Shown here: positions 1 to 64,000 of the stretch, in pieces
Layout of the letters: every line of letters begins with the position of its first letter
How positions within the stretch are numbered: position 1 is the stretch's first letter
Origin: an uncultured Gammaproteobacteria bacterium
GTDB taxonomy: Bacteria; Patescibacteriota; Microgenomatia; Levybacterales; GWA1-39-11
Direction of reading: 5' to 3'
Assembly: GCA_964641355.1 (NCBI GenBank)
Contig: CAZXND010000001.1
Span: 151,858 to 215,857, forward strand
DNA length: 64,000 nt
Program-made: the position numbers and the translations under genes
Notes under the pieces: model-generated
Database searches by the model: none
Told to the model about the DNA's origin: nothing
What the model saw: the letters and a program-made list of their open reading frames with translations, nothing else

Positions 1-490
1 CGTAAAACCTCAAGTCCTGCGATTTCCCCAGCTTGCTTAGTTGCTTGCCTTTGCGCATCATCAAAATAAGCAGGTACAGTAATTACTGCTTGAGTTACTT
101 TGTCACCCAAATAACTCTCTGCGTCTTTTTTGAGTTTTTGAAGAATCATTCCAGAAACTTCTTGGGGAGTAAAGGTTTTTCCTTCTATTTCAACAACTGC
201 CATCCCTTCTCTTCCTTCTTTAACTGTATAAGGAAGCCACTTAAGATCTTCTTGTACAGAAGGGTCTTTAAACCTCCTACCCATAAGTCTCTTTATTGAA
301 AAAATGATTCTTTTTGGTTTAAGAACCATTTGTCGCTTTGCTACATCACCAACAACCCTTTCCACTGGATCCACAACTGATGGAGTAACATTTCTCCCTT
401 CAGAAGAAAATATTACCTTCGGAGACCCAGCCTCCATAACGGCTGTACACGAATTTGTTGTTCCTAAGTCTATTCCAATTATCTTTGGCA
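1..490 (-). CDS. dnaK: Chaperone DnaK (Hsp70), N-terminal part; gene continues beyond window start
   Basis: Reverse-complement translation from the ATG at 490 gives [20 protein letters not shown]..., the canonical Hsp70 N-terminus. It lies downstream of hrcA-grpE in the classic operon order. The plus-strand ORFs 33..299 and 304..504 are antisense artefacts. Confidence 0.85.
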
Positions 491-510
491 TATGTTTATT
501 TTAATAAATT

Positions 511-996
511 TTAATTACTTTTTGAACCATTTCCTACTTTGACATGAGCAGGTCTTAAAAGTTTTTCGAAAAGAATAAATCCAGGCCTAACCTCCTCAAT
601 TACCATACCGTCTTCTCCCTCTACAACATCTACTGCCTCCATATACTCGGGATTAAACTTTTCCCCTTCTGTCTTTATCTTTTCTACTCCTACCTCTGAT
701 AAAACATTTAATAAATTTTTAGCAGTTAACTTTACACCCGAATCTTCTGTAAACTTAGCAGCTAAAAATAGAGTGTCAAACGCAGGGATCATTTTTAAGA
801 AAAGTTCATGATTTGCATATTTTATTGTCTCACGCTTTTCTTCCTGCATCCGCTTTTCAAGATTACGATAATCCGCCACCGCCCTTTTCAATTGATTTTC
901 AAGGTCCGAAATCCTATCTTCAAATTCTACCAAATCTTTTTTGTTTAAGTCTTCTTTAAAATCCTCTTCTTGATTTATATTTTCGTCTTTCTTCAT
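511..996 (-). CDS. grpE: Nucleotide exchange factor GrpE
   Basis: 161 aa with a coiled-coil N-terminus and a GrpE-like C-terminal domain, positioned between hrcA and dnaK. Confidence 0.85.
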   Translation of the reverse strand: MKKDENINQEEDFKEDLNKKDLVEFEDRISDLENQLKRAVADYRNLEKRMQEEKRETIKYANHELFLKMIPAFDTLFLAAKFTEDSGVKLTAKNLLNVLSEVGVEKIKTEGEKFNPEYMEAVDVVEGEDGMVIEEVRPGFILFEKLLRPAHVKVGNGSKSN

Positions 997-1002
997 TTTT
1001 TC

Positions 1003-1725
1003 TTACCATTCGGCAACTTCATCAACTAAATTACCAAAATACTTAACAATAGGTACAATAGCTTCATATTTTAATCTACATGGTCCAATTATACCAACCG
1101 ATCCATTATGATCTCCCTTTGTATGAAACCTAGAAAAAACAAAGCTATAAGGTCTTAAAACCTCATCCTCCAAATCTTCTCCTATAAATACTCCAAAACC
1201 ATTTTCTATTCTATTATTGACTGCTTCAAGATATGTATAGTTATCAAGAATATTAAGGAAGTTCTTTGTTATATCAATATCATAAAACTCTGGCATTTCA
1301 AGAACTCTTGAATAACCGGCATAAAAGATATCTCCATCATCAGTAGTCGTAACAGCTAAGGTTCCTGTTTTGTCAGCAAGTCTTTTTGTTATCTCTCTAA
1401 GAAATCTGTCCTCAGCTTTTCTTAAATCCCAAACTTTTTCTTTAACCTCAACCTCTTCAGCTACAGACAGCTCTTTTTCTTTCATTAATTCGTTAACATA
1501 AAATTTTAAAGCCTTACTTGATGGTACACGTCCAGCTGAGGTATGTTCCTTGCTTAAATAACCAAGCTTTACCATTTCAGCCATCTCATTCCTGATGGTT
1601 GCAGGAGAAACACCCACGTCATATTTTTTTTCTAAAGTCTCAGATCCAACAGGCTCTGCGGTATCAATATATTCTTTGATTATAAGCTTCAAAATTTCTA
1701 TTTGGCGAGGTGTTAAGTCATGCAT
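1003..1725 (-). CDS. hrcA: Heat-inducible transcription repressor HrcA
   Basis: 240 aa with an N-terminal winged helix (MHDLTPRQIEILKLIIKEY...EPVGSETL) and HrcA-family organisation, upstream of grpE-dnaK. Confidence 0.85.
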   Translation of the reverse strand: MHDLTPRQIEILKLIIKEYIDTAEPVGSETLEKKYDVGVSPATIRNEMAEMVKLGYLSKEHTSAGRVPSSKALKFYVNELMKEKELSVAEEVEVKEKVWDLRKAEDRFLREITKRLADKTGTLAVTTTDDGDIFYAGYSRVLEMPEFYDIDITKNFLNILDNYTYLEAVNNRIENGFGVFIGEDLEDEVLRPYSFVFSRFHTKGDHNGSVGIIGPCRLKYEAIVPIVKYFGNLVDEVAEW

Positions 1726-1740
1726 ATGTTTAAATAAGAA

Positions 1741-1767
1741 TTAGCAAAATAATAACATGACTGCTAA
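1741..1767. promoter_or_regulatory. Degenerate CIRCE-like inverted repeat (TTAGCAaaa-N9-gacTGCTAA) upstream of hrcA
   Basis: 27-bp element with the 9-N9-9 geometry of CIRCE (TTAGCACTC-N9-GAGTGCTAA). The left arm matches 6/9 and the right arm 8/9. It sits 16 nt upstream of the hrcA start codon. Confidence 0.45.
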
Positions 1768-1805
1768 ATTTTGTCAAGAGTATTCTTTTTTGTTAATCTT
1801 AATTT

Positions 1806-2156
1806 ATGACTTCAAGAAAAAAGTGGCTTCCTTTTATATATGTAGGAATTCTTGAACTCATTTTGTTAATTTATTTTATATTGTTTTTAGATCCACAGGA
1901 AAACTTTGATATTGGGAATATCTCTTTTTCACCGATTATTGTTTTTTTTGTTCTCATCTTCTTTACTGCATTATCATTTTTTACCTATATTCTTTTAAGC
2001 AAAAGAAGAGGAGTTTTTGCAGGATTTTTTTTTGTTTTGATACTTGGTTTAAGATTTCTAGGGTATAGGGAGTTATTGTACACAATCATACTTTTTTTAA
2101 TTTTTGTATTAATCGACACATTAATTAAGAGAAAAAGTAAGGGAAGTTTTAGATAA
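1806..2156 (+). CDS. Hypothetical small polytopic membrane protein
   Basis: 116-aa ORF with 3-4 hydrophobic helices and no recognisable motif. Confidence 0.3.
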   Translation: MTSRKKWLPFIYVGILELILLIYFILFLDPQENFDIGNISFSPIIVFFVLIFFTALSFFTYILLSKRRGVFAGFFFVLILGLRFLGYRELLYTIILFLIFVLIDTLIKRKSKGSFR

Positions 2157-2196
2157 TTTATTTGTTTTTCTGATCTTTGCCTGGTAAAATTTCTCC

Positions 2197-3678
2197 ATGA
2201 ACAAATTTTATCGAAATAAAAATATTTCTGAAAAACCTTATCAAAAAGAAAAGTTACTCAGGAAGTATTACATCACAAATGCCATACCTTATGTAAATGC
2301 CAAACCTCATATAGGCCACGCTCTTGAGTTCGTACAGTCAGATGTAATTAAAAGATTCCATAAAGAAATTTTAGGGGAAAACGTGCTACTTTTATGTGGG
2401 GGGGACGAAAACGCAATTAAAAATGTTCAGGCGGCAGAAAAGGAAAATACACCAATTCAAGAATTTGTTGACAAAAATACTCAATTGTTTCTTGATTTAT
2501 CAAAAAATTTAAACGTTAATTTCGATGTATTCCAAAAAGGCAGCAACAAAGAACATCACAAGTCTTCACAAAAATTATGGGAACTTTGTGACAAAAACGG
2601 CGACATATATAAAAAAACTTATACAGGATTGTATTGTATTGGTTGTGAATTATTTTACGAAAAAAGCGAATTAAATAAAGAGGGTGAATGTTTCGAACAT
2701 CCAGGGAAACCCCTTGAAGAAGTTTCTGAAGAGAATTATTTTTTTAGACTTTCTAAATATCAAAACCGTCTCAAAAATCTGATAGAAAGTGGTGAAATTG
2801 AAATAATTCCACAAACTAGAAAAAATGAGGTTTTATCTTTTATCAACCAAGGATTAGAAGATATTAGTATATCAAGATCTAATATCCGAGCAAAAAACTG
2901 GGGTGTCCCAGTTCCAGAAGACAATAATCAAAGAATGTATGTTTGGTTTGACGCTCTTAACATTTACCAAAGTGGTGTAGGGTTTGGAAAAGATGAGGTT
3001 AACTACAAAAAGTGGTGGCCAGCTGACGTACATGTAATTGGTAAGGGAATAATTAGATTTCATGCTGTTTACTGGCCTGCCTTCTTAATTTCAGCAGGTT
3101 TAAAACTTCCTAAATCTATCTTTGTTCATGGCTACTTCACCATAGACGGAAAAAAGATGTCAAAATCACTTGGAAACGTGATTGATCCAATCGACATGAT
3201 TAATAAATACGGCGTTGACTCTCTTCGATATTTCCTGCTTAGAGAAATTCCTTCGACCGGTGATGGTGATTTTTCTGAAAAAAGACTACGAGAAGTTTAC
3301 AATTCAGATCTTGCAAATGGACTAGGTAATTTAGTAGCACGAGTTGCAAAACTATGTGAAAAATGTGAATTGAAAAGCAGTCCCGATGAGTACGAAATGG
3401 CTGAATCCTTAAAAAATCTAATCTACAAATACAAATTTAATGAAGCTCTTGAGTTTATTTGGTCTGAGATTTCTAAACTAGATAAAAAAATAAACACAGA
3501 AGAACCGTGGAAATTGGAAGAAGTAAAACTTAAAGAATCTCTTCCTGATTATGTCAATTTGATTCTTCAAATAGCCTCCAATTTAAAGCCATTCTTACCA
3601 GAAACATCCAAAAAAATTCTTTCTCAATTTTCTGGTAATATTAAAAGCACTTCTGCACTCTTTCCTCGATTGAGCTAA
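2197..3678 (+). CDS. metG: Methionyl-tRNA synthetase (class I)
   Basis: HIGH motif (PHIGHAL) and KMSKS motif (GKKMSKSLGNV). The anticodon-binding C-terminus is MetRS-like. There is an unusual N-terminal extension of about 23 aa. Confidence 0.85.
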   Translation: MNKFYRNKNISEKPYQKEKLLRKYYITNAIPYVNAKPHIGHALEFVQSDVIKRFHKEILGENVLLLCGGDENAIKNVQAAEKENTPIQEFVDKNTQLFLDLSKNLNVNFDVFQKGSNKEHHKSSQKLWELCDKNGDIYKKTYTGLYCIGCELFYEKSELNKEGECFEHPGKPLEEVSEENYFFRLSKYQNRLKNLIESGEIEIIPQTRKNEVLSFINQGLEDISISRSNIRAKNWGVPVPEDNNQRMYVWFDALNIYQSGVGFGKDEVNYKKWWPADVHVIGKGIIRFHAVYWPAFLISAGLKLPKSIFVHGYFTIDGKKMSKSLGNVIDPIDMINKYGVDSLRYFLLREIPSTGDGDFSEKRLREVYNSDLANGLGNLVARVAKLCEKCELKSSPDEYEMAESLKNLIYKYKFNEALEFIWSEISKLDKKINTEEPWKLEEVKLKESLPDYVNLILQIASNLKPFLPETSKKILSQFSGNIKSTSALFPRLS

Positions 3679-3709
3679 TTAGATTCATCTGATATTATAT
3701 TATCCTGAA

Positions 3710-4546
3710 ATGAAGAAGTCTTTACTGATAGGGTTTGCCGTAGTTCTTATTCTTTCTGGGTTTTTCATAATTTTAAAAATAACAAATTTTCTTTCACCTG
3801 TTGCAAAAGGGGCACTACAAGTGACATCTAATATCCAAGCAACAGTTTATCTTGATAATAAATCGGTTGGAACAACTCCTGTTTGTCTTTGCAATCAAAA
3901 TCAAACAATAAAAAATGGAGAATACAATCTCAGAATCTCTCCATTTGATAGTTCTCTTACAGATTTTCAAACAAGAATAAAAATCAATCCAAAGGTTCTT
4001 ACCGCAGTCGATAGAACCTTTCTTCCCGGAGCACTCGCAAATTCTTATACTTTAACTCTTGAGAAAATAAATAATCCTAATCCTGAACTCCTTGTTACAT
4101 CTATTCCGGATGGGGCGATTGTATCTATTGATGGAAATCCTTCCAATGTTACACCGCTGTCATTAAAGGATATAGCCGCATCTGAACATGAGTTGGAAAT
4201 TCAAAAAGCCGGATTTAACAAAAAAACTATTAGGATTAGAGTTGTAAAAAACTATAAACTAGTTGTAAACACAATTCTTGGAACTGAAATTAAAGGACTT
4301 GAAGATACTCCGTCCCCTACCCCTCAAGCATCATCCTCCGCTCTTATAAGAGTAAAGAATACAACAACAGGATTCTTAAGAGTTAGAGAAACTCCTTCTA
4401 TAAGTGCTGGAGAGATAACAAGAGTGATGCCAGGAGAAGAGTTTCCATTTATCGATGAGCAAGAAGGTTGGTATAAGATTAAAGTGGCCTCTAACGAAGG
4501 ATGGATTAGTTCCGACTTCTCAGAAAAAATAGAAAATAAAAATTAA
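3710..4546 (+). CDS. Secreted/membrane-anchored protein with PEGA domain and C-terminal bacterial SH3 (SH3b) domain
   Basis: N-terminal TM/signal segment, a PEGA-like segment (LLVTSIPDGAIVSIDGNPSNVTPL...) and a C-terminal SH3b-like segment (GFLRVRETPSISAGEITRVMPGEEFPFIDEQEGWYKIK). Confidence 0.5.
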   Translation: MKKSLLIGFAVVLILSGFFIILKITNFLSPVAKGALQVTSNIQATVYLDNKSVGTTPVCLCNQNQTIKNGEYNLRISPFDSSLTDFQTRIKINPKVLTAVDRTFLPGALANSYTLTLEKINNPNPELLVTSIPDGAIVSIDGNPSNVTPLSLKDIAASEHELEIQKAGFNKKTIRIRVVKNYKLVVNTILGTEIKGLEDTPSPTPQASSSALIRVKNTTTGFLRVRETPSISAGEITRVMPGEEFPFIDEQEGWYKIKVASNEGWISSDFSEKIENKN

Positions 4547-5496
4547 GAAATAAAATAAATGATAATTATTACCAATGCTATCCATGTTGAAACACCAGTC
4601 AAAAGATACTTATCTCCCAAAAGCACTCTTTCTGGGCTTTCTCCTTCACTTTTTTCATAAATATCTTGTAAATATCGCATCAAACCATATATAACAGGAA
4701 GTATTGTGATCATGAGCCATTTTCGTTGAAGATAATAAGGAAGGAAATCCGGTAAAAGAAGTTTATTAGATATTCCAATTGTCGAAGTTCCTTCAAGAAA
4801 TGTAAAAAGAGAATAAAATATAAATGTTGAAGTCGCAAAAATTGTTGCATATACAAGAAGCAAATTTTCTGAATAATGAGAGAGGCTCTTTCTCACTTCA
4901 TCTATTCTTGCCCCAGTGACATTTTTGAGCAATGTCAACTCTGACCTTCTTTTTCCAACCGCTAAGAAAAGAGATAAAGAAATCGTTGTTAATAACAACC
5001 AAACAGAAATATGAAAACCACTCAACACTTCTCCAGAAAAAACTCTAATTATATATCCTGCAGCAAGAATTAAGATATCAAAAATCACTACGCTTTTTAA
5101 ATAAAATGAATAAAGGATTTGCAAAAGCATATAGAAAAGAGCGACTAACAAAAATATTGTTCCCAACTTCAGAGCTATTAAAAGCGCAATGCATAGAAGG
5201 ATAAAGAATAGAACTAATGCCTCTCCTACTCCAACTTTTCCACTAGCAATTGGTCTAAATCTCTTGTATGGGTGTAGCTTATCTTTTCTGAAGTCCAAAA
5301 CATCATTAATGATATAGGTCGAAGATGAAAAAAAACAAAAAGCTATAAAACCCCAGAATACCTTTACAAAAACAGTTGGATCAAAAAGGTGTCCACCAAA
5401 AGTTATTGCGGCAAACAAAGCAAGATTTTTAATCCACTGTCTTGGTCTTAGCAATTTCAAAACGTAATATGTATGTGAGTGGTTCATCATTTTCAT
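4543..5496 (-). CDS. UbiA-family prenyltransferase / decaprenyl-phosphate phosphoribosyltransferase-like membrane protein
   Basis: Polytopic protein with an NDxxDxxxD-type motif (NDVLDFRKDKLHP) after the first TM helices. It overlaps the upstream GT4 gene by 4 nt. Confidence 0.6.
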   Translation of the reverse strand: MKMMNHSHTYYVLKLLRPRQWIKNLALFAAITFGGHLFDPTVFVKVFWGFIAFCFFSSSTYIINDVLDFRKDKLHPYKRFRPIASGKVGVGEALVLFFILLCIALLIALKLGTIFLLVALFYMLLQILYSFYLKSVVIFDILILAAGYIIRVFSGEVLSGFHISVWLLLTTISLSLFLAVGKRRSELTLLKNVTGARIDEVRKSLSHYSENLLLVYATIFATSTFIFYSLFTFLEGTSTIGISNKLLLPDFLPYYLQRKWLMITILPVIYGLMRYLQDIYEKSEGESPERVLLGDKYLLTGVSTWIALVIIIIYFIS

Positions 5497-6554
5497 TCAG
5501 ACATAAATTTCTTTCCGATTATCAATCTCAAAGAAAATATCAAAGCACCAACTAAAACAACAAGAAGAATTATAGCAAATAATTTACCCTTACTTGAGAG
5601 GTTTAGTGCAATAATACCCAAAACCCCTGACATAACCCAATAAAAAAACGCTATACTTCTTTGTCCAAAACCTAAAGACAACAATAAATGGTGTAGATGT
5701 CCCCTATCATGCCAGAATGGGGATTTTTTTGAAAGAGTTCTTCTTATAATTGTTGCTACTGCATCGATTGTAGGCACTCCCATCACCAAAATTGCTGTTG
5801 CAAGCTTAACCCCTGAAAGAATAGAAAGAATAGCTATTGTAAATCCTAAGATTGTAGCGCTATAACCTGGAAATATTTTGGCCGGGTGGTAATTGAAAAA
5901 AAGAAGACCAAGAGCAGCTCCAGCAACAATGAAAGACATTTCGGCCGAATGAACATTTATCTGTTCGAGGTGTTGAAAACGAGTCGATGCTATCCCAATT
6001 ACAATAGCAGATATCACCGCAATCCCAGGCATTTGACCGTCAACTCCCTTACTCCAATTAAGCATATTCATCACCCAAACGATCCAAACGACAGCAAAAA
6101 TTCCGCCCAAAAGGAGGTCAAAGTTAAAAAATCTAAAATAAAAACTGTTAAAGCTCACAATTCCTCCGAATGGATTTGTCACAAAAGGGATATACACCCC
6201 CTGAGCAACTACTAAAATAGCGCATGCAATATTGGCAAAGAATCTTAAATACGGAGACAAGTCATACTTATCATCTAACACACCTATTAATGTAACTATT
6301 GCGCCAGAAAAAAGTATAGAAACAAATATTTTATCCATCGGAATAAAAATTACAGAAGTGAAAAGAACAGCCAAGTAAATTGGCAACCCACCCATTCTTG
6401 GAATAGGTTTTGTATGAATTATTGCAGGGTGTTTATGTTTTTTTGGATCATCTACTAATTTAAATTTATAAGCTATTTTTATAACCAAAGGAAATAAGAT
6501 CATTGAAATCGAAAATGAGACAAGAAATGGAAAAATAAGGTTTGTAAATATCAT
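5493..6554 (-). CDS. Glycosyltransferase family 4 polyprenyl-phosphate sugar-1-phosphate transferase (WecA/MraY-like)
   Basis: Multi-TM protein with the DDxxD-type motif (GVLDDKYDL) and MNxxNxxDGxDG-like motif (MNMLNWSKGVDGQ). Confidence 0.7.
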   Translation of the reverse strand: MIFTNLIFPFLVSFSISMILFPLVIKIAYKFKLVDDPKKHKHPAIIHTKPIPRMGGLPIYLAVLFTSVIFIPMDKIFVSILFSGAIVTLIGVLDDKYDLSPYLRFFANIACAILVVAQGVYIPFVTNPFGGIVSFNSFYFRFFNFDLLLGGIFAVVWIVWVMNMLNWSKGVDGQMPGIAVISAIVIGIASTRFQHLEQINVHSAEMSFIVAGAALGLLFFNYHPAKIFPGYSATILGFTIAILSILSGVKLATAILVMGVPTIDAVATIIRRTLSKKSPFWHDRGHLHHLLLSLGFGQRSIAFFYWVMSGVLGIIALNLSSKGKLFAIILLVVLVGALIFSLRLIIGKKFMSE

Positions 6555-6904
6555 AAAATCGATAAGATTATTTCTATATATGCAACCAGCCCCAATAAGG
6601 TAACAACCAACGCATTAAATGATAATATTCTAGACATTAAGGCATTTCGACTGTAAAAACTTGAGCATATAAGAGTGTTAATAAAAAAAATAAATATCAT
6701 CATAGTTGGTATTAAGAAAACAAATTCAGGCCTTGCGAGCCTTGACTCTCCCCAAGGAAGACTATTAAACAAAGGAATATAAGGTGGTAAGAACGGTTTG
6801 GAAATGACTGTTAAAAGTAAAATAAGCAAATTGATGGAAAAAGAGATTAAAACACAAGTTTTTACTACTTTATCTTTAAATAGAGAAAGTAAATTATTTT
6901 TCAT
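6551..6904 (-). CDS. Hypothetical small membrane protein
   Basis: 117 aa with 3 predicted TM helices, located inside the glycosylation operon. Confidence 0.3.
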   Translation of the reverse strand: MKNNLLSLFKDKVVKTCVLISFSINLLILLLTVISKPFLPPYIPLFNSLPWGESRLARPEFVFLIPTMMIFIFFINTLICSSFYSRNALMSRILSFNALVVTLLGLVAYIEIILSIL

Positions 6905-6909
6905 AAGTA

Positions 6910-8412
6910 TTAATAGCTTCTTTCGTAAATATCGGTATCTCCCATTCTGTATTTTAGATTGTATCCCGAAACAAAATTTGCAAGATCAGAATTTTTTTTA
7001 GTAACAATTATGTACTTTGGTTTCTTTATACTTAAAGCTTTCTTTGTTTCATCAATAGCGTTTTTGTAAAAAGTGACGTGATAAGAAACCGCATACCTCC
7101 CAGGAGGAAGCTTGTTGGAAAGAGCATAGATTTGAGCACTATCACTCCAAAGAAAAATTTCATCATTTTTATTTGTATGTGTTTCTATAAATTTAACAAT
7201 GTCGTAATCACGTTTGGTATTCGGGTCAAAAAAATCAAGGTAACTATCAACAGATTTACTCTTAAAAACAAAGTCTAAATAGTTTCCGTAGTAACTGAAG
7301 GTTTTTGAGTAGTAGTGAAAATTTCTAAATATTATTAGGGTAGAAATTAATAAAATAACCATGTTAATCTTAATAAATTTTTTGTTGTCATATAAAAATC
7401 CGACCAACACAGATAGAGCTGGAATAAAAACAAGTACATAATGAGTGTAAGGACGCGCAGAAAAAAGAGTACTATACAATGAGAAGGTCACCCATAAATA
7501 CACGAATACCGCTGTCGTCCCTATCTTATGACTGTTTCTCAAAACAACAAAAATGATAATTATTAAAATTGCTGTTTTGAGAAATAAGAGTCCCATCGGG
7601 AATAAAAGAAAATTTCCGTAACCAACGTAACCAACATTCTGGGAAAATGCTGCTCTAAAATAGTCATTTATTGCTCCTCTGCCAAGAAAATAAAGAACAG
7701 TAATCATAGGCAAAAAGAACATAGATAAAACAAAATAGATCTCGGGTTTCAAGCTTGAAAGAAAGGCTTTAGGGTATGTTGTAATAAGTTTTAGTCTCCT
7801 TCTTGAGAAATTATTAGCATCTGACGTTGCAAAAAGACATAGCAAAAAAGCAATAAAATCAAATATTGCTACAGCTTTTATTAAAAATGACAATGACAAG
7901 AAAATTCCTGCATAGATTAAATATTTAATTTTTTTTCTGTCATCAATGAATTTAAAAATAAAAAACAGACTTAAAAGAGTTGGTAACACCATGAAGTTTT
8001 CTGAATTAGCAATATTTCCTTCATAAATGGGCGTTGCAAAAAACAGCGTAAAAACAATAGTAGAGATATAACTTGATCGCCTTGTTTTGAAAATTTTCCT
8101 TGATAGTATAAAGAAGATACAAGAAGCTAATATGCCAAAGACAAGAGAAACAAATCTAACGGAAAATTGATCACCATTAAAAATTGCATATATAATATAA
8201 AGAAGTGGAGGCTTATTATCCCAAATACCCTGATAGAGGAGTCTTCCTTGACGAAGTGCAATACCAATAACTTCATATATCCCTTCATCTCCATACCAAT
8301 AAGGCTCTATCAACGAAGGAATTCTTAAAACAAATAAGGACACAATAAAGACAAGAAACCAAGAATCACGATTGCCCTTCTCGTTTTTAAGAAGAGAAAA
8401 CAATTTTCTCAT
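6910..8412 (-). CDS. GT-C fold glycosyltransferase, PMT/ArnT-like (GT39/GT83 family)
   Basis: Polytopic protein with an N-terminal YWYGDEGIYEVIGIAL...WDNKPPLLYII loop typical of PMT_2/ArnT-family enzymes and a C-terminal soluble domain. Confidence 0.6.
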   Translation of the reverse strand: MRKLFSLLKNEKGNRDSWFLVFIVSLFVLRIPSLIEPYWYGDEGIYEVIGIALRQGRLLYQGIWDNKPPLLYIIYAIFNGDQFSVRFVSLVFGILASCIFFILSRKIFKTRRSSYISTIVFTLFFATPIYEGNIANSENFMVLPTLLSLFFIFKFIDDRKKIKYLIYAGIFLSLSFLIKAVAIFDFIAFLLCLFATSDANNFSRRRLKLITTYPKAFLSSLKPEIYFVLSMFFLPMITVLYFLGRGAINDYFRAAFSQNVGYVGYGNFLLFPMGLLFLKTAILIIIIFVVLRNSHKIGTTAVFVYLWVTFSLYSTLFSARPYTHYVLVFIPALSVLVGFLYDNKKFIKINMVILLISTLIIFRNFHYYSKTFSYYGNYLDFVFKSKSVDSYLDFFDPNTKRDYDIVKFIETHTNKNDEIFLWSDSAQIYALSNKLPPGRYAVSYHVTFYKNAIDETKKALSIKKPKYIIVTKKNSDLANFVSGYNLKYRMGDTDIYERSY

Positions 8413-9908
8413 ACTTTTTCGGTCACTTTATACTCCAAACGCTTTCCCAGCAATAACTGAACATGAGAAATTAAAGCAGGCAAAGCAGAAAGGAAAAAGC
8501 CGGAGATTGGCAAAAGAACAAACTCAAGAAGAAAAATAAACTGTCGAATTTTTGACGCATTCTCATATCTCTTTGATCTTAAATTAAAATCGACATATAT
8601 CATTAAGAATAAGGCAAAAAGACAAAGAGTAAGAATAAATCCTGACAAACGAGGAAGATTATACCCTAAACTCGTTCGAGTAAAAACTGGGTTGAGTATT
8701 ACAATAACATTCGCAGCAATAGTAATTAAGAACCAATTTACTGGCCATAAAATATGTTCTGTTAAAACATTCCAAACTAAAAAAGTTTTTCTAAAAAATG
8801 GAACATCTTTTACGGTGAACCACCACTTTAAATAAACTGCATCATCTGATATCCCCCAGGACCAACGTCTCTCTTGATGATATTTACTCATAAGACTTCC
8901 TAAATAAGTTTGTGACTGTGCTGAATCCATAGAAGTTTTCAGAAAAATCGGCTCTACCGTCACTTTACCCTTCGTGGCAAAAAACGCTTTGAAGAAAATT
9001 CTATAATCTTCAGGAATGACGTTAACATCCCAAAATCCTATTTCTTTTAAAAGTTTGAGCGATAAGGTGTAAGTAGAATTTGTAATAAGCCTCATTCTCT
9101 GAAGAAGGAGGGATGCACGCCAAAGACTTGAGAAGAAAGCACCCACTCGAATAAATGCAGGGACACGCCAGAAGTTATTGTAGTGAACATTTGCCGATTG
9201 CCAAAATTTGAGATAAGGCTCCTTAACTGTTAAAAAACTGTAACTAAGATAAGCAAGAAATTGAGGATCAAAAATTGAATCTGCATCAACAGATGATACT
9301 GTAATAAAATTTATATCCAACCTCATCTTTTCAACAAGCATTGCATAAGCTTCCTTTGCCGCAAAGGCCTGATTTGATGATTTTCCCTTAACTTCTCCCG
9401 GAAGATCAGGATGGAAAGTAAATTCCAAAGCACCAAAAACTTTTGAATACTCTGATGATAAAATCTTGGCTTTTTCCTTTGCTTCCTCCTCGCGCTCTTC
9501 CATGGCAATAAAAATCATAATCCGTTTTTGAGGAAAGGTTTGTTCCTTAAAGCTTTCAAGTGCTTGCTTCAATTTTTCAACTTTTTCTTTATAGGTAGGA
9601 ATTACAATTAAATGATTCACTTTTTCAAAATCTTTCTCTTTTTTTGCTTTTTCAAGCCAATTTTCATTTTCCGCTTCTTTTATTTTTCTTGCAGCAATAA
9701 ATGAGCATATTGCAAGATTAATAGATTTATAAAGCCAATAAATATCAAAAAAAATAATAAAGTATGCTAGAGCTACTGGTAGGAAAATCGCACCCCAGAA
9801 AGGGAGTGAGACTAGAAAAAGAGAAATAAGAGGTGGCATAATTTCAAGCAACCTGTGAGATTTCCTCGGATACCGTGTAAAAAAAGTGTCAAAAAATTGA
9901 TTAAACAT
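8409..9908 (-). CDS. Membrane-bound family 2 glycosyltransferase
   Basis: N-terminal TM helices, a GT2-like catalytic core (SVDADSIFDPQFL with a DxD-type motif) and C-terminal TM helices. It overlaps the neighbouring genes by 4 and 8 nt, indicating an operon. Confidence 0.6.
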   Translation of the reverse strand: MFNQFFDTFFTRYPRKSHRLLEIMPPLISLFLVSLPFWGAIFLPVALAYFIIFFDIYWLYKSINLAICSFIAARKIKEAENENWLEKAKKEKDFEKVNHLIVIPTYKEKVEKLKQALESFKEQTFPQKRIMIFIAMEEREEEAKEKAKILSSEYSKVFGALEFTFHPDLPGEVKGKSSNQAFAAKEAYAMLVEKMRLDINFITVSSVDADSIFDPQFLAYLSYSFLTVKEPYLKFWQSANVHYNNFWRVPAFIRVGAFFSSLWRASLLLQRMRLITNSTYTLSLKLLKEIGFWDVNVIPEDYRIFFKAFFATKGKVTVEPIFLKTSMDSAQSQTYLGSLMSKYHQERRWSWGISDDAVYLKWWFTVKDVPFFRKTFLVWNVLTEHILWPVNWFLITIAANVIVILNPVFTRTSLGYNLPRLSGFILTLCLFALFLMIYVDFNLRSKRYENASKIRQFIFLLEFVLLPISGFFLSALPALISHVQLLLGKRLEYKVTEKV

Positions 9909-10725
9909 TTTTTGAAAAAACGCGATTAAAATTTTTTTCTATTTCTTTCTCGAACTCTAAAAACGAGAGTTTTTTTAACTTAGCGAGATATTCACCAATG
10001 ATTATAACATTTTTAGGCTCATTGCGAGTACCACGCAAAGGTATAGGTGTTAAGAAAGGACTATCCGTTTCACACATAATTCTATCTATTGGGGTAAGGG
10101 TAGCAAGATCTCTAAGCATGACTGTTTCTTTGGGAGCGATTCCTGGATAAGTAATGTTACCATCGAATCCAATATAAAACCCTAAATCCAATGCCTTTTT
10201 CAAGACATCCTTTGTACCCGCAAAGCAATGGAACATTCCAGGAGGATTTGAGAATCTACTTTTATACTTATAAAGTATCCTTATTACATCCTCTCCTGCA
10301 AGTCTATTATGTATTTGTACTGGTAAACCAAGCTCGATGGATAATTCAATTTGTTTTTCAAATGCGTCAAGTTGCAACCTTTTAACCTCAGTATTATTGG
10401 AATTAAAATGAAAGTAATCAAGACCAATCTCTCCAATTCCTATAACCTTTCTATTACTTGCCAAAACTTTTAAAGTCGAAAGCCAATCATTTTGTATTTC
10501 CCCTTCGAACTCTCTATCGGATTTGTCAGCATGATGCGGATGAACCCCTACAATAGCAAACATATCAGAATATTTATTCGCCAACTCGACCGCAATTTTT
10601 GAAGAAGATATGCTCGTACCTACATTTACGATCTTCGATACTCCGGCTTTTTTCGCATTATTGTAAACATCTTCCATATCCTTTTCGAAAGAATGAAGAT
10701 TTAAATGACAATGGGCATCAATCAT
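9901..10725 (-). CDS. tatD: TatD-family metal-dependent hydrolase/DNase
   Basis: MIDAHCHLN... start with the TatD histidine/acidic motif pattern; 274 aa. Confidence 0.8.
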   Translation of the reverse strand: MIDAHCHLNLHSFEKDMEDVYNNAKKAGVSKIVNVGTSISSSKIAVELANKYSDMFAIVGVHPHHADKSDREFEGEIQNDWLSTLKVLASNRKVIGIGEIGLDYFHFNSNNTEVKRLQLDAFEKQIELSIELGLPVQIHNRLAGEDVIRILYKYKSRFSNPPGMFHCFAGTKDVLKKALDLGFYIGFDGNITYPGIAPKETVMLRDLATLTPIDRIMCETDSPFLTPIPLRGTRNEPKNVIIIGEYLAKLKKLSFLEFEKEIEKNFNRVFSKNV

Positions 10726-10766
10726 TGATTTATTTTAATGAAACTTATTAACGTTTAAAAGAAGAA

Positions 10767-12753
<1,987 letters not shown>

Positions 12754-12829
12754 AAATATACAACAGCCTCCTTTTATTGTCAAGATCCTTATTTAACATA
12801 CTCACACTAAAATGATTGGATGATTACAT

Positions 12830-14011
12830 TTGACTTCTCTTCTCAAATTGTCTACGCTATACAAAGCGACACAAATGAAAATTTTTAAGAATAAATATTT
12901 TATTCTAGGGAATTTATTTTTAATTTTGCTTGCAATTCCTCTTACGCTTTTCTTCATAAATCAACAACAGGAAACAAGGAGCCGAGCGGAAGCAACAAGT
13001 GTACTTTCTATTCTTCCAGCAGCAAAAACAGTAAATGTGGGAGAGGAATTTTCGCTAGATGTTCAACTGGACCCAGGACAAAATCAGGTAACCAACGTAA
13101 AAATGAGAATAACCTATGATCCAAGCAAACTTGAATTCCAAGAAATTACCCCACTTGCTCCTCTAAGCAACACTAAATCTCCAGAGGCCACCTCAAGCTC
13201 AGGAACAGCAACCGTTGATGTTTTATTTAACCCGGGGAGCAATGTAACCGCTGCTATTAGAGGACAAAGCACTAAAATCGCGACTGTAAAATTCAAGGCA
13301 CTTGAACCAACTGATCCGACAACTCCTGTTGACTTTGTTAGATCCCTAACAGAGCTTAGATCTGTCTCTAGTACTGATGCTGTTGGAGAAGATGTTCTTC
13401 AAACAGTCAATGGTGCAGTAATTACCATTCTTACTGGAGGACCAACGGTTACAGAAACACTCACCCCTACGCCAACTGGAACTTCTAATGATAAGGCTGT
13501 TTGTACAGATCTATCTTCAACAGACACCACGGGTACAGCTCCACTTTCCGTAACTCTTACTGCAAATGGCAATGATCCAGACCAAAATGGAACAATAACT
13601 AAAGCTACCTTCAATTTCGGAGACGGTCAAACAGATGAGATTACAGATAATCTTGATACACAATCAGTATTAACCCAAGTAGATCACACTTTTGAGAGTG
13701 CAGGTACATACAACGTGAGCGTCAACTTCACAGACGATCAAGGTGCAGTCGGTAACCCTTGTACTCTAACAATAACTGTTACAAATACAGACAGTGAGCC
13801 AACAGCTACTCCAACCACCACAAGTACTCAAACCGGAACAACCACCGACGACGGAACGTCAATAGCAAGCGCAACTACTGCAACACCTACTCAAATTCAA
13901 AATACCGCAAGTCCAACTCTTGCTCCAACAGGTGGAATCGTCCAAACGATTGGTGTTTTAGGAGGTATCTTCTTGTCAATAATAGCAGGAGTATTTCTTT
14001 TGACTTTATAA
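12830..14011 (+). CDS. Surface protein with cohesin-like and PKD domains, Thr/Pro-rich linkers and a C-terminal LAPTG + TM sorting-like signal
   Basis: N-terminal TM/signal. A cohesin-like block (VNVGEEFSLDVQLDPGQNQVTNVKMRITYDPSKLEF). A PKD-like block (GTAPLSVTLTANGNDPDQNGTITKATFNFGDGQ...GTYNVSVNFTDDQGAVG). TPTPTGT and TATPTTTSTQTGTTT linkers. The protein ends ...PTLAPTGG followed by a hydrophobic tail. Confidence 0.6.
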   Translation: MTSLLKLSTLYKATQMKIFKNKYFILGNLFLILLAIPLTLFFINQQQETRSRAEATSVLSILPAAKTVNVGEEFSLDVQLDPGQNQVTNVKMRITYDPSKLEFQEITPLAPLSNTKSPEATSSSGTATVDVLFNPGSNVTAAIRGQSTKIATVKFKALEPTDPTTPVDFVRSLTELRSVSSTDAVGEDVLQTVNGAVITILTGGPTVTETLTPTPTGTSNDKAVCTDLSSTDTTGTAPLSVTLTANGNDPDQNGTITKATFNFGDGQTDEITDNLDTQSVLTQVDHTFESAGTYNVSVNFTDDQGAVGNPCTLTITVTNTDSEPTATPTTTSTQTGTTTDDGTSIASATTATPTQIQNTASPTLAPTGGIVQTIGVLGGIFLSIIAGVFLLTL

Positions 14012-15769
14012 CTACACTTTAAGAACAGACAAAAAAGCTTCCTTGGGGATACTTAAATTACCTATGCTTTTCAATTTTTTCTTTCCTTCTTTTTGTTTCT
14101 CAAGAAGTTTTGCTTTTCTCGTATAATCCCCTCCTGACATTTTTGCGAGTACATTTTTTGATAGTGCAGAAATCTTTGCGCTTGCAATAACTCTTGAGCC
14201 TATTGACGCTCTTACATTAATTACAAATTGATGCTTGGGTATAGATTCAGAAAGAGCGTCAACAATTTTTCTAGAATACTGATAGGCTTCATCTTGATGA
14301 AGAATAAAAGATAGCTCAGGAACAACAGTCTCATTAAGGGCTATTTCAATTCTTACAAGGTCTGACTGACGAAATCCTTCAATTTCGTAGTCAAAAGATG
14401 CAAAACCTGAAGAAACAGATTTTATTTTGTCATAAAAATCAAATATTGCCGAGGAGAGTGGCATGGAAAACGTGATCTTTACTTGATTTCCAAAATATTC
14501 AACTTCTTTTTGCTCACCTCTTCTTGAATAAATTAAGTCCATGATTGAACCAAGAAATTCACTAGGTGTAAAAATTTCCCCACTAACATAAGGCTCCATT
14601 ATTTCTTTTTTTGATACATCAAAATCTTTTGGACTTGTGACACTTTTTCCATCAACCAAGTATTCAATACTTGGCGGAGCTGCAAAAATCTCAACCCCAA
14701 ATTCTTTTTCGATTCTTTCAATTAAAATTTGAGAATGCAAAAAACCTAGAAATCCACAACGAAACCCAGGTCCAAAAAGAGTTGAATGCTCTGAGGAAAA
14801 CGATAATGAAGCATCATTTAATTTAAGTTTAAGAAGAGCTGTTCTTAAATTTTGATAGTCTGCAGTTGAGGCAGGAAAAATACTAAGAAAAACAAAAGGT
14901 TTAACAGGTACATATCCAGGCAATGGGACTGCTTCTTTTGAGGTCGTAATTGTATCCCCTACCTTCGCCCTTGTGATATCCTTTATATTAGTTATGATAA
15001 ATCCGACTTCTCCATTAACAAGCTCGCTGGAAAAAGTAAATGACGGACTCATAAAACCTGTTTCAAGAACTATTGCTGGACTTTTATCAGAAAGAAAAGT
15101 TATCTCTTCTCCTTTTTTAATTTTTCCGTTTTTTAGCCTTACATATATAACTATACCCCTATGCTCATCGTAAACCGAATCAAAGATAAGGGCTTGCGGA
15201 GGTAAATCACTACTTCCTGCAGGTGAGGGAATTTTTCTTATTATTTCGTTAATTAATAAGTCGATACCAAGTCCCGTCTTTGCTGATATTTTAAGAATTT
15301 CATCACTCTTAAATCCAAATGCTTTTTCAATCTCGCTTTTGACCTCTTCAACACGAGCAGAATCTAAATCAATCTTATTAATTACGGGGATAATTTTTAA
15401 GTTCAATTTCTTAGCAAAGTTATAATGAGCAACTGTTTGAGCTTGAATTCCCTTTGTCGCATCAACAAGTAAAACTGCCCCTTCACAAGCGTAAAGAGTT
15501 CTTACAACTTCGTAAGAGAAATCTACGTGACCAGGAGTATCTATTAAATTAAGGATATATTTTTCACCATCCTTTTCATAGTTCATTCTAACCGGGGCTA
15601 ATTTTATAGTGATGCCTCTTTCTCGAGAAATAGGATTACTATCAAGAAATTGTTCCTGAAGATCTTCTCTTCTAACTGTATTAGTTACCTCAAGAAGTCT
15701 ATCGGCAAGTGTAGACTTTCCGTGATCGATATGAGCAATAATCGCAAAATTTCTAATTCGACTCTGCAT
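14012..15769 (-). CDS. lepA: Translation elongation factor 4 (LepA)
   Basis: MQSRIRNFAIIAHIDHGKSTLADRLLE G1 motif and LepA-specific C-terminal domain; 585 aa. Confidence 0.9.
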   Translation of the reverse strand: MQSRIRNFAIIAHIDHGKSTLADRLLEVTNTVRREDLQEQFLDSNPISRERGITIKLAPVRMNYEKDGEKYILNLIDTPGHVDFSYEVVRTLYACEGAVLLVDATKGIQAQTVAHYNFAKKLNLKIIPVINKIDLDSARVEEVKSEIEKAFGFKSDEILKISAKTGLGIDLLINEIIRKIPSPAGSSDLPPQALIFDSVYDEHRGIVIYVRLKNGKIKKGEEITFLSDKSPAIVLETGFMSPSFTFSSELVNGEVGFIITNIKDITRAKVGDTITTSKEAVPLPGYVPVKPFVFLSIFPASTADYQNLRTALLKLKLNDASLSFSSEHSTLFGPGFRCGFLGFLHSQILIERIEKEFGVEIFAAPPSIEYLVDGKSVTSPKDFDVSKKEIMEPYVSGEIFTPSEFLGSIMDLIYSRRGEQKEVEYFGNQVKITFSMPLSSAIFDFYDKIKSVSSGFASFDYEIEGFRQSDLVRIEIALNETVVPELSFILHQDEAYQYSRKIVDALSESIPKHQFVINVRASIGSRVIASAKISALSKNVLAKMSGGDYTRKAKLLEKQKEGKKKLKSIGNLSIPKEAFLSVLKV

Positions 15770-15816
15770 AAAGTTGGGCTTTTATTATACTTTCTAAATA
15801 ATTACTCAACAAGAGG

Positions 15817-17463
15817 CTAAGTATTGAGGTTGGGACCATTAATAATTTCCCCTATTTGCTTTAAAATTTTCTTCCTACTACTAAATTGTTTCAGAACATC
15901 AACAATATAAAAAGCTTCCTTTATATCAAGAAGCCAAGTGAAAAAAACATAGGAAGCTATTCCAAAAAATGATGCAATACCAGTTAAAAGAAGCAAATTG
16001 ATCGTTCTAGTAGAATCAAAAACTAACTGGTCTAGGAGCTTCACGGGAATATACAATGCAACACCCATGATCAGTGCTGCAAGACCAATCTTTGTTGTGC
16101 TAATTATCATCTCGATCTTTGGAAGGTTTATTTTTTTATTTATATAGATGATAAGAAGAGTAATACTCACAATATTAGATAAGGAATAACCGAAAGCAAG
16201 ATATGAAATAGGAAGTTTATTAACCATTATCGCAATATAAGAAAAAGCAATATAAAAAATGACTGAAAGTAGAGTGATAAAAAATGGAGTTTTTGTGTCT
16301 TTAAATGCAAAAAAGCCTCTTGAAAAGAGATAGATTAACGCTTGAGCAAAAAGAGAAAGTGAGAAAAGAGCAAGAACAAATCCTGTCTCCGTTGTTGCAG
16401 ACCAATCAAATCTTGACGCACCATAAACAAGTCTTACAACAGGAATTCTTAATACAATAAGAATAGCGCTGATAGGCAAAGTTAAGTAAAGAATTTGATT
16501 GAACGAAGCCATAAATATCGAAGTAAACTCATCTTTACTTTCATGCTTCATAGATAGAGCGGGAAAACTAGCTTGTGCAATAGATTGACCAAAAAGAAGA
16601 ACTGGTGCCATCACTAGAGTTTGAGCGAGCTCAAATATTCCATAACTTCTTGAGGAAGTAAAGGAGGCAAAAAACAAACTCGCCATAACTGCGATTTGAG
16701 CTACTATTATCGTTAGAGATCGTGGAAGCATAAGTTTGAATATCTTCATCACTCCATTCTTCAAGTCAAAACTTATGTAATATTTGAATCCAGTATGGGA
16801 AAGTCCAGGAATCTGAACAACAAGAAAGAGAAATGAGCCAAGAAGAGCTCCATATGCTGCACCATATATTCCCATAAAAGGTGTTAATATAAGTATTCCC
16901 ATTATTATTCCCAAATTATAGAAAGACGTTGCAATTCCAGCTATTAAGAAGTGCTGAAAAGATTGGAGAATAGCCGTAATTATGGTTCCAAGAATAAAGA
17001 ATACCTGGGACACTTGAATGATTTTCATTAAATTCGACATTTGTTCTCTTTCCTGTGTAGAAAACCCAGGAGCGCTTAAATATGAAAACTGGTAAGAAAA
17101 AAGCATAATGAAAGCAGAAACTATTATAAAAACAGCAAAACCAATAGTAATTAATGAAGAAGTAAAAGCATATGCCTCATTTTTTTTATTTTTTGAGATA
17201 TAGTCAGAAAAAATAGGAATAAAAGATGTCGAAAGTGCACCTGCTATTATCACTTGAAAAATTAAGTCAGGAATTCTAAACGAAGCAAAAAAGACTCCCA
17301 ACTCATTAGATGCTCCGAATACTGAGACTAATAATCTGTATTTAAGAAGCCCAAGGATTTGAGAAAATATTGTAGTGATAATGATAAAAAAAGCGGCTGA
17401 GATTATATTGGTCTGTTTAGACACAAAAGCACTCAACCCTTTCTTCACCAAACTTTGAACCAT
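15817..17463 (-). CDS. murJ: Lipid II flippase MurJ/MviN
   Basis: 14-TM MOP-superfamily protein with a MurJ-like N-terminus. The start was trimmed to ATG 17463 (MVQSLV...) to avoid overlapping rpsT; the ORF track extends it to 17526. Confidence 0.75.
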   Translation of the reverse strand: MVQSLVKKGLSAFVSKQTNIISAAFFIIITTIFSQILGLLKYRLLVSVFGASNELGVFFASFRIPDLIFQVIIAGALSTSFIPIFSDYISKNKKNEAYAFTSSLITIGFAVFIIVSAFIMLFSYQFSYLSAPGFSTQEREQMSNLMKIIQVSQVFFILGTIITAILQSFQHFLIAGIATSFYNLGIIMGILILTPFMGIYGAAYGALLGSFLFLVVQIPGLSHTGFKYYISFDLKNGVMKIFKLMLPRSLTIIVAQIAVMASLFFASFTSSRSYGIFELAQTLVMAPVLLFGQSIAQASFPALSMKHESKDEFTSIFMASFNQILYLTLPISAILIVLRIPVVRLVYGASRFDWSATTETGFVLALFSLSLFAQALIYLFSRGFFAFKDTKTPFFITLLSVIFYIAFSYIAIMVNKLPISYLAFGYSLSNIVSITLLIIYINKKINLPKIEMIISTTKIGLAALIMGVALYIPVKLLDQLVFDSTRTINLLLLTGIASFFGIASYVFFTWLLDIKEAFYIVDVLKQFSSRKKILKQIGEIINGPNLNT

Positions 17464-17504
17464 GGATTGTTGTGTTTTTAAGTATAGCATGTTAAAATGG
17501 CCAG

Positions 17505-17810
17505 ATGCCAGTAACAAAATCTGCAATTAAAACTCTTAGAAAAGAGCGAAGAAAAGAAAAGATAAATGATTCTTTCCGTGAGGCTCTTGCAAAAAGTTTG
17601 AAACAAGCAAAGAAATTAAAGTCAACAGAAATCGTAAAAAAAGCTATTTCACTTACAGATAAAGCTGTTAAAAAGAAGTTAATTCATAAGAATAAAGCCG
17701 CAAGAATAAAGAGTGGGTTATCCAAACTTGTAACAATTACCAATGACAAACCCAAAATTTCTAAAACTTCGCCCAAAACCCGTCAGAAATCAAAAAAAAC
17801 CTCAAAATAG
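17505..17810 (+). CDS. rpsT: 30S ribosomal protein S20 with Lys-rich C-terminal extension
   Basis: MPVTKSAIKTLRKERRK...LIHKNKAARIKS matches the S20 signature (KGLIHKNKAAR). Confidence 0.75.
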   Translation: MPVTKSAIKTLRKERRKEKINDSFREALAKSLKQAKKLKSTEIVKKAISLTDKAVKKKLIHKNKAARIKSGLSKLVTITNDKPKISKTSPKTRQKSKKTSK

Positions 17811-17822
17811 CCTTACTTCTTT

Positions 17823-18407
17823 TTGACAAAAACCTCAAAAGACTTTAAACTGAATCTAATGCCTGATTTGAAAATCAAAATTGATTTGAGTGGAAAAACC
17901 AAAGAAAAATTTTCAGATATTTTTTTCAAATGGTCAATCAACGTAGGAAAGATAATAATAATAGGAACAGAGCTTTTAGCCTTGGGAGCATTTTCCTATC
18001 GCTTCTATATTGATAGAAAAATTGTAGATCTCCACGATGAAATCAAAAAAGAGGAAATACTTGTTAAGTCTCAAGAAAAAAACGAACTATTATATAGAGA
18101 GCTTCAACAAAAATTAGAAAGTGTAAAAAATATTACAGAAGAAACAAAAAGCAAAATTACCATCCTTCAAAATATCCTTGATAGTAAAAAGAACTCTTAC
18201 TTTACAACTAAAAGTCTGTCAATAAATGGAAATACTATCGTGATTGAAGGAACCGCTTTTTCGATTTTTTCCATAAATAGCTTTATTGAGGAAATTAAAA
18301 AGGATCCAATGGTTATTGCAATAGATCTCAGCGAGATTGAAAGTCTCGCCGAGGGAGTAGATTTTAAACTTAATGTAGAACTTAAAAGTGAAGGAGAAAA
18401 TATTTAA
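17823..18407 (+). CDS. PilN-like type IV pilus assembly protein (TTG start as given by ORF track)
   Basis: Bitopic protein. The N-terminal cytoplasmic motif FKLNLMPDL resembles the PilM-binding INLLP motif of PilN. It is followed by one TM, a coiled coil and a C-terminal alpha/beta domain; 194 aa. Confidence 0.4.
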   Translation: MTKTSKDFKLNLMPDLKIKIDLSGKTKEKFSDIFFKWSINVGKIIIIGTELLALGAFSYRFYIDRKIVDLHDEIKKEEILVKSQEKNELLYRELQQKLESVKNITEETKSKITILQNILDSKKNSYFTTKSLSINGNTIVIEGTAFSIFSINSFIEEIKKDPMVIAIDLSEIESLAEGVDFKLNVELKSEGENI

Positions 18408-18408
18408 A

Positions 18409-19023
18409 ATGCAAGAAAAAAAACAATTAATACAAAAATATAGAAACTATTTTGTTAGAAGATTCAGGAGTCAAGATAAAAGAAAAATAACAGGATCCTT
18501 ATATATTATTTTTTCTTTATTTACTATTTCTATTTTTGGAATGTTTGCTATAAATCCTTCTTTGTCAACCGTTTCGAATCTACAAAAACAATATGATGAT
18601 AATAAAATAATTTTGAATGCACTAAAAACAAAAAGACTTGCTCTTGCTAATCTTAATCAAGAATATGTTGCACTTAATCCGGACCTCTTCTACGTTGATG
18701 CGGCCATACCAACTAGCTCTAAGATAGCGCTTTTAACCAGACAGATTGAGACATTAGTTAGTTTGTACAATTTAACTTTGAAAAATTTAGACTTTGGAAC
18801 AGTAGAACTCTATCCTTTGGGAAATTCTAACTCCCCCATTTATTCTTTCACTTTTAATTTGCAAGTTGAAGGAGAAAATAGTGCTGTTTCAAGCTTTGTA
18901 TCAGAATTCATAAATTTCTCAAGACTTATTAGCGTAGACCGAATGAGCTTTTCTAAAAATAATGAGGGTTTTTCTACAGCAAATATTGTAGGGAAGGCTT
19001 ACTTTTACAATAGCAAGAATTAA
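18409..19023 (+). CDS. PilO-like type IV pilus assembly protein
   Basis: ATG at 18409 lies 12 nt after an AAGGAG RBS; the track's GTG at 18388 would overlap pilN. Short cytoplasmic N-terminus, one TM, coiled coil and C-terminal domain; the size and topology are PilO-like. Confidence 0.35.
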   Translation: MQEKKQLIQKYRNYFVRRFRSQDKRKITGSLYIIFSLFTISIFGMFAINPSLSTVSNLQKQYDDNKIILNALKTKRLALANLNQEYVALNPDLFYVDAAIPTSSKIALLTRQIETLVSLYNLTLKNLDFGTVELYPLGNSNSPIYSFTFNLQVEGENSAVSSFVSEFINFSRLISVDRMSFSKNNEGFSTANIVGKAYFYNSKN

Positions 19024-19362
19024 ATGAAAAATTTTGTTTACTTATCATTCTTCACTGCTTTTGTCGCACTTTCATGGATAATTTTTTCAGTTATCCACAA
19101 CTCTACCACCTCGACTATTACACAAGATACGGGAATTATCATCAAACCCATAAATTCAAAATTTGATATAAAAACTTTAGACGGAATCAAAAAGAGAAAA
19201 AATCTTTCTGTCAATCTATCAGAAGAAATTGCAACGCCCTCAAGTATAATTTTGACCCCTACACCCAATCCAAGTGGAACAGAGTCCGCCGAAGTTATTC
19301 AGTCTCAGGAAGCCTCAAAGATCAATCAATCAGCGCAAAGTTCTATAGAAACAAATCCATGA
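19024..19362 (+). CDS. Small bitopic Ser/Thr-rich membrane protein (PilP-position)
   Basis: 112 aa with an N-terminal TM and a low-complexity extracellular region, translationally coupled to its neighbours. Confidence 0.3.
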   Translation: MKNFVYLSFFTAFVALSWIIFSVIHNSTTSTITQDTGIIIKPINSKFDIKTLDGIKKRKNLSVNLSEEIATPSSIILTPTPNPSGTESAEVIQSQEASKINQSAQSSIETNP

Positions 19363-20735
19363 GTAATGTTTTTAGCAAAAGAATTCCAAATATAGGGGCA
19401 CTACTTTTATTGCTCTTTACCATAGGGATCACAACTTTTTTTATACAGAAAAATACAAACCTTATCGGAAAAGCTTCTCCTAATATAAACCCTCAAGATA
19501 TAAAAATTACAAATATCACTGATACCTCCTTTACAGTCTCATTCACGACTAATGAAAAAAGCTCTGCTGCAATTAACATTGAAGGGTCTGGAATTCAAAA
19601 CCCCTTAATATTTGATGTAAGAGATAGAACTAACGGAAATCAAGGAGAGTATTATTCTCACTATATCACGGTCTCAGGTCTTAACCCTCAAACTGAATAT
19701 AAATTCTCTATAATAATTGGTGACAAAACGATCATTAACGGGGAACAACCGTTTATAACTTCTACTGGAAAAGAGATTAAAACTCCCACCCCATCTCAAT
19801 ATATTACGGGGCTCATTGTACATCCAGATGGAGAAGTTGCAAAAGACACCATTGTCTATTTAAACACAGATGGAGCTGAACCCATATCTACACTGACAGA
19901 CTCACAAGGCGCTTATAGTATTCCACTTAATAACATCAGAACTTCTTCGCTTGAAAGCATTATTTCTTTAAAAAAGAATCAAATTATAAATCTTGAGGCT
20001 AGATATCAAAATCTTTTCTCAAAAACCTCGCTAAATTATGCAAAAGGTCTATCTTACATTCCGACAATTATTTTAAGTGATAACTATACATTCGAAAGTC
20101 AAACTAATGACGTCTCTTCTGTTTCATCACAACTTTCTTTATCAACTCAAACAGATAGAGATGTATCAAAAATAGAAATACTTTCACCTAAAGAAGGGCA
20201 GTCATTGGTCGATACCAAACCCACGATACAAGGTATTTCTTCACCTAATACCATTGTTAAAATAACTATTAACTCTGGAATCGCTATTATAGGAGAAGTT
20301 AAAAGCGATAGTAACGGATTTTGGAGCTTTAGACCCTCCACATCGCTATCTCCTGGTAAACATACTGTTACAGTAGAAACTGTAAACAATTTTGGTATTA
20401 CAAAAGCAATTAAACAAACCTTCACTGTCTTTGCTGAAGGGAGTCAAGTGCAACAATCCGCTACTCCATCAGCAACACCAAAAATTACCATCACTCCCAC
20501 TTCTACTACAACTCCAATCCCATCTATCACTCAAAAAGTTAGCCCATCGCCAACGGTTTACACAACTACCTCACCCACCCCAAGCGAAATTTTTCAAGCA
20601 AAAGGAGGAAATATTAATATTTCTCCAACTCAAACAATTGAAAGCCCTGGATCTTCAGATCAAACCCTACTTTTGACATTTTTATCATTTGGCCTTATAT
20701 TAACTGGGTCTGCCCTTCTTTTCATTTTAATATAA
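19359..20735 (+). CDS. Cell-surface protein with Fn3-like, CarboxypepD_reg-like and Ig-like (Big) domains, C-terminal TM anchor
   Basis: N-terminal TM. Fn3-like block TNITDTSFTVSFTT...YKFSI. Block ITGLIVHPDGEVAKDTIVYL...DSQGAYSIP. Ig-like block PTIQGISSPNTIVKITIN...NGFWSF. A Thr/Pro-rich stalk, then a C-terminal hydrophobic helix. Confidence 0.45.
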   Translation: MSNVFSKRIPNIGALLLLLFTIGITTFFIQKNTNLIGKASPNINPQDIKITNITDTSFTVSFTTNEKSSAAINIEGSGIQNPLIFDVRDRTNGNQGEYYSHYITVSGLNPQTEYKFSIIIGDKTIINGEQPFITSTGKEIKTPTPSQYITGLIVHPDGEVAKDTIVYLNTDGAEPISTLTDSQGAYSIPLNNIRTSSLESIISLKKNQIINLEARYQNLFSKTSLNYAKGLSYIPTIILSDNYTFESQTNDVSSVSSQLSLSTQTDRDVSKIEILSPKEGQSLVDTKPTIQGISSPNTIVKITINSGIAIIGEVKSDSNGFWSFRPSTSLSPGKHTVTVETVNNFGITKAIKQTFTVFAEGSQVQQSATPSATPKITITPTSTTTPIPSITQKVSPSPTVYTTTSPTPSEIFQAKGGNINISPTQTIESPGSSDQTLLLTFLSFGLILTGSALLFILI

Positions 20736-20750
20736 AATATCCGAATACAG

Positions 20751-22034
20751 ATGAAAGTTGGAATTATAGGTGCTGGTTTTACCGGTCTATCAGCCGCATA
20801 TTTTCTTCAAAAAAATAATCATGATGTAACCATAATCGAGCAAGATTTTTTGCCCGGTGGGCTCGCAGTTGGTTATAAAGAAAAAAAATGGAATTGGACC
20901 CTTGAAAAGCACTACCATCATTTTTTTACAAACGACAAAGATATTATTAATCTTACAAGAGAGATTGGGGAAAAAATCCTAGTTAAAAGACCAAAAACTT
21001 CAGTTCTGATCAACGAAGAAATAGTACAGTTAGATTCCCCCCTTAAACTTCTATTATTTAAAAAATTAAATATAGTAGATAGAATTAGAATGGCAGGAGC
21101 TCTTGCCATTCTAAGATATAACCCTTTCTGGAAGCCACTAGAAAAGTACAAAGCCGTCGATATTCTTCCTAAAATCATGGGCAAAAAAGCATATAAACTT
21201 ATATGGGAACCTCAACTTATTGGCAAGTTTGGAAAATTTTCACGAAATATTTCACTAGCTTGGTTTTGGGCAAGAATTAAAAAAAGAACTACGCAATTAG
21301 CGTATCCCGAAAAAGGTTTTCTAAACCTAGCAAAAAAACTATCAAACATTATCTCATCGAATGGGGGGAGAATAATGTTTGGAACTAGTGTTGTCCAAAT
21401 ACAAACTGGCAAAAAACTTGCGTTAGTCACAGAGAAAAATGGAAAAAAAGAAAAAATGATGTTTGATGCAATAATAGTAACTCTTCCGTCATCGTTATTT
21501 TACAAAATTGCAAAAGAATATCCATACAGCTTCAAGAAAAATCTTGCAAAGAGAGAAAGTCTTGGAGCCATCAACTTAATCTTAAGACTTAAAACCAAAT
21601 TTATTAGAAACTCTACATATTGGTTAAGTATTTGTGAGAAAAACTATCCGTTTACCGCAATTGTCGAACATACAAATTTTATGGGCTCAACAAACTACAA
21701 TAAAGAACATATCGTTTATGTTGGTAAATATCTTCCAAGAAACCATGAATATTTTTCAAAAAATGCAAAAGAGCTACTTGAGATTTATGATCCTTATCTC
21801 AAAAAGATTAACCCGGAATATAGAAAAGACTTGATTAATATAGATATTTTTAAAGCCCCTTTCGCTCAACCAATTGTCACTCCCAATTACTCAAAAAAAA
21901 TTCCTTCTTTTTTTACTCCAATAAAAAATGTTTATCTTGCCAATATCGAACAAGTTTACCCATGGGATAGAGGAACAAATTACGCAGTCTCGCTAGGAAA
22001 AAAAATAGCAAAAATTACAAATGAAAATTTTTAA
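20751..22034 (+). CDS. FAD/NAD(P)-binding oxidoreductase (amine-oxidase / UDP-galactopyranose-mutase-like fold)
   Basis: N-terminal Rossmann GxGxxG (MKVGIIGAGFTGLSAAYFL...IIEQDFLPGGLAV) and a ...HYHHFFTND block reminiscent of Glf/PPOX-family enzymes. Confidence 0.55.
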   Translation: MKVGIIGAGFTGLSAAYFLQKNNHDVTIIEQDFLPGGLAVGYKEKKWNWTLEKHYHHFFTNDKDIINLTREIGEKILVKRPKTSVLINEEIVQLDSPLKLLLFKKLNIVDRIRMAGALAILRYNPFWKPLEKYKAVDILPKIMGKKAYKLIWEPQLIGKFGKFSRNISLAWFWARIKKRTTQLAYPEKGFLNLAKKLSNIISSNGGRIMFGTSVVQIQTGKKLALVTEKNGKKEKMMFDAIIVTLPSSLFYKIAKEYPYSFKKNLAKRESLGAINLILRLKTKFIRNSTYWLSICEKNYPFTAIVEHTNFMGSTNYNKEHIVYVGKYLPRNHEYFSKNAKELLEIYDPYLKKINPEYRKDLINIDIFKAPFAQPIVTPNYSKKIPSFFTPIKNVYLANIEQVYPWDRGTNYAVSLGKKIAKITNENF

Positions 22035-23631
22035 TAAAATTTTTCCCTACCTATTTTGGTGTTTAACTCTTTTCCTATCCTTTGCCATAATGTTTTCTAG
22101 CTTTTCCTATCAAAAAGGGAGTTTTTTAATTGGAACAAAATTATGGAGTGATTTTGCAGCACATATTCCCTTAATCAGGTCTTTTTCTTTTGGATACAAT
22201 TTCCCTCCAGAATACCCGATTTTTCCCAATTTTCCAATTCACTATCACTTTCTTTTTTATTTAATTGTTGGCATTCTTGAAAAACAAGGCGTTAGAATCG
22301 ACATTGCAATAAATATTTTAAGCACAATTTCTTTTTTTGCCTTGCTTATAATAATTTTCAAAATATCTCATTTATTGTTTAAACGTCGGAAAGTCGCCTA
22401 TCTATCAGTAATTTTGTTTTTATTTAATGGGTCTCTTTCATTCATAGAATTTTTTAAAAAAAACGATTTTTCCTCTATACCAATGTCTATTATAAATAAC
22501 CTAGACTTTCCCTCATGGGGTCCGTACGATGGGAAAGTTGTTTCAGCATTTTGGAATCTTAATATTTATACAAATCAAAGACATCTAGCCGCTTCTTTTT
22601 TATTATGCTTACTTAGTTTTTATTTAATTTTAAAGAAAATAGAAAATAAACAAGCAATCTCATATAAGTTTTGTCTGATCGTTGGTTGTTTATCGGGATT
22701 ATTCTATTTCCTAAATCAATCGGTTTTTATCATGTACTTAGTATTACTAATTGGAATAGGCTTATTTTTCAGAAACCATAGTAAAAAGTTATTTACAATC
22801 TTATTTATTACTGGTGTAATAGCATTACCTCAATACATGTATGTTAATTCTGCTGGAATAGCTTTTAGTCCTCGCATAGAAGTTGGCTATTTAATTGCCA
22901 AAAATTTTTCAATAATAAATTTTATACTATATTGGGTTTTTAACTTAGGACTTAACATTTTTACGATTCCTTTTGCCCTTTATTATTCGAATAAAATTCA
23001 AAAAAAAATATTTTTCATTTTTTTCTCATTTTTCTTAGTAGGAAATCTTTTTATCTTCTCCCCTGATATTGCTGCTAATCATAAATTTTTTAATTTTTTT
23101 ATGATAATTGGTTCAATGTTTTCAAGTTTTGCATTATATAGAATGTGGAGTAAAAATAACTTTTCTAAATTGATAGCAGTAATTTTATTTTTATTTTTAA
23201 CCCTTTCTGGAATTATAGAACTTTTCCCAATCCTTAATGATAAAAAGATAGAATTAAAAGATTATCCATCAAATAAGAGTATTAACTGGATAAAAAATAA
23301 TACACCACCGAATTCAATTTTTATGAACACGAACTTTCTTTACGATAGCGCATCGATTGCAGGAAGAAAAATCTTTTTAGGATGGCCGTACTTTCCCTGG
23401 TCAGCAGGTTACGATACAGACCTGAGATCAAAAGAAATAAAAGCCTTTTTTACTCTAAAAGATAAAACCAGAATATGTTCTTATTTAAGCAAAAATGGAA
23501 TAGGGTATATTTATCTTACAAAACCATCTGAATTTTTCCCCTTTAACAGAACTTATTGGGCGTCTCAATTTATACCTGTATTTAAAAACTTCGATGAATT
23601 AATATTTTCCTCAAAAAAAATATGCAAATAA
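22021..23631 (+). CDS. Large polytopic membrane protein (possible GT-C-type glycosyltransferase)
   Basis: 536 aa with at least 10 TM helices. It overlaps both flanking genes and sits in a glycosylation context. No motif-level assignment was possible. Confidence 0.35.
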   Translation: MKIFNKIFPYLFWCLTLFLSFAIMFSSFSYQKGSFLIGTKLWSDFAAHIPLIRSFSFGYNFPPEYPIFPNFPIHYHFLFYLIVGILEKQGVRIDIAINILSTISFFALLIIIFKISHLLFKRRKVAYLSVILFLFNGSLSFIEFFKKNDFSSIPMSIINNLDFPSWGPYDGKVVSAFWNLNIYTNQRHLAASFLLCLLSFYLILKKIENKQAISYKFCLIVGCLSGLFYFLNQSVFIMYLVLLIGIGLFFRNHSKKLFTILFITGVIALPQYMYVNSAGIAFSPRIEVGYLIAKNFSIINFILYWVFNLGLNIFTIPFALYYSNKIQKKIFFIFFSFFLVGNLFIFSPDIAANHKFFNFFMIIGSMFSSFALYRMWSKNNFSKLIAVILFLFLTLSGIIELFPILNDKKIELKDYPSNKSINWIKNNTPPNSIFMNTNFLYDSASIAGRKIFLGWPYFPWSAGYDTDLRSKEIKAFFTLKDKTRICSYLSKNGIGYIYLTKPSEFFPFNRTYWASQFIPVFKNFDELIFSSKKICK

Positions 23632-25706
23632 GTATTCTTGTTTATTTTTTAATTTGGTGGCTAAATCTGACAATTTTGGGATTAGTTTTTCTTCCTCTCA
23701 CATTTATACTTTTTAAAAAATTCAAGGACGGAGGATATATTTTTTCTAAGATAATTGGGATCGGCATACTATCTTATTCGGTTTTTATTATCAGTCTTTT
23801 AAAAGTTTTTCCCTTCTCTTTTTATTCAATTTTTTTCTTTTTATCTATTTTTTTAGCAATTAATTTATATTTAGTAAAAAGATTTTCTTTATTCAAGGAA
23901 TTAATAAAAATTTATAATTGGATGATTTTTGAAGAAATATTATTCTTATTTTCTTTAATAACTTGGGCTTATATCCGATCTTTTTCTCCTGAGATTAATG
24001 GTCTTGAAAAATTCATGGACTTTGGATTCATAAATTCGATTCTCAGATCTTCTTATTTCCCTCCCAAAGATATTTGGTTTCCCCCATTCGCTATAAATTA
24101 TTACTACTTTGGCCACCTGTATACTGCTGTTTTAACTAAGATGAGCTTTATTCCTTCACAAATCACATATAATCTCTCGATTGCTACATTATTTGCATTA
24201 ACTCTAACCTCTTCTTTTTCGATTGGTCTAAATGTAATTAAAACCAATAAAATAAAAATCAAGGTAGGAAATGGTCTTCTCTCCGCATTATTAGTAACCC
24301 TTGGGGGAAATTTACATACAATATACTCTTTGTTCAAAGACTATAATGTAGAAAATGTTCTTCCCTTTTGGAGACTTAACTTTTCAATTAATACTTTCCC
24401 AAATAATTATTGGTACCCTAATGCAACAAGATTCATTCCCTTTACTATTCACGAATTCCCTCTTTACTCATTTGTTGTTTCCGACCTTCATGGACATGTT
24501 CTAGATATTCCTTTTGTATTATTGACCATCGCACTGATTCTTAGCCTTTTTGAATATAAAGACATCTCAATAAAAAGAGTAGTTTTTATTTGTTTATTTC
24601 TCAGTTTAATGTATATGACAAATGCTTGGGACGGAGGAATCTATCTTCTTTTGCTATTAATTTCTGTTTTTATATTGATTTTTAAATCAAGAAAAAAAAT
24701 AAGAAACTTGGCAAACAGCTACGTCAGATTTTTATCTATAATATTTTTTTCGTTTGTTATTTTCATCCTTCCTTTTAGCATTAACTTCAAACCTTTTGTT
24801 TCTGGGATAGGAATTCTTTGTTCTCCTAGCTTTTTGACTCAAATAAAACAATTAGGTCCTTTTTTATTCGAAGCCAACCATTGTCAATCTTCTCCAGTTT
24901 GGCAACTTGTCATTCTTTATGGGTTTTTTTACTTTTGGGCAATTGTTCTCCTCGTATATTGGTGGTTAAAGAAATTTAAGAACTTGAACGCATTCATCCT
25001 TATTCTAATATTCTTTTCTACATTATTAATACTTCTACCAGAATTTATTTACTTTAAAGATATTTATCCTCAACACTACAGAGCAAATACTATGTTTAAA
25101 CTAGTCTATCAAGCATTCATCTTATTAAGCATCGTGTCCTCATATTCAATCACAACTGTGTTGACAACAAAGTTAAAAATTTTATTTGCTATTCTTACTA
25201 TTCCTTTATTGTCTCTCGTTTTTATTTATCCAAAATTTGCAATCGACTCTTATTATAAATCTTTGAAGGGGCGTATGTCTCTTGACGGAATAAATTACAT
25301 TTCACAAAAATACCCTGAAGATTACGACGTAATAAGGTGGATAGATAAAAATATTAACGGACAACCAACCATCCTTGAAGCTCAAGGCGATTCATATACC
25401 GACTATGAAAGACTGTCTGCCAATACAGGTCTACCTACAGTTTTAGGTTGGACAGTGCATGAATGGTTATGGAGAGGTGAATACAGCATTCCCGCCCCTA
25501 GGATTAAAGATATTGAAATAATTTATGAATCGGAAAACCTAGTGGAAGTAAAAAAACTACTCAAAAAATACCAAATTGAATATGTATATGTAGGAGTATT
25601 AGAAATGGAAAAGTATAAGAATATTAAAGTGAATAAATTTGAAAAAATAGGAAGTATCGTCTTTAGATCGGGAAAATCTAATCTTTTTAAGATTAATTCT
25701 TATTAG
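23622..25706 (+). CDS. Large polytopic membrane protein with C-terminal soluble domain (possible GT-C-type glycosyltransferase/oligosaccharyltransferase-like)
   Basis: 694 aa with about 13 TM helices and a soluble C-terminal domain of about 150 aa, which is GT-C architecture. Confidence 0.35.
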   Translation: MQISILVYFLIWWLNLTILGLVFLPLTFILFKKFKDGGYIFSKIIGIGILSYSVFIISLLKVFPFSFYSIFFFLSIFLAINLYLVKRFSLFKELIKIYNWMIFEEILFLFSLITWAYIRSFSPEINGLEKFMDFGFINSILRSSYFPPKDIWFPPFAINYYYFGHLYTAVLTKMSFIPSQITYNLSIATLFALTLTSSFSIGLNVIKTNKIKIKVGNGLLSALLVTLGGNLHTIYSLFKDYNVENVLPFWRLNFSINTFPNNYWYPNATRFIPFTIHEFPLYSFVVSDLHGHVLDIPFVLLTIALILSLFEYKDISIKRVVFICLFLSLMYMTNAWDGGIYLLLLLISVFILIFKSRKKIRNLANSYVRFLSIIFFSFVIFILPFSINFKPFVSGIGILCSPSFLTQIKQLGPFLFEANHCQSSPVWQLVILYGFFYFWAIVLLVYWWLKKFKNLNAFILILIFFSTLLILLPEFIYFKDIYPQHYRANTMFKLVYQAFILLSIVSSYSITTVLTTKLKILFAILTIPLLSLVFIYPKFAIDSYYKSLKGRMSLDGINYISQKYPEDYDVIRWIDKNINGQPTILEAQGDSYTDYERLSANTGLPTVLGWTVHEWLWRGEYSIPAPRIKDIEIIYESENLVEVKKLLKKYQIEYVYVGVLEMEKYKNIKVNKFEKIGSIVFRSGKSNLFKINSY

Positions 25707-26835
25707 ATTTGGGACTTGGACTAATTAATACAATTCCCTCTCTTCCAACTTCACACTTTTTACCGCTAATTATACAGTTAACAAACTCTTTAACCTCTGA
25801 AAAATCTCCACGACCTACTCTTGGGGCAAGAACCCACTGACCACCATAATCTGAAAGAGGCGGGTTTTTTAAAAGCCCGAGTCTATCGTTATAAGAATCT
25901 CCTTGATCGATTACGTAACTATTAATTTTTGCACCCTTCATCTTTTGCGCTAACTTTATGAAATCATCATATTGGCCTTGAGGGATATCGGTGAAAATAT
26001 TGTCTTTCAATATTCCAACTATTTGAATAACTTTTACAGGGTTTGCTAAAGTCCCAAGGGAGAGAACCTTGCTTTTTAAAGCATTTATAACCAGCTGCTG
26101 TCTTTTAGATCTTGCGAAATCAGACCCTTCAACACCCAATGCATGACGTGACCTCACAAATTTTAAAGCTAAATTTCCATCCATATGTTGATTTCCGTCT
26201 CCAACATGAAGATGGGAAAAACGACAAGGAAAAAGATCAAATTCGGTTGCACTACCTGTCGCAATTTGAGCCGAAAGAGTAGCAAGAGAGTCTTCGGTCA
26301 ATCCGCAAAGATCCTTCTCTTTCCCCTCAACAGGATACGCAAAATCATCAAGAGTATTTTCCACATTAACATCAATTCCTCCTAAAAGATCTACAAGCTT
26401 TGTGAAGCCTGAAAAATCTATTATAAATACGTAATCGGGATTTACACCAATCACCGAACCAACAGCTGCAGATGCCAAAGTCATACCTCTTCCATCTTTT
26501 TCTTGGCCGATTGCATATGCGGAGTTAACTTTCGCACCGATACTATCTAAATATAGATCTCGAGGAATGGAGATAAGGTTCACAACATTTTTATCAGGCT
26601 CTAAATTTGCAAAAATAATAGTGTCAGTTAAATCTGGTCCTTCATGATTTTCCCCACCAATTCCCATTAAGAGGATGTTAACATTTCCGTTCTCACTCTT
26701 TTTAATGTTAATTTTTTTATCTACAAAAAAATCCCAAATTAAGAAAATTGATTTGATTAGTAATATTAAAAAAATAAGACCAACTATAAACAAACCCCAA
26801 TTTCTCTTTTTCTTGTTAGTTTTTTGTAAATCCAT
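25693..26835 (-). CDS. LytR-CpsA-Psr (LCP) family cell-wall glycopolymer phosphotransferase
   Basis: N-terminal TM then an LCP core (LLMGIGGENHEGPDLTDTIIFANLEP...ISIPRDLYL...GGIDV). Confidence 0.75.
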   Translation of the reverse strand: MDLQKTNKKKRNWGLFIVGLIFLILLIKSIFLIWDFFVDKKINIKKSENGNVNILLMGIGGENHEGPDLTDTIIFANLEPDKNVVNLISIPRDLYLDSIGAKVNSAYAIGQEKDGRGMTLASAAVGSVIGVNPDYVFIIDFSGFTKLVDLLGGIDVNVENTLDDFAYPVEGKEKDLCGLTEDSLATLSAQIATGSATEFDLFPCRFSHLHVGDGNQHMDGNLALKFVRSRHALGVEGSDFARSKRQQLVINALKSKVLSLGTLANPVKVIQIVGILKDNIFTDIPQGQYDDFIKLAQKMKGAKINSYVIDQGDSYNDRLGLLKNPPLSDYGGQWVLAPRVGRGDFSEVKEFVNCIISGKKCEVGREGIVLISPSPKSNKN

Positions 26836-26843
26836 GTAGTTAC

Positions 26844-27494
26844 TTAAGACAAGATTTTTACAAAACTGTTTACAGTTTCGACTCTAAGACTTGCCGACCC
26901 AATTAAAAATCCTGAAAGATCACTTACTTCTAGTAGACTTTGCAGATGACCAAGATCAACACTTCCCCCATAGAGAATAGGTGTATTCGTCTCTCTTGAA
27001 ATTAACTCTAGAGCTTTTTCAATCTCCTCCACGGTTTTAATTTTTCCAGTTCCTATCGCATCCCTAGGCTCAAAGGCTACTGCATCGGGACTCATATCTT
27101 CAAGTTCTGAAACATTTTCTACACAAAGTATAGTTTTTAAGCCAAATTCCTTAGATCTTTTCATCTTTTCTTTTATGACTTCTTTTGTATCACCCATGAG
27201 GGTTCTTCTTTCAACGTGGCCTAAAATCACATACTCAACAAACTCGGAAAGAGCTTTTCCATTTACTTCACCCGTATAAGATCCTACCCCAAACCTTGAA
27301 ATATCTTGTGCTCCAAGAATAATATTTAACCCTCGATCTTTTACTATTTTCGAACACATGGGAATTGAAACATAGTCTGGACAAAGTATCACTCTACAAG
27401 CAGAAGAGATGTTCTCAACCTCTCCTAAAAATTTTTCCGCCTCACTTGCTGTCTTATTTGATTTCCAATTTAGAACTAAAATTTTTTCACTCAT
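26844..27494 (-). CDS. tpiA: Triosephosphate isomerase, short (archaeal-like, 216 aa) form
   Basis: LVLNWKSNKT...ILGHVERR... TIM-barrel motifs. The length is typical of archaeal-type TIM rather than the roughly 250-aa bacterial form. Confidence 0.75.
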   Translation of the reverse strand: MSEKILVLNWKSNKTASEAEKFLGEVENISSACRVILCPDYVSIPMCSKIVKDRGLNIILGAQDISRFGVGSYTGEVNGKALSEFVEYVILGHVERRTLMGDTKEVIKEKMKRSKEFGLKTILCVENVSELEDMSPDAVAFEPRDAIGTGKIKTVEEIEKALELISRETNTPILYGGSVDLGHLQSLLEVSDLSGFLIGSASLRVETVNSFVKILS

Positions 27495-27591
27495 AAGATT
27501 GCTTGTACAGATGGTACAAAGCTAATATAATCTATCTTACTCAATATTCTGGTGCTCCTGCACCCTCATAACGTTTTTCATTATAACAAGT

Positions 27592-29433
27592 ATGGAAGAA
27601 TTTCTCACCAAATTAAATACAGAACAAAAAAAAGCTGTTCTTTCTACAGAAGGACCAGAAATAATACTTGCCGGAGCTGGAAGTGGTAAAACAAGAGTAC
27701 TGGTCTATAAAGTTTTATATTTGATATTGAATAAGAAAATTAGACCTGAAAATATTCTCATGGTTACTTTCACAAATAAAGCTGCTGGAGAAATGCTTGA
27801 GAGGATTAAAAAAATTTTAAACAAAAATGAACTTCCATTATCTAGCACTCCTGTCATTGGAACATTTCATTCTTTGTGTGCGAGAATTTTGAGAAGGGAC
27901 GGGATTGCAATAGGAGTCCCCCACAATTTTCTTATCTATGATACACAAGACCAATTAGATACAGTTAAAACCGTAATGAAAGATCTCGATCTTTCAATTA
28001 AAAACTTTAGACCAAGATCAGTTCTCGAAATAATATCTCAAGCAAAAAATCAAATGATAGATCCTATTTCATATACTAGTATTGCGCATGGATTTTTTCA
28101 AGAAACAGTAGCAAGAATCTATCCAATATACCAAGAGGCAATGTTTAGAACCCATGCTCTTGATTTTGACGATCTTCTACTTTTGACAATTAAACTTTTT
28201 AAAAAAGAACCACGTATTCTTTCAAAATACCAAGATCTATTTAAATATATTTTAGTAGATGAATATCAGGATACCAATCAAGCTCAGTATGAAATAACCA
28301 AACTTTTAGGAGAAAAAACAAGAAACATTTGTATAGTGGGAGATTTTTCTCAGAGTATATACAGTTTCAGAGGAGCTGACTTTAGAAATTTGGAAAAGTT
28401 TAAACAAGAGTTTCCAGAAAGTAATACTTTTCCCTTGTCTCAGAATTACCGATCTACACAAAAGATTCTTGATGCAGCTCACTCTGTTATTTCTAAAAAC
28501 AATACTCACCCGATTCTTTCTTTATGGACCAAAAACCCTGAAGGTGAGGAGGTAATTATTTTTGAAGCAGAGGATGAACATAATGAAGCAGAATATATTG
28601 TATATAAAATAGGTGAGGAGAAAAGAAAAAATTCTAAACTTTCTTATTCAGACTTTGCTGTTCTCTATCGAACTAATGCTCAATCGCGTGCTATTGAAGA
28701 AGTATTTATACATAAAGGAGTACCGTACAAACTGATCGGGGGTGTTAGATTTTATGAACGACGAGAAATAAAAGACGTACTTTCCTATCTCGCTTATCTA
28801 TTCAATCAAAAAGATTTAGTATCTCTAAAACGCATTGAGAAAATTGGAAAAAGGAGACTTGAAAAATTTTTAGAGTATGTGAAGGAGTTCAATAACAAAA
28901 AAGATGAGATACCAACTTTAAACATAATGGATGAAATTTTCGTTAAAACCGGCTATTTAGATCTTTACGACGAGAAAGATAGCGAGGACAGAAATAGATT
29001 AGAAAATATAAAAGAACTAAGATCGGTTGCTCTTGAATTTCCAAATCTCTCCGACTTTCTTGAAAACGTCGCTCTCGTCGAACAAGAATATGTACCTGGA
29101 TCAAATATAAAACAAGGCGAAGATGCTATTCCTCTTATGACCTTGCATGCTGCAAAGGGACTTGAATTCCATATAGTTTTTATCGTGGGACTTGAAGAAG
29201 GAATTTTCCCTCATAGCCAATCTCAGTTTGATTCAAGTGAACTTGAGGAGGAGAGACGACTATGCTATGTTGGTATAACTAGGGCAAAAGAGAAGTTATT
29301 CTTAACATATGCAAGACAACGACTTTATTTTGGTCAAAGAATGAACGGAATTCTATCAAGATTTATTCTGGAATTACCAAAGGAAGTCCTAAAAAACAAT
29401 TTATTAGATACAAAGAATAAACAATATGAATAG
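27592..29433 (+). CDS. UvrD/PcrA/Rep-family SF1 DNA helicase
   Basis: LNTEQKKAV...AGAGSGKTRVL (motif I), DEYQDTNQAQY (motif II), and later Q-motif and QNYRST blocks; 613 aa. Confidence 0.85.
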   Translation: MEEFLTKLNTEQKKAVLSTEGPEIILAGAGSGKTRVLVYKVLYLILNKKIRPENILMVTFTNKAAGEMLERIKKILNKNELPLSSTPVIGTFHSLCARILRRDGIAIGVPHNFLIYDTQDQLDTVKTVMKDLDLSIKNFRPRSVLEIISQAKNQMIDPISYTSIAHGFFQETVARIYPIYQEAMFRTHALDFDDLLLLTIKLFKKEPRILSKYQDLFKYILVDEYQDTNQAQYEITKLLGEKTRNICIVGDFSQSIYSFRGADFRNLEKFKQEFPESNTFPLSQNYRSTQKILDAAHSVISKNNTHPILSLWTKNPEGEEVIIFEAEDEHNEAEYIVYKIGEEKRKNSKLSYSDFAVLYRTNAQSRAIEEVFIHKGVPYKLIGGVRFYERREIKDVLSYLAYLFNQKDLVSLKRIEKIGKRRLEKFLEYVKEFNNKKDEIPTLNIMDEIFVKTGYLDLYDEKDSEDRNRLENIKELRSVALEFPNLSDFLENVALVEQEYVPGSNIKQGEDAIPLMTLHAAKGLEFHIVFIVGLEEGIFPHSQSQFDSSELEEERRLCYVGITRAKEKLFLTYARQRLYFGQRMNGILSRFILELPKEVLKNNLLDTKNKQYE

Positions 29434-30490
29434 TTATATATCAATAGGTGATAACGATAGAAAAAAATTTAATAAAGTTGTAAATCATCCTCTACAGTCT
29501 TTCGAATGGGGGGAGTTCAGGAAAAAAATTGGAACAAAAGTTGTTAGGAAAGCACTGGTCGATAATGAAGGAAATTTTATAGACGGTTTCACTCTAACAA
29601 TACATAAAATTCCTTTCCTTCCTTATAATATTGGCTACGTCGGCAAGGGTAATTTTCCTGATAAGACAACACTTGAAGAACTAAAGAAAATCGGTGAGGA
29701 AGAAAAATGTATATATATTCAACTTGAACCTAATGTAACGATAAATGAAGCGAAAGAAAAAAACATCGATCTGAATAATTTAAAAAATTTTAATATTAAA
29801 CAGTCCTTTCATCCATTATTCACCAAATATACTTTTGTTTTAGACCTTGATAAGTCAGAAGATCAGATATTAATAGGCATGCATCCTAAAACTCGATATA
29901 ACATAAGGGTAGCAACAAAACATAAGGTCGATGTCGTCAATGATAACTCAATCGAAAGTTTTAATAAATACTTGTCCCTCATGGAAGAAACTACTCAAAG
30001 GCAAAGATTCTATGCGCATGATAGAAATTATCACAAGAATCTTTGGGAGATGCTTAAAGATAATAAAAACAAAGATGATTTAATTTATAAAATACTTCTT
30101 GCTTACTACCAACCTGAGGGGAAAAAGAGAGAAGTTTTAACTGCATGGGTAATTTTCATATTTAAGGATGTTATTTACTATCCCTATGGAGCATCTAGTA
30201 GAAATTATCGAGAAGTTATGGCATCAAATCTCACTGCTTGGGAAGCAATTAAAATCGGGAAAGAGATGGGAATGAAAAGGTTTGACATGTGGGGCGCCTT
30301 GGGAGAAAACCCTGATAAATCAGATCCTTGGTATGGCTTCCATAGATTCAAGCAGGGGTATGGAGCTACGCTAACAGAGTTTATAGGAAGTTATGACCTA
30401 ATAATAAATCCGTTTTTATACTACTTAGTAAAACGTATAGATAAAATTCGATGGTTTCTTTTATCACTAAGAAAAAGAATTAGACATTAA
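29426..30490 (+). CDS. FemAB-family peptidyltransferase (peptidoglycan interpeptide bridge formation)
   Basis: HPLQSFEWGEFRK... N-terminus and the size are typical of the Fem/MurM family. Confidence 0.6.
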   Translation: MNSYISIGDNDRKKFNKVVNHPLQSFEWGEFRKKIGTKVVRKALVDNEGNFIDGFTLTIHKIPFLPYNIGYVGKGNFPDKTTLEELKKIGEEEKCIYIQLEPNVTINEAKEKNIDLNNLKNFNIKQSFHPLFTKYTFVLDLDKSEDQILIGMHPKTRYNIRVATKHKVDVVNDNSIESFNKYLSLMEETTQRQRFYAHDRNYHKNLWEMLKDNKNKDDLIYKILLAYYQPEGKKREVLTAWVIFIFKDVIYYPYGASSRNYREVMASNLTAWEAIKIGKEMGMKRFDMWGALGENPDKSDPWYGFHRFKQGYGATLTEFIGSYDLIINPFLYYLVKRIDKIRWFLLSLRKRIRH

Positions 30491-32106
30491 TGCTAAATCC
30501 GATAATCAATAAGCTCAAACACCTCACAACTCTTCAGATAGCAACAATTCTTACCTTAGTAGTTTTCTCCATATATTTAAATACTTTTACAAATAAGTTG
30601 TTCTATGACGATGAGGACTTTATATACAAAAATGAGTATGTAAAGAATTTTAATCTTCCTAAATATTTTTCAGAAAATACAATTGCAGGTAGTGGAAAGT
30701 TAAGTAATTATTATAGACCTTTACTTACTCTTGGTTATGGATTTGAATATATTATTTTTCAAGATTTTCCATTCATATACCATTTCAATAGCGTAGCTCT
30801 TCAAGCAATAAACACAGCACTGGTTTTTTTATTTATAAAAAAACTTTTTGGTAGGAAGCTTATCGCTTTTATTACAGGACTTATGTTTGGAATTCATCCA
30901 ATTCAAACAGAAGCCGTTTCTTATGTCTCTGGTCGTGGAGACCCATTATCTTTTATGTTCATGCTCATAACTTTAATTATATTCGCTAAAAGTAATAAAA
31001 ATTTTTCATATTTTTCTAAATCAACTCTGATCTCTTTACTAGCTTTTTCATGCGCTCTACTTTCAAAAGAAATTACAATAATAACTCCATTTCTTATTCT
31101 GCTAGTAGATCTTATTCGAGAAGGGAACTTAAAAGCCAAAACGTTTAAAAATGCTGTATTTAAAACCATTCCATACTTTTTAATACTTATTTTCTACTTA
31201 CTATTAAGATTAACTCTTTTAAACTTCCAAAATACTCTCAATTTTTATAATTACTCAAATATATATTCCGAAAACCTCTTCATTAGAATGTTAACATTTT
31301 TAAATCTCCTCCCAGAATACTTTAAGCTTTTAATTTTTCCCTGGACCCTATATATTGATCGGAGTACAACTATTATTACGAGCGTCAATCTTAAGGTAAT
31401 TATTACATCCATACTAATACTCACATCTTTCGCTTTATCAGTAAAATTTTTTAAAAAAACTCCTATCCTTTTATTTGCATTTCTGTGGTTTTTTATCTGT
31501 TTTATTCCAACGTCTGGAGTAATACCAATTAATGGTATCTTTTATGAGCATTTTTTATATTTTCCATCTCTTGGTTTTTTTCTATTAGAGTCATATCTAA
31601 TAGTAGAAACCTTTAAATATTTAAAAAGATTTTTAAAAATTACGATAATATTAATTTTTCTTGCTTATATTATTTTTTTAATGAGCAGAACAGTTCATAG
31701 GAATTCTGAGTGGAACAATCCAATAACTTTTTACTCACAGACTCTTAAACATACAGAGAGTGCAAGGATCAGGAATAATTTAGCAATGGCATATGCAGAA
31801 TCTGGAGATTACAAAAAATCGATAGTAGAATATAAAAAATCAATTTATTTTTATGATTTTTATCCTGAAACTCATTACAATTTAGGCAATGCTTATCTTG
31901 CATTGAATCAAACACAAAATGCTATGGATGAGTACGAAAAATCGATAAAAATTGACAAATATTTCTATTATCCATATATCAAACTTTATGAACTATATAC
32001 AAAAACCAACGATCTTCAGAGTAAAGAGGCACTTCTAAAAAAAGTTGAGACTCTTGCGGAAGTAAATAAGACGTTTAATTCTATTCTAATCCAATTTAAA
32101 AATTAG
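30490..32106 (+). CDS. TMTC-like GT-C glycosyltransferase with C-terminal TPR repeats (putative protein O-mannosyltransferase)
   Basis: N-terminal polytopic domain (DUF1736-like: ...YYRPLLTLGYGFEY...) and C-terminal TPR repeats (AMAYAESGDYKKSIVEYKKSI..YNLGNAYLALNQTQNAMDEYEKSIKI). Confidence 0.55.
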   Translation: MLNPIINKLKHLTTLQIATILTLVVFSIYLNTFTNKLFYDDEDFIYKNEYVKNFNLPKYFSENTIAGSGKLSNYYRPLLTLGYGFEYIIFQDFPFIYHFNSVALQAINTALVFLFIKKLFGRKLIAFITGLMFGIHPIQTEAVSYVSGRGDPLSFMFMLITLIIFAKSNKNFSYFSKSTLISLLAFSCALLSKEITIITPFLILLVDLIREGNLKAKTFKNAVFKTIPYFLILIFYLLLRLTLLNFQNTLNFYNYSNIYSENLFIRMLTFLNLLPEYFKLLIFPWTLYIDRSTTIITSVNLKVIITSILILTSFALSVKFFKKTPILLFAFLWFFICFIPTSGVIPINGIFYEHFLYFPSLGFFLLESYLIVETFKYLKRFLKITIILIFLAYIIFLMSRTVHRNSEWNNPITFYSQTLKHTESARIRNNLAMAYAESGDYKKSIVEYKKSIYFYDFYPETHYNLGNAYLALNQTQNAMDEYEKSIKIDKYFYYPYIKLYELYTKTNDLQSKEALLKKVETLAEVNKTFNSILIQFKN

Positions 32107-32609
32107 ACTTCATATAAAAACAGTTCGTTTTTTAAATCTTTTTTTATTAATTTTAGTTTCATTTGATATTTATAACTAATAAATTTAGTTCCTGGTTTTA
32201 ACTCTTTTTTTAACTTTGGAATTAAACGATTTAAAGCTTTAGGAACTAGATATGCATAAATAATTGTTGCGTCTTTCAATGGAACATCAAAAAAATTTTT
32301 ATTATAAATCCTAATGGAAAGTTTAGATAAAGCGGTTCTGAATTTTGATATATAAAACCTTAAGGGGTCTATTTCAATTCCCACAGCCTTCGCACCAAAT
32401 TCTTCTGATGCAACTATTAAAAAGCTGCCATCTCCAGACCCAAGTTCAAACACGATGTCCTTTTTATTTATTTTGCCAATTCGACATACTGCCCTAGCTA
32501 CATCTTTGTTAGTTCTCCACCAAGGACTCCAAGGACTATCAGGCGGCCAAACCATTGACAGTAGTAAGAGAAGAAAAATAACAATAATAAAAACAGAAAT
32601 ATAAATCAT
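32103..32609 (-). CDS. Class I SAM-dependent methyltransferase (membrane-anchored)
   Basis: N-terminal TM then a motif I block VFELGSGDGSFLIVASEEFGAKAVGIEID. The start was trimmed to ATG 32609 (MIYIS...) to abut sodX. Confidence 0.55.
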   Translation of the reverse strand: MIYISVFIIVIFLLLLLSMVWPPDSPWSPWWRTNKDVARAVCRIGKINKKDIVFELGSGDGSFLIVASEEFGAKAVGIEIDPLRFYISKFRTALSKLSIRIYNKNFFDVPLKDATIIYAYLVPKALNRLIPKLKKELKPGTKFISYKYQMKLKLIKKDLKNELFLYEV

Positions 32610-32610
32610 A

Positions 32611-32874
32611 TTAGAATTTAAGTACAACCTTTCCCAATATGTTTTTCTTTTCAATCCACCCTATCTCAAAACTATCATTTCTATTATCTCCCGTTACAAA
32701 AACTTTTTTTTTAGAAATCCTAACTATTCTTTTAATCAAGTTTTTATTGTTCAAATTCAAAACAACAACATCGTTATTTCTTATTCTTAGTAGAGATGTA
32801 ACGAAAACTAAATTATTTGAAGAAAAACTAGGAAACATGCTATGACCTGAAATTCTAAATACTCCTAGGATCAT
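32611..32874 (-). CDS. sodX: S26-family signal-peptidase-like NiSOD maturation protease (SodX)
   Basis: 87 aa with an SM-FPS Ser box (ISGHSMFPSF) and a KRIV Lys box. Its start overlaps the sodN stop (ATGA). Confidence 0.6.
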   Translation of the reverse strand: MILGVFRISGHSMFPSFSSNNLVFVTSLLRIRNNDVVVLNLNNKNLIKRIVRISKKKVFVTGDNRNDSFEIGWIEKKNILGKVVLKF

Positions 32875-33353
32875 GAATGCATAACAATTTCCCCACCCGT
32901 CGGGAAACCTGAGGGAACAATAATAGGATTTAAACCCTTCGTTTTATAAAAAATATCGGCAATATTTTTAATCCCATCTAATAGTTCGAGTGATGAATCC
33001 ATATCGATTTTTTGTCTTACTGCTATCGACAATTTTACGGTATTTTCTAAAAGACTTGAAAGCTCAGGAAAATTCTTATAATGCTCGTCCTTAAAATAAT
33101 CGTTTTTAAGAGTCCCCAACTCACTCTCGATTATTCCTCCATGTTCTTCTTTTATTCGAGTGAGACGTGCAACGTTGTGACCTAATTTAACTCCATCCTC
33201 ACCTTTAACTTCAGATAAAAGCTTCGTCATTCTAATTACAGTATGAGCTGCCATTTGGGAGTACTGTACATCGTAAACCCCGCAAGGGATATCACAATGA
33301 GCATAAGCTACTTCAAAAGGAATTTTTAGCATAATCTTTTTAAGTAAATTCAT
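32871..33353 (-). CDS. sodN: Nickel-containing superoxide dismutase precursor (NiSOD)
   Basis: The leader peptide MNLLKKIMLKIPFEVAYA is followed by the Ni-hook HCDIPCGVYD (consensus HCDLPCGVYDP); 160 aa. Confidence 0.8.
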   Translation of the reverse strand: MNLLKKIMLKIPFEVAYAHCDIPCGVYDVQYSQMAAHTVIRMTKLLSEVKGEDGVKLGHNVARLTRIKEEHGGIIESELGTLKNDYFKDEHYKNFPELSSLLENTVKLSIAVRQKIDMDSSLELLDGIKNIADIFYKTKGLNPIIVPSGFPTGGEIVMHS

Positions 33354-33413
33354 AAAGATACATTATTAAAACTTATCAATAAAGTCAACAGTTAAAGGTA
33401 ATAAACTTGTAAG

Positions 33414-33959
33414 GTGTATAATTATAGAATGAAATTTGACTTTGAGATGATAAAAGAGAATATTAAATTTTGCCCAAGATGCAAAACAAATTTTAAAAAA
33501 ATAAAAGAAAACTTATTAGTATGTGGCTCTTGTTCTTTTAATTTTTACATTGATCCTCAACCAACAAATGCTGTGATCTTAATAAATAAAAAGGGTGAAA
33601 TATTGCTCGTTAAAAGGAAAACCGATCCAAAACGTGGTTGGTGGGATCTACCAGGTGGCTTCGTTGATCCCAACGAAACGATAGAACAATCGATGCATAG
33701 GGAAATTAAAGAAGAGCTTGGAATAGAAGTTAAGAATTTAGAATATTTCACCTCAACTTCAGATATTTATTTTTTTAATGATTTTTATAGACCCACTATT
33801 GCAGCGATTTTTATTGCAAAAGTTGACAATCAAAAAATAGAGCCATCTGATGACGCTGAAGAAGCAATTTTCTTCGCTCCCAAAAAAATTCCCTTTGAGA
33901 AAATTGCTTTTCCAAGTCTTGCTGAGGTGCTTAAAGAATTTATTTCTGCAAAGTATTAA
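33414..33959 (+). CDS. NUDIX hydrolase with N-terminal zinc ribbon
   Basis: CPRC...CGSC zinc ribbon, then the Nudix box GGFVDPNETIEQSMHREIKEELGIEV. Confidence 0.7.
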   Translation: MYNYRMKFDFEMIKENIKFCPRCKTNFKKIKENLLVCGSCSFNFYIDPQPTNAVILINKKGEILLVKRKTDPKRGWWDLPGGFVDPNETIEQSMHREIKEELGIEVKNLEYFTSTSDIYFFNDFYRPTIAAIFIAKVDNQKIEPSDDAEEAIFFAPKKIPFEKIAFPSLAEVLKEFISAKY

Positions 33960-35286
33960 ATTGCTCTAGAAAATTTTCAAAATCTTCTCCAAACTCATCT
34001 ATATTTTGTGCGGCAAATGTCAATGTCCACAACTTATCATTTTTAATAAAGATTATATAATCAAAATTATAATTACCAGAATACTCTCCTCCATCTTCTA
34101 TTGCAAAATCACCTTTAAACTCTTCTCCTTCAATCTCATCAATCTCAATATTGTTAATTTCTTGAATGTTGGCAGGGAAACCTAATAACTTTGTGCCTCT
34201 CAATCCCTCCTCTACCCATGCTTTATAAAAAGACAAAGATTGACCGTTTGTATTTTCTACTGTCACCGTAATTCCTGCTTTTATATTAGTGTCAGAAGGA
34301 AAAAATCTTTCTTGAAGTTGTCCGTTTTTTGAAGAAATATTCTGAAAAGTCCATCCATCTGGTATCGGCGCTTCAAAACCCAAACTTGAGATAAATTTAT
34401 CATCACATATAATATCGTTTTCAACACATGACTCTTCATTGTTTGGCTCAAAGGGAGTCTCGTCGATATCTTCGGTAATTTGTCCAATTAAAGCATCTTT
34501 AGGAATAAAGTTATTATGTCCGCAATCAATCAACGCTAGCTTATCATCTGGCCCGCAGACTCGTCCATCAGCAATTACTTCTCTGCCATCTCTCACATTT
34601 GTAATCCTTCCTTGATAAAAACCATTACTATCCACTTCTCTGGTTCCAGAAATCTCCCATTCTCCACCTATTAAAATCTTTGCCTGAGAAATATCTGCAG
34701 GCTTGTCTGCATTTCTAAACCCAATATGAAGATGTACTCCAGTAGAACTTTCTTGTGGGGTATGTGCACAGGATACATGTCCAAGCTTTTCTCCAATTTC
34801 TACATGCTCTCCCTTTTCTACCTGAATATTTGTTAAATGAGCCATCATTATTTGAGCATTGGGGTTTTTGTCCATCTTAATTTCTAATAAACTGTGAGTT
34901 GTACTATTTACATCGCTTCCTCCAACGAGAACTATTTCACCTTCAATTGGGGAAGTTATCCAGTCATCCTCATATCTTATTTCGTCTTGAGAATTTGGAT
35001 CACAGTGAGTGATTTCTCCTGGAGCAAAGTCTAAAGAACTCAAAATTGAGCCGCCAAAAAGTTCTGAATGTGGACCGTTAGTAAGTCGCCAATCGCCAGT
35101 TGTAAATGGGAATTCTAGATCTGTTACTTTCCTTTGATGAACAGAATTAGAATCACTTGAGTTAGAATTGCTTTCACTGTTACAAGAAAAGGCACCTGCA
35201 GCAATAATTGCAGCACTCATTGTTCTTGCAACAGAATTAAGTCTGCTTCTTATTCTTTCTGGCCGGTTGCCTCGCTCAGAAAACAT
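33940..35286 (-). CDS. Secreted M23-family (LytM-like) peptidoglycan endopeptidase with N-terminal extension domain
   Basis: The C-terminal half carries the HxxxD ... HLH M23 metal-binding pattern (AHLTNI..GHVSCAHTPQESSTGVHLHIGF). The N-terminal start is ambiguous. Confidence 0.65.
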   Translation of the reverse strand: MFSERGNRPERIRSRLNSVARTMSAAIIAAGAFSCNSESNSNSSDSNSVHQRKVTDLEFPFTTGDWRLTNGPHSELFGGSILSSLDFAPGEITHCDPNSQDEIRYEDDWITSPIEGEIVLVGGSDVNSTTHSLLEIKMDKNPNAQIMMAHLTNIQVEKGEHVEIGEKLGHVSCAHTPQESSTGVHLHIGFRNADKPADISQAKILIGGEWEISGTREVDSNGFYQGRITNVRDGREVIADGRVCGPDDKLALIDCGHNNFIPKDALIGQITEDIDETPFEPNNEESCVENDIICDDKFISSLGFEAPIPDGWTFQNISSKNGQLQERFFPSDTNIKAGITVTVENTNGQSLSFYKAWVEEGLRGTKLLGFPANIQEINNIEIDEIEGEEFKGDFAIEDGGEYSGNYNFDYIIFIKNDKLWTLTFAAQNIDEFGEDFENFLEQFNTLQK

Positions 35287-35368
35287 ATATTTCGATTGAC
35301 ACTGTCAAGATATACCTTTGGGATTACTTCGTCAAGAGGAATTTTTGCTTTCGAAATTACTGTTTAGG

Positions 35369-35377
35369 TGATATAAT
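35369..35377 (+). promoter_or_regulatory. Extended -10 (TGaTATAAT) promoter element for tRNA-Ser
   Basis: TGnTATAAT lies 9 nt upstream of the tRNA 5' end. Confidence 0.3.
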
Positions 35378-35386
35378 TTCGAAGCT

Positions 35387-35470
35387 GGAGGGTTGGCCGA
35401 GTGGTTTATGGCGCTGGTCTTGAAAACCAGTGAGTGAAAGCTCTCACAGGTTCGAATCCTGTACCCTCCG
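35387..35470 (+). tRNA. tRNA-Ser (anticodon UGA), type II with long variable arm
   Basis: Acceptor GGAGGGT/ACCCTCC, anticodon loop cTTGAaa and a long variable arm gtgagtgaaagctctcac. CCA is not encoded. Confidence 0.85.
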
Positions 35471-35548
35471 CAGAGTTCTGTTATAATTTAAGCCGCAATT
35501 CATTGGAGGAGTCGGATAAGCAAATAGCTTGTGCGGCTCTCAAACAAG

Positions 35549-35637
35549 GGAGGAGTCGCATAGTTGGTCCATTGCGAGGGTTTGCTAAACCCTTGAGTCT
35601 AAATGACTCGCGCAGGTTCGAATCCTGTCTCCTCCGC
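35549..35637 (+). tRNA. tRNA-Ser (anticodon GCU), type II with long variable arm
   Basis: Acceptor GGAGGAG/CTCCTCC, anticodon loop tTGCTAa and a long variable arm. ORF 35434..35688 is a spurious overlap. Confidence 0.85.
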
Positions 35638-35729
35638 CCACAATCCCTTCTAGAAATTATTACTTTTTTGTTACCGATTTGTGGCTAAATTTAATTGCTA
35701 TATAAAGAGTCCTATGATAAACTTTTACT

Positions 35730-36038
35730 ATGGAAAACGAAGGTGCAAAAGCTACCGGTAGTTCTGTGTCGCTTAGTATTCATGATGAAGTAGTAAATTC
35801 AGGTGTTAATCTTATCCATCCAGATCGGGAATTAATCTCTTCTATAAATGGGACTCCAATGGAGACCAGAGGAGAAATAATCGAACATCCAACCCAACCC
35901 TCTAATATCATCGACTTCACCAATGCCAAAGAGGCCATGAACACTCAAGAAGGAGAAACGAAGCGATCAACAAATAGATGGAAGCGATTATGGTTTTTTA
36001 GAGAAAAAGAACAAAAGGAGAAAAAAGATGCAGCTTGA
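35730..36038 (+). CDS. Hypothetical small soluble protein, translationally coupled to the following ATPase
   Basis: 102 aa with no motifs; it overlaps the downstream gene by 11 nt. Confidence 0.35.
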   Translation: MENEGAKATGSSVSLSIHDEVVNSGVNLIHPDRELISSINGTPMETRGEIIEHPTQPSNIIDFTNAKEAMNTQEGETKRSTNRWKRLWFFREKEQKEKKDAA

Positions 36039-38457
36039 AATTTTCTCAATCGACACTATCGTAACAATTCTTTTTTCTTTGGTTCTTTCTATCGTTTTGG
36101 TATCAGCTTTAATCGCTTCTCTTGTTGGAATTTTCTATGCATGGGGTCTTTGGAGAAAATCTGAATTACGACACAAAAAATCTTTAGACTCGTCTCTTCT
36201 TGAAATAGCACTTCCACGCGATAACGAAATAAAAATAGATGCAGCAGAACAACTTTTTTCAAGCTTTGCAGCAATGAAAAGCGTTAAAGGAATTCTTGCA
36301 TTTTCAAAAGTTCCCGACAGTATTTCTTTTGAAATCGTTGCACGCCCACAAGATATTAGATTTTATGTAGGAGTTCCAAAAAATCTTCGTGACATGGTTG
36401 AAAAACAAATTCATGGATCATATCCCGACGCACAGATAAAAGAAGTTGAAGACTATAATCTTTTTTCAGATAGTGGCGAGGTCGCCTACGCAAGCTTGGG
36501 CACAAAAGCCTCCTCTTACATTCCTATAAAAACGTTCAAAGACATACCTATTGATCCGCTTTCACAAATAACGAGTGTCATGGGAAAAATGCAGGAAGGT
36601 GAAGCCGCTGCGATTCAAATAATGATCACTCCCGGAGGAGATAAGTGGAAGAAATCAGGACGAACATACATCTCAGGTGTTAAAAAAAGAGAAGCAAATC
36701 CTGAAACAGCAAAATATTCAGTCGATCAAAGAGAGCTTGAGTCAATTGAACAAAAATTACCAAAACCTGGATTTTCCACATATATAAGACTAGTAGTTGT
36801 ATCCTCTACAAAAGAGTCTGCCGAAGCACATCTTTCAAACCTGGTCAGCTCCTTCACTCAATTTTCTTCTTACAACTCATTTGTAAAAAAGAAAATAACG
36901 TTTTTTAAGGACTCATTTATGGTTGACTTTATTTATCGATACTTACCACTCAGGGATAAAGGATCAATTCTAAACTCAGAAGAATTAGCAACCATATTCC
37001 ATTTCCCAAATAAAAGCATAGATAATCCACATATTAATTGGCTATCTGCACGAGTTGCACCAGCACCTGCAACAATTCCAACTTCAGGACTTTATCTTGG
37101 AAAGAGCATTTTTAGAGGAGTTGAAAAACCAATTTATGTTGGAGAGGATGACAGGAGACGTCATATGTATATTATTGGAAAAACCGGTACAGGAAAATCA
37201 GAACTTCTTAAAAGCATGATCTTACAGGATATAAAGGCTGGTAAAGGGGTCTGTTTCATAGATCCACATGATACAATTGAACAAATTCTCCCCCTTATTC
37301 CACCCGAGCGAGCAGAAGATGTAATTCTATTTGATCCCTCAGATACAGATAGACCAATGGGTTTAAATATGCTTGAAGCAAATACTGAAGAACAAAAACA
37401 TTTTATGGTTTCATCGATTATTGGTCTTATGTATAAGCTTTATGACCCACACCAAACAGGAATTATTGGTCCAAGATTTGAACATGCAGTCCGAAACGCA
37501 ATGCTTACAGTAATGAGCGAAGAAGGAAACACTTTCGTTGAAGTTGTTAGAGCCCTAACCGACTCCGCTTTTGTACAAGAACTTTTACCCAAAGTCGATG
37601 ACCCGATCATAAGAAGATATTGGACAGATCAAATTGCTCAAACTTCTGATTTTCACAAGTCTGAAGTACTAGACTATATAGTTTCTAAATTCGGACGATT
37701 TGTTACCAACAAAATGATGAGAAATATAATAGGACAAAGCAAAAGCGCTTTTAACTTTCGTGAAATAATGGACTCAAGAAAAATTCTTCTCATTTCTCTT
37801 GCAAAAGGAAAAATTGGTGAGGAAAATTCTAGCTTTTTAGGACTTATTCTCGTCCCAAGAATTTTAATTGCCGCTATGTCCCGACAAGACATTCCCATGG
37901 AAAGGCGACAAGACTTCTATCTTTACGTTGATGAGTTTCAGAACTTTGCTACTCCGGACTTTGCCCAAATATTATCTGAGGCAAGAAAATATAGACTGAA
38001 TTTGATTGTTGCCAATCAATTTATCGGACAGATGGAGGAAGAGGTTAAAAACGCTGTTTTTGGAAATGCAGGAACAATCATGTCTTTTAGAGTCGGTGTA
38101 ACAGATGCAAACTACCTTCAACATGAATTCCAACCAACATTTTCCGAAGCGGATCTAATAAATGTTGAACGATTCCACGCTTATATGAAAACAATTGTAA
38201 GTGGAGAACCAGTACCTCCGTTTTCAATTGACTTAACTAGAAATATCGTTGAAGAGAAAAAACTTGAAAACCCAAGAGTTGCAGAACTTGTTAAAGAACT
38301 TTCAAGACTTAAATATGGAAAACCTAAAGAACAAATAGAGAATGAGATAGCAAAAAGATCTAGACTTTTTGAAGTCGAAGAAGATTATTCAAAAGACTTA
38401 CCTGAATTGGGACGCGGACCAGAGGGTGGATTTGGTGGAACAGGTGGTAGTATCTAA
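36028..38457 (+). CDS. Membrane-anchored FtsK/HerA-superfamily ATPase, VirD4/TraD/TraG-type coupling-protein-like
   Basis: 809 aa. N-terminal TM, Walker A HMYIIGKTGTGKSE (TrwB-like GxTGTGKS), Walker B LYVDEFQNF, and a downstream RKYRLNLIVANQFIGQM block resembling the conserved T4CP ...ILQ..QL motif. Gly-rich C-terminal tail. Confidence 0.5.
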   Translation: MQLEIFSIDTIVTILFSLVLSIVLVSALIASLVGIFYAWGLWRKSELRHKKSLDSSLLEIALPRDNEIKIDAAEQLFSSFAAMKSVKGILAFSKVPDSISFEIVARPQDIRFYVGVPKNLRDMVEKQIHGSYPDAQIKEVEDYNLFSDSGEVAYASLGTKASSYIPIKTFKDIPIDPLSQITSVMGKMQEGEAAAIQIMITPGGDKWKKSGRTYISGVKKREANPETAKYSVDQRELESIEQKLPKPGFSTYIRLVVVSSTKESAEAHLSNLVSSFTQFSSYNSFVKKKITFFKDSFMVDFIYRYLPLRDKGSILNSEELATIFHFPNKSIDNPHINWLSARVAPAPATIPTSGLYLGKSIFRGVEKPIYVGEDDRRRHMYIIGKTGTGKSELLKSMILQDIKAGKGVCFIDPHDTIEQILPLIPPERAEDVILFDPSDTDRPMGLNMLEANTEEQKHFMVSSIIGLMYKLYDPHQTGIIGPRFEHAVRNAMLTVMSEEGNTFVEVVRALTDSAFVQELLPKVDDPIIRRYWTDQIAQTSDFHKSEVLDYIVSKFGRFVTNKMMRNIIGQSKSAFNFREIMDSRKILLISLAKGKIGEENSSFLGLILVPRILIAAMSRQDIPMERRQDFYLYVDEFQNFATPDFAQILSEARKYRLNLIVANQFIGQMEEEVKNAVFGNAGTIMSFRVGVTDANYLQHEFQPTFSEADLINVERFHAYMKTIVSGEPVPPFSIDLTRNIVEEKKLENPRVAELVKELSRLKYGKPKEQIENEIAKRSRLFEVEEDYSKDLPELGRGPEGGFGGTGGSI

Positions 38458-38513
38458 GTAGACTTAACCTGCTCATTTAGATATAATTACAAATCTCAAA
38501 ACTAGAGTACCAA

Positions 38514-38536
38514 CTCAGTGGCGGAGCGCTACTCTT
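38514..38536 (+). other. Partial duplicate (5' half: D-arm to anticodon loop) of the downstream tRNA gene
   Basis: ctcagtggcGgagcgctactctt is 22/23 identical to nt 38582..38604 of the tRNA 36 nt downstream. The identity breaks exactly inside the anticodon loop. Confidence 0.5.
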
Positions 38537-38571
38537 TGATGATTTAATGTTTGGGAACAAATGAGAAATGC

Positions 38572-38643
38572 GCGCCTGTAGCTCAGTGGCAGAGCGCTAC
38601 TCTTATAAAGTAGATGTCCTTGGTTCGAATCCAAGCAGGCGCA
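38572..38643 (+). tRNA. tRNA with anticodon UAU (tRNA-Ile, AUA-decoding) - unusual anticodon
   Basis: Cloverleaf: acceptor GCGCCTG/CAGGCGC, D-arm GCTC-AGTGGCA-GAGC, anticodon stem CTACT/AGTAG with loop CTTATAA, T-arm CTTGG-TTCGAAT-CCAAG, discriminator A. 72 nt. CCA is not encoded. Confidence 0.75.
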
Positions 38644-38693
38644 CAACCCAAAAAATTGTCCGTCGAATCCAAGCAGATTATATAGAAACTGCC

Positions 38694-40403
38694 ATGAAGA
38701 AATTTTTTTTAAATTCTTTTATTTTTTTAAATCTTTTTTTTATAATATTCTCTGTCTCCTTAATTATTACTTCTCAAAAAACCAACGTAGTTTTAGCAGC
38801 AGATGACAAGTGCAATAATACAAAAGCTCTTGGTCTTGATGAAATTAGTACTTGCCTTGATCAACTCGCAAAAGAAAAAGAACAATCTGAAAAAGCAACC
38901 AGGCCAATCGAAGATCAACTTGATGGAATTAAAAACAGAGTTATTTTTATCGAAAAAGATCTAGTAGTTAAGGGAAAAAACATCAAAAATGGATACGAAG
39001 CTCTTGAAAAGAGAAAAGACATATTAAATAGATCCATTAGAAGATTGTACATAAATACTTCCCACGACTCACCTTTTGCGATTTTTTTGTCACTTAAATC
39101 GGCTTTTAACATAACTCAAGCGCTAGCATACGATCGTGCACAAACAAATCAAGATAAACAAATAATTACCACCATTGTTATTTCACTTAGTGATCTTGAA
39201 GAAAAGAAAAAAAATCTTGAAACAGAACAGAAAGAACTCGTTCTAGTTAAAGAAAAACTAGATAAAGTAGTCAGCGAAGCAAAAGCATATCAAGCTACTC
39301 TTTCTACTAAAATCGCACAACTTTCTGCTCAACAACAACAATTAATTGCTCAAAGACTTGGAAGTCTTAATATTCCAAGGTCGGCCGGAACTTCTGCCAG
39401 AGGATGTAGCGATGACAGAGATGTCAACCCGGGATTTTCTCCCAGAACTGCTTTCTTTACATACGGAGCACCCCACAGAAATGGTCTTAATCAATATGGT
39501 GCTTGGGGGAGAGCAAAAGCAGGACAAAATGAGGAAACGATTCTTAGTGAGTATTACCCTGGAAAAACTTTAAAAAAGGATTACGATCAAAACATTCACA
39601 TATCCACAACTACGGGATGGGGTGGAACAATTGAAGAGTACGTTAAAAGGATTTATGAAGTTCCTGATTCCTGGACTGATAATAACCTTGCCACTCTTAA
39701 AGCTCAGGCTGTTGCAGCAAGAACCTATGCTCTCAACGTCACAGATAATGGTTCCAAATCAATATGTACCAGTGAACAGTGTCAGGTTTTTAAACCAGAC
39801 CCTAAAGGAGGAAATTGGGAACAAGCAGTTAATGCAACGGCAGGATGGGTACTTATGGATGGAGGGAGCCCAGCTTTCACACAGTATGCATCGACGCATG
39901 GAGGGTATATACAGAATTTAGGGAAATTTGATGGATCAGGTGGAAATCCAGGCAGTTTTTCAGAACTTAATTCTAGAGCATATGATAAAGAATCTCCTTG
40001 GTTTTACTGTGACTGGGGTGCAAGAAGTCAGTATAACAATACGGCCTGGCTAAAACCGGATGAGGTAGCTGATATAGTAAATGTCATATTACTTGCACGC
40101 GCCGATTCAGGAACTGGAGATCATTTATATCAAACGGATAAGCCTCATCCTTATGGAGGAGAGGTTTGGAGCCCAGATAAAGTCAAATCAGAATTGAAAT
40201 CACGTGGAGTAACTCCTTATAATAATGTTTCATCTATATCAATTAGTGCCGATTTTAGCTCAGGAAAAACGAATTCAGTAAACATCTCAGGAGACAAAGG
40301 ATCAACATCTATTGATGGGAATGAGTTTAAAAATTGGTTCAATCTTCGAGCTCCTGCAAATATTCAAATAGTTGGTCCGTTGTATAATGTTGAAACAAAA
40401 TAA
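38694..40403 (+). CDS. Secreted SpoIID/LytB-domain protein with N-terminal coiled-coil region
   Basis: Signal/TM segment, a long coiled coil, then a SpoIID/LytB-like block (LKAQAVAARTYALN...CTSEQCQVFKP...AGWVLMDGG). The track ORF start at 38568 runs through the tRNA and was rejected in favour of ATG 38694. Confidence 0.6.
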   Translation: MKKFFLNSFIFLNLFFIIFSVSLIITSQKTNVVLAADDKCNNTKALGLDEISTCLDQLAKEKEQSEKATRPIEDQLDGIKNRVIFIEKDLVVKGKNIKNGYEALEKRKDILNRSIRRLYINTSHDSPFAIFLSLKSAFNITQALAYDRAQTNQDKQIITTIVISLSDLEEKKKNLETEQKELVLVKEKLDKVVSEAKAYQATLSTKIAQLSAQQQQLIAQRLGSLNIPRSAGTSARGCSDDRDVNPGFSPRTAFFTYGAPHRNGLNQYGAWGRAKAGQNEETILSEYYPGKTLKKDYDQNIHISTTTGWGGTIEEYVKRIYEVPDSWTDNNLATLKAQAVAARTYALNVTDNGSKSICTSEQCQVFKPDPKGGNWEQAVNATAGWVLMDGGSPAFTQYASTHGGYIQNLGKFDGSGGNPGSFSELNSRAYDKESPWFYCDWGARSQYNNTAWLKPDEVADIVNVILLARADSGTGDHLYQTDKPHPYGGEVWSPDKVKSELKSRGVTPYNNVSSISISADFSSGKTNSVNISGDKGSTSIDGNEFKNWFNLRAPANIQIVGPLYNVETK

Positions 40404-40404
40404 T

Positions 40405-41106
40405 ATGAAACTTCAAGGAGAATTTGTATTAAAAAAAAATGATGGCTCAAAAATAGAAGAACCTATTTCTGCCATTCCTCAACTAGAATTACCTGTACAC
40501 GAAGTTGAAAAACCACTTCCGAAGAAACGGTCAAGACCAAGTTTTCTCTCAACATATGTTGAGCGCCCAGAAGGAGTAAGCTTCGAAATACAAGAAGAGA
40601 ATGAAGAAATCATAGTATTTATAAGACGTGACTTCATAACAAACTTTCCCTGGTTAATAACTTCTATTTCTCTTACATTCTTACCGGTTTTGTTATATCC
40701 ATTTCTTCCAAACTTGCTTTCTATTGTCTCCTTATCTCAAGCTTATCAAAATTTTATCTTTCTATTTTATTACCTTGCTCTATTTGGATACATACTTCTC
40801 AACTTTTCTCTTTGGTATTTTCACGTATCACTTGTAACCAGTGAAAGAATCATTGATATAGATATCCACGGAATAGTTCTTCGCGATGTAGCAGAAGTCA
40901 GACTCGAACAAGTACAGGATGTTAGCTATTCTCAAAATGGATTTTTAAGGTCTCTTTTCGACTATGGAGATGTTGTTATTCAAACAGCGGGAACCGAAGC
41001 AAATGTCGAATTTGACAAGGCCCCAAGACCTGCACGAATTGTACAAATAATTAGCGGTCTCTTAGAGAGAACTGAGGAAAAGGAGGAAAGAGATGGACAC
41101 ACTTAG
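40405..41106 (+). CDS. Membrane protein with bacterial PH-like (bPH_2/YdbS-like) domain
   Basis: Two TM helices followed by a PH-like soluble domain of about 80 aa (...SERIIDIDIHGIVLRDVAEVRLEQVQDVSYSQ...). The start is placed at ATG 40405, immediately after the upstream stop. Confidence 0.4.
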   Translation: MKLQGEFVLKKNDGSKIEEPISAIPQLELPVHEVEKPLPKKRSRPSFLSTYVERPEGVSFEIQEENEEIIVFIRRDFITNFPWLITSISLTFLPVLLYPFLPNLLSIVSLSQAYQNFIFLFYYLALFGYILLNFSLWYFHVSLVTSERIIDIDIHGIVLRDVAEVRLEQVQDVSYSQNGFLRSLFDYGDVVIQTAGTEANVEFDKAPRPARIVQIISGLLERTEEKEERDGHT

Positions 41107-41338
41107 CATAATAAATTCGTTTATCGCTTTCATTACAACTCCTAATCTAATTTTTAGACTTCTATTTATAGTTCTTGTAGCAGTCTATTCCATATATTCA
41201 ATAAGTCTTCTTCTTCAAGTTAGAATACTCAACAGAGTCATAAATCTTATTTCATTTTCACCTATCTTTACTTTTCTTGCTCTTCTTCATTTCTTAATGA
41301 CACTAGGACTTCTCCTATATGCTATATTTGCGCTCTAG
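41093..41338 (+). CDS. Hypothetical small 2-TM membrane protein
   Basis: 81 aa and hydrophobic; it overlaps the upstream gene by 14 nt. Confidence 0.3.
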   Translation: MDTLSIINSFIAFITTPNLIFRLLFIVLVAVYSIYSISLLLQVRILNRVINLISFSPIFTFLALLHFLMTLGLLLYAIFAL

Positions 41339-41370
41339 TTAGTAATTCAGAAAAGCTGTAAAATAAAACA

Positions 41371-43143
41371 ATGACAGGAAACATTCTACTTTCAAAAGTC
41401 GTAGCAAATTCAAACGAAACAAGTTGGTCCCAAGCATATTCAACTCTCAATCTTTACATCGCCTTAAGTATTTCAAAAGAAACAACTGACAAACCCATCG
41501 CATCGATCGGAAAAGAAACGCTTGAAAAGCTACAAAGAGAATTTTTTGTGATAGATAACAAAACTCTTGAGACAATAAAACAAGCAGTTCAGAATGTTGT
41601 TGATAGTGTAAGTGAACTAAATTACTCAATTGTCTTAACCACAATTATTAACAACTCTCTTTACATAGTTATCGCAGGAGAAGGGACTGTGGTAATCAAA
41701 AGAGGAGAAAGAATTGGAGTAGTTGCCAAGGGTGATGGAAAAGTGACTACTTTTTCAGGGCCCCTTGAATCCGGTGATATTTTTATAATCGAGACTGAGG
41801 ATTTTTCAAAAAAAATTACGATCGATAAATTATCAGAACTCATTGTCGGATCTGATCTAACCGGAATATCTGAAAGCATTGCCCCTCATATTCACGAAGA
41901 CTCTTCAGGAACAGAAGCAGCCATTCTAATTCAGTACTTAACAGATGAAACAAAGGAAAAGAAAGAAGAGCTGACAATTCAAGAAGAAGAAAAAGAAGTC
42001 AATCTCCCGCCTCAGACTATCTTGCCAAATGAAAAAAAAAGTTTTTCCTTACCTAAATTTCCCAAAATAAATTTTTCACCACCTAAGATTAGCTTAAAAT
42101 TTAAAAAAACATACCTTATTATCTTTTTAATTATCGTCTTAGTTATTGCTTTTATTTTCGTTCTTAAAAATGAGCAGGCAAGAAAAGAAAATACTGAAAG
42201 AGAAAAGATATTAAATGAAATATTGTCTCTCTCAAATAAAAAGTTTAGCGACGGAGAATCTCTTGAGAGTCTCAATGTAAATTTAGCGCTCGATGCATAT
42301 AGAGAATCTAAAGAAATTCTTGAAAAAGGTAAGAGTAAAATTCCATCCGGAACAAAGCAAGAAAAAACATTAGTGGAAGAGCTTTCTAGAGTTAATAAAA
42401 GAATATCTGATTTAGGAGGAGGAGCTGAAAGTATGGAAAAAAAAGTTTTTGATATGAATATAAGCATGACGACGAGCAGGAATAATTTGTCAGGAATTGA
42501 TAATAATGGCAATCTTTACCTATTCGATTCTGAAGGAAATCTTTCAAAAACAATTTCGACAAAAATTAAAAATCCAATTGCCATAAGTTCGGATGATAAA
42601 AACTACTATGTCTTAACCCATGATTCTATCTATTTAATCGATCAGGACGGAAAAACTCAAAAAATATCAAGCAATACTTCTAAGTCTAACTCTATAGATA
42701 ATTTTGCAGGAAATATTTACACTCTAAGTCCTGAGGAAAATGACGTTCTGAAATTCTCAGGTGAAAATTATTCCAAAAGCTCCTATTTTATGAGTGAAGA
42801 ATCGTTCACTCCAAAACCCTCTTGGTTTACGATCGATTCCTCTGTTTGGATCATTTTAAGCGATGGTAATATTAAGAAATATACGAGAGGAAAAGAAGAT
42901 ACTTTTTCAATCAAAACTTTACCAAGTAAATTAGGTGCAAAACTTCAAATCTATACATCTTCCGATCTTGATGATTTATATATTCTTGATATTGAAAACG
43001 CAAGAATCGTTTCTTTAAGCAAAAGTGGTGAATTTAAGAAGAATTATTCACTATCAAAGAATCCCACCAGTTTTACAGTGGACAATTCTGGTAAAAAAGC
43101 TTATTTTGTCGCAAATGATAATCTTTACTCAATTGATCTTTAA
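41371..43143 (+). CDS. Hypothetical bitopic protein: cytoplasmic PP2C/SpoIIE-like-fold domain, single TM, extracellular beta-propeller-like repeats
   Basis: The N-terminal 190 aa show a weak PP2C-like pattern (SLYIVIAGEGTV...GDGKVTTFSGPLESGDIFIIETEDF), then a TM (YLIIFLIIVLVIAFIFVL). The C-terminal 300 aa are repeat-rich (NLYLFDSEGNL / YYVLTHDSIYLIDQDG / DLYILDIENARIV). Confidence 0.3.
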   Translation: MTGNILLSKVVANSNETSWSQAYSTLNLYIALSISKETTDKPIASIGKETLEKLQREFFVIDNKTLETIKQAVQNVVDSVSELNYSIVLTTIINNSLYIVIAGEGTVVIKRGERIGVVAKGDGKVTTFSGPLESGDIFIIETEDFSKKITIDKLSELIVGSDLTGISESIAPHIHEDSSGTEAAILIQYLTDETKEKKEELTIQEEEKEVNLPPQTILPNEKKSFSLPKFPKINFSPPKISLKFKKTYLIIFLIIVLVIAFIFVLKNEQARKENTEREKILNEILSLSNKKFSDGESLESLNVNLALDAYRESKEILEKGKSKIPSGTKQEKTLVEELSRVNKRISDLGGGAESMEKKVFDMNISMTTSRNNLSGIDNNGNLYLFDSEGNLSKTISTKIKNPIAISSDDKNYYVLTHDSIYLIDQDGKTQKISSNTSKSNSIDNFAGNIYTLSPEENDVLKFSGENYSKSSYFMSEESFTPKPSWFTIDSSVWIILSDGNIKKYTRGKEDTFSIKTLPSKLGAKLQIYTSSDLDDLYILDIENARIVSLSKSGEFKKNYSLSKNPTSFTVDNSGKKAYFVANDNLYSIDL

Positions 43144-43170
43144 TCACAAGTCCTCTAAAATACTGAATTT

Positions 43171-43617
43171 ATGAAAGTATTTAATAAAACCGCTCCCGCA
43201 AATTATAAAATTAAGGAGAAAGTAGAATGTGGAATCGTTCTTTTAGGATCAGAAGTCAAAGCAGTCAAGGAAGGACACTTAGATCTTTCTGGTTCTTATG
43301 TAAAAATTATAGGACTCGAGGCTTATTTATTAAATACTAAAATTTTTCCTTATAAATACGCGAGGATTGATGGTTACGATGAATCAAGAACAAGAAAATT
43401 ACTTCTTCACAAGAGAGAAATACTCACTTTAAAAAGCAGTCTTTCCCAAGGAAACTTGACTATAGTCCCAATTTCGATGTATACTATAGGGGAACTTGTG
43501 AAGCTAGAAATAGCCGTTGTCGCAGGCAAAAAGAAATTCGAAAAGAGAGAAGATATTAAAAAACGCGATATAAAACGACAGGTTGAAGAAGAAACAAAAC
43601 ATACATTAAGGGGATGA
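43171..43617 (+). CDS. smpB: SsrA-binding protein SmpB
   Basis: 148 aa with the SmpB fold signature (GIVLLGSEVKA...LLLHKREI) and a basic C-terminal tail. Confidence 0.85.
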   Translation: MKVFNKTAPANYKIKEKVECGIVLLGSEVKAVKEGHLDLSGSYVKIIGLEAYLLNTKIFPYKYARIDGYDESRTRKLLLHKREILTLKSSLSQGNLTIVPISMYTIGELVKLEIAVVAGKKKFEKREDIKKRDIKRQVEEETKHTLRG

Positions 43618-43964
43618 ATGATTCGACAAGAATTGCACCTTTACAACAGCAAGTCGACTTTGATTAACAGTCGTAAAACATAATCAAAATTAAGTGCTAA
43701 CTCTAATGTTAGACGTCCGGCTTTCGCTTACGCGTAAAGCTTAGGACCCTCATATCGATCTCTTCTCGACTTAGATAGTATGGGGAAAAACAGTCGAGAA
43801 AAGACAAATTGGGCCTGGTTTTCCCTTTTGCTCTTTAAATAGCAAACCTTGGATTTGTTGTTATGTGTTTGTTCATGAGGCAAGTCGACAAAAGAAACAA
43901 ACTAAACTTGTAGAAGTTGTGATCGCACAGTTTTTGGACGGGAGCTCAATACTCCCCATCTCCA
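43610..43964 (+). ncRNA. ssrA: tmRNA (SsrA), one-piece; predicted tag peptide (A)ANSNVRRPAFAYA
   Basis: 5' GGGGATGAATGATTCGAC resembles the tmRNA 5' end. The 3' end GGACGGGAGCTCAATACTCCCCATCTCCA forms a T-arm plus an acceptor that pairs with the 5' end, including the G3:U70 Ala identity pair. There is an in-frame tag ORF GCT AAC ... GCG TAA at 43696..43737. It sits directly downstream of smpB, and its 5' end overlaps the smpB stop. Confidence 0.75.
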
Positions 43965-43996
43965 CACTGACATTAACAAAATAGAATAGAGATTCC

Positions 43997-44698
43997 TTAT
44001 TCACGAGCCAAAGTTGCTCCCCAAACAAATTTCACCCCACTACGTTTAAGCACTTTTGCACATTCATTTAATGTCGCGCCGCTTGTGACTACATCATCAA
44101 CAATAATCACAGAAAAGTCTTTTATATATTTTTTAAACTTTGGATTTAAAATGAATGCCCCAGAAATATTTTTTTTTCGATCTTCTCTAGACAATTTATA
44201 CTGAGAGTCTGTTTTCTTTAATCTCAATAATACATCAGGAATAAATTCCAAATTTAATTTTACTGCTAATTTTTCTGCAAGAAGTGTTGAATGATTATAT
44301 CCTCGCGCTTTATATCTTTTCCTATGTATTGGAACATCGATGATTAAAGGGTTTTTTTCTAAAACATGGATAAAGCTTTCACTTTGAATTAATCCTTCAT
44401 GCATAAGATCGGATAACACATCATTTAAACTTGAAAGATATGGGGAGTATTTAAACTGATAAATCAACTTCTTTACAACACCTTTATATGTAATGCTTGA
44501 AGTTACTCCATTAAGCCCTTGCGCTCTTAAGCATCCAGGGTGTGTTGCTCCATCAATTGAATGTTTATTACAAATAGTACAAATATTAATACCGTTAAAA
44601 GAAATTCTTGCAAAACAATTCTCACAAATAAATCCTCCGATCTTTCGACAACTAACGCATTTTTTGGGAAAGAAGATGTCTAGCAATAAATCCTTCAC
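43997..44698 (-). CDS. comFC: ComF-family phosphoribosyltransferase-domain protein (competence protein ComFC-like)
   Basis: N-terminal Cys4 zinc finger (CVSCRK...CENCF) and a C-terminal PRTase motif VIIVDDVVTSGATL. Confidence 0.7.
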   Translation of the reverse strand: MKDLLLDIFFPKKCVSCRKIGGFICENCFARISFNGINICTICNKHSIDGATHPGCLRAQGLNGVTSSITYKGVVKKLIYQFKYSPYLSSLNDVLSDLMHEGLIQSESFIHVLEKNPLIIDVPIHRKRYKARGYNHSTLLAEKLAVKLNLEFIPDVLLRLKKTDSQYKLSREDRKKNISGAFILNPKFKKYIKDFSVIIVDDVVTSGATLNECAKVLKRSGVKFVWGATLARE

Positions 44699-44710
44699 AT
44701 GACTATATTA

Positions 44711-44866
44711 TCAAAAAGAAGGTCTCCAACCACAAATTGGACATGAAGTAAGTTCCCGTTTCTTAATTAGCATAATCTCATTATCATTTGCCTCCCACCC
44801 ACAATTTCTGCAACGGATCTTAAAACAAACCTCGCATTCATTATTTTTTAAAGTTGCTAGTCGCAT
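44711..44866 (-). CDS. Unannotated 51-aa zinc-ribbon protein (below ORF-track size cutoff)
   Basis: Minus-strand ATG at 44866 gives MRLATLKNNECEVCFKIRCRNCGWEANDNEIMLIKKRELTSCPICGWRPSF with CxxC-x5-CxxC-x19-CPxCG. Its start overlaps the upstream stop by 8 nt. Confidence 0.4.
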   Translation of the reverse strand: MRLATLKNNECEVCFKIRCRNCGWEANDNEIMLIKKRELTSCPICGWRPSF

Positions 44867-46143
44867 ACAACACCTGCTTCTTCAAGATAAGCTTCTTTGG
44901 TAAGACCACAACCTGGACAAGCACTATTACCAATCGGTCCATCTGCTTTATAGCTACATTTTGGGCATGTAAACCATTCCTGATTATTAACATTTACAAT
45001 GCGAGGAGAAATAGATTTTATAAAAGGTTTCTTTCCTCCTCCATTACACCCCGGAAGTTTTTGAACTTCTGAAAGCTCATAAATATATGAAAAAGAGGAT
45101 TTATAACTCGCATTTTCGGTCGTAAAATTGTTCGGTGTTTTTTCTAATCTAAATACTCTTGAAAGTTTCAAAATTGTAATTCCCAAAGCCATTTCTAAAT
45201 TTTTAATTGATTCAGGAGTGATATAAAAAAACTCTTCTCTTGTAAATCGCCTAAATTCTTCTACGAGTAATTTTGTTGCGTCATCAATCATCCAAAGATT
45301 ATCTGGATTTTTTAGCATTTCATATATTTCCGAAAATCTTCTTCCTTTGTGCGCACTATCCGTCCCTTTTATTTTTTGGATAATAGATGCTACATCAGAA
45401 AAATCAAAATTTTCACCAACGTTGAACACTGGATTATCAACAATATTTGTTACAGTTTCGCTTTCACTTTTTCCCTCAATTTTCTTTTCTAGCCCTAAGT
45501 TTTTAAGTAGGTTTTTGTTCTGGTCTATATTCATGTCTGTTCTAAGGGTAAAACCCATCGGTCTTCCGTCTTCAAGAACTCTGAAAACGTAGGTTTGTGA
45601 ATCTTGATAAGTAACGCCCGGGATTCCACTCCAACCAGAAGGACTCGTCATAACAGCAGTTGAACCGCTTGGAGCTTTAAGTAAAAAGTTTTCTATTTTT
45701 TCAACAGATCTTTTAACAGATCCATTTCTCTCAGCATCGCTAACAGTATCAACAAGTGGCTTATCTCCATACATCGATCCGATAATTCTTTCTTTTCCAT
45801 TTACAATTTTCTTATCAAGAACTATTGGGAAGACCAAACCTTGCATTAAATATTCAAGTTTAAAACCTTTAATATCTTCTTCTGTTTTTTGCAACCAGGC
45901 TTCAACAATCTCATCCTTTCCCCTCCCAATCTCAAACCCCTCTCTAAAATCAGATCTTAGCTGGTTGACTTGAGACCTTACATTAAATCCAGTCCCAGGA
46001 AGTAAATACCAATCACCCTGTTTTTCAATTCCGGCTACTTTCAATCTCTTTACTTCGTGGGCAAGAGAAGAAGATCTTAGAACTCTTTGTTCAGGGTTTA
46101 AACCCTGAACAAACCTTGGTGCTTCAACTGTCTTTAGACTCAT
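44857..46143 (-). CDS. Hypothetical 428-aa protein with C-terminal Cys4 zinc ribbon
   Basis: No recognisable catalytic motifs. C-terminus CPKCSYKADGPIGNSACPGCG. It heads a three-gene minus-strand unit with the small Zn-ribbon ORF and comF. Confidence 0.4.
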   Translation of the reverse strand: MSLKTVEAPRFVQGLNPEQRVLRSSSLAHEVKRLKVAGIEKQGDWYLLPGTGFNVRSQVNQLRSDFREGFEIGRGKDEIVEAWLQKTEEDIKGFKLEYLMQGLVFPIVLDKKIVNGKERIIGSMYGDKPLVDTVSDAERNGSVKRSVEKIENFLLKAPSGSTAVMTSPSGWSGIPGVTYQDSQTYVFRVLEDGRPMGFTLRTDMNIDQNKNLLKNLGLEKKIEGKSESETVTNIVDNPVFNVGENFDFSDVASIIQKIKGTDSAHKGRRFSEIYEMLKNPDNLWMIDDATKLLVEEFRRFTREEFFYITPESIKNLEMALGITILKLSRVFRLEKTPNNFTTENASYKSSFSYIYELSEVQKLPGCNGGGKKPFIKSISPRIVNVNNQEWFTCPKCSYKADGPIGNSACPGCGLTKEAYLEEAGVVCD

Positions 46144-46195
46144 TTTTTTATTTTCGAACTTTGGTGAAAAATATCGAGAGTCTCTGGCAAGGACA

Positions 46196-46783
46196 TCATC
46201 CGCGCGAAGAGTTATCGATATTCAGATTGTTTTTTCTACTCCAAATTGCTTCGAGTTTCTTTTCTTTGAAATTTGCATATCGAGACATTGTTAGAAATAA
46301 ATCGGAAATTCTATTTATATATTTGACTACGTCCTCATCAACTTGCTCTTTTTTAAGTAGAGAAACAATCGCGCGCTCAGCTCTTCTTGATACTGTACGA
46401 GCTTGATGCAAATACGCTCCCGTTTTCCCCCCACCGGGAAAAATGAAATTTCTAAGAGGAGGCATTTCAGCTGTCATTTGATCGATTTTTTCTTCAAAAA
46501 ATTGAGTGCGTGGTTCAAGATGACTAATTAAATCGGTATTCTCTGGATTAGCAAGGTAGGATGCGCAACAAAAAAAATCATTTTGTATAAGATTAAGAAT
46601 CTCAAGTAAATATCTTTTATAAGCTCGTGTAGGTTTTCCTATCTCTGCAATTATTACCCCAACAACCGAATTTAATTCATCAATAGTGCCATATGCATTA
46701 ACGCGGGTACTATCTTTCCAAACTCTATCACCTGTTCCAAGCGATGTTTGTCCTCTATCTCCTTTTTTTGTATAAATCGGCAT
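46196..46783 (-). CDS. PduO-type ATP:cob(I)alamin adenosyltransferase
   Basis: MPIYTKKGDRGQTSL... N-terminus typical of PduO/MMAB family. The start was trimmed to ATG 46783; the track extends to 46870. Confidence 0.75.
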   Translation of the reverse strand: MPIYTKKGDRGQTSLGTGDRVWKDSTRVNAYGTIDELNSVVGVIIAEIGKPTRAYKRYLLEILNLIQNDFFCCASYLANPENTDLISHLEPRTQFFEEKIDQMTAEMPPLRNFIFPGGGKTGAYLHQARTVSRRAERAIVSLLKKEQVDEDVVKYINRISDLFLTMSRYANFKEKKLEAIWSRKNNLNIDNSSRG

Positions 46784-46948
46784 AAAAAAACCTCTCTTCC
46801 GAGAGGTTAAAACCGTTCCTGCTCGGGATATTACTAAAGCATAGTTTTCTGACTTTAACAGTTGCGGCACAGTTATGGATTTACACCATAATTACCTATA
46901 CTTTGTTTAGAACAACTACAGCTATTTTGCGATGCTCGATTTCTTGTC

Positions 46949-49423
46949 TTAACATTCAGAGTATCCACAAGAATAGCACTTCTTACATCCTTCTTCATGA
47001 GCAAGAGTTCCTGCTCCACAAGAAGGACACATGTCAAATAGATTCGTATTATGCTCTTCTGCAGAAAGAGGTAATTGTTCAAGAACAACTGACTTATCTG
47101 AAAGAAGGCTCTGCTTATCTAAAACAGGAGATGACGCATTCACTTTCATACTTACATGCCCGTTTCCATTACCGTTTGTATGACCATTTGTTGATGGCCC
47201 ACTCTCCATATTTAATGGTGACTGTGGAGTAGAAGTATTAGCATCAATAACTCGACCATTTACTTTAAATCCAAATTCTTCAGCAAGTACTTTTGCGATT
47301 GCATCAGGTACTGACCTGACCCTGTTTTCTCCAAAACCAACAGCCCTCATCCCTCCAATTCCAGCAAGTTGAGCAACAATTTTTTTTACTTTTTCTCTTT
47401 GCGAAACAGAACTTTGAAGACGTAGAACAAGAGAAATCATTCTTCCTAATGCATCCGTCATTGCAGTAACATCGCTTCCTGATTTTCCAATCGTCACAAA
47501 AAGCTCAAAAGGCTCACTGTTTTGATCATTGTTAATAGTTATATAAGCTTCTCCAAGTGGAGTATTTGTCTTGTAAGTAAGACCGTGCATTACGGTCGGT
47601 CTCCTTACAACAGCTGGTTGGACAACTACAGGTTTTGGTTCTTCTTTTTTAGTATCTGTTCTTTCAAGAACTCCAGCACGAGATCCCTCTCTCATATAAG
47701 CAATTCCCTTAAGTCCTAACTTATAGGAAAGGTTATAAAGTTTTTTTACATCATCAATCGTATGAGTCTTCGGTGCATTTACCGTCTTTGAAATTGAAGC
47801 GTCAACGTATTGTTGAATAATTCCTTGAACTTTAACATGATCTTCAGGTGTTAAATCACCTGCAGAAACAAAATATTCAGGTCTAACTCCTCCACTTTTC
47901 ATCTCATCCTCGTGCTTTTTGTACCATTTCTCATAAAGATGATGTCTTACAATATGCTCACCTAGTCGATCTTTTCTAACAAATTCAAATTCAAAAACCG
48001 GTTCAATTCCAGATGTTGTATTGGAAAGAAGAGAAGTGGTTCCTGTTGGAGCCTGCATTAAAATTACTGAATTTCTAATTCCAAATTCTTTAATTGTCTT
48101 TTGAATATCTTCTGGAAGAGCTTGAATAAATTTTCCTTTAGGAAAAAGTTCTTTGTCAAATTTTCCGAATGATCCTTTTTCACGCGCAACTTCAACAGAC
48201 GCTCTATAGGCTTCGTCTCGAATTAATTTATAAACCTTGTCTATAAATTTCAAGGACGCAGGAGATCCGTACCTCATATGAAGTTTTATGAGTGTATCTC
48301 CAAGACCCATTGTCCCAAGACCAATTCGCCTCTCTCCTTCGTATTGCGTTTTACGAATACCCTCAAAGACATAAGGATCCATTTCAACAACATCATCTTG
48401 AAATCTAACTGCAGTTCTAACAACTTTTTTAAGAGTTTTAAAATCAAATACTCCTTTTTTGTCAATATCACTTCCTTCTACAAAAGCGGAAAGATTAATC
48501 GATCCTAAATTACATACTCCCCATGGTGGAAGACCTTCTTCTCCACATGGATTAACACAATTAATTCTGTTCCAATACCAATTGTTGTGCCATTTATTAT
48601 ATCTTTCCATAAATACAACTCCTGGCTCAGCGCTTCTCCATGCAGCCTCAGCAATTAAGTCCCAAATCTTTCTAGCTTTAACAACTTTATGAACAATTAC
48701 TTTCCCTCCATTTTTCTTCCACACATCAAGATCACCATCCCATTTCTCTTCGTACATTGGATCTTTTTTATCTGGAAAAACTAACTCCCAATCATCATCG
48801 CGCTCAACAGCTTCCATGAATTTATCACTGACACAAACAGAAAGATTAGCTCCATTAATTTTAGTTAAATCTTGTTTTACAGTAATAAAATCTTCAATAT
48901 CAGGATGCCAATCCCAAAGCATAAGCATGAGAGCACCTCTTCTTGTCCCCCCTTGCTGAATAATATCTTTTGTTGCAACTGAAAATAATTCCGCCCAATT
49001 AATCGGTCCTGATGAAAACCCATTGACCTTTTGCACTCTTGCGCCTTTTGGTCTAAGCGTTGAAAGATTTATTCCGACACCTCCACCCCTTGCCATAATC
49101 TCTACCATTTGTTTTAATGTCTCAAGAATTCCATCTCTTGAGTCTTTCGGAGAAGGAATAACAAAACAATTATAATAAGTGACCGCAAAACCAGTTCCTG
49201 CTCCTGCTAAAATTCTTCCACCTGGAATATATTTGAAATCCTTCATCGCAAAATAATACTCTTGTTCCCATTTCTTTCTATCCTCAGGCTTCTCAATTTC
49301 TGCTACTGCTTTTGCGACTCTTTTCCACATTTGTTCTGGGGTTTTTTCGGTAGGAGCACCTTTTCCGTCTTTGAGGGAATATCTATCTAAAAAAACTTTT
49401 TGCGATAAATCGTTTAGTTTCAT
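46949..49423 (-). CDS. nrdJ: Class II (adenosylcobalamin-dependent) ribonucleotide reductase NrdJ with C-terminal zinc-ribbon
   Basis: 824 aa. The N-terminus and catalytic core resemble monomeric-type class II RNR (...GGGVGINLSTLRPKGA...NPCGEEGLPPWGVCNLGSINL). C-terminal Cys cluster CPSCGAGTLAHEEGCKKCYSCGYSEC. Confidence 0.85.
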   Translation of the reverse strand: MKLNDLSQKVFLDRYSLKDGKGAPTEKTPEQMWKRVAKAVAEIEKPEDRKKWEQEYYFAMKDFKYIPGGRILAGAGTGFAVTYYNCFVIPSPKDSRDGILETLKQMVEIMARGGGVGINLSTLRPKGARVQKVNGFSSGPINWAELFSVATKDIIQQGGTRRGALMLMLWDWHPDIEDFITVKQDLTKINGANLSVCVSDKFMEAVERDDDWELVFPDKKDPMYEEKWDGDLDVWKKNGGKVIVHKVVKARKIWDLIAEAAWRSAEPGVVFMERYNKWHNNWYWNRINCVNPCGEEGLPPWGVCNLGSINLSAFVEGSDIDKKGVFDFKTLKKVVRTAVRFQDDVVEMDPYVFEGIRKTQYEGERRIGLGTMGLGDTLIKLHMRYGSPASLKFIDKVYKLIRDEAYRASVEVAREKGSFGKFDKELFPKGKFIQALPEDIQKTIKEFGIRNSVILMQAPTGTTSLLSNTTSGIEPVFEFEFVRKDRLGEHIVRHHLYEKWYKKHEDEMKSGGVRPEYFVSAGDLTPEDHVKVQGIIQQYVDASISKTVNAPKTHTIDDVKKLYNLSYKLGLKGIAYMREGSRAGVLERTDTKKEEPKPVVVQPAVVRRPTVMHGLTYKTNTPLGEAYITINNDQNSEPFELFVTIGKSGSDVTAMTDALGRMISLVLRLQSSVSQREKVKKIVAQLAGIGGMRAVGFGENRVRSVPDAIAKVLAEEFGFKVNGRVIDANTSTPQSPLNMESGPSTNGHTNGNGNGHVSMKVNASSPVLDKQSLLSDKSVVLEQLPLSAEEHNTNLFDMCPSCGAGTLAHEEGCKKCYSCGYSEC

Positions 49424-49427
49424 TTTG

Positions 49428-49447
49428 CGAGCTCCGCTAGGAGCGAG
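49428..49447 (-). promoter_or_regulatory. Hairpin sequestering the nrdJ Shine-Dalgarno (GCUCC-uagc-GGAGC)
   Basis: In the mRNA sense, ...CUCGCUCCuagcGGAGCUCGCAAAAUG: GGAG lies 9 nt upstream of the AUG and forms the 3' strand of a 5-bp GC-rich stem. Confidence 0.25.
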
Positions 49448-49563
49448 TAAAATACCTGAAGTCTCTACTAAGGACGAAGTCCGCAGTAAGAGTTACAGGT
49501 ATAATATTTTATTAAACAATCTTTCTTTCAACTTCATTTCATTTATAAGCACAACTTTTAACT

Positions 49564-50010
49564 TTACTTTATCAATTTTTTCAGTTCTTTTTCAAAATCT
49601 TCTAAATCTACAAATCTCTTAAAAACGCTTGCAAATCTTATATAGGCGACTTTATCAATTTTTTTAAGCTTTGCAGCGACCATCTGTCCGATTTTTTTAC
49701 TGTCTATCTCGACTGTCTCTCCACCCCTAAGTTCCAATTCTATTTCTCCAACAATTCTATCTATATCGCTAAAAGACACATTAGTCTTTTCACATCCCTT
49801 AATAATTCCGCTTTTGAGCTTTTCGCGGTCGAATTGCTCTCGTCTACCATCTTGTTTTTTGACAATAAGAGTTACGTTTTCGATTCTTTCGTAGGTCGTG
49901 AACCTTTTCCCGCAAGAGGTACAAAGTCTTCTTCTTCTTATTACGTCGTTTTCACCAAGTCTTGTTTCAACGACTTCAGTTTCTGTATTTCTACAATAAG
50001 GACAATGCAT
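49564..50010 (-). CDS. nrdR: Transcriptional repressor NrdR
   Basis: MHCPYCRNTETEVVETR...RRRLCTSCGKRFTTYE zinc ribbon plus an ATP-cone; 148 aa. Located immediately upstream of nrdJ. Confidence 0.85.
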   Translation of the reverse strand: MHCPYCRNTETEVVETRLGENDVIRRRRLCTSCGKRFTTYERIENVTLIVKKQDGRREQFDREKLKSGIIKGCEKTNVSFSDIDRIVGEIELELRGGETVEIDSKKIGQMVAAKLKKIDKVAYIRFASVFKRFVDLEDFEKELKKLIK

Positions 50011-50096
50011 AAATTCAGTCTTTTGTAAATTCTCTTAAAAATATATAAATACTGAAGTCTTTATATATGTACCTCGTATCAGTTGTCAAACAAGTG

Positions 50097-50112
50097 CAAC
50101 TATATTTAGTGC
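50097..50112. promoter_or_regulatory. Candidate NrdR box (CAACTATATTTAGTGC) upstream of nrdR-nrdJ
   Basis: Matches the acaCwAtATaTwGtgt consensus at 12 of the core positions. It lies about 90 nt upstream of the nrdR start. Confidence 0.3.
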
Positions 50113-50278
50113 CAAAAAATATAGTAAGGCACTACATTTGACAAGTCAATATAAAACACAGTATCAAATACTATCAACTTTTATCGTGGGCTCAAAACAA
50201 TTTTTTTCTTACAAAAAATATATAAAAAAACCAGATGGATTTTTTGATGAGTAAGTCTTTTAACTAAGATCGAAGAGT

Positions 50279-50854
50279 TTATTTTGAGTGAGGGAAGAGA
50301 TTATTTACAGATTTTTCGAACTTTTTCATCCGCATAATTTCGTGTGTCAACGCCTTCTTATTTTTTCCACTCAACTTTTTTTCATAAGGAGAAATAATTT
50401 CTTGATGTTTTCTTATAGATTGCTTCATTTGCTCAAGAAGGGGCTGGATATCTTCATTCATTTTTTTCGCCTTCTCGATATTAACGATGGCATCATCAAA
50501 ATAATTATTACTCTTAGAAAGAGTGTCTATTGCTATATCGTTTTTATTTTTGTCAAAAAGGAAAGTCGCAGCATTTGCTCTTTTATCTGATGCAAGAAGA
50601 TCAAAACTAGCTTTTTTAAGAGAATCAGATATTAAAGTACTAACGATTTTATCTCGTAAAACTTTTAAATTATACAAAGGGTTTCCAGGAAGAAGTCCTG
50701 GATATGGCATGTTGTAATTGATCTTTTCAACTTTAGGAGTATCTGTTGATATACTCTCTTCTTCCATCATTAATTCCTGAGCATAAGTTTTTGTAGAAAG
50801 AGAAAGGATGGCAACTAATATTAATACAAGACATACAACTTTAAAAGATTTCAT
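50279..50854 (-). CDS. Hypothetical secreted alpha-helical protein
   Basis: ATG at 50854 gives MKSFKVVCLVLILVAILSLSTKTYAQE, a signal peptide. 191 aa with no motifs. The track's TTG start at 50872 was rejected. Confidence 0.35.
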   Translation of the reverse strand: MKSFKVVCLVLILVAILSLSTKTYAQELMMEEESISTDTPKVEKINYNMPYPGLLPGNPLYNLKVLRDKIVSTLISDSLKKASFDLLASDKRANAATFLFDKNKNDIAIDTLSKSNNYFDDAIVNIEKAKKMNEDIQPLLEQMKQSIRKHQEIISPYEKKLSGKNKKALTHEIMRMKKFEKSVNNLFPHSK

Positions 50855-50938
50855 GAGGAAATGATAGATCAAATAGCTTCTATTGTCAACTCAGGTAGAA
50901 TTGACTTTTTAAATGATTTTAAGTCATACTAAATAAAG

Positions 50939-52558
50939 ATGAACCTTCTATCCAAGCTTTCTTTATCTCGTATAACTACATATTATATAGTAGCTCTTCT
51001 TTTCTTTGTATTTTTCTCTCTTCTTCCATCTCAAGCTCTTGCACAATCCCCACTCAACATAAATACACAAGAGGGTGTAGAGAATAACATCCACACATAC
51101 TCACAAATTGCAATGATTGAAGTTTTAAGAAGTGCATCATGCTTCTTAACAGGCAAAGACCCTCTTGCGGTTAAAGCACAATGTATAGGAGTTAATCCCA
51201 TCTCAGGCAAATATGGGTACATTAATCAAGAAAACAATGGAATGATCGGAGTTATGGGTAATTTAATGTCTATGACATTCAACATTCCAATCAGCACCGG
51301 CCAATATTCATCTTATCTTGCAAATGATTTTGGTATAGCAAAAAAGACTTATGCTCAGGGACCTGGATTTCCTGGTCTTGCACCTGTTCTTAACCTTTGG
51401 AAAACTTTTAGAAATATTTCATACTTACTGTTTGTACTCATATTTATCGCTCTTGGTCTTGGAATAATGTTTCGAGTCAAAGTTGATCCGCGTACAGTTA
51501 TGACCGTACAAAATCAAATTCCCAAAATTATTATCGCGTTGGTTCTCGTAAGTCTTTCGTATGCGATTGTTGGATTTCTGATAGATCTAATGTTTGGGTT
51601 CATTTATCTTGAGTTTAATATGATCGGATCATCAACCCCAGATATTCAAACCAATATTTTTTCTTTTGTTAATAATACTATTGACCTTGAAGGAGGAGGA
51701 ATTTTTGGAACAATGATGCTTTCCTCTCTATCAGTTGGGAAGATTATAGCTTCTTCCTTTAATAATCTTTTTGCAGAACTAGGAAGCTCTCTTCTGGGAA
51801 CTGCTACAAAAGCAATTGGAGTGCTTTTAATACCTGTGACCTTTGGTGCGTCAGGAATTCCAGCAGGTTGTGACATCGCAGGAAAAATAGGAATTGGACC
51901 AGTAAGTATAAGAGATATTCCATTTATTTCTTCTGGTTGTGATGCAGTTGATAATCTTCCTCAAATAATAATCGGGGCGATAACAACAATTCTGGCATTT
52001 TTGGTTATAGCGATTGCAGTACTCTGGGCATTATTTAGAACATGGTTTATGCTTATCAGAGCTTTTGTCTATATTCTTATAGATACTCTTTTTGCTCCTC
52101 TTTGGATATCTGTTGGAATTTTGCCAGGTGCATCAGGTCTTGGATTTGAAAAATGGATAAGGCATTTGATGGCAAACATTTCTGTTTTTCCTGTAGTCGT
52201 TGGAATGTACTTAATAGCCAATTCACTAATCCACTCATTTGGCGGCGCCAATAGTTTTACACCTCCTCTAGTTGGGAACCCAAGTCAATCAGATGCAATA
52301 GGAGCGCTTATTGCTCTTGGATTTATTCTTTCCACTCCACAAGCTATATCAACAACAAGAAACGCCTTTAAAGCACCCGACTTTAAGCTCGTCGCACTCA
52401 AAACAGCGCTTGGAGTTGGGGTTGGAGGACCAAGAAGAGTTGTAAGCGGAGGACTAGGATACGTATACAGTCCGAAGCACGATCCAAAATCAGGAACCGT
52501 TATTTATCCTGCTGGTCCTATTGGAAAAGGGTTGAGAGCGCTTGGGATTATTCGCTAG
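50939..52558 (+). CDS. Polytopic membrane protein with N-terminal secreted domain; candidate VirB6/TrbL-like channel subunit
   Basis: Signal peptide, extracytoplasmic domain of about 130 aa, then at least 6 TM helices. Assigned by architecture and genomic context (same locus as the PrgI-like and VirB4-like genes), not by motif. Confidence 0.3.
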   Translation: MNLLSKLSLSRITTYYIVALLFFVFFSLLPSQALAQSPLNINTQEGVENNIHTYSQIAMIEVLRSASCFLTGKDPLAVKAQCIGVNPISGKYGYINQENNGMIGVMGNLMSMTFNIPISTGQYSSYLANDFGIAKKTYAQGPGFPGLAPVLNLWKTFRNISYLLFVLIFIALGLGIMFRVKVDPRTVMTVQNQIPKIIIALVLVSLSYAIVGFLIDLMFGFIYLEFNMIGSSTPDIQTNIFSFVNNTIDLEGGGIFGTMMLSSLSVGKIIASSFNNLFAELGSSLLGTATKAIGVLLIPVTFGASGIPAGCDIAGKIGIGPVSIRDIPFISSGCDAVDNLPQIIIGAITTILAFLVIAIAVLWALFRTWFMLIRAFVYILIDTLFAPLWISVGILPGASGLGFEKWIRHLMANISVFPVVVGMYLIANSLIHSFGGANSFTPPLVGNPSQSDAIGALIALGFILSTPQAISTTRNAFKAPDFKLVALKTALGVGVGGPRRVVSGGLGYVYSPKHDPKSGTVIYPAGPIGKGLRALGIIR

Positions 52559-55500
52559 CTTGAAGTAAGGTTCTTAAGATCGAGTACCACTGTTGTTTCA
52601 ATCATCGCAATAATTATTAACGCAAGAATACCTCTTGCGGAATAGAGCTTAAGTCGTCCATTTTTATCCACTTCAAGAATTGATTCTAAATCCCTAAATT
52701 GCTTCTCAGCATTATGCGTTCTCTCTTCAATCAACTTTCTCTGCTCCTCATCAGATAGAAGTTTTTCTTCATCGCTTAATTCTCCGACGCTATTTGCAAG
52801 CTTAATTCTAATATGGTCTAACTTTTCTCGCAAATCATCTCTTGTTAGAGATGCAGCCTGAGGACCGTAAATTTCCTCGAGTCTTGAAGTTGCTCTTCTA
52901 AAAGGTTTGTCTATTCCAAAAACATCCCAGAAAAATCCTTTTTTCGCCACTTCAAAAAGAGTACCAACCGTGTGTCTAACTGATTTTGCCCTACCCCCTT
53001 GTCCCAGATATTGACTGGCTGATTCTGCAAATTCCATCGCAGATTTGACACGCTCATCAATACCTTCTGATTTAAGAAAAGCAGTAAGCGCTGAGCCGGC
53101 CTTCATTGCGTTTGATATATCATTCATGTTTCTAACCAAAGCATCTGCGCCCCTATCTTTAGACCAAATACTTGAAAGCATTTTCAAGCCAGACCCTTCT
53201 GGACCTTCTTCAAGATCTTTTATAGAAATGTCATCTACCCTAAGAGTTCTTGTATAGATGTCATCAAATTCTTTTCCCCATGAAAGTTTTTTAATTTTTT
53301 CCGAAGTAACGAAACCCTGCATAGAAGAAAACATTTTTTCAAGTTTTTCTGCCTCTTCTTCGCTTCTTAAAAATTTCACCAAAGCACTCCTTTGCATGGG
53401 AGTTAGATGTGCAAAGTCAATTTGCTCTGGTACTCCTTCATTAAATTTTCCATTTAAAGCATCTTCTCTCATCTTGCTTATTATTGCTCCATACTCTTGT
53501 TTGAAACCATCAAATTTATTCTGTGCCTTAAATGCTTTCACTTTCCTTTTTAGCGAGTCTAACTCTTCCCTTCCAAGGGAGAGCGCTTTGCTTGATAGCT
53601 TTTCTAAATTTTCATCATCAAAATAGGATTTAAAAAATTCGAATTCTTTTTTGTCTGTTCCGTCGTATTTTATTTCTACAAAGGGCGAGGACGGATCAAG
53701 AAGAAGCTCTTGAAAATCAGAATCACTAGGAGCTTTATCTCTAAAAAGTCTTATCACTTCTTCGGTTCTAAATTTTCTAATTTTTTTCCAAATGTCTTCT
53801 AGCTCACTGAGCTTTGATTCTTTGTCTTTTGGATTTCTTGTAGCTCCTTTCAACTGCATAAAAAGCCCAAAATTATTAGCCTCTTTTACTGTCTCTTTGA
53901 ATCTACTTACATCTGACATCCTACCACTCAACTCAAATTCCTTTAATCTTTCCTCGATAAGATCATATGCCTCGCCTTCGCTTATTATTCCGAGCTTAGT
54001 CGCCACTTTATATTCAAAAAACTCTCTGTGCCTCTCTCGAATACCAAGAATTCTCCAACCAGAAGAATAAAAATCAGCTACTGCAAATAGGTCCTTAAAA
54101 AGTTTAGAACCTGCTCTTTCAGCTTCTAAATCATTCTCGTATTTAATTCCCAACTCACTAGCTCTTTCATAAGCCATTCTAAGCTTCATCTCTCTTAGAA
54201 ACTCTCTATCCTCAGCATTAAGAATGTTAAATTTTCCAGTGAGGAATTCTTCATAGTTAAAGATATTGAAAGCAGCACCTGGATCAGAATAGATGGCTAG
54301 AAGGCCCGGTGCATGTTCACCACGAGAAGCAATAACTATTTCTCTTTGCGAATCAACCAAAATGTCATAGGCCGTTCTAATAGACCTCTCTACTTTTTTT
54401 CTAGCACGGTCTAAATCTAATAAATTCCCTTTCTCATCTTTAAACTCATAAACACCAGCTTCAACCATCTTCATTTGTTCTTCGATAAGATCTTCATTGA
54501 CTCTTGTAACAGTCTCAGAATATAAATGCTGCTCGAATCCTCCTTGTCTTAATCTCTCATCTTCAAGCTTGTCGGCTATTCTAAAATACATGGCTTGAGT
54601 AAAACCGTCTTCAAAACTAAGTGCCTTAAACATCCCATGAGATTGAAGTCTTGAGGCTGCACCTTGGATTTGCTCAATTGATCTTGATTCAACGTTAACC
54701 CGCATAAATAACGAGTTTATAAGAATATTGTATCGCTCAGAAAATTCGGTAAGAACTTTTGTTCCATCAGCTCTATTTCCAATAGTAATTTCAAGATATC
54801 TAGTCGCTTCTCCAAAAGCTCTTTGGAGAGTCTCAAAAACAGGAGACTCTAATTCATTTCCTCTTCTTGCTGTATCATAAAATAGATCAAACTTCTCACT
54901 TAACCATCCCTGAGGATCAATGTCCAACTGTTCCATATCCTCAGACTGAATTGTAAAAAAGTTTCTTCTTTCTCTATCCTGTGAATGACTCAAGCGTTTT
55001 TCTATTGCAGACTCTTGATCAGCTATGGACTTTAGAACCTGCGCCTTCTCAACTCCATTAACACCCTCCATTTCATCAACTCTTTTAAAAGCCGCCCTTA
55101 GTTCTTCCAACTGTCTCCCTACATTACCCTGAAAAATATCAAAATTACGATTAACCCTTCCTATTTCTGCAATAAGCGATAAGTCTTTTATACCCTTATT
55201 ACCAATCGCATCTGCCCCACCCTCAACAGGTTTAACACCCATCTCTCCTAAAATTCTAGCGACCTGTCTTTCCTCTGAGGATATTACCTGGCCCCTACCT
55301 TCTCTTTCTTCAAAATGTTTCTGCCAATCGTTTGTCATGCTACTTATTTGAGGATTAGTTAAAAGTTCGCTGCCTCGACCTTGATAGGGTTTGCTTCTAA
55401 TCTCAGCTGCCCCTTTTCTAACATCAAGATTTATTTTTCCATCAAAAGAAGCTGGACTTCCTTCTTGTTTCGGTTCCATTCTACCTTCCAGTGTATAAGG

Positions 55501-55563
55501 GTTCACTCTTTGTGTCAACTCAGATTGATTTAAAAAGATTATTCTTTCTTTCATAGATCGCAT
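52555..55563 (-). CDS. Giant (1002 aa) alpha-helical/coiled-coil protein with single C-terminal TM helix (tail-anchored)
   Basis: No enzymatic motifs found. It is charged and Glu/Lys/Arg-rich. The only hydrophobic segment is C-terminal (GILALIIIAMIETTVVL). Its 5' end overlaps the VirB6-like gene by 4 nt on the opposite strand. Confidence 0.4.
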   Translation of the reverse strand: MRSMKERIIFLNQSELTQRVNPYTLEGRMEPKQEGSPASFDGKINLDVRKGAAEIRSKPYQGRGSELLTNPQISSMTNDWQKHFEEREGRGQVISSEERQVARILGEMGVKPVEGGADAIGNKGIKDLSLIAEIGRVNRNFDIFQGNVGRQLEELRAAFKRVDEMEGVNGVEKAQVLKSIADQESAIEKRLSHSQDRERRNFFTIQSEDMEQLDIDPQGWLSEKFDLFYDTARRGNELESPVFETLQRAFGEATRYLEITIGNRADGTKVLTEFSERYNILINSLFMRVNVESRSIEQIQGAASRLQSHGMFKALSFEDGFTQAMYFRIADKLEDERLRQGGFEQHLYSETVTRVNEDLIEEQMKMVEAGVYEFKDEKGNLLDLDRARKKVERSIRTAYDILVDSQREIVIASRGEHAPGLLAIYSDPGAAFNIFNYEEFLTGKFNILNAEDREFLREMKLRMAYERASELGIKYENDLEAERAGSKLFKDLFAVADFYSSGWRILGIRERHREFFEYKVATKLGIISEGEAYDLIEERLKEFELSGRMSDVSRFKETVKEANNFGLFMQLKGATRNPKDKESKLSELEDIWKKIRKFRTEEVIRLFRDKAPSDSDFQELLLDPSSPFVEIKYDGTDKKEFEFFKSYFDDENLEKLSSKALSLGREELDSLKRKVKAFKAQNKFDGFKQEYGAIISKMREDALNGKFNEGVPEQIDFAHLTPMQRSALVKFLRSEEEAEKLEKMFSSMQGFVTSEKIKKLSWGKEFDDIYTRTLRVDDISIKDLEEGPEGSGLKMLSSIWSKDRGADALVRNMNDISNAMKAGSALTAFLKSEGIDERVKSAMEFAESASQYLGQGGRAKSVRHTVGTLFEVAKKGFFWDVFGIDKPFRRATSRLEEIYGPQAASLTRDDLREKLDHIRIKLANSVGELSDEEKLLSDEEQRKLIEERTHNAEKQFRDLESILEVDKNGRLKLYSARGILALIIIAMIETTVVLDLKNLTSS

Positions 55564-55600
55564 TTTACAGACTCAAAACCCTCTTTACTTGATAATCTCC

Positions 55601-55620
55601 TCACAATTTCATCACAATTT
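55601..55620. promoter_or_regulatory. Tandem direct repeats TCACAATTT-n2-TCACAATTT in divergent promoter region
   Basis: Two perfect 9-bp copies with an 11-bp period. They overlap the -35 region of a TATAAT (55643..55648) that lies only 6 nt from the ATG of the NTPase-wHTH gene, suggesting a leaderless transcript. Confidence 0.35.
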
Positions 55621-55654
55621 AGCCTCAAGAAAATAAATAGGTTATAATATTCTC

Positions 55655-56980
55655 ATGAAACAAAACGAAGCCTCTCATTTTGAATCCCTCTATCCTGCCG
55701 AAACCCGAGAGAAAGAAATTGGCGAAATCATTGGGTTTGTAAAAAAGGGCTTATCTTCACAACTAATTGGTCTTCCAGGAAGTGGGAAAAGCAATGTTTT
55801 AAATCTTTTAACATACAACAGAAAAGTGCGAACTCTTCATTTAGGAAACGCGCAAAATAAATACCATTTCGTATACATGGATTTTTCCGAAATTAAAGGT
55901 CGAAATAATTTTGAAGTTATTAAATTTATTCTAATTTCACTCGCCTATTCACTTTCTGAAAGAAGAATGAATAAAGAATATGGAGAGATAAATAAATATT
56001 TAAAAGAAGCAATTTCATTTAATGATGAGCTCATTCTTTTCCAAGCGCTTAAAAAAAGCATTGATTTTCTAGCAAACGAATTAGACCTTACCGTAATCCT
56101 TCTACTGGACAGGTTTGATCAATATTTTTACGATGTATCAGATTCCTTTTTTCTTAATTTAAAAATTCTAAGAAATAGGGCGAAGTATAAATTTTCTACC
56201 GTTTTCTCACTTTCACGCTCAATACAAGAACTCCTAGAAGAAGACGTTTATTCTGAATTTTCTGAATTTTTTTCTCAAAACAAGGTCTTTCTTAGTCTTT
56301 TTGACAAAATAGGCATAGCATTTAGACTTTCATATCTTGATAAAACCACTAATAAAAAAACAAGTGAAATGACAAAAAAAGAACTTCTAAGAATAACATC
56401 CGGACATGGAAAATTGACTCGAGTAGGATACGAACTTTTACTTTCTGAAAAAGAAATATCCGACATTGAAAACTTTTTAGAACAAAAAGACATTATTAAA
56501 AAAGTCTGTTATGAAATTTGGGATACTCTTACCCCTGCCGAACAAAATATTTTAATAAAAATTTCAAAAAAAGAAGATATAAAAATCCCAAATTATTTTG
56601 AAGAAATAGAACTTATAAAAAACGGGGAAATATATATTCCAATTTTTGAAAAATTTCTAAGCAAAGTAAAATTCAAAAACGAATTAATAGTTTATGATGA
56701 AGGAAAAAATGAGATACTTAAAGGTCAAGATAATTTAACAGATGTTTTAACTCCGCTAGAATTTAGAGTCTTAAGATTTTTAATTATAAATAAAGATAGA
56801 ACTTGCGAAAAAGAGGAAATTATTAACTCTGTATGGAAAGACTCAAAAACACAAGAAGGAGTTAGCGACCAAGCCTTAGATCAAATCGCTTATAGACTTA
56901 GAAAAAAGATTGAGAATGACCCCAACAATCCAAATTACATTTTAACTATCAAGGGTCGTGGTTTTAAATTTAATCCTTAA
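55655..56980 (+). CDS. P-loop NTPase fused to C-terminal OmpR/PhoB-type winged-helix DNA-binding domain (putative locus regulator)
   Basis: N-terminal Walker A LIGLPGSGKSNVLNLL in an AAA/STAND-like domain of about 250 aa. The C-terminal 100 aa match the trans_reg_C pattern (LTPLEFRVLRFLIINKDRTCEKEEIINSVW...SDQALDQIAYRLRKKIE...ILTIKGRGFKF). Confidence 0.55.
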   Translation: MKQNEASHFESLYPAETREKEIGEIIGFVKKGLSSQLIGLPGSGKSNVLNLLTYNRKVRTLHLGNAQNKYHFVYMDFSEIKGRNNFEVIKFILISLAYSLSERRMNKEYGEINKYLKEAISFNDELILFQALKKSIDFLANELDLTVILLLDRFDQYFYDVSDSFFLNLKILRNRAKYKFSTVFSLSRSIQELLEEDVYSEFSEFFSQNKVFLSLFDKIGIAFRLSYLDKTTNKKTSEMTKKELLRITSGHGKLTRVGYELLLSEKEISDIENFLEQKDIIKKVCYEIWDTLTPAEQNILIKISKKEDIKIPNYFEEIELIKNGEIYIPIFEKFLSKVKFKNELIVYDEGKNEILKGQDNLTDVLTPLEFRVLRFLIINKDRTCEKEEIINSVWKDSKTQEGVSDQALDQIAYRLRKKIENDPNNPNYILTIKGRGFKFNP

Positions 56981-56982
56981 GC

Positions 56983-58353
56983 TTGTATTTTAAATTTAGA
57001 TTCGGTTATGATTTAAGAGTGAGAAAATTCCTTCTTCTAATAATAATTCTAATTACTTTTTTTTCTATATCAAAGATTTCCTTTGCACAAGAACAAAAAA
57101 CCCCATCTTCTACTCCTGCTGCTTCTGATCCAAACGGTTACGGAGCAATTATTACTAGCCCATCGAATCCGGACGACATAGTTGAAGGGCACAAGATTAT
57201 AACTGTAAAATTCACAATCCCATCATCAGAAATTGGAAATGAATTTTTACTTTGTCAGGAAGCAGATTGCGGTGAAACTCACGACAAATTAAATAATGGA
57301 ATCGCAGACTCAAAACCCACTACGGCAAGTTTTGATATTAAAGTATGTGGAGCAGAAGCTGGAGTTTTACAAACCAATAATTGCGAAAACAGTGGCTCTG
57401 ATCTTTACGGTGGAATGATGTACTATCTTACATTGGTAAAACATGAAAGAGAATCAACTGGGCAAGTAACAACCTCGGAATCATTCACTCCTGTTGCGAG
57501 TGTCAGTTTTTATGTTAAAAGAATCTATCCAAATGTTGATTTAACTTCTGAAAACGAAAACAAACCGCGTATTGGATCGAAGCCTATCTTACATTTCAGC
57601 CAAAACGAATTTCCAGTACCAGAAGATGCCCTTACTGATACTTATACGTATAAAGTTCAAGTTTTTAAAATTGGAGCAAGTGATGAAGAGTATGACTATC
57701 AAGAAGAAGTAGAACTAAATGAAAATAATAAGTCTGATGACCTCAAAATAACTACAAACGGGGAGACCGGAGGTGGCCTCCCGGAAGGAAATTACATTGT
57801 AAAAATTTTCCGTAAATCCTCCCCCTTCACTGATTCTGCAAATACAGTAGTCGGGGGAGATGGTTTTCTAATGTACACAATCGATTTTAGCGTCACGAAT
57901 AATGGGGGAAAGATAGGAGTAAAGAAGAAAGACCCAGAAGGGAAAGATAATAGACTTTTTGCTGCAGGAGATCAGCTCAGTCCGACCCCTCCTCCACTTC
58001 CCTGCTTGGAAGGGTGGAAAGACGATCAAAAAACTATAATATCTCAGGATCCTAAAGAAATAAAATATTGTACGAAAGTTGGTACAGCGCTGGGAAGTCT
58101 TGAGGTAATGCCTCTTGGATTAATATCAAATCTTCTAAGATGGTTCCTTGGTATTGCCGGATCCGCTTCGCTTATTATCTTTCTTTATGCAGGATATGTA
58201 TTAATGACATCAGCTGGAAACAAGGAAAAGGTTCAGGGGGCACGTGAAACAATAACCTCAGCCATTGTTGGACTGATATTTATCATTTTTTCTGTAGCAA
58301 TTCTTGAATTTATCGGCGTTGATATCTTGCAAATTCCAGGACTTGGAAAATAG
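56983..58353 (+). CDS. Secreted Cys-containing 330-aa domain fused via Pro-rich linker to a C-terminal VirB2/TrbC-like two-TM pilin module (candidate tip adhesin/minor pilin)
   Basis: Signal peptide, a soluble domain with 6 Cys, a SPTPPPLP linker, then ...LISNLLRWFLGIAGSASLIIFLYAGYVLMTSAGNKEKVQGARETITSAIVGLIFIIF..., which is homologous to the three downstream small proteins. Confidence 0.45.
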   Translation: MYFKFRFGYDLRVRKFLLLIIILITFFSISKISFAQEQKTPSSTPAASDPNGYGAIITSPSNPDDIVEGHKIITVKFTIPSSEIGNEFLLCQEADCGETHDKLNNGIADSKPTTASFDIKVCGAEAGVLQTNNCENSGSDLYGGMMYYLTLVKHERESTGQVTTSESFTPVASVSFYVKRIYPNVDLTSENENKPRIGSKPILHFSQNEFPVPEDALTDTYTYKVQVFKIGASDEEYDYQEEVELNENNKSDDLKITTNGETGGGLPEGNYIVKIFRKSSPFTDSANTVVGGDGFLMYTIDFSVTNNGGKIGVKKKDPEGKDNRLFAAGDQLSPTPPPLPCLEGWKDDQKTIISQDPKEIKYCTKVGTALGSLEVMPLGLISNLLRWFLGIAGSASLIIFLYAGYVLMTSAGNKEKVQGARETITSAIVGLIFIIFSVAILEFIGVDILQIPGLGK

Positions 58354-58356
58354 CCA

Positions 58357-58701
58357 ATGAAAGATTTATTAGCTCTGACAGTACAAAACCCAAGCGGAGT
58401 AATCGAAAAATTGAGTCCTCCTCCCGAAATAATCAGTGGGCCGGGCACAACAAATACAATAGTGAGATTTGGTCTTAATCTTCTTGTTGTTACTGGAATT
58501 ACCGCATCTCTTATCTATATGCTTCTTGCCGGAATTAAATGGATAACTTCTGGCGGAGACAAACAGAAGATCGAAGAGGCAAGGAAGGGAATTACATATT
58601 CAATAGTTGGAATTATTATTATTTCTTTGTCTTTTGTAATCATACATTTAATAGGAGAAATATTAGGCGTACAGCTTCTCTCAAGGTTTGGTGTTAAATA
58701 A
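58357..58701 (+). CDS. Two-TM pilin-like protein (VirB2/TrbC-like topology), paralog 1
   Basis: 114 aa: ...NTIVRFGLNLLVVTGITASLIYMLLAGIKWITSGGDKQKIEEARKGITYSIVGIIIISLSF... Hydrophobic helix, conserved charged loop, hydrophobic helix. Confidence 0.45.
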   Translation: MKDLLALTVQNPSGVIEKLSPPPEIISGPGTTNTIVRFGLNLLVVTGITASLIYMLLAGIKWITSGGDKQKIEEARKGITYSIVGIIIISLSFVIIHLIGEILGVQLLSRFGVK

Positions 58702-58713
58702 AAAGTTGCACTA

Positions 58714-58742
58714 TTGACAAACTTTTTAGAACATGCTCTAAT
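58714..58742 (+). promoter_or_regulatory. Sigma-70-like promoter (TTGACA-17-TCTAAT) upstream of the signal-peptide-bearing pilin paralog
   Basis: A perfect -35 hexamer with 17-bp spacing to an A/T-rich -10, about 10 nt upstream of the ATG at 58752. Confidence 0.3.
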
Positions 58743-58751
58743 AAATTAGAT

Positions 58752-59189
58752 ATGAAAAAATCACTTAACTTAAAAAAGGCAATAATTCCCTTATCGGCTT
58801 TTGCTTTACTTGCAGTTGCGACTCCAGCATTTGCTGCCACCCAACAACAAGTGATTGACTTAAGTCCTGTTAATGGAGTTGTTCCTAGTAGTGCTGTTCA
58901 AGTAAGTGACGTTATAAGATTTATTATCAATTTACTTGTAGTCATCGCTGTAATTGCTTCTCTTGTATACCTTATTTACGGAGGACTTCGATGGGTAATT
59001 TCAGGTGGGGACAAAGAGAAAGTTGAAGCAGCAAGAAAAACAGTAGTTGCTGCAATTATCGGCTTGGTCGTTGTTCTTCTCTCATGGGTTATAATCACAG
59101 TTGTGATGCAAATCGTAACTGGAAAGGCGCTTAATAATTTCACTCTTCCTACACTACAATCTCCAAACACACAAACTAAACCTCAATAA
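58752..59189 (+). CDS. Two-TM pilin-like protein with cleavable signal peptide (candidate major pilin), paralog 2
   Basis: 145 aa. Signal peptide MKKSLNLKKAIIPLSAFALLAVATPAFA|A, then ...SDVIRFIINLLVVIAVIASLVYLIYGGLRWVISGGDKEKVEAARKTVVAAIIGLVVVLLSW... About 60% identical to paralog 1 across the core. Confidence 0.5.
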   Translation: MKKSLNLKKAIIPLSAFALLAVATPAFAATQQQVIDLSPVNGVVPSSAVQVSDVIRFIINLLVVIAVIASLVYLIYGGLRWVISGGDKEKVEAARKTVVAAIIGLVVVLLSWVIITVVMQIVTGKALNNFTLPTLQSPNTQTKPQ

Positions 59190-59228
59190 CCTCCTTTTAC
59201 TTTCTCAAAATTTTTATATAATAAAATA

Positions 59229-59558
59229 ATGAATAGTCTCAATACTAGCAACTGGAACTCGTGCATCGACAGTGCTTATGGTGTTCCACAACTTACATGC
59301 CTTTGGGTAATTTTGAGTAATATCCTTAACGCCTTCCTTACTTTATCAGGACTTGTAGCATTATTCTTAATAATCTATTCTGGGATAAAATTTATAATGT
59401 CGCGCGGAGATAAAGAAAAAATCGAAGGAGCAAGAAAAACTTTTATTTTTGCTATTATCGGGCTCGTTTTTATTCTATTATCTTTTTATATTTTAGTATT
59501 TATAGGACAACTAACAGGAATTAAAATCGATAAGTTAATAACCCCGCCACAAAGATAA
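59229..59558 (+). CDS. Two-TM pilin-like protein, paralog 3
   Basis: 109 aa: ...LSNILNAFLTLSGLVALFLIIYSGIKFIMSRGDKEKIEGARKTFIFAIIGLVFILLSF..., the same conserved core. Confidence 0.45.
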   Translation: MNSLNTSNWNSCIDSAYGVPQLTCLWVILSNILNAFLTLSGLVALFLIIYSGIKFIMSRGDKEKIEGARKTFIFAIIGLVFILLSFYILVFIGQLTGIKIDKLITPPQR

Positions 59559-59560
59559 CT

Positions 59561-61339
59561 TTAAGAAGTAATTCCTCCTATAATTGCCGCTGCTTGTCCA
59601 ACTCCCCCAAGAGCTGCAAAAGCCAGGAGGAAGATTAGAGCTTTACCTTTTTTTGTACTTCCAAAGGCTTTTAATCTTTTTAGTAGCTCGACTTTTTCTT
59701 TTGTTGTTTCTTTTGAAACTCCCATTTCTTTATCAATCATTTCTCCTTTTTTAAGAAGCTCGTTAAACAGTTCTTCTCCGAATTCAGGATTGTTTACTAA
59801 TTTAGTAGCGTCTTCATTGCTTATTCCCACAATCATTCCCCGAGAAAGAATTTCAGTCTTAACACTTTCGCGAAGATTACTCGCAAATTCTGGATCATTA
59901 GCAATTCTCTCTTTGATTTCGACTGCTCTTACCTCTTTTCTAGCCTCAAACTGCATATCCGTCTCTCCTTCATTCTTAACCAAACTATCCTTCGCAAGTC
60001 TTACAATCATAGCGTCATTACCATTCTCTATTAAGTATTTTGTGTACTCTTGAACCTTTTTCCTATCAAACTCAACCTTAATTTGTTTTCCTACTACTTT
60101 TTTAACTTCTGTTGTTTGGATTTGTTTTAAAATGTCTTTTTTGTCGTTATCTTTTTCAGCAGCAATTTCTCTTGTGGTAATCTGATTAAGAGCTTCTATT
60201 CTCGCTTGTGCATCTTGAGCAAGTTGCATTTCTGCTTTAACCGTAATAATACCCTTTGCAGTCTCAATCATTTTCACATCTTGCGCTGCCTTTTCTTTCT
60301 CAGTAGTGTTAAAAGCATCTTCTGCTTTTGTCTCCTGCTCTTTTAGTGCTTCCAGTTCTTCACTTAATCTTTCTTCTTCCTCTTCAAGAGTTTTGATTTT
60401 TCCAGGTAGGCCCTCTTTTTCTGATTTTAACTGAAGATATCTTTGACGTTTCTCACGAGCTTGTCCGAAGGATAGATATTCCTTTTCTTCATTAGAAAGA
60501 CTGCTTGGATCAATTGCATTTTTTGCTTTTGCCGCAGCGATTGACGTCAATATCTGGTCAGGTCTCGCTTTTGCACCATACATTTCAAAAAAAGCAACTT
60601 CTATCGGCCTGTCATAAATTTCAAAATCCTTCACTCCTGAACTTTCAAGGTTAGAAAGCTCTCCTGCAATAGTAAGGTTTCCACTTGCATCGGCAAGTTG
60701 TCCATTAAATTCTTCCTGCCTACTTTTCGCCTGAGCCAAATCTTTAGAACTATTTTCTCTTTCCCCTTCTTTCCTTTCACGATCTTTCTTGGCCTTATCA
60801 AATTCTTTTCTAGTCATAACAAGCTTTGCCTCAATCTCACTCGGTCCAAAACCTTGCTCAAGAACTTTTTTTATCTCTTCCTGAAGATTCTTATTGCCCA
60901 AAACGAATTTTGCGACCTCTCTTGTCTCATCCTCACTCAATCCACCAAACACCTCTTCGTTAGCTTGAAACCTAGCGGTAACCTGATCTAGTATTTTATC
61001 TTGATTTGTTCTATCGATATTAGCAAACCCTTTTTCAGCAATTTCTTGGGCTAACTGTAAATTCTCTTTTGCCTCTTGGTATTCTTGTACGCGATCCCCC
61101 GGAGGACTTCCCAGTCTATCTTCGAATCTCTCTTGAGCGTTGAAATCTAAGTTATTTTCTTGTTGAGCAAATTTTTTTAGTATATCTTCTGCATTTTGAT
61201 TTTTCGCTAATTCTTCCCTAATTCTTTGTCCCATATCACGATTTGTCTGCTGCTCAGGAGTAAGATGTGCCCCTGGTGCTACCGGCTTTCTTTCAGTCAT
61301 TGATCTAACCGCAATTTCTGCTTTATTGATGTCCGCCAT
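59561..61339 (-). CDS. 592-aa highly charged coiled-coil protein with single C-terminal TM helix (tail-anchored)
   Basis: Glu/Lys-rich with no enzymatic motifs. The C-terminal segment ALIFLLAFAALGGVGQAAAIIGGITS is the only hydrophobic region. Confidence 0.4.
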   Translation of the reverse strand: MADINKAEIAVRSMTERKPVAPGAHLTPEQQTNRDMGQRIREELAKNQNAEDILKKFAQQENNLDFNAQERFEDRLGSPPGDRVQEYQEAKENLQLAQEIAEKGFANIDRTNQDKILDQVTARFQANEEVFGGLSEDETREVAKFVLGNKNLQEEIKKVLEQGFGPSEIEAKLVMTRKEFDKAKKDRERKEGERENSSKDLAQAKSRQEEFNGQLADASGNLTIAGELSNLESSGVKDFEIYDRPIEVAFFEMYGAKARPDQILTSIAAAKAKNAIDPSSLSNEEKEYLSFGQAREKRQRYLQLKSEKEGLPGKIKTLEEEEERLSEELEALKEQETKAEDAFNTTEKEKAAQDVKMIETAKGIITVKAEMQLAQDAQARIEALNQITTREIAAEKDNDKKDILKQIQTTEVKKVVGKQIKVEFDRKKVQEYTKYLIENGNDAMIVRLAKDSLVKNEGETDMQFEARKEVRAVEIKERIANDPEFASNLRESVKTEILSRGMIVGISNEDATKLVNNPEFGEELFNELLKKGEMIDKEMGVSKETTKEKVELLKRLKAFGSTKKGKALIFLLAFAALGGVGQAAAIIGGITS

Positions 61340-61679
61340 TGCTTATTTTTATCTCCTCTCTCACTATATTTAGCGCCTCATCTATTTTTCCTTCTTTTGC
61401 GAGTTCGCTTGCGGCCTCAGCCACTTCCTCATCTTTTTTTTCCTGAACCTCTCCACTCTCCACAACCAAAAGATAAGAAAAGACAGACCATTTTGATGAT
61501 AATACGCGAAGAAAATTGATAAGCTCCTCGTGTGTATTTACTTTTTCCATCTCCTTAACTATGAATGAAGAAAGAGAGGGGACTTCTTTTGATGGGATCA
61601 TATCCTGCTCAAGAGCATCTGCTATCAACTCCACTATTTTTTTTGCAACTTCCCTTTTATGCTCTGGCGTTAAATCCAT
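61323..61679 (-). CDS. Hypothetical small acidic soluble protein, translationally coupled to the 592-aa gene
   Basis: 118 aa; it overlaps the downstream gene start by 17 nt. Confidence 0.3.
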   Translation of the reverse strand: MDLTPEHKREVAKKIVELIADALEQDMIPSKEVPSLSSFIVKEMEKVNTHEELINFLRVLSSKWSVFSYLLVVESGEVQEKKDEEVAEAASELAKEGKIDEALNIVREEIKISNGGHQ

Positions 61680-61884
61680 ACTATTTTATTATTGGATAAT
61701 TAAATTTTAATGTCAAACAAACTCTGAAATTAAAATCCTATAAAGTTGAGACTCAAGTAATATTTCCAAAACGATTTATACCCATAGTTTTCACGATTTG
61801 TGCCTAGCTTGATATAGTTAATAGCCTTGCAATGAAAATTTTCACGTTATACGCTTAGTTTACGGCTATATACCAATAACTCTG

Positions 61885-63051
61885 GTGTATTTCTCGCCCA
61901 GAAAGGCTCGTAATATGGAAATGGAGAATCATCCGATTCCCCTTGATGTTACAGGATTTAAATTTAGACTGATAGGAAGCATGACTGTTAAGCAGTTTTT
62001 GTATCTTTTGGCTTCTGGAATACTTGTATCGCTTACACTTCTTCTTCCCTGGCCACTTTTAATAAGAGTTCCAATGATTACTTTTTTCTCTTTGGTTGGA
62101 TTTAGTCTGGCTTTTATTCCAATCGATGGAAGACCCATGGATAAAATGATTGCTAGCTTTGCAAAACACGTTCTGTTTACAGAAGACTTGTGGGTTTATC
62201 GAAAAAAAGGAGCAAATATTGCTTCTTATGAAATCTTCCAAGAACCCAAAGTTGAAACAAAACCCGCTCCACAAGAACCATCCCAACCAAGTATACGCAC
62301 TTTTGCTATTAAAAAACCTCACGTAAAACTCGAGCAAGAAGAACTCGATTTTTTGAAAAGAGTACGAGGGTTTTTCTCAGAATCAGCCGTTCAACAACAA
62401 CCAGTTATAAATTCTACAACTTCTTCTCCCCATCCAACGCAAACAGAAGGAGAAGAAGCCTTGAAAATCCGCACTGAGATTCAACAAATTAAAAATCGTG
62501 TGGAAGTTGAAGGTCCAACAGAAGAATTAAAAAAAAGACTTACAGAACTCGAAGCAAGACTTAGCAATATTCTCGCTCAAAATATTGCCCTTCAAAATAA
62601 AGTATTTGAATTTCAAAGACAAATTCCAGACAAGGCTTACCAGGTGGAAGGCAAACCTACTATAACACCTAACGCAAGACTAGTAGACAGCGCAAGTCAA
62701 GTTAAGGCTGGCTTTCCAATGCTTCCTGATATCCCAAACGTGATACTTGGAATAGTAAAAGATCCCAGAGGTAGGATTTTACCTGGAATTATAGTCGAAG
62801 TGGTAGATCAAAATAATATTCCAGTGCGTGCTTTTAAAACAAATAAATTAGGACAATTTGCTGCCGCAACACCTCTTCCAAATGGAAAATATAAAATAAT
62901 TTTTGAAGATCCTCAAAAAAACAACGAGTTTGAAACAATCGAGATAGACCTTAATGGACAAATTTTTCAACCGCTTGAGGTTATTTCAATTGATCAAAGA
63001 GAGAGACTTAGACAAGAGCTCTTTGGTAAGACAAATTCGTTACAAAACTAA
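61885..63051 (+). CDS. PrgI/VirB3-like T4SS membrane protein fused to coiled-coil and C-terminal beta-sandwich (CarboxypepD_reg-like) domain
   Basis: The N-terminal 110 aa (PLDVTGFKFRLIGSMTVKQFLYLLASGILVSLTLLLPWPLL...FSLAFIPIDGRPMDKMIASF) match the PrgI-family pattern (..tfrQllYLl.. hairpin of two TM helices). The VirB4-like gene follows immediately. The C-terminus has VILGIVKDPRGRILPGIIVEVVDQNNIPV...GKYKIIFEDP. The start may be at M11/M13. Confidence 0.5.
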   Translation: MYFSPRKARNMEMENHPIPLDVTGFKFRLIGSMTVKQFLYLLASGILVSLTLLLPWPLLIRVPMITFFSLVGFSLAFIPIDGRPMDKMIASFAKHVLFTEDLWVYRKKGANIASYEIFQEPKVETKPAPQEPSQPSIRTFAIKKPHVKLEQEELDFLKRVRGFFSESAVQQQPVINSTTSSPHPTQTEGEEALKIRTEIQQIKNRVEVEGPTEELKKRLTELEARLSNILAQNIALQNKVFEFQRQIPDKAYQVEGKPTITPNARLVDSASQVKAGFPMLPDIPNVILGIVKDPRGRILPGIIVEVVDQNNIPVRAFKTNKLGQFAAATPLPNGKYKIIFEDPQKNNEFETIEIDLNGQIFQPLEVISIDQRERLRQELFGKTNSLQN

Positions 63052-63052
63052 T

Positions 63053-63685
63053 ATGTCAAAGAGGAAAATTTCATCAACAACACAGGACTTTACAGAACTA
63101 ATAGACATAATCGATGGAATCGCTTTTTTCAAAAATAGGAATTCAGCTCTTGTTGTTGAAGTTTCATCAGTTAATTTTTCACTGCTCTCCCCCGATGAGC
63201 AGAACTCAAGGATCTATGGCTACATGAGTCTTTTAAATTCTCTTTCTTTTCCAATCCAAGTCCTAGTAGTAAGTCAGAAAATAAATATGTCTTCCTATGT
63301 AAAAACATTAGATCAAAGAATCACAAGTTCACAAAACTCAAGAATTTCAAAACACTTAGTCGAATATAAAAACTTTATAAAAGAGCTCACAAAAACGGAA
63401 GGACTTCTTGACAAAACGATCTATGTAGTTATTCCACTCACCCCTCTTGAGCTTGGAATATCAAACGTTGCAAAAGAGATAAAAAAACAAGCCGAGTTTG
63501 TAGAAACAACTAGAAAAACACTTAATAGTCGGGCAGCAAGCGTTATTAACCAACTACAAAGACTAGGTCTTACAGCAAAAGTACTCAACTCAGACGATTT
63601 AGCAAGACTTTACCATAATATTTATAACCAAGAATCGATAAATATAGAGTATGAGTCACAGGATTTAAAGAATGTGATTTTATAA
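63053..63685 (+). pseudogene. VirB4/TraE-like T4SS ATPase, N-terminal 210-aa segment (ORF terminated by TAA; continues in another frame)
   Basis: STTQDFTELIDIIDGIAFFKNRNSALVVEVSSVNFSLLSPDEQNSRIYGYMSLLNSLSFPIQVLVVSQ follows the N-terminal-domain pattern of Gram-positive VirB4 homologues (..DG.i.....g.f...y.l..iNF.l...dEqe.i...y...LNs.....Q.....). The start at 63053 was chosen because its first codon abuts the stop of the PrgI-like gene. Confidence 0.5.
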
Positions 63686-63689
63686 AAAT

Positions 63690-64000
63690 ATGTTTGGAAA
63701 AAAGAAACAAGCAACTCCACCTCAACCCAAAATCTCTCCGTCTATGTCTGCTTTAAAAAGCGGATCGATATCACTTGTAGATTTAATCGCCCCCTCATCG
63801 GTTGAAGTAGATTTTAAATTCGTTAGGATCGGGGATAGTTTTTTTAGAACCTTCTTCGTTGCAGATTATCCAAGAGTCGTGTCTCCAGGCTGGCTTTCAA
63901 GCCTTATCGACTTTAAGGAATCAATGAATATCTCCATGTTTATTTACCCAGTTCAAAGCTCAGACGTTTTATCTAACCTCCGAAGAAAAATTGCCGAGAT
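63690..64000 (+). CDS. VirB4/TraE-like T4SS ATPase, continuation (+1 frame), truncated by window end
   Basis: MFGKKKQATPPQPKISPSMSALKSGSISLVDLIAPSSVEVDFKFVRIGDSFFRTFFVADYPRVVSPGWLSSLIDFKESMNISMFIYPV matches the conserved ..DLIAP.....f...G..y.Rt.fi..yP..l...wl block of Gram-positive VirB4 homologues, at the expected distance from the N-terminal segment. Confidence 0.5.
   Translation, partial: MFGKKKQATPPQPKISPSMSALKSGSISLVDLIAPSSVEVDFKFVRIGDSFFRTFFVADYPRVVSPGWLSSLIDFKESMNISMFIYPVQSSDVLSNLRRKIAE

What the first reader, a model, noticed from the sequence alone, without database searches (positions are those of the whole stretch)
52555..55563. 1002-aa tail-anchored all-alpha protein divergently transcribed from the locus regulator
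A very large, charged, coiled-coil-rich protein has its only hydrophobic segment at the extreme C-terminus. No nucleotide-binding, relaxase (HUH), peptidase or glycosidase motif was found. Bacterial tail-anchored proteins of this size are uncommon. Its position between the VirB6-like gene and the regulator suggests a structural or scaffold role, or a secreted substrate.
Basis: seen in the sequence. Interest (0 to 1): 0.55.

Follow-up and report, generated by a model that had tools for sequence, protein, structure and literature searches.

The report
Unknown helical protein beside secretion channel
A roughly 1,000-residue all-helical protein with one short greasy tail is always encoded tail-to-tail with the channel-like membrane protein of the type IV secretion gene cluster in Levybacteria-type ultra-small bacteria; it matches no known family or solved fold, so it is probably an unrecognised part, or possibly a cargo, of that machine.

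Summary
The ORF at 52555-55563 (-) is real. The true start is probably M4, at 55554. The protein is charged, Cys-free and all-alpha, and its only hydrophobic segment lies at the extreme C-terminus. It is not coiled-coil-rich. AlphaFold (pLDDT 86.5, pTM 0.80) gives about 44 short packed helices.

The tail is conserved but only marginally hydrophobic. It has 11-14 uncharged residues, then a conserved Glu.

No Pfam, NCBIfam, PHROG, PADLOC, PDB-sequence or Foldseek (PDB, viral) match exists. An exhaustive profile search found about 130 cluster representatives. All those placed taxonomically are Levybacteria or other Patescibacteria.

In all 26 related loci examined, the gene converges on a 450-740 aa polytopic membrane protein. 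The gap was 28 nt or less in 24 of the 25 I measured. That partner family has one member matching TrbL/VirB6. The pair always sits beside the regulator, pilin array, PrgI and VirB4 locus. A conserved promoter box lies upstream.

Best reading (about 0.45): a lineage-specific, cytoplasm-facing, membrane-tethered subunit that docks on the VirB6-like protein. Main rival (about 0.2): a translocated tail-anchored substrate. Function is inferred from context only.

The parts
52555..55563 (-). Target ORF ('BIG1002'), 1002 codons as the longest ORF; the probable true start is M4 at 55554 (999 aa)
   Evidence: Homologues were found.
55354..55563 (-). N-terminal ~70 residues, predicted disordered and poorly conserved
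   Evidence: pLDDT 33-37 over aa 1-70. Conservation is 0.23.
54064..54963 (-). Conserved core 1 (aa ~201-500). Motifs: GxELxSP, VRTAYD, SQR, VIVARG and PDFFSSGWRI (invariant W503, G485, R337)
   Evidence: The FSSGWRI and SQR motifs are kept even in the distant subfamily.
52864..53313 (-). Conserved core 2 (aa ~751-900). Motifs: FxDIYTRT, VDD (invariant D778), GGDALVR..ND (invariant R811), RYTxGT and G900. This is the part shared with the most distant relatives.
52576..52632 (-). C-terminal hydrophobic tail (aa 978-996, GILALIIIAMIETTVVLDL), with basic residues before it, an embedded Glu989 and a short polar end
55587..55619 (-). Conserved upstream box with 11-bp-phased repeats: AATTGTGAtgAAATTGTGAggAGATTATCAAG. 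The opposite strand reads as a sigma-70-like promoter (TTGATA-18-CACAAT) pointing toward the regulator.
   Evidence: The box is present upstream of the orthologue in 13 loci and scores as unique within the window.
55562..55567 (-). Putative -10 element TAAAAT, 20 nt after the box and 7 nt before the ATG of M4. This implies a leaderless mRNA.
   Evidence: 10 of the 13 related loci, plus the window on manual reading, show box, 20-21 nt, TAnACT, then 6-8 nt to the ATG.
50939..52558 (+). Convergent partner gene ('TM539'): signal-like N-terminus, ~120-aa Cys-containing outer domain and about 7 TM helices. It is the VirB6/TrbL-like candidate.
   Evidence: It is adjacent to the target in all 26 loci examined.
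55655..56980 (+). Divergent regulator: N-terminal P-loop (GLPGSGKS) plus a C-terminal OmpR-type winged helix (Trans_reg_C)
   Evidence: Orthologues at 42-55% identity sit in the same place.

Best explanation
BIG1002 is a lineage-specific subunit of the Levybacteria-type (Microgenomatia, Patescibacteria) type IV secretion system.

Proposed mechanism:
- It has no signal peptide, so its ~900-residue all-helical body stays in the cytoplasm.
- Its C-terminal helix consists of a basic flank, 11-14 hydrophobic residues, a conserved Glu and a short polar end. This helix tethers it at the membrane.
- The helix is too weakly hydrophobic to be a robust stand-alone anchor. It most likely docks against the membrane domain of the co-conserved VirB6/TrbL-like polytopic protein encoded tail-to-tail with it.
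- Together the two would behave like a split 'extended VirB6': a channel subunit plus a large cytoplasmic platform beneath it that organises or gates the cytoplasmic face (VirB4, the distantly encoded coupling ATPase, or substrates).
- It is expressed from its own leaderless promoter. The upstream 11-bp-phased repeats are plausibly bound by the adjacent winged-helix regulator.

Shown: the ORF, the fold class, the conservation of the tail, the strict gene pairing and locus membership, and the conserved promoter geometry.

Inferred: topology, the physical interaction with the VirB6-like protein, the platform role, and control by the regulator.
For: 1. Gene pairing. In all 26 related loci examined the gene is convergent with a TM539 homologue. 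The gap was 28 nt or less, or the stops overlapped, in 24 of the 25 I measured; L025 has about 315 nt and a small ORF between them. This holds for searches started from either partner and for distant subfamily members.
2. Locus membership. The pair always sits beside T4SS_pilin genes. In long contigs the order is VirB4 / TrsD-like / PrgI / pilins / pilin fusion / regulator.
3. Partner identity. The TM539 family is polytopic, and one member matches Pfam TrbL/VirB6 (E = 2.4e-5). The published survey found VirB6 homologues 'scarce' in Microgenomatia and suggested extreme divergence (PMC12102498).
4. Conservation. The protein is conserved over its full length, with invariant R337, G485, W503, R699, D778, R811 and G900. 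The key motifs persist in relatives of about 20% identity.
5. Tail. In 98 of 104 full-length members the most hydrophobic window lies within 40 aa of the C-terminus. R or K precedes the run in 57 of 74 core members and E or D follows it in 60 of 74. Net charge is +1.8 before the run and -0.2 after it. No other segment comes near membrane-insertion hydrophobicity (best dG at least +5.1).
6. Candidate contact. R367 of TM539 is a 100%-conserved basic residue in a hydrophobic stretch and could pair with the Glu.
7. Structure. A confident compact all-alpha model (pLDDT 86.5, pTM 0.80) fits a folded structural protein.
8. Promoter. A conserved box and -10 geometry lie upstream. Weaker copies of the box lie upstream of another operon of the same locus in L018 and L019.
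9. Precedent. Tail-anchored, all-alpha, cytoplasm-facing secretion subunits exist, for example TssL and DotU (PMC3426401). Extended VirB6 proteins carry large hydrophilic domains of unknown role (PMC12857230).
Against: - There is no experimental or structural evidence for any interaction, and no complex prediction could be run.
- The tail is a marginal TM segment (median summed dG +2.85 kcal/mol), so membrane tethering itself is unproven.
- This is the fastest-evolving conserved protein of the locus: 27-35% identity, against 36-50% for TM539 and 55-64% for the VirB4 N-terminus. That pattern would also fit a host-interacting or secreted protein.
- The many invariant charged residues could mark an active site rather than an interface.
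- A membrane-anchored coupling ATPase is encoded 14 kb away (36028-38457), so no obvious 'missing' cytoplasmic function demands this protein.
- The conserved box also reads as an ordinary promoter for the divergent operon.
Confidence: 0.45

Rival explanations
1. It is a translocated substrate of the T4SS, either an effector or a translocon/tip protein. It would be kept soluble in the producer by its only moderately hydrophobic C-terminal helix and inserted as a tail-anchored protein into the membrane of the bacterial host cell on which the epibiont lives.
For: - The tail has marginal hydrophobicity. This matches the rule reviewed for secreted membrane effectors: moderately hydrophobic segments escape inner-membrane targeting and go directly through the T4SS (PMC12981334).
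- T4SS secretion signals are typically C-terminal (same review).
- It is the fastest-evolving conserved gene of the locus, and its N-terminal 200 aa are variable and disordered.
- The Patescibacteria T4SS lacks a relaxase and is thought to move proteins or serve another role (PMC10633639; PMC12102498).
Against: - Effectors are rarely single-copy, full-length conserved and locked in one syntenic position, tail-to-tail with a channel gene, across relatives down to about 20% identity.
- A 1,000-residue, tightly packed helical protein (pTM 0.80) would need complete unfolding for export.
- No recognised T4SS signal (Arg-rich or E-block) was looked for or found. The conserved Glu at a fixed depth suggests a specific intramembrane partner.
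Confidence: 0.2
2. It is an all-alpha enzyme or regulator acting at the cytoplasmic membrane face, for example on lipids, envelope precursors or the pilin pool. It would be genetically linked to the T4SS locus without being a structural part of the channel.
For: - Two separately conserved cores carry many invariant or near-invariant Arg, Asp, Glu, Gln and Trp residues: RTAYD, SQR, FSSGWR, VDD and GGDALVR..ND.
- The halves are not duplicates of each other (hhalign E = 0.14), so this is not a simple repeat solenoid.
Against: - No catalytic motif or family was detected by Pfam, NCBIfam, PDB sequence search or Foldseek.
- Conserved charged residues are equally expected at protein-protein interfaces and as buried salt bridges in helical proteins.
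Confidence: 0.15
3. The gene pair (BIG1002 plus TM539) is an independent two-gene membrane module unrelated to secretion, for example a transporter with a cytoplasmic partner. It would merely be a conserved neighbour of the T4SS locus in this lineage.
For: - Only 1 of 36 TM539 relatives hits TrbL/VirB6.
- The pair is transcribed separately from the pilin/VirB4 genes.
- One metagenome-assembled genome carries a second copy of the pair on another contig without visible T4SS genes (L016). That contig starts inside the gene.
- Conserved gene order in small, streamlined genomes can be historical.
Against: - The pair stays next to pilin genes even where the rest of the locus is rearranged (L002/L003; L025).
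- A distant member lies 2.5 kb from a coupling-protein homologue (L030).
- The promoter box recurs, more weakly, upstream of another operon inside the T4SS locus (L018, L019).
Confidence: 0.12

Closest known systems
Extended VirB6 proteins (e.g. F-plasmid TraG, ICEBs1 ConG, pCW3 TcpH, Rickettsia RvhB6)
   Same: A polytopic VirB6-type membrane domain is combined with a large hydrophilic domain of unknown role (PMC12857230). Here a VirB6/TrbL-like polytopic protein is invariably paired with a ~900-residue hydrophilic body that carries one hydrophobic helix.
   Different: - The two parts are separate polypeptides from convergent genes, so this is not a split fusion.
- No sequence or fold similarity was detected.
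- The domain details of the named examples come from my own memory and were not tested here.
TssL (T6SS) / DotU-IcmH (Dot/Icm T4BSS) tail-anchored subunits
   Same: - They are cytoplasm-facing, all-alpha proteins held by a single TM helix at the extreme C-terminus with only a few residues beyond it.
- They belong to a secretion machine and work with a polytopic partner (TssM/IcmF).
- This topology is rare in bacteria: about 11 proteins in E. coli K-12 (PMC3426401).
   Different: - TssL is about 200 aa (its TM is 183-208) with a fully hydrophobic anchor.
- BIG1002 is about 1,000 aa, with a short run interrupted by Glu.
- There is no Pfam DotU/TssL match and no fold match.
- The host system differs: monoderm-type T4SS versus diderm T6SS/T4BSS.
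Transmembrane-domain effectors of T4SSs (Legionella, Coxiella, Rickettsia)
   Same: They have a hydrophobic segment of only moderate strength, which may be C-terminal, in an otherwise soluble protein encoded by a T4SS-bearing organism that lives on another cell (PMC12981334).
   Different: - Those effectors are diverse, dispersed and lineage-variable, and they target eukaryotic membranes.
- BIG1002 is single-copy and positionally fixed, and any target would be a bacterial membrane.
Alpha-solenoid scaffolds (importin/exportin, HEAT/TPR proteins)
   Same: They give the best, but non-significant, Foldseek hits. All are large proteins built from many short packed helices.
   Different: - E is at least 0.14 and TM-score at most 0.13 for hits covering more than 250 aligned columns; only short designed-repeat fragments score higher on the target-normalised value.
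- No HEAT, TPR or ARM repeats are found by Pfam.
- No internal duplication was detected.

Membership tests
Tail-anchored (C-tail-anchored) membrane proteins | Single hydrophobic segment within the last ~30-65 residues; no other TM segment and no signal peptide | tested here: met
   The only hydrophobic window is aa 978-996 of 1002. In 98 of 104 homologues the best window lies within 40 aa of the C-terminus, and nowhere else is dG below +5.1.
Tail-anchored (C-tail-anchored) membrane proteins | The segment is long and hydrophobic enough to span the bilayer | tested here: inconclusive
   The uncharged run is only 11-14 aa and is followed by E or D in 60 of 74 core members. The basic-to-basic span is 17-19 aa in the three sequences I measured. 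The median summed dG is +2.85 kcal/mol and only 9 of 98 fall below 0. The scale was recalled from memory and no dedicated predictor was available.
Tail-anchored (C-tail-anchored) membrane proteins | Experimentally membrane-integrated with the N-terminal domain in the cytoplasm | not testable with these tools
   Only the charge bias (+1.8 before the run, -0.2 after it) supports an N-in orientation.
   The longest helix is 39 aa and there are about 44 helices in a compact model. A crude heptad screen covers 5.7%. There are no Pfam, NCBIfam or PDB sequence hits and no significant Foldseek hit.
TssL / DotU (IcmH) family | Sequence match to the DotU/TssL cytoplasmic domain | tested here: not met
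   There is no Pfam hit even at E up to 10, no PDB profile hit and no such chain among the 50 best Foldseek PDB hits shown.
Known T4SS enzymatic components (VirB4/VirD4/VirB11 ATPases, relaxases, VirB1 hydrolases) | Walker A/B motifs, HUH motif, or lytic transglycosylase/peptidase domains | tested here: not met
   The motif scan was negative. Pfam, NCBIfam, PHROG and PADLOC were negative. Long family members also lack domains.
Component of the Patescibacteria (MPF-FATA-like) T4SS locus | Encoded within or adjacent to the virB4 / prgI / pilin-array cluster across genomes | tested here: met
   This holds in every contig long enough to show it. In the window, PrgI is at 61885-63051 and the VirB4 N-terminus starts near 63690.
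Component of the Patescibacteria (MPF-FATA-like) T4SS locus | Required for T4SS assembly or function, or physically part of the complex | not testable with these tools
   No cultivated Levybacteria or genetic data exist for this lineage. Tn-seq data exist only for a Saccharibacterium (PMC10633639), and I did not find this family reported there.
VirB6/TrbL family (for the partner gene TM539, not the target) | Polytopic membrane protein matching Pfam PF04610 | tested here: inconclusive
   It has 7-8 hydrophobic helices. Only 1 of 36 family members matches PF04610 (E = 2.4e-5), and the window protein itself has no hit.

The most novel reading that the evidence does not exclude
The protein founds a structurally new family, found only in Levybacteria-type Patescibacteria among the representatives I could place. 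It could be the missing cytoplasmic-face subunit that, through a Glu-bearing tail helix, forms a two-polypeptide 'extended VirB6' with a highly diverged channel protein. Alternatively it could be the first candidate protein delivered by the essential Patescibacteria T4SS into the membrane of the bacterial host. Either reading would give a concrete handle on what this relaxase-less, pilus-bearing monoderm T4SS actually does.
Probability: 0.25. Interest if true: 0.8.

Novelty: new variant of a known kind. Interest (0 to 1): 0.55.

Why it matters
The T4SS of Patescibacteria is essential for epibiotic growth in the one species tested, lacks a relaxase, and has an unknown job (PMC10633639, PMC12102498, PMC12857230). 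The published survey of its components could not find VirB6 or VirB8 equivalents in Microgenomatia.

This gene pair supplies two things. One is a credible diverged VirB6. The other is a previously undescribed 1,000-residue partner with no detectable relatives among solved structures.

If the protein is a machine subunit, it changes the parts list of monoderm T4SSs. If it is a cargo, it would be the first candidate effector for an inter-bacterial parasitic T4SS in the candidate phyla radiation.

The conserved promoter box next to a P-loop/winged-helix regulator also offers a testable regulatory circuit.

Tried and rejected
- **Family searches, all negative.** I scanned the protein, six long relatives and eight distant relatives against Pfam. 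The window protein alone was also scanned against NCBIfam, PHROGs and PADLOC.
- **PDB sequence searches.** Neither the single sequence nor a 68-sequence profile gave anything below E = 0.24.
- **Plasmid search.** tblastn against 72,556 plasmids found no match for the protein or its partner.
- **First AlphaFold run.** The run on 6 sequences was too poor to use (pLDDT 53.6).
- **Second word-indexed search.** Using the 68-sequence alignment it returned only 3 proteins and added nothing.
- **Metagenome scan.** The scan for the distant subfamily gave only 2 loci.
- **Internal duplication.** Rejected; hhalign of the N half against the C half gave E = 0.14.
- **'Replaces the missing coupling protein'.** Dropped after I found a membrane-anchored VirD4-like gene at 36028-38457.
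- **'Pure regulator-binding site' for the promoter box.** Softened after the opposite strand turned out to read as a sigma-70-like promoter.
Full report
**1. The observation**

The minus-strand ORF 52555-55563 exists and encodes 1002 residues. At the window's base composition, 1002 codons without a stop has a probability of about 6e-32. The identical protein is present in two independent sequencing runs.

The protein is 33.7% D/E/K/R, has a net charge of -22 and contains no cysteine. It has no Walker A, HUH, HExxH or GxSxG motif.

Its only hydrophobic stretch is aa 978-996, GILALIIIAMIETTVVLDL. The Kyte-Doolittle 19-residue score is 2.25, and the next best in the protein is 0.86.

Homologues begin with MKE or MNE, aligned to M4. 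A conserved -10 element overlaps the first ATG. The true start is therefore probably 55554.

**2. Setting**

The window is a low-GC Patescibacteria genome; its relatives are Candidatus Levybacteria. The target lies in a type IV secretion locus with this gene order:

| Coordinates | Strand | Feature |
|---|---|---|
| 50279-50872 | - | DUF5667 protein |
| 50939-52558 | + | 539-aa polytopic membrane protein with about 8 hydrophobic helices ('TM539') |
| 52555-55563 | - | the target |
| 55655-56980 | + | 441-aa P-loop plus Trans_reg_C regulator |
| 56983-58353 | + | 456-aa pilin fusion |
| 58357-59558 | + | three T4SS_pilin genes |
| 59561-61679 | - | a 592-aa plus 118-aa gene pair |
| 61885-63051 | + | PrgI/VirB3-like protein |
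| 62954-63685 | + | 243-aa TrsD/TraC-like protein |
| from ~63690 | + | VirB4 N-terminus, cut by the window end |

A membrane-anchored VirD4-like ATPase lies 14 kb away at 36028-38457, flanked by an M23 peptidase and a SpoIID-like protein.

This matches the published description of the Patescibacteria T4SS. That system is MPF-FATA-like, carries pilin arrays, lacks a relaxase and encodes its coupling protein away from virB4. VirB6 is 'scarce' and VirB8 undetected in Microgenomatia (PMC12102498).

**3. The family**

A word-indexed search found only five relatives. An exhaustive profile search of 1.84 billion cluster representatives found 130, of which 87 scored below 1e-30. Nearly all are 830-1300 aa.

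No member has a Pfam domain, including those with 400-700-residue N-terminal extensions. The genome scan recovered 18 loci. All are Levybacteria or Patescibacteria MAGs, although several carry a 'Gammaproteobacteria' title.

Conservation is concentrated in two cores, aa ~201-500 and ~751-900:
- The invariant residues are R337, G485, W503, R699, D778, R811 and G900.
- The motifs are VRTAYD, SQR, PDFFSSGWRI, YRPEEIIRLFRER, VDD and GGDALVR..ND.
- The FSSGWRI, SQR, YRP and DDA motifs persist in a subfamily only about 20% identical.
- The two halves are not duplicates of each other.

**4. Structure**

With 68 sequences, AlphaFold gave a confident model (pLDDT 86.5, pTM 0.80). Residues 1-70 are disordered. 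Residues 71-1001 form about 44 helices of 4-39 residues and there are no strands.

This is a compact multi-helix body, not a coiled coil. A crude heptad screen covers 5.7% of the protein.

**5. The tail**

In 98 of 104 full-length members the most hydrophobic window lies within 40 residues of the C-terminus, and nothing elsewhere approaches membrane-insertion hydrophobicity. The tail is short, however.
- The uncharged run is 11 or 14 residues.
- R or K precedes it in 57 of 74 core members.
- E or D follows it in 60 of 74 core members. In the distant subfamily Q is the most common residue there (14 of 30).
- About 15 more residues follow, often ending in K.
- The summed Hessa-scale dG has a median of +2.85 kcal/mol (scale recalled from memory).

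The feature is real and conserved, but it is a marginal stand-alone TM helix. The fixed acidic residue suggests a specific partner within or at the membrane.

**6. Synteny**

In all 26 related loci the gene is convergent with a TM539 homologue. I measured the gap in 25 of them. In 24 it was 28 nt or less, or the stops overlapped; L025 has about 315 nt and a small ORF between the genes. The pairing holds in three situations:
- in the close family;
- in distant members;
- when the search starts from TM539.

The pair stays beside pilin genes even where the rest of the locus is rearranged.

One TM539 relative matches Pfam TrbL/VirB6 at E = 2.4e-5, which is 1 of 36 scanned. That gives weak transitive support for the 'VirB6-like' label.

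BIG1002 is the fastest-evolving conserved gene of the locus. Its identity to the window protein is 27-35%, against 36-50% for TM539 and 55-64% for the VirB4 N-terminus.

**7. Promoter**

Upstream of the gene lies a conserved 33-bp box. In the window it is AATTGTGAtgAAATTGTGAggAGATTATCAAG at 55587-55619 (-), and the family consensus is ATTGTAAGG-N-TTGTAAGG-N-TATCAAG. It is found in 13 orthologous loci and scores as unique in the window.

The box is followed by 20-21 nt, then TAnACT, then 6-8 nt to the ATG. Ten of the 13 related loci show this geometry, and the window shows it on manual reading. It implies a leaderless mRNA.

The 11-bp phasing suits an OmpR-type winged helix such as the adjacent regulator. 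The reverse strand, however, also reads TTGATA-18-TACAAT, a sigma-70-like promoter pointing toward the regulator/pilin operon. I therefore treat the region as a bidirectional control region and regard regulator binding as unproven.

**8. Interpretation**

The best-supported reading is a lineage-specific, cytoplasm-facing, membrane-tethered subunit that docks through its tail on the VirB6-like protein. The pair would be a two-polypeptide analogue of 'extended VirB6' proteins (PMC12857230). It is topologically reminiscent of the tail-anchored TssL/DotU subunits (PMC3426401). My confidence is about 0.45.

The main rival is a translocated tail-anchored substrate. The moderate hydrophobicity of the tail (PMC12981334) and the fast evolution fit that reading. 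The strict synteny and the large compact fold argue against it. My confidence is about 0.2.

An enzymatic role at the membrane (about 0.15) and a secretion-unrelated two-gene module (about 0.12) remain possible.

**9. Novelty**

I found no description of this family in the papers I read on Patescibacteria T4SSs. It belongs to no known family by any test run here. The surrounding system is a known kind, so I rate it a new variant of a known kind, with moderate-to-good interest.

Noticed in passing
window 59561-61339 (-) and 61323-61679 (-): A second charged protein with a C-terminal hydrophobic tail (592 aa, tail IFLLAFAALGGVGQAAAII) follows a 118-aa all-alpha protein. The pair is inserted between the pilin array and prgI. 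Homologous 118-aa plus 600-700-aa pairs occur in L012, L017-L020 and L022, and L006 has a shorter 329-aa partner. The hydrophobic tail is present only in some (window, L006, L012, L022); the others end in Pro-rich tails.
   Followed up: partly
window 33940-40403: A second T4SS-related cluster lies 14 kb from the main locus. It holds a Peptidase_M23 protein (33940-35286 -), a VirD4-like coupling ATPase of 809 aa with one N-terminal TM helix and Walker A GKTGTGKS (36028-38457 +), and a SpoIID-domain protein (38568-40403 +). The genome therefore does encode a coupling protein and candidate wall hydrolases, away from virB4.
   Followed up: partly
window 55587-55619 (both strands): The conserved box upstream of the target reads on the opposite strand as a sigma-70-like promoter (TTGATA-18-CACAAT; consensus TACAAT) aimed at the regulator/pilin operon. 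The 91-bp intergenic region therefore looks like a back-to-back bidirectional promoter with 11-bp-phased repeats. A degenerate copy (ATTGCAAGG...TATATCAAGC) lies at about 61807-61833 (-), upstream of the 118-aa gene, but scores below my PWM threshold.
   Followed up: partly
window 52555-52558: The stop codons of the target and the convergent VirB6-like gene overlap by 4 nt, and no terminator-like site lies between them. Of the 25 related loci where I measured the gap, 24 have 28 nt or less, so the two transcripts must overlap as antisense at their 3' ends.
   Followed up: partly
window 55655-56980 (+): The 'locus regulator' is not a classical response regulator. It has an N-terminal P-loop (GLPGSGKS) region of about 340 aa and a C-terminal OmpR-type winged helix, with no receiver domain. 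In some relatives (L001, L030) an AAA_14/DUF4143 ATPase occupies a comparable position.
   Followed up: no
L006 9478-10006; L007, L008, L013, L017 and L026 equivalents: In several relatives a small 23S_rRNA_IVP (four-helix-bundle) gene is inserted between the regulator and the target. It is flanked by CTAG-rich or AAAGTCAAAA-rich inverted repeats and looks like a small mobile cassette. The promoter box stays next to the target gene.
   Followed up: no
window 38572-38644: ARAGORN calls a tRNA-Ile (anticodon TAT) that overlaps the first codons of the 611-aa SpoIID-like ORF (38568-40403). Either the ORF starts further downstream or the tRNA call is spurious.
   Followed up: no
L005, L007, L008, L017, L018, L021, L022 (record titles): Seven genome records titled 'uncultured Gammaproteobacteria bacterium' carry this Levybacteria-type T4SS locus with 27-35% identical orthologues in the same gene order. 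The titles look like mislabelling of Patescibacteria MAGs.
   Followed up: no
L014 and L016 (same MAG, GCA_030651475.1): One MAG carries two copies of the BIG1002/TM539 pair on different contigs. The second copy shows no visible T4SS genes downstream, and its contig starts inside the gene. This could be a true paralogue or strain mixing in the bin.
   Followed up: no
window 61885-63051 (+) and 56983-58353 (+): The PrgI/VirB3-like protein is unusually long (388 aa) and has a C-terminal CarboxypepD_reg-like domain. The first 'pilin' is a 456-aa fusion of a signal/TM segment, a ~350-aa outer domain and a C-terminal T4SS_pilin module. That module also matches the Mycoplasma ICE pilin-like family NF045849.
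   Followed up: no

Follow-up and report, generated by a model that had tools for sequence, protein, structure and literature searches.

Winged-helix (wHTH) domains of the OmpR family bind direct repeats at an 11-bp phase, and the half-site of B. subtilis PhoP, TT(A/T/C)ACA spaced by about 5 bp, is closely similar to the T[TCA]ACAA-N5 unit that is considered here. The subject of this study is a predicted 441-aa regulator, referred to as REG. Like PhoB, OmpR and KdpE, it has a C-terminal Trans_reg_C domain of the same fold and has candidate tandem direct-repeat sites of 11-bp period beside it, whereas unlike OmpR/PhoB regulators it is without a receiver domain or phospho-acceptor, and its N-terminal partner is instead a predicted P-loop AAA+/STAND module. 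Like MalT and the LAL regulators, REG has an N-terminal STAND-like NTPase module followed by a C-terminal DNA-binding domain, but MalT combines an HTH of LuxR type with a large SUPR sensor domain, whilst REG uses an OmpR-type wHTH and has no sensor. Multimerisation onto several phased sites, as in MalT, is the expected working mode. AfsR and the large SARPs of Streptomyces combine an OmpR-type wHTH with BTAD, a NOD (STAND ATPase) and TPR, and at their sites inside core promoters protomers lie side by side on direct repeats with a spacing of 11 or 22 bp (PMC10936776). In REG, too, a STAND-type nucleotide-binding oligomerisation module is joined to a winged helix of the OmpR family; unlike the SARPs (AfsR/ActII-ORF4/EmbR), however, REG has its wHTH at the C-terminus, it has no BTAD match and no TPR, and it does not belong to that class. 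It is also shorter (441 aa against about 1000 for AfsR and the large SARPs), its family has partly degenerate Walker motifs, and whereas the repeats of SARP sites stop 8 bp short of the -10, the second repeat unit at the REG locus overlaps the -10 in most genomes.

The true distant homologs of the N-terminal domain are proteins of multicellular bacteria that join nSTAND1, AAA_16 or AAA_35 to Trans_reg_C (21-28% identity, phmmer E 1e-10 to 1e-23); they share the ~450-aa architecture of REG and have been placed in a ‘ternary’ conflict/signalling context (Kaur et al. 2020). In profile searches distant homologs match nSTAND1, AAA_16 and AAA_35 together with Trans_reg_C, nSTAND1 being reached at E 1e-11, and the AAA_35 and nSTAND1 profiles cover the region equivalent to the lid and linker of REG. 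One such homolog, P0160, adjoins TCAD9 and histidine-kinase genes and not a type IV secretion system (T4SS), and in some members a kinase or TIR domain is found at the N-terminus. Kinase-wHTH couplings are mentioned in PMC7159879, which covers neither the REG family nor any operator, and literature searches found no description of the family. The original prediction regarded this domain order as the reverse of the usual one, but it is not rare: 440 clusters share the N-terminal domain, and the C-terminal position of the wHTH recurs in distant members (Trans_reg_C is carried by 7/10 of those scanned and is C-terminal in all 7). At the level of structure, the archaeal ATPases PABY2304 (2qen) and SSO1545 (2fna) align to the REG model with TMt 0.54-0.56, and these proteins and ORC/Cdc6 (ORC4, E 2.6e-7) have, like REG, an AAA+ base and lid followed by a winged-helix region; identity is only 10-16%, however, the terminal domain of REG is OmpR-type, and there is no sign of an origin here.

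Type IV secretion systems reportedly occur widely in Patescibacteria and are indispensable to the epibiotic growth of cultivated Saccharibacteria, and the loci are reported to lie near dnaA (PMC12102498). That survey names no dedicated T4SS regulator, and gene dosage near the origin is the only influence on expression that it gives; literature searches likewise found no description of a T4SS regulator in Patescibacteria. The window (the whole 64-kb stretch of DNA analysed here) lies in a T4SS locus of Levybacteria (Patescibacteria), and its gene set matches the locus organisation described in PMC12102498. The relevant features are as follows.

50939..52558, plus strand: 539-aa polytopic membrane protein (signal peptide and about 9 TM segments), present in 68/80 loci
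52555..55554, minus strand: large divergent gene, 999-1002 aa (the ORF 52555-55563 gives 1002 aa)
55655..56980, plus strand: REG gene, 441 aa (from the ORF and its translation)
56983..59558, plus strand: four VirB2-like (T4SS_pilin) genes that follow REG directly, at 56983/57019-58353, 58357-58701, 58752-59189 and 59229-59558 (PF18895 in all four)
61788..61855, plus strand: promoter region of the PrgI/VirB3-like and VirB4-like operon (from the sequence and related loci)
61788-61795 and 61839-61846, plus strand: distal and proximal TTTTCACG boxes of this promoter
61827-61832 and 61850-61855, plus strand: its -35 TTGCAA and -10 TACGCT, accompanied by a TTGATA
61915-63051, plus strand: PrgI/VirB3-like membrane protein (PF12666 PrgI, E 2.3e-6, above cutoff)
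62954-63685, plus strand: 243-aa protein resembling the VirB4 N-terminus or TrsD (NCBIfam VirB4_plasma and TrsD, both below cutoffs)
from 63690, plus strand: further ORF running off the window (ORF list)

A VirB4-like gene, a PrgI/VirB3 gene and an array of VirB2-like pilin genes in one neighbourhood identify the locus as a T4SS of MPF-FATA-like type. REG is conserved between the pilin array and the gene for the large tail-anchored protein; this gene order is kept in about 68/80 loci, including relatives with only 33-35% identity in the N-terminal domain, and no terminator-like site was found between REG and the first pilin gene in the scan. The gene for the 539-aa membrane protein is conserved beside the large gene, and from its topology the product may be a VirB6-type channel component. 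The large-gene product is helical, charged and fast-evolving, with a single C-terminal TM segment, and its counterpart ORF in relatives spans 706-1732 aa (median 1065). A homolog search with the 1002-aa protein returned only itself, and neither it nor a 592-aa protein had a match in PDB, PHROG, Pfam or NCBIfam. NrdR is encoded at 49564-50010, 5 kb from the repeat array described below.

Homologs of REG are numerous (835 in the homolog search) and mostly 50-70% identical across the full length. In an AF2 model with a pLDDT of 89.8 the protein models as a P-loop AAA+/STAND-like module followed by a C-terminal OmpR/PhoB-type winged helix; this combination had been proposed from the sequence, and is borne out by Pfam, the AF2 model, Foldseek and distant-homolog profiles. 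Its parts, all on the plus strand, are as follows.

55712..56299, plus strand: nucleotide-binding alpha/beta domain, aa ~20-215 (alignment invariants, secondary structure, Foldseek)
55769-55792, plus strand: Walker A GLPGSGKS, aa 39-46 (translation)
56096-56113, plus strand: Walker B ILLLD-R, aa 148-153 (alignment)
56306..56674, plus strand: helical lid and winged-helix-like linker, aa ~218-340 (predicted helices 218-337)
56687..56977, plus strand: OmpR/PhoB-type wHTH, aa 345-441 (Pfam PF00486, PDB sequence matches, Foldseek)
56864-56911, plus strand: recognition helix, aa 404-419 (predicted structure)

The assignment of the DNA-binding domain is clear. Trans_reg_C (PF00486) matches residues 365-439 with E 3.4e-18 and 65.9 bits, above the gathering score of 26.2, and is matched by 20/20 aligned REG homologs. 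PDB sequence matches of the wHTH are the DNA-binding domains of PhoB, KdpE, RegX3 and OmpR, the PhoB-DNA entry 1gxp included, and the KdpE domain 3zq7 aligns to the REG model with TMt 0.75 and rmsd 4.1 in Foldseek. The predicted elements are those of the wHTH fold: strands 345-348 and 353-356, helices 367-378, 386-393 and 405-419, and a hairpin at 429-432 and 436-439. The recognition helix and wing are near-invariant across clades, and are the same whether REG stands in the normal or in an inverted arrangement. There is no Response_reg match, and NCBIfam response-regulator models align only to residues ~343-441, far under their cutoffs; REG is not a response regulator.

In the N-terminal domain the invariants of the homolog alignment are G42, G44, D152, R153 and R188, the last of which directly follows predicted strand 180-186 and corresponds to the sensor-1 arginine in an assignment made from predicted structure; TGGHG at aa 248-252 of the lid/linker is also invariant (T248, G250 and H251 in the alignment). 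The window protein has the P-loop GxxxxGK[ST] of STAND NTPases, yet among 120 homologs GK[ST] is found in about half, GR[ST] in ~41 and GK[NG] in ~16, so that the Walker A Lys has become Arg in about 35% and the Ser/Thr is lost in about 14%. Walker B departs from hhhhD[DE], being ILLLD152-R153 with both residues invariant, and an acidic residue past D152 is found only at +3 and inconstantly (DRFD/DRFE, also DRFH/S/F/G). Amongst curated STAND profiles the window protein reaches only AAA_22 (E 0.0067, below cutoff), and sub-threshold matches among 20 family members are to AAA_16 (13), NPHP3_N (5), nSTAND3 (4), AAA_35 (2) and nSTAND1 (1). Foldseek recovers ORC4, Cdc6 and Orc1 (E 2.6e-7 to 3.7e-5, with a global TM of only 0.3-0.4) and the archaeal ATPases 2qen and 2fna; by structural similarity the model has the ORC/Cdc6-type arrangement of AAA+ base, lid and winged helix. 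No ligand-sensing repeat domain (TPR, WD40, LRR or SUPR) was found in REG, which ends with the wHTH at residue 441. The Walker A losses, the D-R of Walker B and this lack of a sensor domain weaken the proposal that REG senses NTPs; ATP hydrolysis, and perhaps nucleotide control too, may have been lost in much of the family.

REG and the divergent 1002-aa gene do share a control region, as had been proposed, within 91 bp of intergenic DNA. It contains the following features.

55562..55567, minus strand: TAAAAT, -10 of the large gene, 7 nt ahead of the ATG at 55554, the probable start of that gene
55588..55620, plus strand: conserved module C-TTGATA-N6-TCACAA-N5-TCACAAT (sequence, promoter scan, comparison)
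55589-55594, plus strand: -35-like TTGATA of the module
55601-55609, plus strand: unit 1, TCACAATTT
55612-55620, plus strand: unit 2, TCACAATTT
55613-55618, plus strand: CACAAT, counterpart of the relatives’ -10 TACAAT (promoter scan, TTGATA-18-CACAAT)
55621..55629, plus strand: AGCCTCAAG box directly 3' of unit 2 (sequence comparison)
55643-55648, plus strand: TATAAT, -10 of the leaderless-type promoter P2 of REG (sequence and relatives)

The predicted tandem repeats are present: TCACAATTT occurs exactly twice in the window, with a period of 11. Exact 9-mer repeats at 10-12 bp spacing number 4 in the window against 1.6 expected, 80% of simulated sequences hold at least one, and the overall count of the 9-mer is not above chance. 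The motif TCAC(A/G)ATTT, by which further sites were to be traced, is not enriched in the window (4 against 2.5 expected), although the repeat itself is found again at the orthologous promoter. With a relaxed dimer pattern the window has 4 matches where 2.0 are expected, and only the one at the REG site stands in a plausible context. It is the conservation at the orthologous position and a reciprocal motif-to-protein test, and not window statistics, that set the repeat above chance.

The relation of the repeats to the promoters differs from that first drawn. TATAAT does stand 6 nt before the REG ATG (55655), and same-sub-type relatives keep TATAAT, TACAAT or TAAAAT 6-8 nt before it, but a position of the repeats at its -35 is not the conserved geometry: no -35 for P2 passes the promoter scan, the module has its own -35, TTGATA, and unit 2 is itself the -10 in most relatives. 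The array lies 5 to 28 nt from the TATAAT-type -10 near the ATG among genomes that have one, and this variation disfavours a fixed-geometry activator site for REG itself. In the lineage of the window the array also overlaps the predicted promoter of REG. The leaderless-type layout is likewise present, but it is a genome-wide habit and not special to REG; the window has almost no Shine-Dalgarno sequences, and TAnnnT stands exactly at -12 in 11/55 ORFs. The large-gene promoter is without a recognisable -35, and relatives have an equivalent TAnnnT followed by GC 7-9 nt before the large-gene start. No Rfam RNA family was found in the control region of REG and the large gene or in that of the virB4 operon.

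In related genomes the array consists of 2-3 direct repeats of consensus T-[T>C>A]-A-C-A-A in 11-bp phase. Neither of the two conditions that were to refute the original prediction holds: the C-terminal domain does match Trans_reg_C, and most related genomes have the repeat at the orthologous promoter. The module C-TTGATA-N6-T[TCA]ACAA-N5-T[TCA]ACAA adjoins the 706-1732-aa divergent ORF in 65/83 loci (it was undetected in 18/83, some of them truncated contigs), the gap from module to large-gene start codon is 33-36 nt in 58/83, and the composite site lies <=650 nt upstream of REG in 57/79 loci, with a background rate of 0.06 per kb. In a clade in which REG is inverted, the module stays with the large gene and now follows the REG stop codon; the -35-like hexamer has often decayed to TTTATA there, whilst the units have been kept, and their distance from the large gene is unchanged. 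An exact scan of 241 million metagenome records with the motif only gave 56 hits, a REG homolog being adjacent in 40; the remaining 16 comprise 2 in large-gene context, 2 whose flank is <150 nt and 12 that lack the locus context, most of the 12 at unrelated GC content. Both units appear to change in concert within a genome (4.72 against 4.57 matches, p about 0.03), a weak effect uncorrected for phylogeny. The fixed spacing, the inverted clade and the motif-only hits argue that the array is an operator tied to the divergent large gene, and because the distance is kept even where REG is inverted, that gene appears to be its primary link.

A second candidate target possibly lies at the virB4-operon promoter, the best conserved of the locus, whose architecture is shared by 42 related loci and the window. 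Its elements look different (TTTTCAC[GA] boxes, TTTGAC-N5-TTTGAT), although the TTTTCAC[GA] box is related to the repeat, and a TCACGATTT hit at 61791 falls inside the distal TTTTCACG box. Unit 2 and AGCCTCAAG together read TCACA-N-AGCCTCA, a sequence similar to the distal box that related genomes have in their virB4-operon promoters.

The conserved block might be only a compact bidirectional core promoter, the TNACAA units being tandem or alternative -10-like elements and the targets of REG lying elsewhere, for example at the virB4-operon promoter. Indeed the units resemble -10 hexamers, unit 2 in most relatives is a good -10 (TACAAT, 18 nt past TTGATA and 6-12 nt ahead of the ATG), -35 elements of this lineage generally take the form C-TTGAnn, and the promoter scan calls TTGATA-18-CACAAT in the window. 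Unit 1, however, sits in the spacer, which is normally unconserved, and it was found in 0/126 other leaderless-type promoters and in none of 7 other CTTGAYA-N18-TAnnAT promoters, on which grounds a generic lineage-specific promoter feature was rejected. Several genomes, moreover, have a unit 2 that lacks the essential final T (TCACAAA, TAACAAA) and retains the ACAA core and 11-bp phase, and in the clade with an inverted REG the block does not stand ahead of that gene and often has TTTATA for its -35, yet the units are still in place. A core promoter and nothing else seems to us unlikely.

That the array is a real operator of some other protein, with REG regulating some other target or being no classical transcription factor, we consider distinctly improbable. 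The locus has further conserved motifs, and NrdR is encoded nearby; against this, the array directly adjoins REG, between it and the large gene, in every arrangement, REG is the sole predicted DNA-binding protein of the conserved gene set, direct repeats at 11 bp are the binding pattern of the OmpR family, and a near-invariant recognition helix matches a conserved ACAA core. NrdR boxes were considered and rejected, being palindromes where the array units are direct repeats.

The Foldseek matches to ORC4, Cdc6 and Orc1, the short and helically phased repeats, the frequent presence of T4SS genes on mobile elements and the reported proximity of Patescibacterial T4SS to dnaA (PMC12102498) would suit an ORC/Cdc6-like initiator or partition-type protein, acting on iterons of an origin or of a T4SS-bearing integrated mobile element. 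Cumulative GC skew, however, shows a monotonic fall along the window, without turning at 55.6 kb. REG ends in an OmpR wHTH of the transcription-factor type and not in an ORC winged helix, the locus is a stable chromosomal syntenic block beside RNR and NrdR across the order, and the units, only 2-3 in number, lie inside promoter hexamers at a fixed distance from two start codons; an origin with iterons was rejected on the skew, and this reading is very improbable. Functionless chance duplication in AT-rich intergenic DNA, for which the window counts above leave some room, is already contradicted by the orthologous conservation and the reciprocal search recovery, and is scarcely credible.

We favour, with moderate confidence, the explanation that REG is the dedicated transcription factor of the Levybacteria T4SS/pilin locus and that the array is its operator. 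The N-terminal module would multimerise, probably nucleotide-bound, and set the winged helices head-to-tail on successive repeats along one face of the DNA. Bound at about -46 to -62 of the leaderless large-gene start, REG would most likely activate the large gene. In the lineage of the window the array appears to fill the spacer and -10 of the ancestral REG promoter, TTGATA-N18-[T/C]ACAAT, so that occupancy should also set the level of REG, and probably that of the co-transcribed downstream pilin genes too; we take the effect on this promoter to be negative autoregulation, leaderless basal expression of REG being provided by the promoter whose TATAAT lies 6 nt from the ATG. A wider proposal can be put forward tentatively, namely that this would be the first transcription factor/operator pair for a Patescibacterial T4SS, in which a partly non-catalytic P-loop module drives wHTH assembly on a 2-3-unit array and couples a hypervariable tail-anchored protein to the pilins, and maybe to prgI/virB4 via TCAC[AG] boxes, in response to nucleotide state or a partner signal.

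With REG the STAND-type transcription factors gain a minimal member that has no sensor. Its domains are ordered as in a response regulator, with a predicted P-loop module replacing the receiver and with the catalytic lysine itself replaced in a large part of the family. The locus offers a defined protein, a ~30-bp site and, in the inverted clade, a natural separation of that site from the REG promoter, and with this combination T4SS regulation can be tested in vitro despite the lack of cultured Levybacteria. For the control of the T4SS/pilin machinery in these ultra-small bacteria it is a first foothold for experiment.

The 441-aa regulator, referred to here as REG, is encoded opposite a large divergent gene, and the relevant features are as follows:

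52555-55563 (- strand): large gene, a 1002-aa ORF divergent from REG
55601-55609 and 55612-55620 (+ strand): the two copies of TCACAATTT, with an 11-bp period
55643-55648 (+ strand): TATAAT hexamer, with 6 nt between it and the REG ATG
55655-56980 (+ strand): REG gene, an ORF of 441 aa

The ORF, the repeat pair, the TATAAT-ATG spacing and the divergent gene were all correctly described in the original prediction, and TCACAATTT occurs exactly twice in the whole window. Taken by the window alone, the repeat pair is not significant: four exact 9-mers are repeated at 10-12 bp against 1.6 expected, at least one such repeat is found in 80% of simulated sequences, and the degenerate pattern first proposed for the repeat, TCACRATTT, has four matches in the window against 2.5 expected.

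Alignment of the upstream regions of relatives on TTGATA places the two copies as units 1 and 2 in a conserved module, C-TTGATA-N6-T[TCA]A[CT]A[AG]-N5-T[TCA]ACAA[TA], in which a third unit is often present 10-11 bp further on and the C at unit position 2, as found in the window, is a minority variant. The module lies within 650 nt upstream of REG in 57 of 79 loci, against a background of 0.06 matches per kb, and the unit positions carry 1-2.3 bits of conservation vs 0.1-0.3 bits for flanking intergenic positions. In most genomes unit 2 is itself the -10 (TACAAT), 18 nt past TTGATA and separated from the ATG by 6-12 nt. The module is also kept in the window and some eight further genomes, but there a separate TATAAT, TACAAT or TAAAAT is present 6-8 nt before the ATG, at a gap of 5 to 28 nt from the array. 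The recognition helix and wing of REG are the same in all clades, and therefore the DNA target should be shared. One clade, where the REG gene alone is inverted in place, is informative: here the module follows closely on the REG stop codon instead of lying upstream of REG, yet its distance to the large-gene start codon (33-36 nt) and its orientation to that gene are unchanged, and the units persist where the -35-like hexamer is often TTTATA. Over 83 loci, this clade included, the module adjoins a divergent ORF of 706-1732 aa in 65 (with a gap of 33-36 nt in 58 of these), and therefore the invariant arrangement is REG, array and large gene. By its position the array is linked to the region upstream of the large gene, whose promoter has no recognisable -35 and from whose leaderless start the units lie at about -46 to -62. 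In the window this gene probably begins at its second ATG, 55554, so that the protein starts MKER... Two loci of the inverted clade hold a second module copy, CTTGATA-N6-TTATAA-N5-T[TA]A[CT]A (L059 ~15271-15301 and L063 ~14924-14954, both - strand), between divergent genes, upstream of the one for a VirB6-like polytopic membrane protein, and in L002, L060 and their relatives a module-like TTGACA-N6-TAACAG-N5-TNACAA is seen upstream of the prgI/virB4 promoter.

The association with REG is specific. The other leaderless-type promoters in related loci, 126 in number, all lack a unit at this place in the spacer; all 16 promoters with a spacer unit belong to the REG gene, and the unit is missing from seven further promoters that share the CTTGAYA-N18-TAnnAT layout. 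In the reverse direction, 241 million metagenome records were scanned, blind to protein, with CTTGATA-N6-TTAYAA-N5-TTACAAT. This gave 56 matches, 40 of which adjoin a REG homolog (37 in the same orientation, with REG 4-528 nt downstream, and three in the inverted arrangement). Two more are short contigs with large-gene context; of the other 14, two are followed by less than 150 nt of sequence and 12 have no locus context, most being of unrelated GC content, and the leftover matches number about what a rough chance estimate gives. Recurrence of the repeat at the orthologous promoter in most related genomes is borne out by both the locus counts and the motif-only search.

A possible second target is the following promoter:

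61788-61855: operon promoter for the PrgI/VirB3-like and VirB4-like genes, strongly conserved across the window and 42 related loci

Its consensus, TTTTCAC[GA]..AGCCTCA..TTTGACnnAnTTTGATAATCTTG[CA]A..ATTTTTCACGTTATAC[GA]CT, comprises a pair of TTTTCAC[GA] boxes, of which one lies in the spacer beside the -10, and a TTTGAC-N5-TTTGAT repeat that abuts the -35. The ATG follows ~7-10 nt past the consensus in relatives; in the window it is ~60 nt away and the TTTGAC/TTTGAT repeat is rearranged. The TCACGATTT at 61791, a match to the pattern given in the original prediction, is the distal box of this promoter, and TCACAATTT-AGCCTCAAG of the window looks similar to TCAC[AG]-N2-4-AGCCTCA, the form of the distal box in other genomes; the sequence likeness is suggestive of a factor common to this promoter and the REG array.

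The proposed coupling of a STAND/AAA-like NTPase domain to a C-terminal OmpR-type winged helix holds. The last 100 residues of REG match Pfam Trans_reg_C above threshold (E 3.4e-18), as had been expected, and also DNA-binding domains of known structure (PhoB, KdpE, RegX3 and OmpR), and the AF2 model shows the expected strand-helix-wing pattern with confidence (mean pLDDT 89.8). No Pfam model reaches threshold over the N-terminal 340 residues (best AAA_22, E 0.0067), and among family members there are sub-threshold matches to AAA_16, NPHP3_N, nSTAND3, AAA_35 and nSTAND1. Foldseek of the model returned ORC4, Cdc6 and Orc1 (E 2.6e-7 and weaker), and ranked by TM-score the closest structures are 2qen and 2fna, both archaeal Walker ATPases. 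The N-domain, searched exhaustively with phmmer, gave 440 clusters at 50% identity, and ten distant homologs (21-28% identity) were scanned: five are of ~450 aa with a REG-like architecture (nSTAND1/AAA_16/AAA_35 plus Trans_reg_C), and the other five carry an extra N-terminal Ser/Thr kinase or TIR domain. The architecture is a known database type, though an uncharacterised one; its domain order is that of response regulators, with the receiver replaced in REG. In locus L081 (5191-8572) a distant REG homolog (27% identity; nSTAND1/AAA_35 plus Trans_reg_C) follows two histidine-kinase genes and shares an overlap with the 3' end of a Response_reg-TCAD9-APH gene. Kaur et al. (PMC7159879) described conflict and signalling systems with such surroundings, and therefore the REG-type architecture serves unrelated signalling or conflict systems elsewhere.

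Whether REG acts as an NTPase is a separate matter. The Walker A of the window protein (nt 55769-55792) is a canonical GLPGSGKS; in 120 homologs (P0001-P0120) the motif is GK[ST] in ~58, GR[ST] in ~41 and GK[NG] in ~16, so that the Lys is replaced by Arg in ~35% of the family and the next Ser/Thr by Asn or Gly in ~14%. Walker B has an invariant D152-R153 without an adjacent second acidic residue. G42, G44, R188 (the sensor-1 position after strand 4 in the predicted structure) and a TGGHG motif are also invariant, and together with D152 they suggest a retained phosphate-binding pocket. On these sequences ATP hydrolysis is doubtful in much of the family. No sensor domain was found in REG, and the NTP sensing originally proposed is possible but unsupported.

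The locus, with a window GC content of ~34%, is the Patescibacterial T4SS locus of PMC12102498, a paper that names no regulator for it; the REG homologs come from Levybacteria/Levyibacteriota MAGs. Upstream of REG lie the large gene and a 539-aa polytopic membrane protein, and downstream are four T4SS_pilin (VirB2-like) genes, then a PrgI/VirB3-like protein (PF12666 above threshold) and a VirB4/TrsD-like protein. The VirB4-like match and the ORF next to it are:

62954-63685: VirB4-like match, an ORF of its own with 243 aa, similar to the N-terminal part of VirB4 or to TrsD
63690-64000: ORF running off the window, starting MFGKKKQ...

The latter has no Pfam match over its first 103 aa and is probably the VirB4-type ATPase proper. 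The order of REG, pilin array and PrgI/VirB4 genes is kept in ~68 of 80 loci, and relatives with only 33-35% N-domain identity still have REG between the pilin array and a 1310-1350-aa gene. A large gene is always present beside REG despite sequence divergence: the only word-index homolog of the 1002-aa protein is itself, and tblastn finds it at only 27-35% identity in 12-13 loci. This protein and a 592-aa protein (59561-61339, - strand), neither with a detectable family, each consist of a charged, helical cytoplasmic part and one TM segment at the C-terminus.

The REG TATAAT-ATG spacing fits the leaderless start that was proposed, as a general habit rather than a special feature of REG. Shine-Dalgarno motifs are almost absent upstream of the window's 55 ORFs and TAnnnT stands exactly at -12 (6 nt before the ATG) in 11 of them, which suggests widespread leaderless translation in the source organism. 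In ~20 of 80 loci a gene for a ~120-aa four-helix bundle (23S rRNA IVP, PF05635) lies between module and REG ATG, and in these genomes REG is not leaderless. The cassette is flanked by 30-36-nt inverted repeats of 7-8-bp tandem units, the 3' arm ending a few nt before the REG ATG:

L030:7559-7588 / 7961-7990: cassette arms
L058:7441-7476 / 7839-7874: cassette arms
L042:7564-7597 / 7960-7993: cassette arms
L082:6577-6930 and L083:2031-2420: further cassettes

The same kind of cassette occurs in leaders of prgI/virB4 operons and looks like an IVS-type stem cassette invading mRNA leaders; a short leader would be restored by excision of the RNase III type. Elsewhere in the window are:

46834-46910 (- strand): AdoCbl-II (B12) riboswitch, adjoining the ribonucleotide reductase gene on its downstream side
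46949-49423 (- strand): ribonucleotide reductase gene
49564-50010: NrdR gene

The listed GTG start of ORF 46196-46870 (- strand) is probably mis-assigned because the riboswitch overlaps it. One tmRNA and three tRNA genes are present (43610-43967, 35387-35470, 35549-35636, 38572-38643), and the last overlaps the listed start of ORF 38568-40403.

In the model proposed here, REG would multimerise via its STAND-like module and its winged helices would sit head-to-tail on the 11-bp-phased units; PhoB and SARPs likewise bind direct repeats. Array-bound REG would most likely activate the large gene and, in the window's lineage, would also repress the ancestral REG promoter, because the array fills its spacer and -10, while basal, leaderless expression of REG would come from the TATAAT promoter. 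The pilin genes are probably co-transcribed with REG, since no terminator follows the REG gene. Binding of the array by REG, the sign of regulation and any role of a nucleotide are what we infer, and the pairing of regulator and operator is given slightly better than even chances. The original observation is therefore confirmed and its interpretation in part supported, and REG adds a new variant to the STAND-type transcription factors, with a candidate operator that is well supported.

Follow-up and report, generated by a model that had tools for sequence, protein, structure and literature searches.

A four-gene T4SS_pilin array of a familiar kind, with positional orthologues, beside T4SS core genes of a probable Patescibacteria bacterium

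Four tandem genes in the window—the whole 64-kb stretch of DNA analysed here—are an ordinary instance of the VirB2-like T4SS_pilin arrays catalogued beside Patescibacteria (CPR) T4SS genes. Such arrays were published in 2023 and 2025 (PMC10633639, PMC12102498, PMC12857230) and the element is in this sense already known. The array probably belongs to a chromosomal monoderm-type (MPF-FATA-like) T4SS, and its host is probably a Patescibacteria bacterium of the Microgenomates/Levybacteria kind. The window holds no new kind of element; it offers a clean and compact example with four positional orthologues, in which one paralogue has a conserved promoter-like box together with a signal peptide and another is fused to an exposed beta-sandwich ectodomain. 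The details that go beyond the three papers are the positional orthology of the four genes, the promoter-like box, the leading fusion protein and a dedicated AAA/OmpR-type regulator upstream.

Results

Four paralogues of the PF18895 family

ORF calling finds four pilin-family genes on the plus strand, at exactly the coordinates given in the initial annotation; they and two promoter-like elements are listed below.

56983..58353, +, pilin gene 1, 456 aa, TTG start; PF18895 30.9 bits on residues 380–443
58357..58701, +, pilin gene 2, 114 aa; PF18895 29.4 bits, hydropathy and motif
58714..58742, +, promoter-like TTGACA-17 nt-TCTAAT; sequence and conservation in syntenic loci
58752..59189, +, pilin gene 3, 145 aa; PF18895 39.0 bits; TrbC 17.3 bits, under cut-off
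59217..59222, +, perfect TATAAT hexamer without a good −35, 6 nt 5' of the gene 4 ATG; sequence
59229..59558, +, pilin gene 4, 109 aa; PF18895 37.7 bits, hydropathy and motif

Alignment and hydropathy show that each gene encodes two hydrophobic helices joined by a charged loop. When a profile of this module is run on the window it matches exactly these four proteins (E 2e-19 to 3e-31), and the four-fold recurrence is far beyond chance. Core identity among the paralogues is 32–44%. The four-member, two-TM paralogous family described initially is therefore borne out by ORFs, alignment, hydropathy and PF18895. Its proposed shared pattern, G(I/L)(K/R)(W/F)(I/V)xS(G/R)GDK(E/Q)K(I/V)E(E/G/A)ARK, fits copies 2–4 but not copy 1, which reads GYVLMTSAGNKEKVQGARE in this region.

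All four proteins score above the gathering cut-off of PF18895 T4SS_pilin (26.6 bits, whole-protein score). Two database proteins identical to window proteins (P0001 and P0046) have PF18895 as their precomputed annotation, and all 46 homologues checked carry the same domain. In an alignment of these 46, conservation within the family peaks at the loop S-G-G-D-K-x-K-V-E-x-A-R, where the top-residue frequency is 0.68 against 0.30–0.39 in the tails. The window proteins have the two hydrophobic helices and the S-G-G-D-K...A-R loop that mark the family, gene 1 with the variant SAGNKEKVQGARE, and the linkage to T4SS core genes (VirB4, VirB3/PrgI) is found here and in 16 distinct related loci. The loop had been said to belong to no described family; judged by sequence it is a signature of PF18895, of which it forms the core, and defines no new family, the arrays that carry it having been published (PMC10633639, PMC12102498, PMC12857230). 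The PF18895-type family is large: a search at E<=1e-3 yields 98,274 representatives, or about 98,000 public clusters when grouped at 50% identity, and shows that single polypeptides with 4–17 concatenated modules exist within it. The genome scan for related loci used a profile from a 10-sequence alignment.

Gene 1, an ectodomain–pilin fusion

In the product of gene 1 a Sec-type signal peptide is followed by a pair of beta-sandwich (FN3/Ig-like) ectodomains, which have conserved cysteines, and then by a C-terminal T4SS_pilin hairpin at residues ~380–448 (nt ~58120–58326). By inspection and hydropathy its N-terminus has a basic n-region and the h-region FLLLIIILITFFSI, then SFA followed by QE, and the orthologues of gene 1 likewise open with a Sec-type signal. 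Both calls, made in this way, contradict the initial claim that only the copy at 58752..59189 has a signal peptide. In the AF2 model, strands extend from residue 54 to 305 and helices span 377–409 and 414–448; Foldseek matches it to tandem FN3/cytokine-receptor and transglutaminase beta-barrel domains at E about 1e-5 to 1e-6. Eight cysteines are invariant or near-invariant in a set of 24 homologues. A jackhmmer search with the ectodomain returned no relatives at E<=1e-5 in 34 genome loci, but a big-database search found homologues at about 30% identity, suggesting that the ectodomain is fast-evolving and not unique. In 22 of 35 related loci the first protein is long and has the module at its C-terminus. 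Arrays usually appear to open with an ectodomain–pilin fusion, a feature absent from PMC10633639, PMC12102498 and PMC12857230.

Genes 2–4 and their upstream elements

Gene 2, which starts 3 nt past gene 1, is without a signal peptide; it has a net-neutral N-terminal tail of 36 residues and the loop GIKWITSGGDKQKIEEARK. Gene 4 is likewise without a signal peptide, with an N-terminal tail of 23 residues and the loop GIKFIMSRGDKEKIEGARK. Gene 3 encodes a Sec-type signal peptide (MKKSLNLKKAIIPLSAFALLAVATPAFA, followed by AT), the helical hairpin and the loop GLRWVISGGDKEKVEAARK (all three genes by inspection and hydropathy); towards its C-terminus lies the conserved motif (F/L)T(L/I)PTL. The AF2 helices of gene 3 span residues 51–83 and 88–123, with pLDDT above 90.

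The TTGACA-17-TCTAAT element ends 9 nt 5' of the gene 3 ATG at 58752. TTGACA stands ~30–40 nt 5' of the orthologous gene 3 in all 11 syntenic loci, where 0.018 would be expected per 50 nt, and the element is retained here for this reason; a generic promoter scan does not list it, because its −10 is without the consensus A at position 2. The conserved box is absent from the three papers. Transcription from this element would be expected to yield a leaderless or near-leaderless mRNA. Because gene 3 has both a signal peptide and the conserved promoter-like box, it is plausible as the candidate major subunit.

The promoter noted initially before gene 3 is therefore present and conserved, but the claim that gene 3 alone has one does not hold as clearly, given the TATAAT before gene 4. 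The corresponding site in related loci has a semi-conserved CTCTTG box and a −10-like hexamer.

Synteny and positional orthology

The layout of the array is common to related Microgenomates/Levybacteria genomes, and one locus, L002, is identical to the window in synteny at 51% identity. Across eight related loci, identity between genes in the same position is 45–63% for gene 1, 42–69% for gene 3 and 41–55% for gene 4, against off-diagonal values of 21–46% for those genes. Architecture also goes with position: the ectodomain fusion comes first, the form with a signal peptide third, and short signal-less forms second and fourth. By these comparisons the orthology of the four genes follows their position from genome to genome, a finding again absent from the three papers. 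Each position having its own orthologue, the duplications would be old and the copies held distinct, with no turnover. Array size ranges from 3 to 11 among related genomes.

Chromosomal setting and T4SS genes

From 5' to 3' the locus consists of the AAA/OmpR-type regulator, the four pilin genes, two minus-strand coiled-coil genes, PrgI/VirB3, a TrsD-like gene and VirB4. The regulator and the T4SS genes are as follows.

55655..56980, +, regulator, 441 aa; Pfam Trans_reg_C 65.9 bits, weak AAA_22 match
61885..63051, +, PrgI (VirB3-like) membrane domain, coiled-coil and CarboxypepD_reg beta-sandwich; Pfam PrgI 28.4 bits
63053..63685, +, TrsD/TraC-like, homologous to the VirB4 N-terminal domain; sub-threshold NCBIfam VirB4_plasma and TrsD
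63690..64000, +, N-terminus of the VirB4 ATPase, cut by the window end; translation, matches the L002 VirB4

The regulator combines an N-terminal P-loop/AAA-like region with a C-terminal OmpR/PhoB-type winged-helix DNA-binding domain, and in 15 distinct related loci a homologue lies directly 5' of the array. In the window it ends 2 nt 5' of gene 1; from the gaps of only 2–3 nt between regulator, gene 1 and gene 2, the three are likely to be co-expressed.

The PrgI match exceeds its cut-off of 27 bits, while the CarboxypepD_reg match, at 27 bits, is under its own; the L002 orthologue has PrgI and CarboxypepD_reg too. For the TrsD-like gene, the ATG at 63053, just past the PrgI stop (210 aa), is the likelier start over the ORF opening at 62954; its L002 orthologue (202 aa) carries PF26593 TraC-like. 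The L002 VirB4 has the domains AAA_10, DUF87 and P-loop_TraG. VirB4 (truncated in the window), PrgI/VirB3 and TrsD in a chromosomal setting are the marks of a Patescibacteria MPF-FATA-like T4SS locus, and in 16 distinct loci the array has PrgI-TrsD-VirB4 no more than 10 kb away.

The locus is chromosomal, and a Pfam scan finds housekeeping genes in the remainder of the window. The scan covered about 30 of the 62 window ORFs that reach 100 aa and found no relaxase among them. A tblastn search with gene 3 gave no match in 72,556 plasmids and 50,697 phages and thus, at BLAST sensitivity, no sign of a mobile-element origin.

Comparison with known systems

Published Patescibacteria arrays number 441, of 2–11 pilin genes each, in 383 assemblies; they are most abundant in Microgenomatia and Saccharimonadia (PMC12102498). 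With those of Southlakia epibionticum ML1 and Nanosynbacter lyticus TM7x the present array shares PF18895, tandem diverged paralogues, a chromosomal location and a position by PrgI/VirB3-TrsD-VirB4. Core identity here compares with a mean of 25% and a maximum of 54% in the catalogued arrays. The taxonomic group agrees as well, Microgenomatia being named as array-rich, and no difference of kind is seen.

The TrbC/VirB2 proteins (PF04956), such as Agrobacterium VirB2 and RP4 TrbC, are also small, with a two-helix hairpin, a short basic loop and an association with VirB3/VirB4, and like gene 3 they have an N-terminal signal peptide. By inspection and hydropathy, genes 1 and 3 carry Sec-type signals; genes 2 and 4 are without one, in contrast to canonical VirB2/TrbC propilins. 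Unlike the diderms that carry TrbC/VirB2, the window host is a monoderm without the VirB7/9/10 outer-membrane complex, and its paralogues are far more numerous. Gene 3 alone matches PF04956, at 17.3 bits (E 0.0057), under the gathering cut-off of 27.9 bits. Its homologue P0039 passes the thresholds of both PF18895 and PF04956, the latter at 31.6 bits, and TrbC is matched at E<=0.01 by 9 of the 46 homologues. Remote homology of the window proteins to TrbC/VirB2 is likely on these profile matches. The VirB2/TrbC-like pilin reading of the initial annotation gains support from PF18895 and from the bridge to PF04956 through P0039; the linkage to VirB4/PrgI recurs in at least 16 related loci besides this one. 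In the profile comparison with VirB2, hhalign of the 46-sequence family profile against Agrobacterium fabrum VirB2 returned a probability of 0.1%, in what is a weak test, the template being a single sequence. A profile search of all PDB chain sequences retrieved no pilin and only weak matches to Smoothened TM segments. The fold search likewise retrieved no solved pilin and returned unrelated helical hairpins, the hairpin being too simple to discriminate.

The NCBIfam family NF045849 (Mbov_0395, of Mycoplasma ICEs) also comprises small two-TM proteins whose genes neighbour VirB4 in a monoderm MPF-FATA-type system. Each of the four window proteins can be aligned to it over 55–73 of 80 positions (E 1e-7 to 2e-4); their scores of 26.3, 21.1, 28.0 and 31.5 bits for genes 1–4 are under the 40-bit cut-off, so they are not members. 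The ICE context, with relaxase and mobile element, is absent at the window locus. With VirB5 and the minor or tip pilins of diderm pili there is a functional analogy only, in that gene 1 has an exposed binding-type domain, once per array and in a fixed position. Gene 1 has no sequence or fold relation to VirB5, and its exposed domain is covalently fused to the pilin module whereas VirB5 is a separate protein.

Discussion

In the best explanation of this locus it is established that all four proteins belong to the family, that the module is a two-helix hairpin, that the genes are linked to PrgI/VirB3-TrsD-VirB4 and that the four-gene layout is conserved. In the proposed mechanism, each module would be inserted in the cytoplasmic membrane so that its two ends face outward and its basic, near-invariant loop faces the cytoplasm; this topology is suggested by the fusion of an exported ectodomain directly to helix 1 of gene 1 and by the positive-inside rule. 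The loop would be the only part within reach of the conserved cytoplasmic machine (VirB4, TrsD or VirB3). It may act as a handle for extraction of the subunit from the membrane and, in the finished VirB2-type filament or conduit, line the lumen. A role as cytoplasmic handle would account for the conservation of the loop while the outward tails vary. Gene 3, with its signal peptide and own conserved promoter-like box, would supply the abundant subunit. A covalent FN3/Ig-like ectodomain would come with gene 1, as a candidate host-binding or tip/base subunit, and genes 2 and 4 would have specialised roles as minor subunits. This division into major and minor subunits is plausible on the basis of the promoter-like motif and the signal peptide. 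The assembled structure may serve host-cell contact, as has been proposed for cultured Saccharibacteria.

A more specific form of this proposal is possible, though we hold it only tentatively: the four-gene cassette would encode a fixed heteromeric filament or conduit in a monoderm, with gene 3 as a promoter-boosted major subunit, gene 1 as the ‘missing adhesin’ that sets host contact, and the loop as the VirB4/TrsD extraction handle. Were this so, the polyproteins of 4–17 modules would be pre-assembled filament segments or rings, an assembly principle that no T4SS pilus is known to use. In the one species tested, S. epibionticum ML1, epibiotic growth depends on the T4SS, and the predicted pilin subunits in the cluster SEML1_0006-0019 are essential for it (PMC10633639). 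The pilin array is what separates the Patescibacteria T4SS from other monoderm systems.

Several observations sit uneasily with a pilus: the window proteins are only weakly linked by sequence to canonical VirB2, genes 2 and 4 encode no signal peptide, and polypeptides of 4–17 modules are awkward for a filament of separate subunits. The papers cited here report no filament for any Patescibacteria T4SS, and a pilus or conduit is a proposal only (PMC12857230). The same family and T4SS could instead operate with no extracellular pilus, the hairpins forming a hetero-oligomeric ring or lining in the membrane around a VirB3/VirB6/VirB4 translocon, much like the channel-type small membrane proteins of other monoderm conjugation systems, and the gene 1 ectodomain serving as a surface-anchored adhesin. 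Monoderm T4SSs are without pili according to reviews (PMC12102498, PMC12857230), and covalent concatemers with an even number of TM segments per module fit a ring more readily than a filament assembled from free subunits. Sub-threshold matches to the Mycoplasma ICE pilin-like family Mbov_0395 and to Mbov_0396/MMCAP2_0566 membrane proteins, and the failure of sequence and fold searches to recover a solved pilin, point the same way. Nonetheless we consider such a ring unlikely: the bridge to TrbC/VirB2 pilins exists (P0039 and the 9 of 46 homologues), the combination of diverged paralogues, variable outward tails and an ectodomain fusion resembles sets of major and minor pilins, and specialists call the Saccharibacteria arrays pilins through structure-based annotation (PMC10633639).

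The highly diverged outward tails and variable array size would also suit interchangeable alternative major pilins with no fixed roles, used for antigenic or host-range variation as suggested for the VirB2 paralogues of Bartonella and Anaplasma, a hypothesis raised for Patescibacteria in PMC12102498. Such exchange is improbable: orthologues can be matched position by position between genomes, each position keeps its characteristic architecture, and the short gaps between regulator, gene 1 and gene 2 suggest co-expression. That the proteins are pilin-like in appearance only, and belong to an unrelated two-TM family such as holins or stress-response membrane proteins, is very improbable indeed. 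The helix-loop-helix is generic and fold searches return unrelated hairpins, but all four proteins pass a curated pilin cut-off, and the linkage to PrgI, TrsD-like and VirB4 genes is constant in a chromosomal window with housekeeping genes. A holin or phage two-TM identity was looked for and rejected, with no holin or meaningful PHROG match and no tblastn match in the phage records. The PF18895 scores, the T4SS linkage and the PHROG scan effectively refute an unrelated two-TM family, and the confident placement in one that the initial annotation had allowed for has gone to PF18895 instead.

Other genes of the locus

Three further genes may be mentioned.

59561..61339, −, 592-aa coiled-coil-rich protein with a C-terminal hydrophobic anchor; ORF and sequence
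61323..61679, −, 118-aa acidic protein; homologues in the close syntenic loci L002–L005
36028..38457, +, T4SS coupling-protein-like ATPase (VirD4/TraG family); Pfam DUF87, TraG-D_C, TrwB_AAD_bind and T4SS-DNA_transf

The coiled-coil protein has no match in Pfam or PHROG, and the acidic protein no significant family match in Pfam. Close relatives also have minus-strand genes at the position of the former, L002 encoding proteins of 693 and 114 aa there. The coupling-protein-like ATPase, whose four Pfam matches are all just over their cut-offs, lies about 19 kb 5' of the array and is possibly a distal component of its T4SS.

Family identity of the pilin genes

Open reading frames, alignment and hydropathy agree on the four paralogous two-TM modules at 56983-59558 that the initial annotation had described:

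56983-58353, + strand: pilin gene 1, ORF of 456 aa with a TTG start
58357-58701, + strand: pilin gene 2, ORF of 114 aa
58752-59189, + strand: pilin gene 3, ORF of 145 aa
59229-59558, + strand: pilin gene 4, ORF of 109 aa

By hydropathy each of the four copies has two hydrophobic stretches. When the three short proteins were aligned with the last 112 residues of the gene 1 product, 12 columns were invariant, and these cluster in the block (the loop) that separates the two hydrophobic helices. A profile of the module matches only these four proteins in the 64-kb window (E 2e-19 to 3e-31). The exact loop pattern first proposed fits copies 2–4, but copy 1 deviates from it with the variant GYVLMTSAGNKEKVQGARE.

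All four proteins score above the gathering cut-off (26.6 bits) of PF18895, the Pfam family 'Type IV secretion system pilin' (genes 1–4: 30.9, 29.4, 39.0 and 37.7 bits), and the matched segments take in the loop. PF18895 is present in 45/45 database homologues of gene 3, and the few that carry organism names (Levybacteria, Roizmanbacteria and 'Patescibacteria group') are all Patescibacteria. Across an alignment of 46 sequences, conservation peaks in the loop (consensus G-G-x-x-W-I-x-S-G-G-D-K-x-K-V-E-A-A-R), where the top residue has a mean frequency of 0.68, compared to 0.47 and 0.57 for the helices and 0.30–0.39 for the tails. When 1.84 billion representatives were searched with a family profile, 98,274 proteins matched at E<=1e-3, of which 41,490 reached E<=1e-10. 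Given family membership, loop conservation and family size, the motif, originally thought to belong to no described family, is the hallmark of PF18895, a curated family of very large size.

Against the Pfam TrbC/VirB2 model (PF04956) gene 3 scores 17.3 bits, under the cut-off of 27.9, and TrbC is matched at E<=0.01 by 9 of 46 homologues. One of these nine, P0039 (38% identity to gene 3), passes both models (PF18895, 60.6 bits; TrbC, 31.6 bits); of the two, Agrobacterium VirB2 matches TrbC only. Alignment of the family profile with Agrobacterium VirB2 as a single sequence (hhalign) gave no match, and sequence search recovered no solved pilins. All four proteins show sub-threshold matches (21–31 bits; cut-off 40) to the Mycoplasma ICE 'Mbov_0395 pilin-like conjugal transfer protein'.

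A published survey applied PF18895 and PF04956 to 3,035 Patescibacteria genomes (PMC12102498). VirB2-like pilins turned up in 1,948 assemblies, 1,135 of which have them near virB4; the survey describes 441 arrays of 2–11 pilin genes, most notably in Microgenomatia and Saccharimonadia, and pilins of one array average 25% identity. The window locus is a textbook case of these arrays; it is therefore already known in kind and represents no new kind of system. Modestly useful leads are the positional orthology of the genes, the conserved gene 3 promoter box, the ectodomain–pilin fusion that opens the array, a putatively dedicated regulator and the polyproteins of concatenated modules. Positional orthology, the TTGACA box and the long protein with a C-terminal module were not found described in the cited Patescibacteria literature.

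Conservation across related loci

A genome scan gave 34 loci, those named belonging to Levybacteria, Woesebacteria, Daviesbacteria, Microgenomates and Parcubacteria, with 1–11 modules per locus, mostly in tandem. Many of the genome records with this Patescibacteria-type locus (L004-L007, L010, L011 and others; TPA assemblies) bear the title 'uncultured Gammaproteobacteria bacterium', which is evidently generic or mistaken. In the related locus L002 (51% identity, 427-kb contig) the gene order is as in the window, followed by an entire VirB4 gene and one for a protein of 808 aa.

On sequence comparison, the four genes are positional orthologues across loci. In eight related loci, window genes 1, 3 and 4 are nearest to the same-numbered genes (45–63%, 42–69% and 41–55% identity; off-diagonal values, 21–46%), while gene 2 is roughly equally close to genes 2 and 3.

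The gene 1 product begins with a Sec-type signal, consisting of a basic n-region, the h-region FLLLIIILITFFSI and then SFA|QE, as judged by inspection and hydropathy. Its orthologues likewise begin with such a signal, so a cleavable signal peptide is not confined to a single copy, as had been supposed. In the predicted model the signal helix is followed by two beta-sandwich domains (strands across residues 54–305) and a helical hairpin (helices 377–409 and 414–448). By Foldseek, these beta-sandwiches resemble FN3/cytokine-receptor domains in tandem as well as transglutaminase beta-barrels (E ~1e-5 to 1e-6). Across 24 homologues, eight cysteine positions show no or almost no variation, as would fit a location outside the cytoplasm. 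A long protein (336–645 aa) with a pilin module at its extreme C-terminus is part of the array in 22/35 related loci.

Two C-terminal motifs beyond helix 2 are group-specific: I-P-G-(F/L)-G, with which gene 1 orthologues end (58320-58353), and (F/L)T(L/I)PTL in gene 3 orthologues (59100-59189, the gene 3 C-terminus). These could be processing, cyclisation or subunit-contact sites.

Promoter-like elements

58714-58742, + strand: TTGACA-17-TCTAAT promoter-like element before gene 3

This element is present as initially annotated. A generic promoter scan does not list it because its -10 hexamer lacks the consensus A at position 2. TTGACA(A) lies ~30–40 nt upstream of the ATG of the gene 3 orthologue, the signal-peptide pilin, in 11/11 syntenic loci (the window, L002, L004, L005, L007-L010, L013, L016 and L032); the surrounding spacers are otherwise diverged, and 0.018 occurrences per 50 nt would be expected as background. 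Only 7–10 nt separate the end of the -10-like hexamer from the ATG, and a Shine-Dalgarno sequence is not evident. This spacing suggests an internal promoter giving a leaderless or near-leaderless gene 3 mRNA. Gene 3 is not clearly alone in having promoter-like sequence, however, as a perfect TATAAT lies 6 nt upstream of the gene 4 ATG.

The best sigma-70-type match of the region, TTGACA-17-AATAAT (11/12; 61688-61716, - strand), lies in a divergent spacer and faces the reverse-strand genes of a 118-aa and a 592-aa protein.

Genomic neighbourhood

33940-35286, - strand: M23 peptidase, near the T4CP-like gene
36028-38457, + strand: T4CP-like ATPase (VirD4/TraG type), 809 aa; DUF87, TraG-D_C, TrwB_AAD_bind, T4SS-DNA_transf
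38568-40403: SpoIID-domain protein, adjoining the T4CP-like gene
46949-50010, - strand: NrdR and ribonucleotide reductase large subunit with TSCPD domain, between the T4CP-like gene and the pilin locus
52555-55563, - strand: 1002-aa protein
55655-56980, + strand: regulator, 441 aa; C-terminal OmpR/PhoB-type winged helix, P-loop/AAA-like N-terminal region (weak AAA match)
59561-61339, - strand: coiled-coil protein, 592 aa, C-terminal anchor, downstream of the pilin genes
Downstream of the pilin genes, - strand: 118-aa protein, ORF
After this reverse-strand pair, + strand: PrgI (VirB3-like) protein; Pfam PrgI, and CarboxypepD_reg weakly, below cut-off
63053-63685, + strand: TrsD/TraC-like protein, 210 aa from the probable start
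63690 to past the window end, + strand: VirB4, start only

The regulator, whose stop lies 2 nt upstream of gene 1, has no receiver domain. It is conserved as the gene directly before the array in 15 distinct related loci and may act as a dedicated transcription factor of the pilin genes. The 1002-aa and 592-aa genes bracket the regulator–pilin block on the opposite strand. Neither product has a family match; both are rich in charged, coiled-coil-like sequence and have a single C-terminal hydrophobic anchor, and in seven related loci a homologue of the 1002-aa protein occupies the equivalent position. With its first ATG (62954) as start, the TrsD-like ORF would overlap the PrgI gene by 98 nt; 63053 is the probable start, since translation from this ATG, which lies 2 nt past the PrgI stop, yields 210 aa, in line with the 202-aa orthologue of L002.

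The T4CP-like gene is 19 kb from the array, and the SpoIID-domain protein and M23 peptidase beside it could have a VirB1-like role in opening the cell wall. The other window genes are housekeeping ones (MetRS, GroEL, LepA, MurJ, UvrD, NrdR, ribonucleotide reductase), which places the pilin locus on the chromosome; the region reads as ordinary chromosome, not as an obvious mobile element.

Proposed working and alternatives

To the family membership, hairpin fold, T4SS linkage and conserved cassette established here, a proposed working can be added. Because the exported ectodomain is joined directly to helix 1 of gene 1 and the loop carries 3–6 K/R, the module would be N-out/C-out with its loop in the cytoplasm, the topology of VirB2/TraA propilins. 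The loop would then be the sole surface reachable by the conserved cytoplasmic machinery (VirB4, TrsD and VirB3). The lumen of an assembled VirB2-type pilus is lined by the loop between the helices; machinery contact or lumen lining would each suffice to explain a nearly invariant loop beside diverged outward-facing tails. For the role of abundant subunit the best candidate is gene 3, given its signal peptide and a conserved promoter of its own. The gene 1 product would be a candidate host-binding or tip/base subunit, and genes 2 and 4 may be specialised minor subunits. In a review, the T4SS and a pilus have been proposed as a conduit to the host (PMC12857230).

An unrelated two-TM family, such as the holins considered at the outset, is effectively excluded: all four proteins pass PF18895, 16 distinct loci carry PrgI-TrsD-VirB4 in the flank fetched around the array, a PHROG scan gave no holin, and tblastn of gene 3 gave no phage or plasmid match. 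The initial recognition of pilin biology holds. It has also been suggested that such pilins are interchangeable, serving antigenic or host-range variation (PMC12102498); here, the fact that each gene keeps its positional orthologues and that the genes differ in architecture in a conserved way counts against this. A membrane ring or channel is a rival to the filament, as monoderm T4SSs normally lack pili. The top family-profile matches, from outside the window, are single polypeptides with 4–17 tandem T4SS_pilin modules (P0087, 552 aa; P0091, 395 aa; P0099, 1775 aa), with natural-looking linkers and no internal stops. Such covalent concatenation bears on the choice between filaments of free subunits and membrane rings, and is easier to reconcile with a ring.
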